From: Nemertoderma westbladi
Taxonomy: Eukaryota > Animalia > Xenacoelomorpha
Direction: 5' to 3'
NCBI GenBank assembly: GCA_032718475.1
Contig: JAUCBJ010001288.1
Coordinates: forward strand, 1 to 37,616
DNA length: 37,616 nt
Part shown: in pieces, positions 1 through 37,616 of the stretch
How the letters are laid out: each line of letters begins with the position of its first letter
Position numbering within the stretch: the first letter of the stretch is position 1
Translations under genes and position numbers: made by a program
The notes under the pieces: model-generated
Told to the model about the DNA's origin: nothing
The model's input: the letters and a program-made list of their open reading frames with translations, nothing else
Database searches by the model: none

Positions 1-136
1 CTTATGCAAACATATTGTAAAAGCTTTTGCGGATATAATCAGTCCCCTTGCCCACAAAGTACCGTGTAGGTGTTTTAGCGGACATAAAATTCATTCTTTC
101 TGTATGTGTACTTTGGCGGACATAACAAGACACTAA

Positions 137-1176
137 TGCCGCAATATGCCAAATCCTCTAGCACAGTGTTGCTTTGATGATTCAGATTACGACATCTACC
201 AGCTGGTTTGCTGGCATGGAAACGGCCGTTGGATCTATGGTTCTTTGTTCGGCTTAACAGCCAATCAGGGCGATTTTCATTTTATGTGTGGAGATATCTC
301 TGCAAATTGTGCTAGGCGAGTTTAGTGTTGGTTTTCCTATGCCAAGAACACCGGCTGTGGAATCATTCTGTTTTCAGACTTTAGCCAAACATTAGTAGGC
401 TTTGATTATAGAAACGTATAACTGTTATCAAGTCAATCCATATCATATCATATAAAACAGTGCATATCTCGTACTTTTCACCGCATTATTTTACTGCTAT
501 TTACTGTCGGTTATTAATTGCATCAGTTGATGGAATATTGTTATACTTGGAGAATATCGATAAATAACCCAAAAATCCCAATCTTCTTGATACACTAAAG
601 GTTAGAGAGACCGGTTACATATAGCAATTGCAACTTATATTATCGTGGTTTTGGAGTGAATCTAATGCTATTTCATAGATACTACATGAGTCAATTGCTG
701 TTCTCTTTATGTATGAACAAATTTTAGTGACTGTCGGCAGATCAGTGTGCAGTTGTGCGGTACCGGTAGTGTGCATGAGTGCGACTGATAACTAAGCATC
801 TCCTAAAGAATGCGCCTTATACGTGAATCATAAGCCGTACCGTTGTGTTTAGTATAAGTCATAACTCTGTTTACATATTTAGAGCGCCACGTCCTAAAGG
901 AACTGTTAATATTTCCCGAAAGTGAATAATATTTGTCAGAGATTATATATTAACGATCAATCGAATAATACAGTAGGCTTACACCGCAATAAGGTCAAGG
1001 CATACGAATCCAGCCTCCCGGGTATATCCAGCGGGTGAATGATCGCGCATCGGCTGGCTTCGGCTAATGTTGTGTTTATTTATAACAAATACTTGTCATA
1101 GGCTAAAGTCGATTTATAAACTAAAAGACACTTAAAATTAGTGGGTTAAACTGCTAAAGGTCTAAAAGCGCGAACA
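137..1176 (+). repeat. 5' LTR of BEL/Pao element
   Basis: TGCCGCAATA...GCGCGAACA; about 17 substitutions and no indels versus 17694-18733 by manual comparison (~98.4% identity). Confidence 0.95.
451..457 (+). promoter_or_regulatory. Candidate TATA box in LTR
   Basis: TATAAAA at 451-457, conserved in the 3' LTR; based on motif only. Confidence 0.35.
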
Positions 1177-1189
1177 ATAACAGTTATAC
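1177..1189 (+). promoter_or_regulatory. Non-tRNA primer-binding site candidate (self-priming type)
   Basis: ATAACAGTTATAC immediately follows the LTR-terminal CA and is the exact reverse complement of GTATAACTGTTAT at 416-428 (and 17973-17985). No TGG-type tRNA PBS is present here. Confidence 0.65.
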
Positions 1190-1242
1190 CTTCTTTATTG
1201 CAACGTAAGCAATAAAGCTGAAGTACCGGTCGACCGGTAACC

Positions 1243-1346
1243 TGTAGGCCCAACTGCCCGAACCGGTACTGCTGTAGGCATGTAGGCCCAACTGCCCGAA
1301 CTGGTACTGATGTAGGCCTGTAGGCCCAACTGCCCTAACCGGTACT
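1243..1346 (+). repeat. 38-bp tandem repeat (~2.7 copies) in BEL leader
   Basis: TGTAGGCCCAACTGCCC(G/T)AAC(C/T)GGTACT at 1243, 1281 and 1319. Confidence 0.85.
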
Positions 1347-2177
1347 TCCAGTACAGGTACATCAGTATTATTCGATTTTGATTATTATATACCGGTAGGT
1401 CTTGGTACTTAATCAGGGACTGCAGCCCTGGTTTTTTATTGAGATTTTACTTATTTCTGTTGGTTTTATCTACATGTAAGTTAATATTGAGCAGAAGATA
1501 TGTAAGTCTGCTCAGATTGTTCAGATAATTGTAGGCTGGACTGTTGTCTGACTGTTGTTAGGTCTGGAGAGATTGCGGCGTGTGTAGAGTCTGTCCGATA
1601 AAGTACCAGTTAGGAACGTAGGGGCATCTTGAGTTGTAAGGTAAACCCCCTCCGAAAGAATAAGTCGTCCTACTCGGTTAGAACGCATACTAACTAACCA
1701 TTTCGGAATCTGCATATACTGTAGTTTATTTAGGCTTGATAGTAGTCTGCCAGCGTTTAGTCTGTATTTGTTTGTGTATTCCGTACGGGTAGCGTAATAT
1801 TTATTATTCAGAGTTTATGCGATATTCGCAACATTCATATCCCCAAGTTTATTCCTACAGTAATTGTGCTTGTTACACATACCGTTATAGTTAAATTAAC
1901 CCCGGTACTACACGGGCTGCTTGGCGTAGGTAAAGACTGATGATTTTGTGCCCCGGTCACTCCAGCAGATACCGTGGTTCCTTTAGCTGTACAAGTATTT
2001 TTAACTGCTGGTTATCTGTTTTACAAGTACTTGTACCTAATTTAGGGTTCAGTGTACAGTGCTTTCCGAAAGTAATTAGTGTGTGGGCAGTATATTTGTG
2101 TTGTAAAGTGGTTAATAGGCACATTGGTTCTGGTAGACCGCGGTAATTAACTTCTAGGTAGGAACACTCCGTGAAAC

Positions 2178-2237
2178 ATAACGTAGTACTTATAGCGATA
2201 CGGCTATATAACGTAGTACTTATAGCGATACGGCTAT
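2178..2237 (+). repeat. Perfect 30-bp tandem duplication in BEL leader
   Basis: ATAACGTAGTACTTATAGCGATACGGCTAT x2. Confidence 0.9.
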
Positions 2238-4184
2238 AAATCGTCAGACGGTGGTATTTTTCCTATCTGGACAACGCAGTATATTTACTACTGCTTTATT
2301 ATTTTCAAATACCGTAGTATCCTGTCCGTTGTAATAACCAGAAATTCTAACCCTCTGTTGGGCTGGTTGGTAGTTTCCCTGTCAAATTATCCTAAAAATT
2401 CGTACGTGTAATTTTTGTGTTTATTTAGAGATTGTAATCTCACCCTATATTGTACGTAATTCGTAGATAAGTAACTTAGGCCAGTAGAATTATTTGTTTT
2501 AGTGTGCAACAAGTAGCACCGCACTAAGAGCGTATAGCTTATGTGCAGTGACTCCTCAGAAATAATAACATTTATTTCAAATATTGTAACAAAACCCCTT
2601 AAACGGGTATATATATATATTATAAATCAACTCCAATAGATTTATAAACTAGGTAGGCCTGTCATACAACAATTAGATCTTGACATCAGTTGGACTACTG
2701 CTTAAATAATGGTAATAAAGTAAGATAAAGTAAGATAAAGTAACTAAGTAACCCTTAAGATTCAGAAATTCAATTATTCTAAAATAATAGACATACCGGT
2801 ATCTGCAATAGGCTTGCTATATCTATATATTTGCGCTGAAATTATATACCGGTATTCTGTGACAAACCTAGTCTGCAATAATACTTATATACCGTATACT
2901 ATAAGTGTATACCGGTATTCTAATATATTGTAATTAATTACCGGTACTAGGCTAACAGTCATACTGAATTACTAGACTTGCTTTAACTGTAACTATAGCA
3001 GTAGGCATTCAACTGTATAAACAAATATGTCTGACACAAAGCAAAACCTGTCAGACAGTCTAATTGATACAACCATCTGTGACCCAGATAGGAGTGTGGA
3101 ACGTTTAAGACCGAAGTTCAGCTCACCTCCTACTGTAAGAAAGGTCATCCCTCCGGTAGTAGTATCAGACCCTAGGCTAATCCAACACCGTAGGTCTATC
3201 ATCGGCACTCGGGCCCAGGTCAAGCGGGATCAAGAAGCCGCTGTCAAACCGCAGCAACATCCTAGCCAAGAACTTCGATCCCAGCGACCCGATAGCTCCA
3301 GTAGTTCGGATACTGTAGAGCTGACCCCCGAACGCGGAGTGAAGATGACGGATACGGTTTATTCGGATCCCCTTCACACTCTTCCTGCAGCAGTACTAAC
3401 TACGGTATTGATGGCTGTGGAGGAACACCAAGTCGATTGGGCGAGAAGTAAGCGATCGACCCAAGACAGTTATGCGGGATACGCAAGGGAGGAATTGATG
3501 TCTATTGTCGAGTCGCAATGGAACTTCCCCGGACTCGGACTCCCGTTAGACTTATCTGAAGCTACCTGGGAAGACATACACAGGATGGGAGTGACAAAAG
3601 ATACAATGGATCCAGCTGTTTGGAAGAGGTCGGCAGCAGGATATGTGCAGGGATTCTTCGGCTCTTTAGAGCGATTAGAGGAACAACTGTTTCGACAACC
3701 CCAAGGACCTCAAGAGCAGGAAGAGCTGCTTTATCAAGTACGCGAAAGAACTCTACGCATTAGACTAATCCTATCGGCCTTTGAGGAAGCTTCCAAAAGA
3801 AGACAGGACACGTCGTTGCAAGTTGCTGTCAAGACTTGGTTCCAGCGGGTGGGTCTCAAGGTTCAAGAAACTGCCCAGTGGAAATTTCAGCTGGCTGAGT
3901 GACCAACCTATGAAGAATCAACCGATGCCACCTTTTCTCAAGTGGAAAGCGAAGTGACAGCAGAGAGACAGCGAAAGAGAGACGCTATTGACATCTACCT
4001 ATCAGACTATCAACGTTTCCTAGGTGATGAAGAGTTGAGGAGACGGCTGTCTGGACTTCGCCCTAATAGTGAAGGAGCCAAGTTTGTGTTGGATGCAATC
4101 GATGCGGAAATGTTAGCTGCGAACCAAGCCATATTTGACGAAAGACTCCGCATTGCTAGAGTCCAAGAAGAACAAGTAAAGAAA

Positions 4185-5513
4185 CTACTACTAGGATCGG
4201 CATGCTGCATTGCAGCTGCATTTTTAAGAATGCTGTGCCGGCTTGTCAACAAAATTGCACCGCCACAACTCCCTATCACCCATGACATTTGCTAGATCAT
4301 CCGCATCTTCAAGGCCAGTGTCCTTTAAGATGCGTCTCAAGAAAGTCATGGGCTGTCCACCATGCTTATTCACTCCATGAGGCTGCCAAAGTACAAGATT
4401 ATGCACTGGCTGGTCCTCACGGCGAAAGCAATGTCCTGCAAAGCGGAGGCGATTTTGTTCTAGTGTCAAGCTTGGGGGAACCAATGAGACACCTCCAATG
4501 TTATATAGTGTCTGGTTGGAGATGTGTGCATTGTACTTGACACAATGTACCCGGCGTAGCATTCTTGTGAATGTGCCATCCAGAGATTTGGTGTCCTCAG
4601 CAGTTAGAGCCCAGCATGGACTCCCATAGAGGAGTACTGGAACTACTGCTGCTCTAAATAATCGGACTTTAAGTTTCCGATTAATTCTAGGTGACTTCCA
4701 AATCCTGGAAAGCCTATTCAAGGCTGCCCATGCCTTTCCCTTACGTATTCGAAGGTCCTCACCTGACTTCCGGATCCATGATCCCAGGTAACAGAAGTCG
4801 TCCACATGCTCAAGCATACCATCCTTTGAGCTTATGCTCATCCGATCAGAGACTTGCTGAGGACTTTCAAAGTTAACTGTCAGAATTTTGGTCTTTCTGG
4901 AGTTAATAAAAAGACCAACACTAGAAGCAGCATGTTCTAATGAGCTGAGGAGCCGCTGGGCTCCCTCTAATGATTCTGAGAGTACTCCTAAGTCATCAGC
5001 AAAGTCTAGATCAGTTAGGTACTTGGCAGGATTTCCTCGACTTCTGGAGCCAGTAGGTGGAGTTATCATCACCCCATCATCATTATGATGATCTAAGGAC
5101 ATGCGTAGAACATAGTCAACCACAATAATGAACAAGAATGGTGCAAGTGTGTCTCCTTGGAGGACGCCCCATAACACTTCAAATGGTTCTGTGTCACCGT
5201 CAACAGTAGACACAAATGTTGTCGAACCATCGTATACTGATCTGATTGCTGCAATAATTTCATCAGGAATCCCATATAATGAAAGTATGCTGAACATACG
5301 TGAGCGAGAGACTGAATCAAAGGCCTTGAAGAAGTCAACAAAGATAACAGCCAGATGCCTGTCTTTCTTTTTTGATAACTCTTCAATTATCCTTCTAAGT
5401 GCCAAAATGGGCTCCATGGTCCCACGACCTTTACGGAACCCATTCTGATTTCCACGTAGCAGTCTCTCAATGGGATCCCTGATGCGATTTAATAGAATTC
5501 TATTTTTCTATTT
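4185..5513 (-). mobile_element. 5'-truncated RTE-like non-LTR retrotransposon inserted antisense in gag
   Basis: Flanked by AAGAAA direct repeats (4179-4184, 5514-5519); short (TAG)3 tail on the minus strand at 4185-4193; removing 1335 bp restores the gag frame (EEQVKK/KRIEDRKKVAVAAAE). Confidence 0.9.
4224..5504 (-). CDS. LINE reverse transcriptase, C-terminal part (RTE-like), no endonuclease
   Basis: NRILLNRI..QNGFRKGRGT, VDFFKAFDSV, GVLQGDTLAPFLF, LDFADD, FCYLGS, RLRFAGH, DRELWR; frame open to the stop at 4224. Confidence 0.9.
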   Translation of the reverse strand, partial: NRILLNRIRDPIERLLRGNQNGFRKGRGTMEPILALRRIIEELSKKKDRHLAVIFVDFFKAFDSVSRSRMFSILSLYGIPDEIIAAIRSVYDGSTTFVSTVDGDTEPFEVLWGVLQGDTLAPFLFIIVVDYVLRMSLDHHNDDGVMITPPTGSRSRGNPAKYLTDLDFADDLGVLSESLEGAQRLLSSLEHAASSVGLFINSRKTKILTVNFESPQQVSDRMSISSKDGMLEHVDDFCYLGSWIRKSGEDLRIRKGKAWAALNRLSRIWKSPRINRKLKVRLFRAAVVPVLLYGSPCWALTAEDTKSLDGTFTRMLRRVHCVKYNAHISNQTLYNIGGVSLVPPSLTLEQNRLRFAGHCFRREDQPVHNLVLWQPHGVNKHGGQPMTFLRRILKDTGLEDADDLANVMGDRELWRCNFVDKPAQHS

Positions 5514-7680
5514 AAGAAAAAACGAATAGAAGACAGAAAGAAAGTGGCAGTGGCAGCAGCAGAAGTAAAAGCGGCAGTGGCCGAGGCAGAACGAAAAGCA
5601 TCTGAAGAGACCACCCAATTAGAGTTGGAAAATATTCAAGAGAATCAAGACTACATAAATAAACAGTTAGCAGCTAGTCAAATGCAGATGATGAGTCGAT
5701 CTACTCCCAAACGACAGGGATTTACATCTTCTGATGAAGGCGATACCACCAACCCTGAAGGCGGAGGACATAGATCTCGTCTAAGTAGGCGTAGAAGAAC
5801 GTCTCACCGTCAGAAATTGCCTGATTTGCCTCCAGCTGTTAGAAGACAACTAGCTAGCACAGACTTAGGTAGTACAGAACCCACAGACCAAATTATTAGA
5901 GTAGAAAGACTCCCTACTATAGTAGATGAGCCTGAAATAATTAGGCCTGTTCTCGAAACCACCCCTTCGGTGAGAGAGACCCCTGTACTCCTCGAACCTA
6001 CCACCAAATTCCCTTTGCACAGTACTAAACTGCCTGTACCCGGTAGAACAGCCCAAGAGAATATCCCGGTCCTGGATGCCGAGAGAGAAATCCAAGATTT
6101 GTCTCCCGTCGTCCCGCATCTGCCCGCTACTACGTTGGCGACTCCCGCTTCGGCGGTCGAGTGGGTAGATGAGGGACGGCGGGAGATGTGTCTCTTGCTC
6201 GGACAGCTGAGGGAACAACGAGAATGTTCCTCCCGGCAGGTCCGAGATTCAGAAGGGACTGTCCACCAGCTCAAGGGAACAGTAAGGGAAAGTAGGTTAG
6301 AGCTACAAGAAGTGCAGCAAAGTATTGCGCTAGAACTCGACAAATTAGTAAATATACAAAAGGGTATACCAACTCCCCCTGTAACCATGTGTCAACCTGT
6401 TAGGCCTGAAGTATTTCATGCGCAAGGTGTGGAGCCTACACGCATCTATACTGCTAGTGAAGTAGAAACTCCTATAGTAAACCCTATTAAGGGTAATTAT
6501 AAACCTGTTGATAATGATATTCCCTATAGACCTGATAATAATCCGAGAAATTTATATACCGATAATTCGATATTAAATAACACGATGGCCCAAGAAAGCT
6601 TTACGCGTCAGATGGCTAGAACAGAAGCCCGCCAAGCGGTCAAAGTGGGAGAGATCGTCAAATTCAATGGAGATGAGATGAAATGGTTATCTTTTAATGA
6701 ATATTATAAAGATAACATACAGAACTCTGTACTATCTAACGGAGAGAAACTTAGATTCCTCATCGAATGTTTGGAAGGACCTCCCAAGTTAATGGCGTTA
6801 AAGTTTATTGGACATCCAGATGGATTAAGACAAGTTTGGGATACATTAAACATCAGGTATGGTAATAGGAATAACATAGCTAAGTATTTGTATGCAAAAT
6901 TGGTAGCCCCCCGAAAGTTCATTAGTAGCGGGATTATAGAGTTTTCCGATGAGATTCAGGAGGTCTGTAGACAATTGGATTGGCTAGGTAAGTCTCATGA
7001 ATATCAGAGTTCCATGGTTATTGGAGCCATAGCCTCTACTTTACCAAAGGGTGGAGTAGGTACACGCTGGGACAAGAAAGTGTTGTATATGATGGAGCAG
7101 CAACAACGAGACCCTACCATGGCTGATCTCATGTCCTTCTTAGATGGAGAAGTAAAATTACAACTCATAAAGCAGTCCAGAGAGAAAACACCGGAAAATA
7201 AGTTAAGTGAGAAACCCGTTTCTAGGAGAAAAGTAACCCCAGTGTGTTATACTGACGATGGCGAAAGTCAAGCTTCTCAAGAAGGTAAAAGACACTGGCT
7301 GATCTTACTATGTTAACAAAACGGCAAAAGACGTAAGTAAATACAAGTCTCGAACCAATGATAGGAGAGAACAGGTTGCCAAGACTCCTCCTCAGTCTTG
7401 TAACAGAATTCACGGAAGAAAGCCCGAAGAAGGAACGAGAGTGCATAACGTTATCCAAGGTAAAGTGAGTAACATCAAACCAAAATGTGCGCTGTGCGAC
7501 GGGCCCCACCGTTTGAGTGCGTGTGCTGAATTTCTAAAGAAATCCCTGGTAGACAGACGTGAAGTCATGTGGGATAAGCGGTTATGCTATAATTGCCTCA
7601 GACAAGGACACCAACGGCGAACCTGTTACTCCGACGTAAGGTGTGCAAAGTGCGGTGCGAAACATCACATCTTGTTACAC

Positions 7681-10600
7681 AATGAATTCGAACGAAACAG
7701 CCCGAGTCAGGTAAGTGAGCCCAAACTACATGTCCAATTCAGTGATGTAAATGACACTGATCAAGGTTCTGAGATGGAAGGATTCTATACGGACGAATTC
7801 TCCGATGCCAACGAATCCTGTTACCTAATAAATACCGCAGTGTATCGAGCACTTACGTATGAAAAGGAAACAGATAATGAGTTCCCCCCAACTACTTTTG
7901 ACAGACAACCATCTTGGAAAGCACCAACCTCCAACGTAGGAATCCGAGAGTTTCCTGTAGTGCAGGTAAGAGTCCATGGTCCTGACAAAAGTTACATAGT
8001 GAACGCCCTCCTTGATTCCGGCAGCACAGGAACATTTATTGACCAAGAACTAGCCGAAGACATCTTTGCTGGACAACCCAAATTCCAAACTAAGTTAAAC
8101 ATGTCAGGAATTATGCAGGTTTGGAAATCGACCATAATTGCAGATTATTATGTAGGTGCGTTGTCCACCCCCCAGGATAAATTAGGAGAACAAAGTATAA
8201 GGTCAGTAAAAATGGTGGCAATAAAGAACTTCGCTACTACCCAAGTAGAACCTTATAACTGGGACGAGGACGAGTGCATCCAGCAGCTTAAGATACCTCG
8301 ATTCCACACAGATTATCCTGGAGTGCAAATCCTCATCGGCCAAAACGCGCATGAGGCGCTAGAGACATTGGAGAAACGGCCTGCTCAACCGCAGCCACTA
8401 CAAACCTATGCGGTAAGAACTAGAGTAGGTTGGTACTTTACTGGTCCTTCCCGTATAACTCTCAAAGAAAGATTACCCCAAGAACAGGTATACCAAGTGG
8501 GGGAGTGGGAAGTGGAGAGCAGTGAGGTGGACGACCCAACTGAGGGAACGCCATACTCCTCAGATAACGACGATATCCACCAACTCTTCGACGAAGAGAA
8601 TGCAATCGACCTACTTACGGAAAACGAAACTTGGCAAAACCAAGTGAACCTATGTCAACTGATTCGCCCATCGGGGCCAATTAACTACAATGACGAACTC
8701 AATGACGAGATAGAGCGCTACAACGCTAGGACTCGGGACGAACTCGCCGTACGATTCTTTACTCAAGAGGTGGTAGAGCCCAATTCATACGATAAGGCCC
8801 TATCGGTAGAAGAAGAAAGAGCCAAGCAGATCCAGGAGACAACTACACGTTTTCTAAAAGATCAAGGTAGATATGAAATCGGCCTACCATTTCGAAAACG
8901 AGAACCTAGATTTATAAACAACCGACCCTTGGCGGAGAAAAGAATCGCTCAATTACATCGCCGCCTTACGGCAAATGCTTCAGCTAAAGAAATGTATCAA
9001 ACTCAGTTGAAGAAATTTATTAACAAAGGATATGCGGAGCGAGTACCGGAAGAAACACCCATAACTGAGAGAACGTACTATCTAACGCATCATTACGTTC
9101 CCAAACCCGGTAAACCCCATGAAGTCCGAGTCGTATTCGAAGGCTCCGCCCTATACATGGGCCAATCCCTCAATTCTTAGTTGTTACCAGGACCCAACTT
9201 ACTTCAATCCTTGTTGGGAATACTCTTAAGACTAAGACAATATTCCATCGCTTTCGCCTCTGATATAGAAGGAATGTTCTTACAAGTCAAGGCGCTGGAT
9301 AGGGATAGAGACAGCCTAAGATTTCTGTGGTGGCCTGAAGGAGATCTCAACCAGAAACCGGTGGAGTATGATCATCACATATGATCATCTGATGACCATC
9401 CAGGCTTTTGGGATCATCTCAAGCCCTTCGAATGCCTGCTCAGTGGTGCAGACCACTGCTGATGACAACCGGGACGCCTTCTCCAAAGAGGTTATTGACA
9501 ACATTAAACGGGATATATACATGGACGACAATATAAAGTCCCTCCCATCGGTGGAAGAAGCCATTGATGTCGCCAAAGGAACGGTAGAATGCTTAAAAAG
9601 AGGTGGATTTAGATTGACTAAATTCACCAGCAACTCCCGTGAGTTTCTGGAATCGATTCCGGTAGAAGACCGAGGAGCGAAAGACTTAGACCTAATCAAG
9701 GACGATCTTCCAGAAACCAAGACGCTTGGCTTGAAGTGGGACACGGAGAGAGATATCCTGTTTTTTCAGCTAAAACAGCGAGATAATCCAGTTTGGACCA
9801 AACGGATTTGTTTAAGTATCCTGAGCACTTATTTTGATCCATTGGGATTTATTAGCCCAGTTATATTGATTGCTCGGAGTTTAGTACAACAAATGTGGCT
9901 CGAAAACCACTCATGGGACGATCCACTTAAGGGAGAACTATTAAAGAAGTGGATGAAATGGGAAGATTCTCTACCAGCCATTGAGAACTTTATAATTTCC
10001 CGTTCATATTTTGGTCATGTTCTCCCTACGTATTCCTATCAACTCCATGTGTTTGGAGACGCCAGCGATATGGGAATAGGTATAGTAGCATACGTGAGAG
10101 TTGAAACTCCGGATGGAATCAAAGTCGCCTTGGTTACCTCTATGGCCTTGATTAACAACAAGTTGAAGGTTCCTTGAGCGGAGTTAAAAGCGGCTCTATA
10201 CACTACAGCCATCGGCCGGAATGTAACTGAACAGATCGATTACCCACTGGAGAAAACTGTTTACTGGACCGATGCTTTACTCGTGTTGGAGTATATAACC
10301 AATGAAGTCTGTCAGTTCAGCGTCTTTGTTACCAACAGAGTAGCCATTATTCTTAGTCGCACAAAGATAGATCAATGGAGACATTGCCCTGGTACGATTA
10401 ATCCAGCCGACATCGCCTCCAGGGGAGCAACTCCACAGGAACTGATAGATACTCCAGATTGGTTGGGTGGACCCGACTTCCTGAGCAAGGAAGAGGATGA
10501 ATGGCCTCCTCACCTTACTACGGCAGAGATTAGACAAGCCAAGGGAGCGGAGAAAGTCAAACCTAAAACCCGAGCGAGTAAATCGAAGTTATTTAAACCT

Positions 10601-11948
10601 GTGATAGATCTGTCAGTATTACACAATTCCGGAGACGAGGTTTTGGATCCACAATCCCTCGCCACAAATAAGTCTGTTGTGGAAATCAGAGAGAGAGAAT
10701 GGAAATCTGGAATGCCAGACGTCTCGCAAGGACTCTCACCCCTGCTGCAGAGAGCGATACATCACTATAGTTCCTGGAATCGGCTCTGTAAGGCCGTCAC
10801 ATATTTAAAGCGATGTTTTCATCATCAATACTACAGGACAAAGACCACTAGTGATACCGCTCCACTGACATCTGCACAAGTTCATGTTGTTAAAGATCTT
10901 CCCAAATATAGTAAGCTTCTATGAACTACCCTTTACTAATACCGGTGTGGATTTATTTGGCCCTATTGAAGTATATCATGCTAGGACTTTAGTCAAGAGA
11001 TGGTGTGTCATCTTTGTCTGCATGACTTGTAGAGCTATCCATCTCGATATGGTGAACAATCTATCTACCAACAGCTTCGTATTAAGTTTACGCCGACAGA
11101 TCGCTCGCTTCGGAACTAGTAACACGATGAGATCTGATAAGGGAACGAACTTCATTGGTGCCAACAACGAAATTCAGGCTTACGTAAAGGACTGGAACCA
11201 AAGACAGGTGGACGATCAGCTAAGGATAACAGCGTCTAGCTGGACCTTCAACGCCGCCGACGCCCCTTGGTGGGGAGGAAGTTGGGAGAGATTAATAAGA
11301 AGTGTAAAGACCGCATTTCACTTTATAGTGCCGTGCCGCGCGTATCTCACCAACGAACTTTTGCGGACGCTAATGGAGGAAATCGCCGCCTATCTCAACG
11401 AGAGACCGCTTATGCCAGTCTCATCTAGTCCCGATTCCCTGGAAGTGCTAACACCCGCGCACTTCCTACTGAAGAAACCTGTAGCCATGCTCCCACGATC
11501 GGAGATCACCGACGGAGACGAATACTGCCGGCAAACTTGGCAACTTATGCAGTTGCTATCCCGTCGTTTCGCTGATCATTTCGAAAAACATTATCTGCCC
11601 ACGCTACAACTTCGAACTAAGTGGTTTGCGCAGCAAGAAAACGTCAGCGCCGGAGACATGGTGCTTATTGTGGATTCAGACCTTCCACGTAAGCGGTGGC
11701 AGACAGGCCGTATCATCGAGACTCACATCTCGGAGGATGGTTTGGTGCGCTAGGTAGAACTCGTCGTCATGTGGCGTAACTTTAAGAAACCGGGCATAAT
11801 CTTCGAGACGCAACAGCTCAACCGCCCAGTTAGTCGTTTATGTTTACTGGAAAGAGACCGAGAACTCTCCGGAAACTATGGAAGGCAAGATACTCTTCCC
11901 ACGACCACCTCCCTAATTCCTCAAACATCTAGGGGCTCCCCAACATAA
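7681..11948 (+). pseudogene. pol: BEL/Pao pol (protease, RT, RNase H, integrase), disrupted
   Basis: ALLDSGSTGTFI; RVVFEGSA; SDIEGMFLQV; IYMDD; LHVFGDAS; WRHCPGTINPADIASRG; GVDLFGP/SDKGTNF/GGSWER; WQTGRI...RPVSRLCLLE. In-frame stops at 9178, 10175 and 11751; frameshifts near 9375 and 10910. Confidence 0.93.
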
Positions 11949-12512
11949 CCACATCTGGAGCGGGTGTGTGACTATATTATTTTATATACTTTTATTTCTT
12001 TTATATCTCTATGTATGTATTATTATGTAAATTTCTTATAATTGTTTTATTTAATTTTATTTAGTAGAATGTTATTTTAGAGATTATTTAGTAGATTAGT
12101 GCAATATATATTAGTGTTTATTACTTAATTACTTATATATTATATATTTAGTGCGACGGCGAGAAATAATTCTTTTTCTCTTTCCTTACTGTCCGTATTA
12201 TATTATAAATGCAAGACTACAGTAAGATGAAACGTCCGTACTTATTAAAGTCCAATAAAGCTCCTACTATATTCAAGTATTATTGGTAGGCAGAGTATTA
12301 GGAATGCAAAGTTCAGATCCTCGTGTCTCGGCTAAACCAAGCTCTGGGTAGACCTTGGAAACGACTTGCCTTTTCACACTGACATTGCTTCGTGCGATAT
12401 TGCTCTTCTACCTTAGATTAAATAATATATATAGTAGTGTGATGTCCCTCTAACAGTAGCGTAAAACGCAAATAAACCTGTTAAACCTGTTAAACCTTTT
12501 GACCATCTTTAA

Positions 12513-12769
12513 TTCTAGTCGATTAAGATATCGTGGCACCCACCGATATACTTGAAAGACAAATTCTAGAATCAGTGGTTAACGTCCCCAGACAAGTTCT
12601 GGAACAAATCGGTGCCCATCTTAAATATTAATTTAATATTTATTAAAATCTGTAAAATTCAGATCCTTTAAAATTTCTAGTCAATTAAGATATCGCAGCA
12701 CTTACCAATACTCTTAAAAGACAAATTTTCTAGATTTAAGGATCCTAGGTCCCCAGACATGCTCTGGAA
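12513..12769 (+). repeat. Imperfect ~95-bp direct repeat in the pol-ORF3 spacer
   Basis: TTCTAGTC(G/A)ATTAAGATATCG...AAAGACAAATT..CTAGA...GTCCCCAGACA.G.TCTGGAA at 12513-12604 and 12675-12769. Confidence 0.75.
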
Positions 12770-13590
12770 TAAAATTCTGTCAATTTTACCATCAAATAAT
12801 AAAATTTACGGGAATAAATTTAAATTCATATCTTTAACGAATTTAATAAATTGTCATTTTATGCAATTTATAATATTCCCAAAATTCCATTAATTAATAG
12901 ATCACGGGAGCGGAGATTCACCCTATTGAGTGTATTAGAGTGCGAGAATCTCCAATATATAGTCAATAGCCGATAAAATTCATAAAATCATGTATAAAGA
13001 GGATATTGACAATCAAAGAATTACTATTAAATAGCATCCCAGATCTGTATGCATGAGAATTACCCTAATTCTACCGCTAGCTTTCCATAATGTTACCATA
13101 GCAACACCCACGCTAGAATTAGAAGCAAGTTAAAAAGAACAATAGAAAGCTTGCCCCATTGCATAGCATAGAGAATACATAGCACACTGTTAGTATCCAA
13201 GGATACATAATAATAACGTGGCATTCTGGAAGGCACTGACTAACGGACAAATGGCCTGTATGTGTACAATTGGTGACAGTTGTGTGGAATTTGTGCGTTT
13301 ATAGGTGAATGTTACTACTAAAGTGTGTTTACAGTAGCAAGTCGCAATTGTGAAAGTAGCCCTAACTCTACCGAAAGAACCTGAAGTGGATCCAAGCCTT
13401 TGGGACGGACAGTGGAGTGACTTGTGCCGGTTATCATTGTCGTGGTGTAGCTACACGTTGGCGAAAACACCGCGACGACGGTACATCGGCGCTGAGAATC
13501 CCACTGTCCGGGGGCAGAGAGGGGTAGGCAGCGACGCCCGCTCGCCTAAATATAAACTCATTATAATATTAATAAACTCATATAACAGAT

Positions 13591-15282
13591 ATGACGGAGT
13601 TGATAGAATATGATCTTGGTATCAGGGAGCGATATACTCTACCTTTACAAGCGTTTGTGGATAGCTTGATACGCGGTGAAGCCGATCCAACTACTACGGA
13701 GGACGATGGTCGTTATATCGAACCGCCTATGTCCCAGGAGCAACTTACGCGTGAATTGGACTATAGAAAATTCACCGCTCGCTATACGCATCATAATGGT
13801 ACGTATATGGACTTCTTAACTACCGGCCATCCTATCAATTTACACGATACGGACGATGTAGACACCGAAAGGGAAATGGTTTTATTTAAATATCATACCC
13901 AGCGGAGTCGTAACGATAAACCGAGAATAGAACACGAGAATTCTATTCATAACCGACTTGAAAGAGAAAACGTTGAAGAACCCGATAAGCGCATCGACTT
14001 CAACGATTACCTGGAATTTTTGAGAGAAACCTATCTCAATATTGCCAGTCAACAGAACCTAGAAACTCGATATCCTCAAGGTATACATCATGACCCTATG
14101 GTAGAACTCAAACGGCTCTATTTCACTATGATGTATCTTACTGCCGATCGTCCACTACCTGTTGTCCCGGATAGCTTTGAACAGATGGAGGAATATTGCA
14201 AAACTGGAGAACGATCACCCGTGTTTCCTCTACAGGATGTGCGTCTTTGGTATTATTGTGACAAATGCCCTAGACCCAACCAACAAACGGAAAGACATAA
14301 ACATCCGCGGAGACGTTGCGCTAAACACAGTTTTAAGCGTTATACTTACGGGAGTTTCGAGCGAAATCTGTTTGATGTATCACCTACGATTGCTCGTCTC
14401 AAACGATCACTAAATAAACCCATGATCAGGGTTCCGGAATACTCGGTCAGGCCTCCTCATTCCCCAGTGAGACCTCAAACTCTTGACCCTAACAGTATCA
14501 CGGATCCTCCCGAACTATATTCACTGTTCAAAGATTTAGTGTTACCCGAACAATTAATCGGTGGCACCCTGGTATTGGGTTCGTTAGATATTCGCCCATC
14601 CTACTTAGCCGGATTGGGACGCGGGCATCTAATATCGCCATTTAATCCTTACAATCGTCCAGGATTAACCCCGATGCAATCCGCCACGGAAGTTGAGGAG
14701 AGCGTTATAAGAAACACTTTAGACGCTATTCGGCAGAAGATCGGAAAGGGAACGCAAGATTGTTTAGAGAAACGTAAATTACAGCTACAAGTCCAATCGG
14801 TGAAGGAGTTAGCCTTGCCACATTTCGATCAAGAAATCCAAAACCTCAAGGAGGACATCGAGCTTGGACGCACGTATTCTCTACAAGAGTTTCTAGATGA
14901 ACGCCTACAGCAACAAGCGGAGGAAAACCAACTCGAGGAGAAACACACGGAAATGGACGAGAGAGAAGAAGCCGCTTTAGCCCAACCCGAAGCTCAAATC
15001 CTTATGACGGATCTCTACTCTAAAACCGTCCGTCATCCCTCTATGGTTCCCCATTTCGGAGACAAACTCTTCGCGACAATACAACCCCAACCGGTTGATA
15101 TAAGCATAAGATCACAAAATCTTATTGCCGACGCTCCTATGTTACAGCGTCTGCCAATCGAGGCCGCTCGTGTTGATGGTATACTCCGAACCTCCGGACA
15201 ATCGAGCAGATCTTGTCCGTCGTATGGTACACGATATCAACATACGCGCTACACCTTTACAGAACTCGTTTTATGGGATTAA
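13591..15282 (+). CDS. ORF3 N-terminal part, unknown function (CxxC motif, acidic coiled coil)
   Basis: 563-aa open frame inside the LTR-bounded unit. The last ~35 codons probably read out of frame, because the overlapping frame 15125-15607 continues it. No signal peptide or TM segment evident. Confidence 0.7.
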   Translation: MTELIEYDLGIRERYTLPLQAFVDSLIRGEADPTTTEDDGRYIEPPMSQEQLTRELDYRKFTARYTHHNGTYMDFLTTGHPINLHDTDDVDTEREMVLFKYHTQRSRNDKPRIEHENSIHNRLERENVEEPDKRIDFNDYLEFLRETYLNIASQQNLETRYPQGIHHDPMVELKRLYFTMMYLTADRPLPVVPDSFEQMEEYCKTGERSPVFPLQDVRLWYYCDKCPRPNQQTERHKHPRRRCAKHSFKRYTYGSFERNLFDVSPTIARLKRSLNKPMIRVPEYSVRPPHSPVRPQTLDPNSITDPPELYSLFKDLVLPEQLIGGTLVLGSLDIRPSYLAGLGRGHLISPFNPYNRPGLTPMQSATEVEESVIRNTLDAIRQKIGKGTQDCLEKRKLQLQVQSVKELALPHFDQEIQNLKEDIELGRTYSLQEFLDERLQQQAEENQLEEKHTEMDEREEAALAQPEAQILMTDLYSKTVRHPSMVPHFGDKLFATIQPQPVDISIRSQNLIADAPMLQRLPIEAARVDGILRTSGQSSRSCPSYGTRYQHTRYTFTELVLWD

Positions 15283-15607
15283 AGACCACCCTTATTACGT
15301 TAATCTGACTCAATATTATATGGTAAAACCTGAAGACCCGACGCATAATTTAAAGTTTCTACCGCTGATAAATCCTCTCGACATGGTCGAACTCAAACAA
15401 TTGCAGAAACATCTGGATCAGTTAGTAAAAGTAAACTCATTCAGAAAACCATACAACATATCTAGAATCAAGAAGGATGCAACACCTCCGTATAATCTCG
15501 ATGGATTTATTAAAACTCGATTAGTCCATTGGAATCTCGACGTATTATTCGAGGAAGAGAGAATACAAAGATATGAAATGTGGAGACGTGTACCACTCAG
15601 TACCTGA
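15125..15607 (+). CDS. ORF3 middle segment (frameshifted bridge)
   Basis: Protein-like frame-2 ORF overlapping both neighbouring frame-1 ORFs. Confidence 0.55.
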   Translation: MPTLLCYSVCQSRPLVLMVYSEPPDNRADLVRRMVHDINIRATPLQNSFYGIKDHPYYVNLTQYYMVKPEDPTHNLKFLPLINPLDMVELKQLQKHLDQLVKVNSFRKPYNISRIKKDATPPYNLDGFIKTRLVHWNLDVLFEEERIQRYEMWRRVPLST

Positions 15608-17679
15608 AGTATAGTGATCTCCCTGACGCTAGCCAATGCGCCACCTTGTGGCATCCAGTAGGGATGACCCTAGAGAACGCCACCAAAGAGTGGAATGAAA
15701 CTCTTAATGTCATTGAGATGTACGGAGTTGTCACCTACGATAACGAAGGTAGCGTTCCAGTCGGAGAATTAGGAACTACGCGCATGATACATATACGAGG
15801 ATTAGCTGGTTCTACCCACGTGTTTACTAGAGCGTGTTCCGATGTGATTGATTATTCTTTTGAGACTCTCACCGAAACACAAAAGAATCTCCGACATGGA
15901 CAATTCGAACTCGCACAGCATTATGTCATGGACACCGAGCGCAAACCTGCAATGGGTATCGATGGATCGATGTTACCCCAGCCCGTGCTCGAGATGTTGT
16001 TCAACGAAAGAATCTTTAAAATCGGCTCAGCTGTTTATGGAGATCTCCAAAACGACTTTCGGAACATGGAGAACATTCCATATCCTTTCGTGGATACTCA
16101 GCTGATTGCTCCCTGGGCAGAAGGCCGAGGTTTCTTCCGCACCATGTATGCTAATACATCCAGCAACATCGCCAAAGTACAACGAACTTCCATCGGACAT
16201 CTTGCCTTTCAGGAATACGGATGGAATTTCAAAGTCGGAAATCCTATCAACTATCAACAAGTATATGGAGACCATTATTCTCGATTATACTTTGACGGAC
16301 CATTGACCGCACCTGGCGCCGTGTATAGCTTCATGAGTGTTCCACTCCGTCCCTCCTTAGCTATATACACGATCTTTGAAAACACCGCACTTGCCGGTTG
16401 GCTAGCCGATGTGTGCAGTCGTACTATACGTGCCCATCCATTAATACTTGGAACCAAACTCGCTAAGCTAGATGAACATAATAAATTCATCCGCTTCGAA
16501 TGTTTCAGGCGTTTTTTAACCCCGTTCCGTAACGTGGATAGCCAATTCAAGGACCGCGCTTTGACCAAGCTCAGCCTAAGAAACTCAGCTGCGGAGAAGG
16601 TAGATAGCGCTCGATTTGCAATTTTTAAAGATATTTGTATACAGAACTTACACTCCTCTGTTATACAAAGACCTCGAATTCCCACAGGTTATTCTGTCGT
16701 GGAAATTCAGACAGTGGGTTCAATTGAGGAGACAGCCACACCCACCTCGGCCATGCACTTGGAAGACGAACCAATATGCTTAAAATCCGAGGAGATTCAG
16801 CCTACCGCGCCCAGGAGCAGCGACAACGATTACATCTTAGAATGGTATCAAGGTCCACAGTGTCTCACCGCATACGATTATCGCCATGCCAACTATGTTT
16901 CTCGACAACGTTGTCGGTTATGCGCATTGAGAGACCATATTACGCCCATGGACACAAACGTACCCTGCTCCTATTTCCACAAACAACCGGCGATGGAAAT
17001 CTATTGTGCATATTGCCAACTCAACAATTTGCACATTTTTGCAGTCTGCCCCCAATTTATGACTCAATGCCACCATTGTCAACTAAAAGGACATGCCAGT
17101 TTTGATTGCCCTTTTAATCACGATTTAGAAAGCGTAGATGAAATGATTACACTACGTTACATTCGAGCTTGGGAAGCGAACGCTGATTTATATTGCGATT
17201 CACGCCATCGCTATTACCCTGGACGCGCCTACGAAGGAGTTTATGCGTTCCATCCCTATCTATTCGCGTCTGTCGAACAGAAATCACACATACCGAGTTA
17301 CGAGCTAATAAAGCGCGTCGGAGAATGTATTTCAACCAAATTTGTACGCAAATTTCTCCGGAGCGTTAATCCTAACGATATTCATTCCTACAACTTAATC
17401 AATTTTATCCGTCAAGATCCAGAATATGGCGATTTATTTATCAACTCGCATCCAGAGTTACAGGAAGTATATCGACGGCCTTACGAATACCGAGCCCGAG
17501 AGCGCGAGTTGGAAAGAACCATTAAACCAAGGAAGTTTCTCACTGCCTATGGTCCGCCCACGGCTCTCGTTCAGACCACTCGTAAAGGACCCGTAAGAGC
17601 TGCTGTCCTGAAAAGCGCTCTAAAGGCCGTTAGACCTCTCTCCCCCGAAGTTGATGTCGACCGCAATAATAAAATATAA
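15580..17679 (+). CDS. ORF3 C-terminal part: DEDDy-type 3'-5' exonuclease domain plus CCHC zinc-knuckle cluster
   Basis: ExoI VVTYDNEG (D 15739, E 15745); ExoII LPQPVLEMLFNERIFKIGSAVYGDL (D 16042); FVDTQ; SIGHLA; ExoIII PLRPSLAIYTIFE (Y 16366). Knuckles CAYCQLNNLHIFAVC and CHHCQLKGHASFDC. The stop lies 14 nt before the 3' LTR. Confidence 0.8.
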   Translation: METCTTQYLKYSDLPDASQCATLWHPVGMTLENATKEWNETLNVIEMYGVVTYDNEGSVPVGELGTTRMIHIRGLAGSTHVFTRACSDVIDYSFETLTETQKNLRHGQFELAQHYVMDTERKPAMGIDGSMLPQPVLEMLFNERIFKIGSAVYGDLQNDFRNMENIPYPFVDTQLIAPWAEGRGFFRTMYANTSSNIAKVQRTSIGHLAFQEYGWNFKVGNPINYQQVYGDHYSRLYFDGPLTAPGAVYSFMSVPLRPSLAIYTIFENTALAGWLADVCSRTIRAHPLILGTKLAKLDEHNKFIRFECFRRFLTPFRNVDSQFKDRALTKLSLRNSAAEKVDSARFAIFKDICIQNLHSSVIQRPRIPTGYSVVEIQTVGSIEETATPTSAMHLEDEPICLKSEEIQPTAPRSSDNDYILEWYQGPQCLTAYDYRHANYVSRQRCRLCALRDHITPMDTNVPCSYFHKQPAMEIYCAYCQLNNLHIFAVCPQFMTQCHHCQLKGHASFDCPFNHDLESVDEMITLRYIRAWEANADLYCDSRHRYYPGRAYEGVYAFHPYLFASVEQKSHIPSYELIKRVGECISTKFVRKFLRSVNPNDIHSYNLINFIRQDPEYGDLFINSHPELQEVYRRPYEYRARERELERTIKPRKFLTAYGPPTALVQTTRKGPVRAAVLKSALKAVRPLSPEVDVDRNNKI

Positions 17680-17693
17680 TAATAATAATAAAA

Positions 17694-18733
17694 TGCCGCA
17701 ATACGCCAAATCCTCTAGCACAGTGTAGCTTTGATGATTCAGATTACGACATCTACCAGCTGGTTTGCTGGCATGGAAACGGCCGTTGGATCTATGGTTC
17801 TTTGTTTGGCTTAACAGCCAATCAGGGCGATTTTCATTTTATGTGTGGAGATATCTCTGCAAATTGTGCTAGGCGAGTTTAGTGTTGGTTTTCCTATGCC
17901 AAGAACACCGGCTGTGGAATCATTCTGTTTTCAGACTTTAGCCGAACATTAGTAGGCTTTGATTATAGAAACGTATAACTGTTATCAAGTCAATCCATAT
18001 CATACCATATAAAACAGTGCATATCTCAGACTTTTCACCGCATTATTTTACTGCTATTTACTGTCGGTTATTAATTGTATCAGTTGATGGAATATTGTTA
18101 TACTTGGAGAATATCGATAAATAACCCAAAAATCCCAATCTTCTTGATACGCTAAAGGTTAGAGAGACCGGTTACATATAGCAATTGCGACTTATATTAT
18201 CGTGGTTTTGGAGTGAATCTAATGCTATTTCATAGATACTACATGAGTCAATTGCTGTTCTCTTTATGTATGAACAAAATTCAGTGACTGTCGACAGATC
18301 AGTGTGCAGTTGTGCGGTACCGGTAGTGTGCATGAGTGCGACTGATAACTAAGCATCTCCTAAAGAATGCACCTTATACGTGAATCATAAGCCGTACCAT
18401 TGTGTTTAGTATAAGTCATAACTCTGTTTACATATTTAGAGCGCCACGTCCTAAAGGAACTGTTAATATTTCCCGAAAGTGAATAATATTTGTCAGAGAT
18501 TATATATTAACGATCAATCGAATAATACAGTAGGCTTACACCGCAATAAGGTCAAGGCATACGAATCCAGCCTCCCGGGTATATCCAGCGGGTGAATGAT
18601 CGCGCATCGGCTGGCTTCGGCTAATGTTGTGTTTATTTATAACAAATTCTTGTCATAGGCTAAAGTCGATTTATAAACTAAAAGACACTTAAAATTAGCG
18701 GGTTAAACTGCTAAAGGTCTAAAAGCGCGAACA
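17694..18733 (+). repeat. 3' LTR of BEL/Pao element
   Basis: Near-identical copy of 137-1176, TG...CA. Confidence 0.95.
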
Positions 18734-19193
18734 CATATGGAGCAAGCTGCGATCGTTTCTATCGCAAACAATGAATACACAACTCACACTGCCTTTGGAT
18801 GTAACAATGCTGTGTTTTATTGCATATTTGGACTCAATCAACCTTAGTAGGGCTACAATTTTAAATTATATGTCGGCTATAGCCATGACTTATCGATTAC
18901 TTAATATGACAGAATCTACCAAATCTTTTCGTATCCCTAGACTTCCTATCACAAAACAAATTTTATCACGAATGTTGCATGTGTGCAGTTCTGTTTATCC
19001 TGATCCTTATACTAACTCCATACTTAGATCTGTATTTATATTAGCTTTTTATGGTTTTTTACGAGTAGGTGAATTCGCACCAAAAAAGGGTACTGACGAA
19101 GTGGTTATAAATAGAACAGATCTACAATACGACGGACCTAGACTTATTATTACTATTTGCGCAAAAAACAGGGATAGTACGTCTGTATCATAA
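18734..19193 (+). pseudogene. Tyrosine recombinase fragment (DIRS/Ngaro/Crypton-type), truncated
   Basis: YGASCDRFYR.., CFIAYL...ATILNYMSAI, RLPITKQIL, LAFYGFLRVGEF (first catalytic Arg box). The downstream HxxR/H/Y motifs are missing. Confidence 0.8.
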
Positions 19194-19668
19194 AAGTTAA
19201 ATTTGTATAAGTTACTTTAAAATGTATAATGCTCTATATTATGTAGACTTACTATAATTATGTTCTCATATAATATTAATATTGATGTTTTAATATTTAC
19301 AAATGTATAAAAATTATAATAAAAATATGTATGGTTGAAAAATACGTTGTTGCGTTTTCCTTCCTCTGTGGTCATTTTTGCCCGTAATTGTTTGATCTGT
19401 CGATAAACTGATTGACTGGCTACCTAGCAGCGGCCGTACAACGAATCGTTAAGGATGAGGAGACGATCGTGAACGGATCGGACATAGCGACGGATATGCG
19501 GGCTATGGGAGTACGAGCAGTGAATCTTCTGGGATCTAGGACACTTCCCCCCCCGGACACTTCCCCCCCCCCCCCCCCGACCAAGTAGGACACTTCCCCT
19601 CCGGACACTTGCCCCCCGGACACTTCCCCCCCAGTTAAAGTGTTAAAGTTAATCTGGGTGCATCAAAG

Positions 19669-19956
19669 TGAAAGGATTGAGGTTGTAACTTGAGGACCTA
19701 ACTAATTATGGGGTACCGGTAACAATGGTTTGTACTGTACCTAGTAATTAATACCTTTGGGGGGATCTAAGTGCGCGTTGACATATAAGTATCTGATGTC
19801 TGCATAAGTACCGGTAGGGGATGAATAATATAATACTGATGGTGATGACTGAAACCTGTTGTTACCCTGTGTTATCGTGTTCGAAGTGCTGAACTGCTGA
19901 ACCGTCTGGAGCCTTCAATTAGACCTGTGAACTCTAAGGCAGGTGGGAGCCTGTCA
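19669..19956 (+). repeat. Gypsy 5' LTR
   Basis: TGAAAGGATTGAGG...GGGAGCCTGTCA; 3 substitutions and 1 indel versus the 3' LTR. Confidence 0.92.
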
Positions 19957-19970
19957 GTCAGCGGTGGGAT
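19957..19970 (+). promoter_or_regulatory. Gypsy PBS remnant, tRNA-Leu-like
   Basis: GTCAGCGGTGGGAT resembles the TGGTG(G/T)CAGCGGTGGGAT Leu-type PBS but lacks the leading TGG. Confidence 0.55.
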
Positions 19971-20266
19971 ACGGTCCACCCCGCTACCCTAATTAACTGA
20001 GTGCTTTATTTGTACATTTGTGTATCATCAGTGAGTTCAGACATTCGTACCCTGGTATATATAATGCAATAATAAGTATAATGGCTGAATGGGAATTACC
20101 CAATTATGAACTGTTGGAAGGAACCGGTAGGCCTACTGTTCTACCAGTACCGATGTAGGAAGTGGATAGACTGTAACTGTTGACTGTACTGCGGCTGGTA
20201 TTCGGTACCGGACCGGAAGTTAAAGTGTGGCATTTAAGTGTAAATACAGAAATATAGGCCTAAAGT

Positions 20267-21809
20267 ATGGGTGACGCAGAGGAAGATGTTGAGGCCGGGG
20301 CCACCGGCCTGAGGTCCCGTAAAATCGGCGAAGTTGGTCGACTGAAATTTGATAGGAAGAAACCACGGAAATTCTTTTCAACTTTAGGGCGCATGGGGCG
20401 ATTAAACAGATGGTCAAGTGAGGAGGTTGTATTAGCTGGAATCATGCAAATTGGTGACACTGAGGAATGGTTAGCTGACTACCTTGAGGATTTGTCATTA
20501 GACACATTGGAGGAACTGGAGAAGAGTGCGATTGATAAATTAGAACCACCAGAGCAACGGACAATGTTCTTGAAGGAATTCCATGATGCACGACTAAAAA
20601 CTTCCGAAACACCACGCGACTTGGCAGAGCGCCTCAAGTCATTGATCCAGTCAGCAATTCCTGAGGCTGATGTAGGTACCAGCAACATGATGGTACGTTC
20701 TCAGCTCATTGAAGCAGCCCCCAGGGCATGGGAAAACTAAGTTATATGAGTCACTGCTGGATACATTAGACCAGCTTATCGCTAAGATGGATGTTATTAT
20801 TATTAAGGCAACTGAAGGTGCTGTCGGTGGATTTGGCCCTGACACTGTAAGGCGGCAGAAGTTTAGTGGGTCCCCATCTAGCTCCAGTTCCGGACGTGGA
20901 GGCAGTTTGGGTGTTACCTGTTATCGATGCAATAAGGCTGGGCACATAGCTAGAGATTGTAGAAATGGTCCAGGGTCTCGTTTTGGGTCCAGGGGTAATG
21001 GACATAAAGGTAGTTTTCCATTTGCATGTTATCTTTGTGGTGTCAGAGGACACAAATCCGTGGATTGTTGTCGAAAGGTTGGTGATAATAGGCAAGCACA
21101 GGACAGGAGGGACTCCAGTAGCATGGCAACTGGACATAGTAATTTCCGTAGGGAAGTTAGGTCTGACAATAGTAGCACAAGCACAGGCAATCGAGTTGCT
21201 CGAGTACCGGAAATGTTGCCAGATGAAATGGGTGTTAGTGATAATACGAAACGGATAGTTGAAAACCCAGTAATAGATGACATTACCGTGGACGTCAGCT
21301 GTGGCGGGCAGTATATTGAGGCAGTAGTTGATTCTGGTAGTGCATTCTCATTGGTGAAACCAAGCGTTGCAAAATTAATTAATCTGGAAAGTGAGGTTGG
21401 TACTATTTTCCATCACGAATCTTTAACTGCTGCAAACAAAACACCATTAGAAATTATTGGTGAGGGGAAGGTCTGGATGGAACTCGATGGTCAGCAGCAA
21501 GAGATAGACCTCCAAATTGTAAAAGACCTATCGGATGACCTAATTCTGGGAAGGAATGCATTAAGGCAATTTCGAATTATTATTGACTGTGAAAGTAACA
21601 CAGCAGTTTGCAGACATATAGCAATGTCAGAGACTTTGAGTGAATCAGCTAAGGGATGTTTGGACAGATTATTGGATAAATATAGCAGGATTTTATCAAA
21701 AGATCAGTTTTCTGTTGGTCGAATTGGGAATGTAGTGCATTGTATTGATTTAACGTCCAATGTTCCAATCGCTAGACGCCCTTATAATCTTGCGGTTCAT
21801 TTACGATGA
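20267..21809 (+). pseudogene. gag: Gypsy gag and protease, frameshifted
   Basis: ETPRDLAERLKSL..VRSQLIE; CCHC knuckles CYRCNKAGHIARDC and CYLCGVRGHKSVDC; protease AVVDSGS and DLILGRNAL; frameshift near 20730. Confidence 0.88.
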
Positions 21810-24271
21810 AGTCTGCAGGGATTGTACAAGAGTCAAATAGCCCCTATGCGTTTGGTGTGGTGATAGTTCCAAAGAAATCTGGTAATATTCGATTCACTGT
21901 TGACTACTCCCCATTAAATCGCATTACAGTAAAAGATCCATACCCGATGCCTAACTTGCATCACATGCTGGAGCGAGTTGCACAAAAGAAAGTGTTTAGC
22001 TGCATGGATATTAGGCAAGCTTATTGGCATATTCCCATGGCATTGGGGGATGTTCACAAAACAGCATTTGTTCTAGAAGGGCATCATTTAGAATTTCTCG
22101 TTATGGCTATGGGACTAACAAATGCTGGTAAAACCATGCAGCGAATGGTGGACAAGGATGTTTTAGCAGTTGCTCGTTCCAGATGCACCACAACAGGTTG
22201 TTTAGAGGGATTTGTTGATGACATTATGGTTGGCAGTGACTCTGATAATGAACATAGTACCGATCTATTGTTGCTTTTTGAGATATTTAACAATTTAGAT
22301 TTAAGAATTAATCCAGATAAATGCCAGTTTTGGAAATCTAAAATTGAGGCTCTTGGACATGAAATATCATTTGGACAGGTGAGGCCTTTGAAGTCATATA
22401 AACAGGAAGTCGAGGAGTGGGCACCACCAATCGACTTAAGACAATTACGTCAATTCTTAGGGTTTGTTGGATTTTATTGGGCTTTTGTTCCTAATTTTTC
22501 AGTTCGGGCAAAGGTCCTTACAGACAAGACACGAAAAGGCGTGAAATGGTGTTGGACAGTAGAGGACCAAAGGGCATTTCAGGATTTGAAGGTAGCAATA
22601 GCAGATGCTCCAGCTAAAGTTCCCCTCGATTTAGAAACAGACATTGAGTTAATAACTGATGCTAGTGAGGATGGTTGGGGTGCAGTAATCGAACAGAATG
22701 ACCAACCTGTGGATTTTGCATCAGGTAAGTGGTCTGAAGCACAGTCACGGTATTCTACAACCAAACTTGAATTGCGTGCTGGGTGGGAGGCAGTACGTAA
22801 GTTCCGTCATTATATATTAGGAGCTCCAAATGTTACCTGGGTGACTGATCATCAATCCTTGCGAAACATCAAAGCAGATAGTGATGATAAAGTCTTATTT
22901 CGGTGGCGTCAACAATTAGATGAATATGGTATGAAAATAGTACATCGATCAGGTGTAGAAATCCCACAGGTAGATGCCTTGAGTCGAAAACCAGTACGTT
23001 GCATATTGGCAAATGAGTGGGTTGTAGCAGCAGAATTAGATTCTAATATCCAATGGTGTATACAGATGTTGAGGAGTAGTGATGAACTCTTCCCAATGAA
23101 CTTTGAACAGACCCGTTATTTGGCTATGAGAGATAATCTTTCGGTTTTGGATGGCCGACTACTCTATCAAAACAAGGAGGTTGTCCCCGAATCTCTGCGT
23201 GATTCCATCATCGAGAAATGTAATTCTGGACATTGTGGGCAGAAAAGGACAGCATCACGATTACGAGACACATATTGATGGCCTGGGTGGCACAATTCGG
23301 TGAAAGCGTATGTTTCCAAGTGTATCCCTTGTGCTAAGGCGAAACTTAGTCATCAAGGGATGACCGCATGTCATAGTACTGTGAGAGTTATTGGAGAACC
23401 GTTTCGACAGTGGGCTATTGAAATTCTAGGTCCCTTGACACGTACTATACGAAATAATTCAGTTATTCTGGTTGCGACTGACCTATTTACCAAATGGGTT
23501 GAATTATACCCCTTACCTAATCAACAAGCAAGTGTAGTAGCAAACTGTGTGTTGGATTTGGTATGTCGCTTTGCAGTTCCTGATGAGATAATGACAGATC
23601 AAGGATCTAATTTTCAGAGTAAATTATTCAAAGAACTCACAACCATGTTAAAAATTCAGAAATTGAGAACAACACCATATCATCCACAGACAAATGGCCA
23701 GTGTGAACGTTTAAACTCAACTATTGCAGGAATGTTGCGTGCCTTACTTATTGAGCGACCTGATGATTGGGATAACTATCTACCAACAATTGCTTATACA
23801 TATCGAACAACACGTCATGTTGTCACAGGATTTATGCCATTCCAACTTGTGTATAGACGTTTACCTCGTCTCGCACATGAGACAGAATTCATTGAAGATG
23901 AACCATATGAGGAGACCTTCATGGGAAATTTCCTCAAGATACAGTCTAAATCTCATAGATGGCAGAAAGAAGCCTTGGAGCGAATTATTAGTGATAAAGA
24001 CAATCGAATCTGTGAACGGTCTAAACCTGGTTACCAAATAGGTGATCAAGTTATGCTTCGAAAGTTTTGGTCTCAAACAGGGGTTTGTCGGAAATTAATG
24101 CCTATGTATGAAGGACCCTTTATAGTTGTCGATGTCCGTTGTCCCGATTATGTGATATTGATTAATGGAAAACAACGACAGGTTCATGCAGCGACCTTAA
24201 ACTATACCAATCATCTTCCACTGTCGATCCAAACAGTAATGGAAGTCCTGATGATGATGATGCGACTCTAA
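21806..24271 (+). pseudogene. pol: Gypsy pol (RT, RNase H, integrase)
   Basis: SPYAFGVVIVPKKSG, VDYSPLN, FVDD, FLGFVGFY, TDAS, TDHQSL, DALSR. Integrase: GHCG..CIPC, TDQGSNF, PYHPQTNGQCER, YEGPF. In-frame TGA at 23276; first IN Asp appears as Glu (WAIEILGP). Confidence 0.93.
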
Positions 24272-24607
24272 TTATCGAGGGTCAACCAGGTGATGGTGAA
24301 ACACCAAACAATGATGAGATCCCTGCGCAGTGCATAGATGTGGGACCCGTTGTACCCACTACCACAAACATTGTCGATGAGGGCGAGGAGTCCAGTGACG
24401 AAGACCCACTTTCATTCATTGCGGGTACCTCACGTTATGGTCGACTGCGTCAAAAACGCAAACTATATAGCCCCTGAGATTACTACAGTAGTTTTAAAAA
24501 CTGAACGGAACATTACTCTTACTGACTTTTTATTATGGTATGTTTATTTTCAAATGGAACTCTTATCATATTTAGCAACTTAGGGTTTAAAAATATTGGA
24601 TATTTTT

Positions 24608-24617
24608 GGGGGGAGAA
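24608..24617 (+). promoter_or_regulatory. Gypsy polypurine tract
   Basis: GGGGGGAGAA just before the 3' LTR. Confidence 0.85.
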
Positions 24618-24618
24618 T

Positions 24619-24905
24619 TGAAAGGATTGAGGTGGTAACTTGAGGACCTAACTAATTATGGGGTACCGGTAACAATGGTTTGTACTGTACCTAGTAATTA
24701 ATACCTTTGGGGGGATCTAAGTGCGCGTTGACATATAAGTATCTGATGTCTGCATAAGTACCGGTAGGGGATGAATAATATAATACTGATGGTGATGACT
24801 GAAACCTGTTGTTACCCTGTGTTATCGTGTTCGACGTGCTGAACTGCTGAACCGTCTGGAGTCTTCAATTAGACCTGTGAACTCTAAGGCAGGTGGGAGC
24901 CGTCA
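24619..24905 (+). repeat. Gypsy 3' LTR
   Basis: Copy of 19669-19956 ending GGGAGCCGTCA. Confidence 0.92.
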
Positions 24906-24930
24906 AAAGCAATAAACAAAAGTTAAAGAT

Positions 24931-25361
24931 GGTTACAGGACAAGTTGTATCAAGACAAGTTTTTTCAAAATTATAAAAGAAACATTTTTATAGTCAAATT
25001 TTGTTTGTTTTTCTTTTAATTGGGGGCTGCCGCCCCCAAACCCCTGCTTCTATTCTTGGGGGCTGCCGCCCCCAAACCCCCGCTTCTTTTCTTGGAGGCT
25101 GCCGCTCCCAAACCCCCTTTTTCTTGGAGGCTACCGCCCCCAAACCCCCGGTTCTTTTCTTGGGGGCTGCCGCCCCCAAACCCCCGCTTCTTTTCTTGGG
25201 GGCTGCCGCCCCCAAACCCCTGCTTCTTTTCATGGGGGTTGCCGCCCCCAAACCCCCTTTTTTCTTGGAGGCTACCATAAATCGGGATGCAAAAGATCAC
25301 TTTCTGAGCTACGAAAGGAAAATTGGATACAACTTGTCTGGATACAAGCGGTCCCTTTACC
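24931..25361. mobile_element. Second small TIR element nested in the MULE
   Basis: Imperfect TIRs GGTTACAGGACAAGTTGTATCAAGACAAGTT and (reverse complement) GGTAAAGGGACCGCTTGTATCCAGACAAGTT; no clean TSD. Confidence 0.55.
25020..25276. repeat. GC-rich minisatellite, ~31-36-bp unit, ~7 copies
   Basis: TTCTTGGGGGCTGCCGCCCCCAAACCCCCGCTTCT-like units. Confidence 0.85.
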
Positions 25362-26940
25362 TTACAAAGTGAAAAATACGAATGTGCGAAGTTAAGAACA
25401 GTCGGGGGGGGGGGGGGGGAGTGTCCGGGGGGGAATTGTCTGGGGGGAAGTGTCCGGGGGGGAAGTGTCCTACTTGAGCGGGGGGAAACTGTCCGGGGGG
25501 GAACTGTCCGGGGGGGAAGTTTCCGGGGGGGGGAAGTGTCCGAACACCAATCTTCTGGACTCGCAAACCAGGAGGGCGTTAGACCGTTTTTGTACATGTT
25601 AATTCCAAGGAAACACCCGGAAAGTAACATGGGGGGGGGGGGGGGTTTGTTGCGGTAGCGGCCAAATGCTTGTATACTAAGGAATTTTGAGCAATAAAAG
25701 AAAGCGGCCAGCGGAAGGGAAGCTAATACAAATTGGCAAACCAAGACAGCAACAATAGATTTGGTCAGTACCAAATCTATTACATAAGGCAAGGGGGGAG
25801 GGGGGGGGGGGGGGCAACCTCACTAATATCCACACGGGAAGCTAATGGTGCAATATAGTGTAACTGTAAGTAGTAATATAACAATATGTGTATCCATATA
25901 ACCAAAGAAGGGGAAAGGTTTGGCAGTTGAACATTAATCAGCTAATTCAAACACTGGACCAATCAGAGCCTCTGAATCTGGAAAGGCTGGTGTTAGAGAT
26001 ATTGGTTGAGGGTATTGCATCACATTGTCATTATTAGCCAGTTGTGCGAGCAGATTAGATAGGTGTAGTGCTGTAGTGAACTAATTTGTACCGGTCAAGA
26101 TGGTCAGGTCAATACGGTACCAAGTCAGCTCAGTATGGTGTAATATCTAGTAGTAAAGTTATAAATCATTGATCACAATAATCAGTTAAGTTATCTATTA
26201 TTCACTTTCAACAAACATAATACATACTACAGTACTATAGTCTACAGAAACATCGAACTCTTTTAACCTCAATAACTCTATGAACGATCCATACTACCTG
26301 CCCGAGTACGATAGTTGCGCAATCCTACGCTTACGGTGCGCGCGCAAGCGCACAACTCCGCTACCGTAACAAATATACAATCAGACAATTGGCTAAAATC
26401 GGATTGATTAATCCTATCCAGATGGATTCATACAGTATAATCTCCAATGCAATGTATTTGTCATACTGTATATTGCCTTCTATTATGCGGCTATACATCA
26501 TATGTATACTGCAGTACTGTAGCTGTGTATGGGTACTGTACCTCACCAAGTAGGAATTCCAACTATTTTTTCATATAAACTATTTGCTCTTTCCTGTTCA
26601 CCGAAACCAATATCCGTAGATGTAACGGCTTGTCTCTAAGGCACCTTTTTATTAGGAGAGTTTGTGTTGGTCTATCAGTCCGTTGCTTTATTTCATAAAA
26701 CACACCAATTATTTATTCATATAAGCCGCTCCATTTACTAACATTGCGCTACTTTGCTTCCACTAAGCTGCAGCTGGTATTTAATGTTTATTAGGTTGCG
26801 TTTTATACAGTTTAAGTATGGCGTGTTAGTGTCGTTACATTCATTCGCAGAATATTGTATTTTAGTGCTTGAAGTATTTTGTAAACTAAAAAACTAAAAA
26901 TAACAAACTACTACTAAGTAAAAAACTAGTGACGGTCACT

Positions 26941-27039
26941 ATGTTCAAGGAAACTCTTCTACTTTTGACTCTTGCAGCTCTTCTTGCTGCTGTGGAGTGT
27001 TTGGGAGAGAGCCATGGGAACTCAACCGAAAGAGACAAT
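26941..27039 (+). CDS. Exon 1 (signal peptide) of a secreted fibrinogen-related protein
   Basis: MFKETLLLLTLAALLAAVECLGESHGNSTERDN followed by a GTAAGA donor at 27040; phase 0 matches the acceptor at 33706. Not in the ORF track. Confidence 0.8.
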
Positions 27040-27399
27040 GTAAGATTGTTATTTAATGTATAATCAATGTGTTTGTAGAGCCACTGAAGTTCTAACTACA
27101 TTTACAATAAACTTTTGCTGTTAAAGTTTTACCAAAACCTGCCAATTGCGTTCTACTGTAAGTATGATTGGTGCCATTCAAGATTCTGTTTGACTGTTTG
27201 CAAAATTTACTGCTGTAACCTCTCTGCGTCTCAACTCCTCTCTGACATCCGTATCCTCTGCCAAGTTACACTGTTAAAACTACAGAGTTCATAAAATTAC
27301 ACATTAATAATAATAATAATATAAAAGTTACTTTTTCCAAACAAATTAGTTTCCCCTGCCGAAGGCATTCCATTTATTCCACCCAAGATAAATATGTAT

Positions 27400-30300
27400 G
27401 TAGACCTACATACCTACCGCTAAAAGACCCCCACTTGTTCCACTAAAGAAATATATGTACTGTAAATCTACCTACCGCAAAAAGGTCCCCACTTGTTCCA
27501 TTAAAGCCTTGTTAAATAAATGTGTGAGTAAGCCGACCTACCGCCAAAAGACCCCCACTTGCTCCACCAAAGCCTTGTTAAATAAATGTGTGAGAAAGCC
27601 TACCTACCGCTAAAAGATCCCCACTTGTTCCACTAAAGCCTTGTTAAATAAATGTGTGAGTAAGCCGACCTACCGCCAAAAAGACCCCCACTTGCTCCAC
27701 CAAAGCCTTGTTAAATAAATGTGTGAGTAAGCCGACCTACCGCCAACAGATCCCCACTTGCTCCACCAAAGCCTTGTTAAATAAATGTGTGAGTACGCCT
27801 ACCTACCGCCAAAAGACCCCCACTTGCTCCACCAAAGCCTTGTTAAATAAATGTGTGAGTAAGCCTACCTACCGCTAAAAGATCCCCACTTGTTCCACTA
27901 AAGCCTTGTTAAATAAATGTGTGAGTAAGCCGACCTACCGCAAAAAGATCCCCACTTGTTCCACTAAAGCCTTGTTAAATAAATGTGTGAGTAAGCCTAC
28001 CTACCGCTAAAAGATCCCCACTTGTTCCACTAAAGCCTTGTTAAATAAATGTGTGAGTAAGCCTACCTACCGCTAAAAGATCCCCACTTGTTCCACTAAA
28101 GCCTTGTTAAATAAATGTGTGAGTAAGCCGACCTACCGCAAAAAGATCCCCACTTGTTCCACTAAAGCCTTGTTAAATAAATGTGTGAGTAAGCCTACCT
28201 ACCGCTAAAAGATCCCCACTTGTTCCACTAAAGCCTTGTTAAATAAATGTGTGAGTAAGCCTACCTACCGCTAAAAGATCCCCACTTGTTCCACTAAAGC
28301 CTTGTTAAATAAATGTGTGAGTAAGCCGACCTACCGCTAAAAGATCCCCACTTGTTCCACTAAAGCCTTGTTAAATAAATGTGTGAGTAAGCCGACCTAC
28401 CGCAAAAAGATCCCCACTTGTTCCACTAAAGCCTTGTTAATTAAATGTGTGAGTAAGCCTACCTACCGCTAAAAGATCCCCACTTGTTCCACTAAAGCCT
28501 TGTTAAATAAATGTGTGAGTAAGCCTACCTACCGCTAAAAGATCCCCACTTGTTCCACTAAAGCCTTGTTAAATAAATGTGTGAGTAAGCCGACCTACCG
28601 CAAAAAGATCCCCACTTGTTCCACTAAAGCCTTGTTAAATAAATGTGTGAGTAAGCCTACCTACCGCTAAAAGATCCCCACTTGTTCCACTAAAGCCTTG
28701 TTAAATAAATGTGTGAGTAAGCCTACCTACCGCTAAAAGATCCCCACTTGTTCCACTAAAGCCTTGTTAAATAAATGTGTGAGTAAGCCGACCTACCGCA
28801 AAAAGATCCCCACTTGTTCCACTAAAGCCTTGTTAAATAAATGTGTGAGTAAGCCTACCTACCGCTAAAAGATCCCCACTTGTTCCACTAAAGCCTTGTT
28901 AAATAAATGTGTGAGTAAGCCTACCTACCACTAAAAGATCCCCACTTGTTCCACTAAAGCCTTGTTAAATAAATGTGTGAGTAAGCCTACCTACCGCTAA
29001 AAGATCCCCACTTGTTCCACTAAAGCCTTGTTAAATAAATGTGTGAGTAAGCCGACCTACCGCAAAAAGATCCCCACTTGTTCCACTAAAGCCTTGTTAA
29101 TTAAATGTGTGAGTAAGCCTACCTACCGCTAAAAGATCCCCACTTGTTCCACTAAAGCCTTGTTAAATAAATGTGTGAGTAAGCCTACCTACCGCTAAAA
29201 GATCCCCACTTGTTCCACTAAAGCCTTGTTAAATAAATGTGTGAGTAAGCCGACCTACCGCAAAAAGATCCCCACTTGTTCCACTAAAGCCTTGTTAAAT
29301 AAATGTGTGAGTAAGCCTACCTACCGCTAAAAGATCCCCACTTGTTCCACTAAAGCCTTGTTAAATAAATGTGTGAGTAAGCCTACCTACCGCTAAAAGA
29401 TCCCCACTTGTTCCACTAAAGCCTTGTTAAATAAATGTGTGAGTAAGCCTACCTACCGCTAAAAGATCCCCACTTGTTCCACTAAAGCCTTGTTAAATAA
29501 ATGTGTGAGTAAGCCGACCTACCGCAAAAAGATCCCCACTTGTTCCACTAAAGCCTTGTTAAATAAATGTGTGAGTAAGCCGACCTACCGCAAAAAGATC
29601 CCCACTTGTTCCACTAAAGCCTTGTTAAATAAATGTGTGAGTAAGCCTACCTACCGCTAAAAGATCCCCACTTGTTCCACTAAAGCCTTGTTAAATAAAT
29701 GTGTGAGTAAGCCTACCTACCGCTAAAAGATCCCCACTTGTTCCACTAAAGCCTTGTTAAATAAATGTGTGAGTAAGCCGACCTACCGCAAAAAGATCCC
29801 CACTTGTTCCACTAAAGCCTTGTTAAATAAATGTGTGAGTAAGCCTACCTACCGCTAAAAGATCCCCACTTGTTCCACTAAAGCCTTGTTAAATAAATGT
29901 GTGAGTAAGCCTACCTACCGCTAAAAGATCCCCACTTGTTCCACTAAAGCCTTGTTAAATAAATGTGTGAGTAAGCCGACCTACCGCTAAAAGATCCCCA
30001 CTTGTTCCACTAAAGCCTTGTTAAATAAATGTGTGAGTAAGCCGACCTACCGCAAAAAGATCCCCACTTGTTCCACTAAAGCCTTGTTAATTAAATGTGT
30101 GAGTAAGCCTACCTACCGCTAAAAGATCCCCACTTGTTCCACTAAAGCCTTGTTAAATAAATGTGTGAGTAAGCCTACCTACCGCTAAAAGATCCCCACT
30201 TGTTCCACTAAAGCCTTGTTAAATAAATGTGTGAGTAAGCCGACCTACCGCAAAAAGATCCCCACTTGTTCCACTAAAGCCTTGTTAAATAAATGTGTGA

Positions 30301-31766
30301 GTAAGCCTACCTACCGCTAAAAGATCCCCACTTGTTCCACTAAAGCCTTGTTAAATAAATGTGTGAGTAAGCCTACCTACCGCTAAAAGATCCCCACTTG
30401 TTCCACTAAAGCCTTGTTAAATAAATGTGTGAGTAAGCCGACCTACCGCAAAAAGATCCCCACTTGTTCCACTAAAGCCTTGTTAAATAAATGTGTGAGT
30501 AAGCCTACCTACCGCTAAAAGATCCCCACTTGTTCCACTAAAGCCTTGTTAAATAAATGTGTGAGTAAGCCTACCTACCACTAAAAGATCCCCACTTGTT
30601 CCACTAAAGCCTTGTTAAATAAATGTGTGAGTAAGCCTACCTACCGCTAAAAGATCCCCACTTGTTCCACTAAAGCCTTGTTAAATAAATGTGTGAGTAA
30701 GCCGACCTACCGCAAAAAGATCCCCACTTGTTCCACTAAAGCCTTGTTAATTAAATGTGTGAGTAAGCCTACCTACCGCTAAAAGATCCCCACTTGTTCC
30801 ACTAAAGCCTTGTTAAATAAATGTGTGAGTAAGCCTACCTACCGCTAAAAGATCCCCACTTGTTCCACTAAAGCCTTGTTAAATAAATGTGTGAGTAAGC
30901 CGACCTACCGCAAAAAGATCCCCACTTGTTCCACTAAAGCCTTGTTAAATAAATGTGTGAGTAAGCCTACCTACCGCTAAAAGATCCCCACTTGTTCCAC
31001 TAAAGCCTTGTTAAATAAATGTGTGAGTAAGCCTACCTACCGCTAAAAGATCCCCACTTGTTCCACTAAAGCCTTGTTAAATAAATGCGTGAGTAAGCCG
31101 ACCTACCGCTAAAATATCCCCACTTGTTCCACTAAAGCCTTGTTAAATAAATGTGTGAGTAAGCCTACCTACCGCTAAAAGATCCCCACTTGTTCCACTA
31201 AAGCCTTGTTAAAAAAATGTGTGAGTAAGCCTACCTACCGCTAAAAGATCCCCACTTGCTCCACCAAAGCCTTGTTAAATAAATGTGTGAGTAAGCCTAC
31301 CTACCGCTAAAAGATCCCCACTTGCTCCACCAAAGCCTTGTTAAATAAATGTGTGAGTAAGCCTACCTACCGCTAAAAGATCCCCACTTGCTCCACCAAA
31401 GCCTTGTTAAATAAATGTGTGAGTAAGCCTACCTACCGCTAAAAGATCCCCACTTGCTCCACCAAAGCCTTGTTAAATAAATGTGTGAGTAAGCCTACCT
31501 ACCACTAAAAGACACCCACTTGTTCCACTAAAGCCTTGTTAAATAAATGTGTGAGTAAGCCTACCTACCGCTAAAAGACCACCACTTGTTCCACTAAAGC
31601 CTTGTTAAATAAATGTGTGAGTAAGCCTACCTACCGCTAAAAGATCCCCACTTGTTCCACTAAAGCCTTGTTAAATAAATGTGTGAAGAAGCCTACCTAC
31701 CGCTAAAATATCCCCACTTGTTCCACTAAAGCCGTGTTAAATAAATGTGTGAGTAAGCCTACCTAC
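27400..31766. repeat. Intronic 66-bp satellite, ~65 copies
   Basis: GAGTAAGCCTACCTACCGCTAAAAGATCCCCACTTGTTCCACTAAAGCCTTGTTAAATAAATGTGT head to tail, without spacers; degenerate left edge. Confidence 0.97.
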
Positions 31767-32030
31767 TGTCGCAGTGTCCGAGTGGATACGGCGCCTGAAA
31801 TGCTTACACAATAGTGTTTGGTGGCGCAGGTTCGAATCCGACTAAAGGCTGTAGAAATTTCGCATTGTTGTGTCCCTAGGCAAGACACTTTAGACATTAG
31901 TGCCTACGCCAACCCAGCGGTATAATGGGAACCTAGCTTTGCTGGGGTAATGATAATAAAAGCGCTTTGAGTATGCTGAGCGTAGAAAAGCGCTATATAA
32001 ATAACCAATATTATATTATATTATTATTAT
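31767..32030 (+). mobile_element. tRNA-derived SINE (CORE-like body, L2-like tail)
   Basis: A box TGTCCGAGTGG, B box GGTTCGAATCC, GTGTCCCTAGGCAAGACACTT, tail AAAGCGCTTTGAG...GAAAAGCGCTATATAAAT plus (TAT)n; TSD TACCTAC (31760-31766, 32031-32037). Confidence 0.88.
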
Positions 32031-33598
32031 TACCTACCGCTAAAAGATCCCTACTTGCTCCACCAAAGCCTTGTTAAATATATGTGTGAGTAAGCCTACC
32101 TACCGCTAAAAGACCCCCACTTGTTCCACTAAAGCCTTGTTAAATAAATGTGTGAGTAGAGTAAGCCTACCAGCCTTATTAAATAAATGTGTGAGTGAGC
32201 CTACCAGCCTTATTAAATAAATATGTGAGTAAGCCTACCTACCAGCCTTATTAAATAAATGTGTGAGTAAGCCTACCTACCAGCCTTATTAAATAAATGT
32301 GTGAGTAAGCCTACCAGCCTTATTAAATAAATGTGTGAGTAAGCCTACCAGCCTTATTAAATAAATGTGTGAGTAAGCCTACCAGCCTTATTAAATAAAT
32401 GTGTGAGTAAGCCTACCTACCAGCCTTATTAAATAAATGTGTGAATAAGCCTACCAGCCTTATTAAATAAATGTGTGAGTAAGCCTACCTACCAGCCTTA
32501 TTAAATAAATGTGTGAGTAAGCCTACCAGCCTTATTAAATAAATGTGTGAGTAAGCCTACCAGCCTTATTAAATATATGTGTGAGTAAGCCTACCAGCCT
32601 TATTAATAAATGTGTGAGTAAGCCTACCTACCAGCCTTATTAAATAAATGTGTGAGTAAGCCTACCTACCAGCCTTATTAAATGAATGTGTGAGTAAGCC
32701 TACCTACCGCTAAAAGACCCCCACTCGTTCCACTAAAGCCTTGTTAAATAAATGTGTGAGTAGAGTAAGCCTACCAGCCTTATTAAATAAATGTGTGAGT
32801 AAGCCTACCAGCCTTATTAAATAAATGTGTGAGTAAGCCTACCTACCAGCCTTATTAAATAAATGTGTGAGTAAGCCTACCAGCCTTATTAAATAAATGT
32901 GTGAGTAAGCCTACCAGCCTTATTAAATAAATGTGTGAGTAAGCCTACCAGCCTTATTAAATAAATGTGTGAGTAAGCCTACCTACCGACCTTATTAAAT
33001 AAATGTGTGAGTAAGCCTACCAGCCTTATTAAATAAATGTGTGAGTAAGCCTACCAGCCTTATTAAATAAATGTGTGAGTAAGCCTACCAGCCTTATTAA
33101 ATAAATGTGTGAGTAAGCCTACCAGCCTTATTAAATAAATGTGTGAGTAAGCCTACCAGCCTTATTAAATAAATGTGTGAGTAAGCCTACCAGCCTCTTA
33201 TTAAATAAATGTGTGAGTAAGCCTCCTACCAGCCTTATTAAATAAATGTGTGAGTAAGCCTACCAGCCTTATTAAATAAATGTGTGAGTAAGCCTACCAG
33301 CCTTATTAAATAAATGTGTGAGTAAGCCTACCAGCCTTATTAAATAAATGTGTGAATAAGCTTACCAGCCTTATTAAATAAATGTGTGAGTAAGCCTACC
33401 AGCCTTGTTAAATAAATGTGTGAGTAAGCCTACCAGCCTTATTAAATAAATGTGTGAGTAAGCCTACCAGCCTTATTAAATAAATGTGTGAGTAAGCCTA
33501 CCAGCCTTATTAAATAAATGTGTGAGTAAGCCTACCAGCCTTATTAAATAAATGTGTGAGTAAGCCTACCAGCCTTATTAAATAAATGTGTGAGTAAG
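32031..33598. repeat. Intronic 34/38-bp satellite with a few 66-bp units
   Basis: GAGTAAGCCTACC(TACC)AGCCTTATTAAATAAATGTGT tandem; 66-bp units at ~32031-32155 and ~32695-32760. Confidence 0.95.
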
Positions 33599-33706
33599 TC
33601 TATACCTATGCAAAATTGCTTCATATTTTTATCTAATGATGAAAGCTAAAATATTATCGAATAAATAGATAAATAGTTGAAAGTTACGCAATAATTATTG
33701 TTTTAG

Positions 33707-34336
33707 GATAATGACCAAGAAGAAGTAGATCTGGCTACCACCCAAAGCATGTTAAACAAAAGAGGGTCGCTTCAGGACGGGATAAAGATTCAACAAAGAG
33801 TTGATGGATCTGTTGACTTTTACCGTATCTGGAACGAATACGTTAATGGATTTGGCAACCCGAATACCAATTTTTGGTTGGGGTTGGAGGAGATCCACGA
33901 GCTGAGTAAAGGCGGGGTGAAATTGAGGGTCGATTTGTGGTTCACTGGAAAGGGTTATGAAGATCCCAATTACGGAGGGGCTCAAGATAATGGAATAGTG
34001 AAGTTTTACACCAACGAACACAAATACGCGGAATACGACAACTTCTCTATCGGATCAGCTGCAACTAATTATCGCCTAGATGTATCCGGTTACCATGGTA
34101 CTGCTGGTGACTCATTGAGGATCCAAAACGGTGATCAATTCACTACCAAGGACCGCGATAATGACCCTGATCGACTCAACTGCGCCGTAGAACTTACTGG
34201 GGCGTGGTGGTACAACAGCTGCGCGACCAGTAACTTGAACGGAGAATATGGTGCGCAGTATGGGAAAGGACCTCATTGGTATTCTTTTACTAGATGGAGT
34301 CCGGCTTCTCGAGTTGAAATGAAGATTTGGATTTAG
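33707..34336 (+). CDS. Exon 2 of fibrinogen-related (FReD) protein, ficolin/tachylectin-like; spliced product 242 aa
   Basis: TTGTTTTAG acceptor; DNDQEEVDLATTQSMLNKR then IQQRVDGSVDFYRIWNEYVNGFG, FWLGLEEIH, LRVDL, YAEYDNF, GTAGDSL, FTTKDRDND, NCA...GAWWYNSCATSNLNG, VEMKI*. Confidence 0.93.
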   Translation, partial: DNDQEEVDLATTQSMLNKRGSLQDGIKIQQRVDGSVDFYRIWNEYVNGFGNPNTNFWLGLEEIHELSKGGVKLRVDLWFTGKGYEDPNYGGAQDNGIVKFYTNEHKYAEYDNFSIGSAATNYRLDVSGYHGTAGDSLRIQNGDQFTTKDRDNDPDRLNCAVELTGAWWYNSCATSNLNGEYGAQYGKGPHWYSFTRWSPASRVEMKIWI

Positions 34337-35627
34337 TAAAACTGTAAGTTTTATATAAAATTACTGAATAATTTCAATAGAGTTGCGTTGGAAACTAACT
34401 TTTATATTTAATTATAAAATTAATTTTTATTCTACGAGTAAAACCACTTGCCGCGGGTAGGAAACGCAATGTGTGAACAATTTAATATTAAAGATTTAAT
34501 TTTATTTCACTAAATTCCTAATGACCTCCATCACCATCTCTATGAAATATTCTGCTATTTGGTTGCTTTAAAGTATTTCGTATAACATTTCTATATGGAA
34601 AATAAATAAACAATGAGTGATTCCATTCAAATTCGACAAATCTCGGTGGCACTCATTTTTTTAAAATGATTCGATCTTTACCAAATTTACAGGGTCTGAC
34701 GATATTGCTATTATTAAGTTATGTTGAAAATTTCAACAAATTTGGTTCATTAGAACCGAAGTTATGGCCATTTTAAATTTCGTGTTTTTAATAAAATTCA
34801 ATATTTTCAAAAATAAAACTTGATGTAACTTTGGTGTACATAGTCCCCAGGATTTCAAACACACATCAAATTATAATATATGAGTAGTACTGTTTGCTAC
34901 TGAAAGCCCGAAGAACAACAATTTTTAAAACCAATTTTATTTTTTACTTTAATTTGGTCATCATTTTATATTTTCCAATAATATACCCCAATTTAATAGT
35001 TAATTTTATTCACTTCAGAATTAGATAATTAACCAAGCTTTGCGGCAACTTTATACATACACTATTTATAAACCAGATTATATTTATTATAAACATCAAT
35101 TATCAATATAAGCGTTTTTATAATTAATTTAATTTAGCAAAAATGTCAAAAAGTCGTTTTTTAAAAGTGCCTGTACAAATGAATTTTTAATTAATATTTG
35201 GTATGTAAGTTCATTGTAGATAATTAAATCGATGTAGAAAGTGTGAATAGATAACGGGCTTTAGCGTTGATTTAATTTACATTCAAAGTTTAGTGCGGGG
35301 CGGCATTTCTTCAAACAAACCGCCCATTGATTGACAGCCAACTAGTAGCGCCTCTCTGCTGGAGATCGCTGCTCCAGCTCTGCTTTAGGCTTTTAGCGGC
35401 AGTCCAGTTAGTTAGACTTGGTTTCTCTGTTCAGAGTTCGGCTCCCAGCAACTTGATTCACTCGGATTAAACTTTCGGTTCTACTTAAATTCTCAAGTTC
35501 GTTATGTTAACATAGATTATGATTTGGAAATACATAATTTTGTTACGTTTTTAACATAAATTTAAACTTGTAATACAATAAGTCTAATATAAGATAAATA
35601 ATAAGTAATAATAGGGTGTAAACGTTA

Positions 35628-36233
35628 AGCAGACAGTGGTGCAGACAGTGGTGCAGACAGTGGTGCAGACACTGGTGCATACAGTGGTGCAGACACTCGT
35701 GCAGACAGTGATGCAGACAGTGGTGCAGACAGTGGTGCAAACACTGTTGCAGACAGTGGTGCATACAGTGGTGCAGACACTGGTGCATGCAGTGGTGCAT
35801 ACAGTGGTGCAGACACTGGTGCATGCAGTGGTGCATGCACTGGTGCAGACAGTGGTGCAGACACTGGTGCAGACAGTGGTGCAAACACTGGTGTAGACAG
35901 TGGTGCAGACAGTGGTGCTACCACTGGCGCAGACAGTGGTGCATACAGTGGTGCAGACACTCGTGCAGACAGTGGTGCATACAGTGGTGCAGACACTGAT
36001 GTATACAGTGGTGCAGGCACTGGTGCATACAGTGGTGCAGACACTGGTGCAGACACTGGTGTAGACAGTGGTGCAGACAGTGGTGCAGACACTGGTGCAG
36101 GCATTAGTGCAGACACTGGTGCAGACAGTGGTGCAGACAGTGGCGCAGATAGTGGTGCAGACAGTGGTGCAGACAGTGGTGTAGACATTGGTGCAGATAG
36201 TGGTGCAGACAGTGAGTGCAGATACCTGGTGCA
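35628..36233 (+). repeat. 12-bp tandem array (GCAGACAGTGGT)n, ~50 copies
   Basis: Directly visible; it generates the SAPL, VQTV and HHCL pseudo-ORFs. Confidence 0.95.
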
Positions 36234-36913
36234 GCCATCTCTATCTGATAGATTAAGTTCAATATATAACGCAATTTAAATTGCATTTAATTATGTAATA
36301 TAATTTGACCAGTACAAGGGCGCGGATAAAATATATTTATATAACACATGTACGACTGTTCGTACATTATTATGTATAACACACACTAGGGCGATATAAA
36401 TTAAGCTCAATATAACGAATTTAAATTGCATTTAATTATAAATATATAATACCATTTAACCTAGCCAGATAATGAAGCTACTTGTTTGACTTCCAGTTCT
36501 AATGTGTCCCAAGACCCACACATTTCCAGCACCTTTTCTTCAAACTCGACAGTGCTACGGCAATTGCAAAGAGTTTCAATAACGTTTTTATACAGTACTA
36601 CTAAAATTCTACTACATTACAGTTATAATAATAAGAGTGTTAATTTCCAATACTTATTTATCGAATATCGATAATAACAATTACATTCGAATTAGTTGCC
36701 AACAAGTCAGACTGACGACTGAGCATGAGACAATAATTTGATTATCCCGTTTTATTATAAGCTGTGACTCCAGTAAAGGTAAACAAATTAAACATACCCG
36801 CATCTCGTTATTTAACATTTTAATTTCAACTTGGATCTTTTATGATTAAAAAGTATATTAACCTCTCGGTTAGACATTTAACATTTATATTATTTGGTTT
36901 TGCGGTAAAGTTT

Positions 36914-37031
36914 TCAAGGAATTAGGATTAAGCAACAGCGTTTGATTGTTTATAAAACTTATATTACTTATATAAAACTTAAAACTTTTATAAAACAATC
37001 AAAAACTGTCGCTTAAGCCTCATTCCTTTGA
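36914..37031. repeat. Short imperfect inverted repeat (MITE-like hairpin)
   Basis: TCAAGGAATTAGGATTAAGCAACAGCGTTTGATTGTTTATAAAA pairs with TTTATAAAACAATCAAAAACTGTCGCTTAAGCCTCATTCCTTTGA. Confidence 0.65.
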
Positions 37032-37323
37032 GTCACTGCTGCTCGCAGTTTGTATACATTAATATAATTCATATCATCATATTTCTTAGAATAGTTTAGA
37101 ATAGATTAATGAATTAAATTCGCTAAGCTGTCTTGTAGTAGTGGGGGGAAAAGACACGCAGTCATTTCGAATTCGTGCAAAAGTTTCGTTTTTTAGAACT
37201 GTTTGAAGGAATTCATAAATGAATCAATTAATCAAATTAATCAACTCTCAAAATTTATTTAGGTTCACTGGGAGCCATGGCAACGGGCCTATATGGTAGT
37301 TTTTCATGTTTTTCATGTCTGGT

Positions 37324-37616
37324 TTGCACCAGTGTCTGCACCAGGTGTCTGCACCATTGTCTGCACCAGTGTCTGCACCAGGTGTCTGCACCATTGTCTG
37401 CACCAGTGTCTGCTCCAGTATCTGCACCACTGTCTGCACTAGTGTTTGCACCACTATCTGCACCACTGTCTACACCACTGTCTGCACCACGGTCTGCACC
37501 ACTGTCTGCACCAGTGTTTGCACCACTGTCTGCACCAGTGTCTGCACCAGGTGTCTGCATCATTGTCTGCACCAGTGTCTGCTCCAGTATCTGCACCACT
37601 GTCTGCACCAGTGTTT
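37324..37616 (-). repeat. Same 12-bp array in reverse orientation, cut by the window end
   Basis: (ACCACTGTCTGC)n is the reverse complement of the 35628-36233 unit. Confidence 0.93.

What the first reader, a model, noticed from the sequence alone, without database searches (positions are those of the whole stretch)
137..18733. Candidate new system: giant BEL/Pao element combining non-tRNA priming, atypical PPT and its own 3'-5' exonuclease/zinc-knuckle protein
Seen: one LTR-bounded unit has three oddities together: a PBS complementary to its own LTR, no G-containing PPT, and an ORF3 with a DEDDy exonuclease and CCHC knuckles. The best TATA candidate (451-457) lies downstream of the complementary 13-mer. 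If that TATA is real, only the 3'-LTR copy (17973-17985) would be in the genomic RNA. Inference: the RNA 3' region, or a second RNA molecule, could anneal to the PBS. ORF3 could then trim the unpaired 3' tail back to the duplex, creating the minus-strand primer. Alternatively, ORF3 could counter piRNA/siRNA silencing or proofread for RT. The functional coupling is a hypothesis only.
Basis: partly seen in the sequence, partly recalled or inferred. Interest (0 to 1): 0.9.

Follow-up and report, generated by a model that had tools for sequence, protein, structure and literature searches.

The report
Large self-priming BEL/Pao retrotransposon with exonuclease
A 17-kb jumping gene of the BEL/Pao group has a copying start site that pairs with its own terminal repeat and not with a tRNA, so it likely starts DNA copying with a piece of its own RNA, and its extra gene, predicted to encode an RNA-trimming enzyme, is probably not needed for that step because smaller relatives without the gene show the same pairing.

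Summary
The three oddities are real, but the proposed coupling is not supported. LTRs 137-1176 and 17694-18733 (98.4% alike, no target duplication) bound a decayed, repeated BEL/Pao element; 1.3 kb is a nested LINE. The primer site (1177-1189) abuts the LTR and is an exact 13-nt complement of LTR 416-428 (5 of 20,000 shuffles): the Tf1-type self-priming signature. ORF3 ends in a divergent DEDDy-like domain (last acidic residue E, activity untested) plus zinc knuckles. Decisive comparison: of 11 distant BEL/Pao relatives with a defined LTR end, all 6.3-7.3 kb and without ORF3, 7 have a self-complementary primer site, 2 a tRNA-type site, 2 unresolved. The 'TATA' at 451 lies where 4 of 7 self-complementary relatives have a poly(A) signal, so the 13-mer is likely at both RNA ends and the 5' copy can prime as in Tf1. 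The G-free tract before the 3' LTR is unexplained. Exonuclease ORF3s are in print for rotifer gypsy-type elements; self-priming in BEL/Pao was not found in print, but this scan noted both on other DNA. No RNA ends could be read.

The parts
137..1176 (+). 5' LTR, 1040 bp, TG..CA
   Evidence: 17 mismatches to the 3' LTR, K2P 0.017
416..428 (+). 13-mer complementary to the primer site; candidate self-primer, likely at or near the start of R (inferred)
451..456 (+).
   Evidence: [quoted passage not shown]
1177..1189 (+). Primer-binding site abutting the LTR, not tRNA-type
   Evidence: no tRNA gene in window
1190..1220 (+). Hairpin directly after the primer site
   Evidence: pairs 1190-1198 with 1212-1220 in all 8 folds
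1190..3026 (+). Long leader with short tandem repeats (38 nt x3 at 1243-1356; 30 nt x2 at 2178-2237) and a second 13-nt complement to the LTR (1365-1377 with 959-971)
3027..7316 (+). gag, with a stop at 3900 and interrupted by the LINE; DUF1759
4179..5513 (-). Nested 5'-truncated non-LTR (LINE) RT fragment with a 6-nt duplication; not part of the family
   Evidence: RVT_1, DUF6451; joint 4178-5514 in contigs of X1, X2, X6
7303..11948 (+). Zinc knuckles, protease, RT, RNase H, integrase of BEL/Pao type; broken by several stops and frame changes, integrase zinc-finger region apparently deleted
   Evidence: (Peptidase_A17 6e-28, DUF5641 1e-17)
11957..11966 (+). G-rich run followed by TG just after the pol stop, where ORF3-less relatives have their plus-strand tract and 3' LTR; possible relic or internal tract (inferred)
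11967..13590 (+). AT-rich non-coding spacer; no second copy in the leader, so not an inner LTR
13591..15607 (+). ORF3, first two frame pieces; no family hit, no membrane segment
15727..16383 (+). ORF3 DEDDy-like 3'-5' exonuclease domain: ExoI D-x-E at 15727-15750, ExoII at 16018-16047, ExoIII Y-x3-E at 16366-16383
16912..17109 (+). ORF3 zinc-knuckle cluster
   Evidence: (retroviral nucleocapsid, E 1.2e-5)
17664..17693 (+). G-free A-rich (AAT)n-like tract in the place of the polypurine tract
17694..18733 (+). 3' LTR, with the 13-mer at 17973-17985

Best explanation
This is a decayed copy of a large, repeated BEL/Pao LTR retrotransposon whose primer site pairs with its own LTR, which likely primes minus-strand DNA synthesis with the 5' copy of that 13-mer after a predicted cut by its own RNase H, as Tf1 does, and whose ORF3 is a captured exonuclease-like zinc-knuckle accessory gene that probably acts apart from priming. 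Shown: LTR pair, primer site and complement, BEL/Pao domains, nested LINE, ORF3 motifs, ORF3-less relatives with the same kind of primer site. Inferred: transcription starts at or shortly before 416; TATAAA at 451 is the poly(A) signal, so R is short (about 416-475) and the 13-mer lies at both RNA ends; the 5' copy pairs with 1177-1189, is cut after 428 and is extended across U5; the remaining R serves the first strand transfer. ORF3 most likely binds RNA through its knuckles and trims or shields element or small RNAs (RNP assembly or evasion of silencing); that last step is a guess, and the E in ExoIII leaves catalysis open.
For: Exact 13-nt complement at offset 0 meets the published working rule for a self-primer, at least 10 bp starting 0-5 nt after the LTR (PMC6317226, passages). 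Tf1 mechanism: first 11 bases pair with the PBS and RNase H cuts after them (PMC7175516, passages); Tj1 has the same anatomy (PMC4600332, passages). 0 of 80 BEL/Pao loci hit the ORF3 profile (positive control). Of the 11 with a defined 5' LTR end, 3 have a contiguous complement (10, 11, 11 nt; 2, 0, 0 of 200 shuffles), 4 a complement across a GT..AG intron in the LTR (12, 12, 15, 11 nt; 0, 7, 0, 5 of 200), 2 a TGG site, 2 unresolved; integrase-to-LTR gaps of 120-516 nt in 13 of 13 measured leave no room for ORF3. 4 of those 7 have AATAAA/ATTAAA 11-25 nt after the primer's 3' end, the window has TATAAA at 22 (P about 9e-5, interval chosen after seeing the data). The whole unit, ORF3 included, is deeply covered in four runs against the right flank. 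Exonuclease ORF3s are family-specific late gains in rotifer LTR elements (PMC5408684, passages and Discussion).
Against: No RNA start or end was observed. No TATA-like motif lies 25-35 nt before 416. R-U5 would be 761 nt, against 72-289 nt in the relatives. The window's RT is a long branch (1.8-1.9) outside the supported clade (98/97) of the 9 non-TGG relatives; grouping is neither shown nor rejected (p-AU 0.11), so priming may have arisen separately here. Only 17 of 80 loci hold 2 kb or more after the integrase. Predicted pairing of the duplex is unstable: 0.7-0.9 for five start points, 0.12 and 0.03 for two, and absent from the best fold. TATAAA at that place has a 0.07 chance rate. Variation of the primer site among the family's own copies was not seen.
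Confidence: 0.6

Rival explanations
1. One reading: transcription starts after the 13-mer, only the 3' LTR copy is in the RNA, and ORF3 trims the 3' tail back to the duplex to make the primer.
For: TATAAAA at 451 has a CA about 29 nt downstream, a usable TATA spacing. ORF3 has D-x-E, D and Y-x3-E motifs plus knuckles. The 13-mer is near the RNA 3' end in either model. The window's lineage is distant from the tested relatives. Rodriguez et al. suggest 3'-end processing as one possible role.
Against: 7 of 11 ORF3-less relatives have self-complementary sites. The hexamer matches the poly(A)-signal position. Trimming to 17985 would remove that molecule's R and the only copy of 429-479, so a second intact RNA is required (inference). 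ExoIII lacks the canonical D.
Confidence: 0.08
2. Self-priming from the 3' copy or from a second RNA molecule, with the cut made by RNase H or host nucleases; ORF3 not involved.
For: The 13-mer should be present at both RNA ends if R spans it; sequence alone cannot tell which copy is used.
Against: The only tested precedent uses the 5' copy; cutting the 3' copy destroys the acceptor for strand transfer (inference).
Confidence: 0.12
3. The complement is incidental; the primer is a host RNA (tRNA fragment, piRNA or other small RNA).
For: Two other internal positions have a 13-nt complement in the LTR; host tRNAs could not be searched; half-tRNA priming exists in other groups.
Against: Exact match at offset 0, 5 of 20,000 shuffles; same anatomy with different letters in 7 relatives.
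Confidence: 0.1
4. The unit is a chimera made at this locus: gag-pol and ORF3 come from separate elements joined by recombination or assembly.
For: No target-site duplication; a G-rich run plus TG follows pol where relatives have their 3' LTR; no listed contig spans the unit.
Against: No inner LTR pair; depth is continuous from pol through the spacer into ORF3 in four runs and none of the 15 joints shown (of 820) bypasses ORF3 or links pol to an LTR; LTRs 98.4% alike.
Confidence: 0.07

Closest known systems
Tf1/Tf2, Tj1 and the Tf1/sushi group; predicted self-primers in plant Tcn1 and TAR lineages
   Same: Primer site next to the 5' LTR, not tRNA-type, complementary to a stretch inside the LTR.
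   Different: Those are Ty3/gypsy or Ty1/copia; this is BEL/Pao. 13 nt rather than 11; loop of 748 nt; start of the RNA and the RNase H cut not shown here.
Belpaoviridae (BEL/Pao) as profiled by ICTV
   Same: LTRs of 0.2-1.2 kb, gag-pol with PR-RT-RH-IN order, DUF1759, Peptidase_A17, DUF5641.
   Different: Profile gives 4.2-10 kb, an 18-nt tRNA site and a purine tract of about 10 nt; here about 17.3 kb, self-complementary site, G-free tract and a non-env ORF3.
DEDDy exonuclease ORF3 of bdelloid rotifer Juno and Vesta LTR retrotransposons and of Athena/Terminon elements (PMC5408684, PMC6431247)
   Same: RNase D-like 3'-5' exonuclease as an extra ORF after pol, altered acidic motif, Cys/His motif in some, activity and role untested.
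   Different: Carrier here is BEL/Pao; about 1,360 codons with a long unknown N-terminal part and a knuckle cluster; kinship to the rotifer ORFs not tested (no sequences at hand).
EXD2, RNase D, WRN-exo, NrnC (DNA_pol_A_exo1 family)
   Same: Best though weak matches in four searches.
   Different: No significant direct hit; ExoIII D replaced by E; inserts of 20-30 residues.

Membership tests
BEL/Pao (Belpaoviridae) | LTRs with TG..CA flanking gag-pol, order PR-RT-RH-IN | tested here: met
BEL/Pao (Belpaoviridae) | BEL/Pao-type Gag, RT/RNase H and integrase sequences | tested here: met
   DUF1759, Peptidase_A17, DUF5641 above cut-off; 69 homologues, 68 with PF05380
BEL/Pao (Belpaoviridae) | 18-nt tRNA primer site (ICTV profile) | tested here: not met
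   no TGG within 0-5 nt; also not met by 9 of 11 relatives, so the profile's feature does not hold family-wide
BEL/Pao (Belpaoviridae) | Purine tract of about 10 nt before the 3' LTR | tested here: not met
   a run of 10 or more in only 1 of 13 relatives, but 11 of 13 are G-rich there
BEL/Pao (Belpaoviridae) | Target-site duplication | tested here: not met
   one copy only, loss after insertion is possible
BEL/Pao superfamily (Pao, BEL, Tas, Suzu, Sinbad, Sailor, Dan, Flow; names partly recalled) | Placement among named reference elements | not testable with these tools
   no named references at hand; long branch among unnamed loci
Tf1-type self-primed elements (works-like) | 10 bp or more of LTR complement starting 0-5 nt after the 5' LTR | tested here: met
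   13 bp at offset 0; rule
Tf1-type self-primed elements (works-like) | Complement lies at the 5' end of the RNA and is released by RNase H | not testable with these tools
   no raw RNA reads listed; indirect support from poly(A)-signal position
Tf1/sushi group (membership) | Ty3/gypsy chromovirus RT and integrase | tested here: not met
   BEL/Pao domains
DEDDy 3'-5' exonuclease | Sequence or fold match to the family | tested here: inconclusive
   direct hits weak (RNase D E 0.026; EXD2 E 0.37; top 10 Foldseek rows all DEDDy but E about 1-2 on a model of pLDDT 35); homologue P0004 matches PF01612+PF00098 at 0.92. All point the same way.
DEDDy 3'-5' exonuclease | ExoI D-x-E and ExoII D | tested here: met
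   aligned with P0001 and P0004
DEDDy 3'-5' exonuclease | ExoIII Y-x3-D | tested here: not met
   Y-x3-E in the window and P0001, D in P0004; register differs between alignments
DEDDy 3'-5' exonuclease | 3'-5' nuclease activity | not testable with these tools
   needs an assay

The most novel reading that the evidence does not exclude
In this one large lineage the element's own exonuclease makes the minus-strand primer by trimming an RNA 3' end back to the LTR-PBS duplex, and plus-strand synthesis starts from a G-free A-rich tract: a retroelement that builds both primers without tRNA or a purine tract.
Probability: 0.08. Interest if true: 0.85.

Novelty: new variant of a known kind. Interest (0 to 1): 0.5.

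Why it matters
BEL/Pao elements are described as tRNA-primed and 4-10 kb long. A 17-kb member with a Tf1-like self-priming site and an exonuclease ORF3 extends two features known from other groups to this family, and 7 of 11 scorable relatives suggest self-priming is common there. A widely used survey kept elements of 2-15 kb, so such large members are easily missed. The family gives a direct test of what retrotransposon-borne exonucleases do, open since 2017, and of how an LTR end is set without a G-rich tract.

Tried and rejected
No whole genome is held for the window, so other full-length copies could not be read. No RNA holder was listed; run X4 is only guessed to be RNA and covers non-coding parts too, so it was not read as expression. 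Word-indexed protein searches with ORF3 found nothing. P0003 was dropped as a low-complexity chance hit; 3 of 4 hits were kept. Three scans of viral contigs found no relative. Single-sequence fold pLDDT 30 and alignment fold pLDDT 35 are poor; the wide fold search returned only single-helix matches, best Z 3.7; phmmer against PDB gave nothing useful. No tRNA gene or ribozyme inside the element: ARAGORN 0, Rfam one chance hit at E 0.15, so an element-encoded tRNA primer or a self-cleaving RNA is not indicated. A splice-junction primer was tested for the window and is no better than the contiguous match (12 against 13 nt, non-consensus sites). An inner LTR pair (nested BEL inside another element) was not found. 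An env-like ORF3 is unlikely: no hydrophobic segment above 1.4. RNA folding neither supports nor refutes the duplex. Of 80 loci, 69 were left out of the primer-site count because their 5' LTR end could not be fixed from a repeat; for 5 of the 11 scored, 700 nt before the 3' repeat end stood in for the LTR. Primary Tf1 papers and two older papers on nematode Cer elements were not held.
Full report
Anatomy. The unit runs from 137 to 18733. Its LTRs (137-1176, 17694-18733) are 1040 bp, begin TG and end CA, and differ at 17 places, 13 transitions and 4 transversions (K2P 0.017). No target duplication of 4-8 nt flanks it. Pfam gives DUF1759 in gag, Peptidase_A17 in RT/RNase H and DUF5641 in the integrase, all above cut-off, and 68 of 69 RT homologues carry PF05380: it is BEL/Pao. 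This copy is dead: stops at 3900, 9178, 10175, 10922 and 11751, frame changes in pol, and two frame breaks in ORF3; contigs of other copies differ from it at several of these places, so the breaks look like decay. A non-LTR RT fragment on the minus strand (4179-5513) is a nested insertion: contigs in X1, X2 and X6 join 4178 to 5514 with six shared letters. Without it the element is about 17.3 kb, against 4.2-10 kb in the ICTV profile (PMC8742986, whole text), but under the 20-kb internal length that Arkhipova and Yushenova use for large elements (PMC6431247, passages). Summed contig depth is high in all bins of the unit, ORF3 included, and drops by one to three orders of magnitude in the right flank in all four runs; this is no copy number, and no listed contig spans the unit, but it shows a repeated family and not a one-off fusion.

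Primer site. The 13 nt right after the 5' LTR are the exact complement of 416-428 (and 17973-17985), 15 of 16 when extended. Five of 20,000 shuffled LTRs do as well; 3 of 16,487 internal positions do. There is no TGG site, no tRNA gene and no Rfam family above chance. [quoted passage not shown] Folding is inconclusive: the duplex has probability 0.7-0.9 for five start points, 0.12 and 0.03 for two, and one start excludes it; it is absent from the best fold of 410-1400, z -1.6.

ORF3. The last frame piece has no useful Pfam hit and word-indexed searches failed. A full HMMER scan gave four hits, E 2e-6 to 9e-4; three share its layout, an exonuclease-like domain followed by zinc knuckles. ExoI D-x-E and ExoII D align; ExoIII is Y-x3-E here and in P0001 and Y-x3-D in P0004. 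A profile of three sequences hits one PDB sequence up to E 10, EXD2 at 0.37; the window's protein hits RNase D at E 0.026; P0004's nearest Atlas cluster is DNA_pol_A_exo1 plus zf-CCHC at 0.92; a poor model (pLDDT 35) has RNase D, EXD2 and NrnC as its top ten Foldseek rows, none significant. The knuckles match retroviral nucleocapsid at E 1e-5. So it is a divergent DEDDy-like domain with untested activity. Such ORF3s are in print for bdelloid Juno and Vesta elements and Terminons, as family-specific gains of unknown role (PMC5408684, passages and Discussion).

The coupling test. A metagenome scan kept 80 of 461 BEL/Pao loci, 34-45% identical in RT. None of the 80 hits the ORF3 profile (control), though only 17 hold 2 kb or more after the integrase. 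Eleven have a 5' LTR end fixed by a repeat; they are 6.3-7.3 kb, and in 13 of 13 loci with a measurable 3' LTR start the gap after the integrase match is 120-516 nt. Of the eleven, two have a TGG site, three a contiguous self-complement of 10-11 nt (2, 0, 0 of 200 shuffles), four a complement of 11-15 nt across a consensus GT..AG intron in the LTR (0, 7, 0, 5 of 200), two are unresolved. The splice test was prompted by earlier notes of this scan. The limit: the nine non-TGG relatives form one supported clade and the window is a long branch outside it; holding them together is not rejected, p-AU 0.11. The test shows that ORF3 is not needed in the family at large, not that it is idle in this lineage.

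TATA box or poly(A) signal. The LTR has no AATAAA or ATTAAA. In four of the seven self-complementary relatives one lies 11-25 nt after the primer's 3' end, in two at 49 and 93, in one none; the window's TATAAA lies at 22 (four of seven by chance about 9e-5, with the interval chosen afterwards; chance for the window alone 0.07). [quoted passage not shown] None of the eight has a TATA-like motif in the 60 nt before the complement, and LTR borders cannot be fixed without RNA data (PMC3601003, passages). The simplest reading is a short R that begins near 416 and ends near 475, so that the 13-mer is at both ends of the RNA and the 5' copy is free to prime. The long U5 this implies (about 700 nt) is unusual among the relatives and counts against it.

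Plus-strand tract. The 30 nt before the 3' LTR hold no G. Relatives are not canonical either (a purine run of 10 or more in 1 of 13), but 11 of 13 have five or more G in the last 15 nt. In the window a G-rich run followed by TG lies just after the pol stop (11957-11966), at the place where relatives begin their 3' LTR, yet no inner LTR pair exists. It may be a relic of the time before ORF3 was gained, or an internal start. Whether the A-rich tract is family-wide or an expansion in this copy is open. This is the one oddity that stays unexplained.

Novelty. Self-priming in BEL/Pao was not found in print in searches (listings; Sinbad paper PMC554778 and the survey PMC3118150, passages only, say nothing on it under the terms used). 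An exonuclease ORF3 in BEL/Pao was not found in searches (listings). The library lacks most subscription papers, Repbase and GyDB; I recall, unverified, that some nematode Cer elements of the BEL group were described with an extra exonuclease-like domain and with an element-encoded primer RNA, and those papers were not held. No supplements were read; the length table of PMC3118150 may bear on how unusual the size is. This scan has noted both features separately on other genomes and nothing like this ORF3 by sequence. Verdict: a new variant of a known kind, combining two borrowed features in an unusually large BEL/Pao family; the proposed new priming system has about 8% odds. Interest 0.5.

Noticed in passing
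L004, L060, L061, L071 (LTRs): Primer site is complementary to an exon-exon joint across a consensus GT..AG intron inside the LTR (11-15 nt), reproducing on other DNA a splice-built primer noted earlier in this scan.
   Followed up: partly
L080:135-155 and 6904-6934: The 5' LTR has an intron acceptor where the 3' LTR has the joined form carrying the 11-nt complement: one LTR looks copied from spliced RNA.
   Followed up: no
window 8576-10368, 10557-11825, 13955-16757, 17294-17455: Contigs of other copies skip these stretches: deletion derivatives lacking RT/RNase H, integrase or the exonuclease domain.
   Followed up: no
window 13545-13593: AT-rich stretch ending in an AG two bases before the ORF3 ATG: possible splice acceptor for a subgenomic ORF3 RNA, as for env genes (inference).
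   Followed up: no
window 18723-19193: The element's right flank is a broken tyrosine-recombinase-like frame (DIRS-type label recalled, no Pfam hit); a 3.5-kb contig in X1 continues it with other sequence.
   Followed up: no
window 20264-24271: A separate Ty3/gypsy element with gag knuckles, protease, RT, RNase H and integrase, several stops.
   Followed up: no
window 27348-about 31800: Tandem array of a 66-nt unit, about 65 copies, 94-96% alike.
   Followed up: no
window 33707-34336: Open frame resembling a fibrinogen C-terminal domain (label recalled, not searched).
   Followed up: no
window 35584-36279 and 37382-37550: 12-nt tandem repeat present in both orientations about 1.2 kb apart.
   Followed up: no
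window 12513-12788: Imperfect repeat with 162-165 nt spacing in the spacer between pol and ORF3.
   Followed up: no
P0002: ORF3-family homologue with a degenerate exonuclease and two copies of the knuckle module; genomic context of P0001, P0002 and P0004 could not be read.
   Followed up: partly

Follow-up and report, generated by a model that had tools for sequence, protein, structure and literature searches.

A predicted self-derived primer-binding site in a BEL/Pao retrotransposon of Nemertoderma westbladi

Organization of the element

The DNA analyzed here, referred to as the window, is a 37,616-nt stretch of contig JAUCBJ010001288.1 from the Nemertoderma westbladi assembly GCA_032718475.1. 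Up to position 18733 it holds an LTR retrotransposon with the following main features.

1 to 136, forward strand: sequence of the family that precedes the shared block and probably belongs to an LTR extending past the start of the window; missing before the second copy
137 to 1176, forward strand: first copy of the shared block, probably the right-hand part of the 5' LTR; ends GCGCGAACA; a contig of sequencing run X3 ends at the same base
3027 to 11860, forward strand: BEL/Pao gag-pol, interrupted by stop codons, shifts of frame and an inserted LINE, with DUF1759, protease, RT (YMDD), Peptidase_A17, integrase and DUF5641
4176 to 5513 (ends approximate), reverse strand: 5'-truncated LINE fragment inserted in gag, with RVT_1 and DUF6451
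13591 to 15607, forward strand: extra ORF a, in two frames; nothing in Pfam or Atlas
15577 to 17679, forward strand: extra ORF b, likely a DEDDy-type 3'-5' exonuclease domain plus zinc knuckles, the last acidic motif unaligned
17694 to 18733, forward strand: second copy of the shared block, probably the right-hand part of the 3' LTR, preceded by a (TAA)n run

The coding content bears out the assignment to BEL/Pao made in an earlier note on this DNA. Three families characteristic of this group (DUF1759, Peptidase_A17 and DUF5641) score above their cut-offs, the domain order is PR-RT-RH-IN, and 68 of the 69 matches in a related-protein search carry PF05380. The named RT relatives, at ~40% identity, come from cnidarians, a barnacle, an abalone and a lancelet, and the viral collection contained neither a relative of the element nor a match to the junction pattern. 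The pol domains are thus of BEL/Pao type and not of the Ty3/gypsy chromovirus type that is a trait of the Tf1/sushi group. A leader of 1.85 kb lies between the first repeat and gag-pol, and the element spans at least 17 kb without the LINE. An Rfam scan of 1-19000 returned one chance-level match, and no tRNA gene was found in the window.

Extra ORF b is assigned PF01612 plus a zinc knuckle by Atlas (0.90). It has four weak matches among representative proteins and none in a word-indexed search at 385-1225 aa. In an alignment of four sequences D55 and D160 are invariant, while the third acidic motif does not align. The protein encoded in the window gives no Pfam exonuclease match, and its AlphaFold model has a pLDDT of 33. 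The layout of an exonuclease followed by zinc knuckles is common to three unnamed proteins.

Self-comparison identifies one long direct repeat, 135-1176 against 17692-18733, with 98.4% identity; the shared block proper (137-1176 and 17694-18733) has 17 differences in 1042 aligned bases. The earlier note had treated this block as the 5' LTR. Its right end at 1176 is probably a true LTR end, but the block appears to be only part of the LTR. Position 137 has been rejected as the LTR start because there is no target-site duplication at 137/18733 (ACTAA vs CATAT), no polypurine tract (PPT) ahead of 17694, and the family sequence runs on upstream. This upstream sequence, 1-136, contains three GCGGA(C/T)ATAA repeats spaced by ~40 nt. 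It is multi-copy, with a contig depth as high as that of 137-428, and it is joined to 137 onward in several divergent contigs, with contigs spanning 97-218.

The right end of the repeat is ACA in two copies, and the LTR of L067, a related BEL family, begins with 9 bases to which the end at 1176 is reverse complementary, a point in favour of a true end. A contig of run X3 extends to the base equivalent to 1176, where its ACA end is a variant one, and continues into 807/808 of a different copy (a joint of 1164 to 807, seen in one contig). Ending at the same base, this contig also favours 1176 as a true end. Against this end stand duplications that span 1176/1177 in single contigs (1557 to 1021 and 1939 to 947). 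Contig comparisons of either stretch show, among the entries listed, no place where many molecules end.

A 13-nt self-complementary match at the repeat end

The following features are found in and directly behind the first repeat.

416 to 428, forward strand: candidate self-primer GTATAACTGTTAT, whose 3'-most base would pair with the first base past the LTR
451 to 457, forward strand: TATAAAA, a TATA box (with TCA 29 nt downstream, 478-480) or a poly(A)-signal variant
959 to 971, forward strand: another 13-nt inverted match, pairing with 1365-1377; either background or an alternative helix
1115 to 1120, forward strand: TATAAA, likely poly(A) signal, 62 nt before the LTR end
1177 to 1189, forward strand: predicted non-tRNA primer-binding site, exact complement of 416-428
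1193 to 1217, forward strand: predicted 9-bp hairpin directly behind the 1177-1189 site

The sequence 1177-1189 (ATAACAGTTATAC) lies directly 3' of the shared block, at offset 0, and is the exact reverse complement of 416-428 over all 13 nt. Direct comparison confirmed the statement of the earlier note that this match is perfect and that the LTR motif, whose second copy is at 17973-17985, is free of differences between the two repeats. It was also correct that no tRNA site starting with TGG follows the repeat: there is no TGG after 1176, so the tRNA-complementary site that is a feature of BEL/Pao elements is missing at the repeat end. Base 428 lies opposite 1177. A 3' end at this base points into the LTR, which is the orientation required of a minus-strand primer.

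In dinucleotide shuffles of the repeat, scored at offsets 0-3, a match of 13 nt was reached in none of 5000 cases and one of 12 nt in two. The empirical background between the repeat and the leader (~1850 starts, 1177-3030) holds one other 13-nt inverted match, that of 959-971 with 1365-1377 (-13.4 kcal/mol), and two 13-nt direct matches. Because these are more than the shuffles suggest, the chance of the match is better put at ~0.1% when only the exact position counts and at ~0.5% when six offsets are allowed.

The duplex of 416-428 with 1177-1189 has a predicted energy of -14.1 kcal/mol, compared with -6.4 kcal/mol for the 1177-1189 site paired with itself. Its predicted pair probability is 0.82-1.0 in two folds, and the helix is present in both the minimum-energy and the centroid fold of 380-1300; the region 380-1300 overall is not predicted to fold better than shuffles (z -1.1). 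The hairpin at 1193-1217 has pair probabilities of 0.77-1.0. An extension of the helix by 410-413/1191-1194 was rejected (pair probability 0.03-0.04).

The earlier note had cautioned that the motif is nearly palindromic. This is true of its core, ATAAC-W-GTTAT, but the self-pairing is weak by the energies given above. In 37.6 kb the exact core is confined to the three expected places, and none of 102 related loci contains it, so a dispersed protein-binding site is not supported. With one mismatch the core is matched three times in the window, against ~1.4 expected. One of these matches (10 of 11 positions, at 13582-13592) overlaps the start codon of extra ORF a and is possibly due to chance. 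Past the site, 1225-1346 contains the palindrome TACCGGT-CG-ACCGGTA and short tandem repeats, and ACCGGT occurs many times in the leader.

The location of the transcript start bears on how such a site could be used. Neither a TATA sequence 20-40 nt upstream of 416 nor a YCA initiator-like triplet ahead of 416 was found. The TATAAAA at 451 together with the TCA at 478-480 suggests a transcript start near 480, in which case the primer motif would be present only in the 3' LTR copy of the RNA. Such a start would not exclude the priming route known from Tf1, since the related Tf2 usually begins transcription 3' of its self-primer and only occasionally from an upstream start (PMC5341516). At the place of the TATAAA at 1115-1120, the relatives have AATAAA, 44-125 nt before the LTR end. 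Run X4, guessed to be RNA, was left out with regard to expression.

Self-complementary sites in related BEL families

To collect relatives, 16 RT pieces were combined into a profile. From the 510 metagenome loci it identified, the best 80 were taken and joined with 22 loci from genome bins to a set of 102, of which 36 had a flanking repeat pair and 14 ran past the LTR end in both copies. The 12 used are those with an LTR end fixed by two copies; L026 was dropped because it has no clear CA end, and L095, with a decayed end, was moved to a second tier. The genome-bin loci (L081-L102) are BEL/Pao elements in 22 contigs of bacterial or archaeal bins and are most likely host-animal contamination.

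Three of the 12 relatives have TGG within 5 nt of the LTR end, and in these the match to the element's own LTR is 4-5 nt long. The other nine have no tRNA site, so a tRNA-complementary site is not universal among BEL/Pao elements. All nine have a match of 10-13 nt to their own LTR, 0-4 nt from its end. When every site was compared with every LTR, foreign pairs reached 10 nt or more in 5 of 154 cases, two of which are pairings between the related families L021 and L043, and 12 nt or more in none.

The match is contiguous in two of the nine TGG-less relatives. In the other seven (L003, L021, L043, L052, L070, L082 and L087) it is found only across the junction of an intron with the form GT(A/G)AG...YAG, an arrangement also seen in L017, L036, L048, L050, L057 and L075. 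In these intron-split relatives the site pairs with 10-15 nt that are formed only by removal of a 66-451 nt LTR intron. The intron might survive copying if an unspliced template were used with a spliced primer RNA. In the element of the window, an intron-split primer was rejected because 1-1176 contains no GT(A/G)AG donor and the match is contiguous.

Joint changes of site and primer are seen across distant BEL families and also in the sister families L082 and L087, where the end of the exon and the site differ jointly (CAC/GTG vs TAA/TTA). The covariation between primer and site that the earlier note had looked to is therefore seen among these families, but they serve as an analogy and not as within-family covariation, because the element of the window groups outside them or near the TGG families L067 and L068. 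In the integrase tree it is a long branch outside the self-pairing group (group support 73-76) and outside L067/L068; in the RT tree it stands beside L067/L068, weakly or without support. The element may represent an independent origin of self-pairing, or it may be the one chance case. Its primer lies 748 nt from the LTR end, compared with 44-203 nt in the relatives.

The second tier consists of ten loci in which only the LTR start is fixed. A match is present in seven of the ten, with the LTR end chosen from the match and the result therefore not independent; L095, L012 and L053 lack one. In blind scans a canonical spliced match was found in 5 of 10 loci, compared with 1 of 30 decoys; rows from region position 1290 upward were treated as edge artefacts. 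Decoy scans gave contiguous 10-mers in 10 of 30 cases, so L023 taken by itself is not significant. The match of L057 was found by eye, at offset 5.

In 10 of 15 relatives, with ~1 expected, the last base of a YCA triplet lies 0-2 nt ahead of the primer, a post hoc count which hints that these primers start the transcript. In the intron-split relatives YCA is often found directly ahead of the primer, which would imply a first exon shorter than 10 nt. None of 16 has a TATA sequence 20-40 nt upstream of the primer.

Other copies of the element

Contigs from three DNA runs, all of the same organism, cover every one of the 30 bins of both compared stretches at very high summed depth, which points to a large family that includes the extra ORFs. 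The depth is summed over contigs, and its ratios are therefore unusable for deciding which part is LTR. The extra ORFs (13591-17679) are multi-copy together with the element in four runs. This copy is a member of a minor subfamily, since the deepest contigs of run X2 diverge from it by 12-14% over 11500-18050, even though the difference between its two repeats is just 1.6%.

The earlier note had allowed for a normal TGG site that other copies retain and this copy has lost. No insertion or joint at 1176/1177 appears among the best-supported entries (the best 40 of 480 substitutions, 12 of 104 indels and 15 of 17 joints) or in the best 12 of 17 of a further joint table. Loss of a TGG site in this copy alone is accordingly unlikely. 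One X1 contig that diverges right after the site keeps its first 11 bases. Some contigs keep 388-430 and differ on one side (joints at 296-388 and 430-490), a weak sign of constraint. The depth dips around 137-430 and 1178-1284, where most copies differ from this one, and most copies may carry other letters at primer and site.

Alternative boundaries of the LTR

A second set of LTR-like features follows the integrase. It was overlooked in the element layout of the earlier note and provides a real rival to it.

11957 to 11964, forward strand: PPT-like tract GGAGCGGG, with TGT directly behind it at 11965; no other tract of this kind lies within 11750-17700
11965 to 12283, forward strand: LTR-like AT-rich piece with AATAAA at 12254; the start of a giant LTR or, on the rival reading, a true short LTR
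12284 to 12295, forward strand: TGG-type site TGGTAGGCAGAG, a relic or a working tRNA site; one base longer than the site of L067

The PPT-like tract lies ~140 nt after the integrase end motif, compared with 77-479 nt in the relatives (13 of 17 relatives with the motif found). The TGT at 11965, behind this only PPT, is the best candidate for the left end of the LTR. The LTR would then extend from 11965 to 18733 (TGT...ACA, ~6.8 kb) with both extra ORFs in U3, the window would start inside the 5' LTR, and the TGG site at 12284 would be a relic.

The same features can be read as a tandem dimer, which we consider improbable. The true LTR would be the 320-bp piece 11965-12283, primed by tRNA at 12284, the 1040-bp repeats would be a duplicated spacer, and the 13-bp stem an internal RNA structure. 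The units would run LTR, leader, extra ORFs, spacer, gag-pol, PPT and LTR, with the second unit truncated at 18733. The order and spacing of the PPT-like tract, TGT, AATAAA and TGG site are indeed correct, and a dimer accounts for the missing target-site duplication, the lack of a PPT at 17694 and the multi-copy state of 1-136. The weakly supported placement beside the tRNA-type L067/L068 in the RT tree agrees with it, as do the single-contig duplications across 1176/1177. It requires, however, that a break fell by chance exactly where an ACA end meets the first base of the 13-nt stem, and that a second contig broke at the same base. The short piece also has no ACA end and no second copy within 1-27000. 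Its TGG-type site carries one base more than that of L067, which we take to be of initiator-Met type, and no majority deletion of this base is found among the best 12 of 60 indel entries. A deletion ahead of 17694 is required by the giant LTR and by the dimer alike.

Proposed priming mechanism

Primer binding at 1177-1189 by RNA cut from the element's own LTR, in place of a host tRNA, is the probable role of the site. This is the best explanation of the match, its position, the BEL/Pao domains and the recurrence of this layout, in other letters, among the relatives. LTR RNA of 416-428 would anneal to 1177-1189, a cut or trimming after base 428 would leave a 3' OH paired to the first base past the LTR, and reverse transcriptase would extend this primer into U5-R.

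Two routes to the primer can be considered within self-priming. Given self-priming, a Tf1-type route, with the transcript starting at ~414-416 and an RNase H cut, has slightly better than an even chance. An internal primer, taken from the 3' LTR copy or from a second RNA, falls a little short of an even chance. On this internal route, a 3' exonuclease such as ORF b could trim the RNA back to the duplex. Such a trimming role is speculation that echoes a suggestion made for rotifer elements (PMC5408684).

The designation "Tf1-like self-priming" in the earlier note fits in that the site abuts the LTR and complements the element's own LTR; self-pairing is likewise found in all nine TGG-less relatives and in none of the three TGG relatives. 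It fits less well in the strict sense of the first bases of the transcript acting as primer, given the missing TATA and YCA upstream of 416, the TATA/initiator-like pair downstream at 451/480, and the 748 nt to the LTR end. The strict Tf1 route, including a transcript 5' end at the primer and an RNase H cut, is a candidate route for this element.

The pairing could also be real and serve a purpose other than priming, a reading to which we give little weight. Ty1 CYC, an element RNA pairing that circularises the RNA, is a model for it. Here 1176 would be the LTR end, the RNA would be circularised or dimerised through the stem or the near-palindrome would bind a protein, and a host RNA or tRNA fragment would prime. 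The near-palindromic core speaks for this, as does a start at ~480, which would put the motif in U3 near the RNA 3' end. The weakness of the self-duplex and the restriction of the exact core to its three expected places, which speaks against a dispersed binding site, argue against this reading. Moreover, the letters in the relatives are unrelated and non-palindromic, pair only after splicing, and always lie 0-5 nt from the LTR end, and no tRNA gene or RNA family was found in the element. A chance match in AT-rich low-complexity sequence, leaving the priming mode of a decayed copy unreadable, is very improbable despite the three other 13-nt repeat/leader matches and a genome scan that covers many elements, given the offset of exactly 0, the low empirical chance and the nine of nine TGG-less relatives.

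With self-priming as the preferred reading, the coexistence of both kinds of site may be a fossil of an independent switch from tRNA priming to self-priming, although we regard this as unlikely. An ancestral BEL element with a 320-bp LTR and a TGG site would have gained a self-pairing site 6.5 kb further on. The LTR end would have moved there, the old LTR, leader and exonuclease gene becoming a ~6-kb U3, with the old tRNA site decaying and the captured exonuclease trimming RNA to the 13-bp duplex.

Comparison with known systems

According to the ICTV, Belpaoviridae are primed by host tRNA through an 18-nt site for tRNA-Arg or tRNA-Gly, have LTRs of 0.2-1.2 kb and genomes of 4.2-10 kb, and replicate in a manner that is poorly understood (PMC8742986). 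The element resembles the family (genus Semotivirus) in its Gag-PR-RT-RH-IN order, Pfam marks and PPT after the integrase (PMC8742986). It differs in having no tRNA site at the repeat end, a length of at least 17 kb without the LINE, and two extra ORFs.

In the Tf1 route, the 5' start of the transcript acts as primer after an RNase H cut (PMC7175516, PMC4600332). Unlike Tf1/Tf2 (Schizosaccharomyces pombe) and Tj1 (S. japonicus), which belong to the Tf1/sushi group of Ty3/gypsy, the element has a BEL/Pao and not a chromovirus pol, and its match is 13 nt long and 748 nt from the LTR end. Most of the BEL relatives differ further from the Tf1/sushi group in requiring splicing to make the primer. 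The available text of PMC6317226 describes self-priming for Tf1/sushi and predicts it for Tcn1 (gypsy) and for TAR/Houba/Osr-1 (copia, plants). These cases are likewise predictions from sequence outside fission yeast, but they concern other superfamilies, and no BEL/Pao case appears in that text.

The extra ORF and its exonuclease have a parallel in Juno/Vesta of bdelloid rotifers, which carry an extra ORF with a DEDDy exonuclease proposed to process the 3' ends of element RNA. These elements are not BEL/Pao, and the accessible part of PMC5408684 makes no connection to priming. The BEL/Pao survey PMC3118150 does not contain the words primer, PBS or tRNA, and the available portions of PMC554778, PMC3601003 and PMC3286476 hold nothing on BEL/Pao self-priming. 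Neither self-priming nor a splice-formed primer in BEL/Pao was found in the open-access literature searched, and element tables in supplements or Repbase entries could mention such sites.

In C. elegans, BEL elements of the Cer7 type are reported to carry a tRNA-like primer of their own along with extra ORFs. The present element differs, since no tRNA gene lies in the window and its primer would be plain LTR sequence.

If the signatures hold, self-priming would extend to a third LTR superfamily, and BEL/Pao elements of marine invertebrates may commonly use it. In most families tested, splicing would be needed to form the primer, and replication would thereby depend on the host spliceosome. LTR-element callers that rely on a tRNA site would miss or mis-bound such elements, and self-priming elements would presumably escape control by tRNA fragments aimed at the site. 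Carrying a tRNA-type and a self-pairing site together, this copy offers a testable history and would be the more interesting case if its self-pairing arose independently.

Flanking sequences

The right end of the element is flanked at 18734-19193 by a decayed ORF that on visual inspection looks like a tyrosine recombinase of the DIRS type and has no Pfam match. A decayed Ty3/gypsy element follows at 19666-24905, with 291-bp repeats (98% identical) around gag-pol. The rest of the window contains a tandem array of ~65 copies of 66-bp units at 27348-31900 and a fibrinogen C-terminal domain exon at 33707-34336, likely part of a host gene.

Follow-up and report, generated by a model that had tools for sequence, protein, structure and literature searches.

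A putative DEDDy-type exonuclease with a CCHC-knuckle module encoded by ORF3 of an unusually large BEL/Pao retrotransposon of Nemertoderma westbladi

The window analysed here, a 37,616-nt stretch of contig JAUCBJ010001288.1 from Nemertoderma westbladi, carries in its first half an LTR retrotransposon whose features are collected in Table 1. The element spans 18,597 nt including a nested LINE fragment, and 17,261 nt once that insertion is subtracted. Self-comparison of positions 1-27000 returned a single long direct repeat around it (135-1179 against 17692-18737), and when this pair is trimmed to TG..CA the two LTRs differ by 17 mismatches over 1040 nt (98.4% identity), a length inside the BEL/Pao range of 0.2-1.2 kb. 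No target-site duplication was found at the LTR flanks, where the left and right flanks differ, and no G-rich polypurine tract before the 3' LTR, which follows an A-rich tract only. The internal region contains DUF1759, Peptidase_A17 (E 6.1e-28) and DUF5641 (E 9.5e-18), all above the Pfam cut-off and with the motif order PR-RT-RH-IN, a set that we take to be that of BEL/Pao. Judged by these domains, the host element is a BEL/Pao retrotransposon, as the earlier note on this DNA had supposed, and an unusually large one. Gag is interrupted and pol has several breaks, so the copy in the window is dead. The LINE site is empty in other copies, with contigs that join 4178 to 5514 in 3 of 4 runs. The 1.8-kb leader contains tandem repeats of 38 nt and 30 nt (1243-1356, 2178-2237), and a search of 1-20000 against Rfam gave one match, at chance level.

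Table 1. Features of the BEL/Pao element in the window
Feature	Position	Strand	Remarks
5' LTR	137..1176	+	1040 nt, TG..CA; 98.3% blastn match to 17692-18737
13-nt LTR segment complementary to primer site	416..428 (also 17973-17985)	+	
Primer-binding-site position	1177..1192	+	pairs with LTR segment; no tRNA-type TGG start
gag, long	3021..7316	+	Pfam DUF1759, E 1.4e-12; stop at 3900-3902; LINE insertion inside
Nested non-LTR retrotransposon (LINE) fragment, truncated, in gag	4179..5514	-	RVT_1, E 9.6e-23
pol region	7303..11949	+	two CCHC knuckles, protease, RT (YMDD 9518), RNase H region, integrase
ORF3, N-terminal ~660 codons	13591..15607	+	two frame pieces; no family; no transmembrane segment
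Putative DEDDy-type 3'-5' exonuclease domain in ORF3	15664..16440	+	D 15739, E 15745, D 16042, Y 16366, E 16378
CCHC-knuckle cluster and conserved C-terminal segment	16912..17270	+	full knuckles at 17005 and 17068; degenerate one at 16912
3' LTR	17694..18733	+	A-rich tract just before; no G-rich polypurine tract

Directly behind the 5' LTR, positions 1177-1192 are complementary at 15 of 16 nucleotides to a segment of the LTR itself (413-428, and again 17970-17985), with a perfect core of 13/13 nt that begins at the first base after the LTR. A complementarity of 13 nt arose in 0 of 3000 LTR shuffles and at 6 of 16,400 other element positions, the predicted pair probabilities of the duplex are 0.85-1.0, and the same comparison made for the Gypsy element in the window gave 5 nt. 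A tRNA-type (TGG) primer site was absent from 1151-1300. The pairing lends independent support to 137-1176 and 17694-18733 as true LTRs. Tf1/Tj1 self-priming, a mechanism that has been implicated from fungi to vertebrates, is likewise marked by pairing between the primer site and part of the LTR (PMC4600332). The element in the window looks like a candidate self-primed BEL/Pao element, a superfamily that is not named as self-primed in the accessible text of PMC4600332 and of one further paper on self-priming.

Behind pol, the region 11957-12295 resembles a vestigial LTR, with a G-rich tract followed by TG (11957-11969), an AATAAA at 12254 and, at 12284, a tRNA-primer-like motif, presumably of the initiator-Met type, which was matched in 10 of 2000 shuffles and was chosen after the fact. 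It may be what is left of an old LTR, or a promoter for ORF3 inside the element. A second copy was sought in six regions (1-3020, 12300-13590, 18734-27000 and 32000-37616 among them) and in the self-comparison of 1-27000, and none was found; 11968-12283 as a real LTR is therefore ranked low. The spacer between pol and ORF3 also holds two diverged copies of a ~163-nt unit (12513-12788).

The third gene, ORF3, lies between the end of pol (11949) and the 3' LTR (17694), that is, in the env position that the earlier note had assigned to it. From its ATG at 13591 to 17679 it spans 1,363 codons, which in the window copy fall into three frame pieces (13576-15282, 15110-15607 and 15577-17679) overlapping at 15110-15282 and 15577-15607; the last piece is free of stops over 700 codons. 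Across each break, contigs of other copies show length differences compatible with one continuous frame, so a long ORF3 protein is likely real for the family. The earlier note's protein of more than 1300 residues hence holds as a span and probably for the family, but the window copy has it in three pieces and, being frameshifted twice, allows the long fusion only to be deduced. No transmembrane anchor was found in ORF3 (the highest 19-residue hydropathy is 1.10-1.36 over the three pieces), and a non-envelope accessory gene is the best explanation. Its N-terminal half has no Pfam or NCBIfam match and gave weak PHROGs and PDB matches only (best E 0.044 and 0.22). This half contains a Cys/His cluster at 14248-14340, possibly a zinc site, and, after it, a charged helical stretch at ~14720-14970.

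The five motifs that had been quoted in support of a DEDDy exonuclease all lie where they had been placed, in the stop-free frame 15577-17679 (15733-15750, 15973-16047, 16087-16101, 16189-16206 and 16342-16380), and in the numbering of this frame the acids and the tyrosine are D55, E57, D156, Y264 and E268. A database search over 1.84 billion representatives yielded 4 matches at E<=0.001. Three of them (P0001, P0002 and P0004) are unnamed proteins of 575-648 aa that have an exonuclease-like region in their N-terminal part and a Cys/His module in their C-terminal part; P0003, a low-complexity match to the linker, was dropped. From the window domain, P0001 and P0004 we built a profile (alignment A2), leaving out P0002 because it is too degenerate, and compared it by hhalign with a panel of 12 DEDDy domains of the RNase D/polymerase A exonuclease type, composed of E. 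coli RNase D and 11 of 45 listed tblastn matches hand-picked for spread. The match has a probability of 93.9% (score 54.3, pairwise E 1.6e-7, 122 columns) and keeps ExoI, ExoII and the DTQ strand in register. By comparison, 60 column shuffles reached at most 20.3 (probability <=1.3%), the profile read in reverse scored 17.6, and single sequences of 7 further stretches of the element gave 10.8-17.7. The three profile members, 26-28% identical, all have the ExoI Asp/Glu and the ExoII Asp.

Taken alone, the window sequence reaches 19.7 and does not exceed its own 60 shuffles (maximum 21.9), and the proposed HMMER comparison with DNA_pol_A_exo1 came back blank for the window protein, which has no exonuclease match in Pfam at E<=1 and, by sequence, no match in the PDB. 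P0001 reaches 11.9 bits against DNA_pol_A_exo1, below the cut-off of 23.6. In NCBIfam, two RNase D models lead a list of three matches (E 0.026 and 0.11). The domain profile against the PDB places Egalitarian (E 0.12) and EXD2 (E 0.7) as the top two of three, not significant alone. In the Atlas, the top matches are giant-virus DNA_pol_A_exo1 clusters (score 0.93; family on 28-51% of members), and the 10 best family matches all belong to one clan. The predicted folds are of low confidence (pLDDT 31 and 33 for two AlphaFold models): the pLDDT-poor second model gave nothing in Foldseek (best E 1.3, its rows meaningless), and in VIA-align this model put EXD2 tied first among 48,161 chains, with values too low to count (Z 3.3, rmsd 7.1, 92 aligned). 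Word-based searches found no homologues among 1089 candidates of 1226-3500 aa or among 4294, and among 7999 just the two input relatives, all of which is weak evidence. Viral and metagenome contigs gave nothing, whether the query was the protein of the window, P0004 or RNase D, and P0001 had no tblastn match in phages. Taken at the level of profile comparison, the domain is confirmed as a real, divergent DEDDy-type 3'-5' exonuclease; it very probably adopts a DnaQ fold.

The placement of ExoI and ExoII put forward in the earlier note was upheld and so was that of ExoIII, but the acid of the latter is most probably Glu instead of Asp, and a second register exists 14 residues upstream. The pattern PL-x6-Y occurs twice in the window domain at this distance (Y250 and Y264). 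In ungapped scoring against P0001, P0004 and those panel sequences that show the anchor pattern (8 of 12), the total is -1 for Y264 and -50 for Y250. Y264 is second of 674 positions, the first being a Cys cluster, and against P0001 and P0004 alone it ranks first (38 against 10). BLASTP likewise pairs the Glu of the window with the Glu of P0001. On the other side, MAFFT, hhalign and BLASTP with P0004 favour the upstream register, where a Ser takes the place of the acid. Since P0004 has Asp (the canonical D-E-D-Y-D) and P0001 has Glu (D-E-D-Y-E), an acid is conserved at the last site. We read the active site of the window most likely as D-E-D-Y-E (Y264-x3-E268), with Glu replacing the last Asp. 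In Klenow, Asp-to-Glu at this site reportedly keeps activity, a point that we do not use as evidence. Catalytic activity with Glu as the last acid seems to us fairly probable.

The C-terminal CCHC module, made up of the knuckles and the conserved segment behind them, was absent from the earlier note, as was the self-complementary primer site; it is present once in P0001, once in P0004 and twice in P0002. A four-sequence profile of the module matches retroviral nucleocapsids, with HIV NC the best (E 1.2e-5). The layout of an exonuclease followed by CCHC knuckles recurs in P0001 and P0004 and more weakly in P0002, where a degenerate exonuclease-like region without the ExoI Glu precedes the doubled module. 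The best Atlas match of P0004 is a cluster of Euglenozoa (0.92) in which 100% of the members carry DNA_pol_A_exo1 and 61% zf-CCHC, and we infer that it is the cluster of TbRND. In TbRND of Trypanosoma brucei a DEDD exonuclease domain is likewise followed by CCHC zinc fingers, a layout that its authors call very unusual, and small guide RNAs become depleted when the enzyme is overexpressed (PMC7797062). TbRND itself is a mitochondrial enzyme of the cell whose four fingers lie near the Exo domain (PMC7797062). In ORF3, a linker of ~170 residues separates the exonuclease from two to three knuckles, behind which comes another conserved segment. The likeness of the whole architecture may be convergent.

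The element belongs to a well-supported repeated family that includes ORF3. In run X1, 65,804 contigs fell on 9000-19300 and 151,309 on 1-9000, and for both regions all 30 bins were covered in 4 of 4 runs. In X1 the cover is unbroken from 1 to ~18,970 and then drops ~90-fold, the summed depth, which is not a copy number, falling from 105,000 to 1,200 in the last bin, beyond the 3' LTR; runs X1 and X2 represent one sample. No contig linking pol to ORF3 in another copy is among the pieces listed, and we infer the order LTR-gag-pol-ORF3-LTR for the other copies. Of the differences in ORF3, the 4 (of 20 rows) that are variable between copies fall without exception on the third codon position (4/4), and the 16 that are nearly private to the window copy are spread 8/4/4 over the codon positions (third, 4/16), in a small and pre-selected sample of 20 ORF3 rows among 40 shown, with 2,041 more in existence. 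This pattern fits a family under constraint with a decaying copy in the window.

Exonuclease cargo of this kind has a precedent, as the earlier note correctly stated: bdelloid rotifer Juno and Vesta LTR retrotransposons and Terminons carry a DEDDy ORF3 with a DEED active site and of unproven function (PMC5408684, PMC6431247). In the accessible descriptions of these elements, the shared points are a DEDDy-type exonuclease, the env position, the absence of a transmembrane domain and, in the likelier register, the change of one catalytic Asp to Glu. By the same descriptions, the window ORF3 differs in changing the last acid (DEDE) and in its BEL/Pao host, its ~1,360 codons, its N-terminal half without a family and its CCHC module. 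With EXD2, Egalitarian, WRN-exo and MUT-7 (DNA_pol_A_exo1) the domain shares motif order and spacing, an LP..L....I.K.G segment and the DTQ strand; unlike them, it stays below every curated cut-off, most likely has Glu at ExoIII and contains a long insertion between the first strands and ExoII. As for the host, the window element agrees with Belpaoviridae in its LTR-gag-pol-(third gene)-LTR plan, PR-RT-RH-IN order, LTR within 0.2-1.2 kb and BEL-type Pfam domains, and departs from them in its 17.3 kb against 4.2-10 kb, a third gene that is not env-like, no tRNA-Arg/Gly primer site and no clear polypurine tract (PMC8742986). In the open literature covered, at the level of titles and abstract openings, we found no BEL/Pao element with a DEDDy ORF3. 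The word 'exonuclease' is likewise absent from the main text of a BEL/Pao survey (PMC3118150) and of PMC2774666, whose supplements could hold such elements unannotated. What appears to be new, then, is the CCHC-knuckle module, the TbRND-like architecture and the LTR-complementary primer site, together with an exonuclease ORF3 in BEL/Pao.

What could such a protein do for its element? The ORF3 product is predicted to be a two-metal 3'-5' exoribonuclease with a CCHC module that grips RNA. RNA as the substrate is suggested by the knuckles and the TbRND-like layout. Such an enzyme could shorten or destroy single-stranded small RNAs or their precursors, and this loss would weaken the silencing of the BEL/Pao element. 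We rank this role, an accessory RNA exonuclease acting against small-RNA silencing, first because TbRND acts on small RNAs and such cargo recurs in unrelated elements, and we hold it tentatively, at somewhat less than even confidence. Mature piRNAs are 2'-O-methylated and resist 3' exonucleases, so the target would be precursors or other small RNAs. In the accessible text of Rodriguez et al., DEDDy-ORF3 elements are still covered by small RNAs, and the gene has no clear link to copy number (PMC5408684). Action on DNA, with the enzyme editing or trimming cDNA ends like the WRN or polymerase A proofreading domains, would also be in keeping with a DEDDy family that has DNA-acting members (PMC5408684) and with EXD2 ranking at or next to the top of two weak searches; RNA, however, is what the knuckles and the TbRND-like layout indicate, and we consider a DNA substrate very unlikely. 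It is also tempting to speculate that the exonuclease trims the 3' overhang of the element RNA to the LTR/primer-site duplex, making or polishing a self-priming primer. Here the DEDDy-CCHC protein would grip the genomic RNA and trim its overhang to the 13-bp duplex, leaving a 3'-OH for RT, and the primer would come from the front of the RNA, or from its 3' end if transcription starts downstream of 428. RNase D-type enzymes process the 3' ends of structured RNAs (PMC5408684). The perfect 13-nt complementarity after the 5' LTR, the lack of a tRNA-type site there and the resemblance of the CCHC module to nucleocapsid knuckles (HIV NC, E 1.2e-5) all agree with this use. Tf1, however, self-primes and is not known to have such a gene, its primer cut being made by RNase H, and we regard primer maturation as unlikely. 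A giant BEL/Pao lineage without tRNA priming that carries its own primer-making DEDDy-CCHC enzyme appears more doubtful still; if it is real, the sharing of the module with three distant unnamed proteins would point to a family of mobile-element RNases not yet described.

The remaining alternatives to the favoured counter-silencing role concern the domain's activity and its membership in the element. The domain may be catalytically weak or dead and serve as an RNA-binding adaptor like Egalitarian, EXD1 or Maelstrom, with the element RNA moved or packaged, for example, via the long N-terminal region of ORF3. Having Glu as the last acid, or Ser at its place by the alternative register, would suit an adaptor, as would the ~660 extra N-terminal codons and the best PDB profile match, Egalitarian (E 0.12), and PMC5408684 cites DEDD derivatives that have lost activity yet still bind RNA. 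However, the ExoI Asp/Glu and ExoII Asp are retained in the window, P0001 and P0004 despite identities of 26-28%, and an acid is conserved at the last site (Asp in P0004, Glu in P0001), and so an adaptor strikes us as improbable. ORF3 could also stem from another or more ancient unit, joined as a second element to the end of the BEL pol, or be a neutral passenger, its link with BEL being accidental. The LTR-like vestige after pol (11957-12295), the lack of a target-site duplication and of a G-rich tract before the 3' LTR, and the absence of a pol-ORF3 link elsewhere among the long contigs listed would accord with such an accident. Against it, the vestige has no second copy, the outer repeats are TG..CA with the self-complementary primer site next to them, the cover is continuous from 1 to ~18,970 before its ~90-fold fall (X1), and the ORF3 differences that are variable between copies fall on third positions. 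We therefore consider an accidental link quite improbable.

If the assignments hold, another LTR superfamily would have exonuclease cargo, in a different architecture, pointing to a repeated recruitment of 3' RNA trimmers by retroelements. The domain sits uninterrupted in a single open frame, so direct assays can address its activity, its substrate and the point at which it stops. Moreover, the element's own primer duplex is a defined candidate substrate, which makes the question of the cargo's role testable.

The right-hand part of the window contains further repeats and a likely host sequence. A tyrosine-recombinase-like fragment (18734-19193), which we take from its motifs to be of the DIRS/Ngaro type and which has no supporting match in Pfam, starts exactly where the 3' LTR ends. 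Because this fragment abuts the LTR, the left flank is unrelated and no target-site duplication exists, the window copy may be a recombinant. A Gypsy-type LTR element follows at 19666-24905, with 291-nt LTRs (98.3%), a broken gag-pol and no third gene seen. Beyond it lie 36-nt repeats (25011-25276) and, from 27348 to ~31900, about 65 copies of a 66-nt unit, mostly ~95% alike. Tandem repeats of 12 nt at 35543-36279 and 37241-37616 are mutually inverted. Finally, 33707-34336 encodes in one frame a fibrinogen C-terminal domain (Pfam, E 1.1e-38), likely a host gene or exon.
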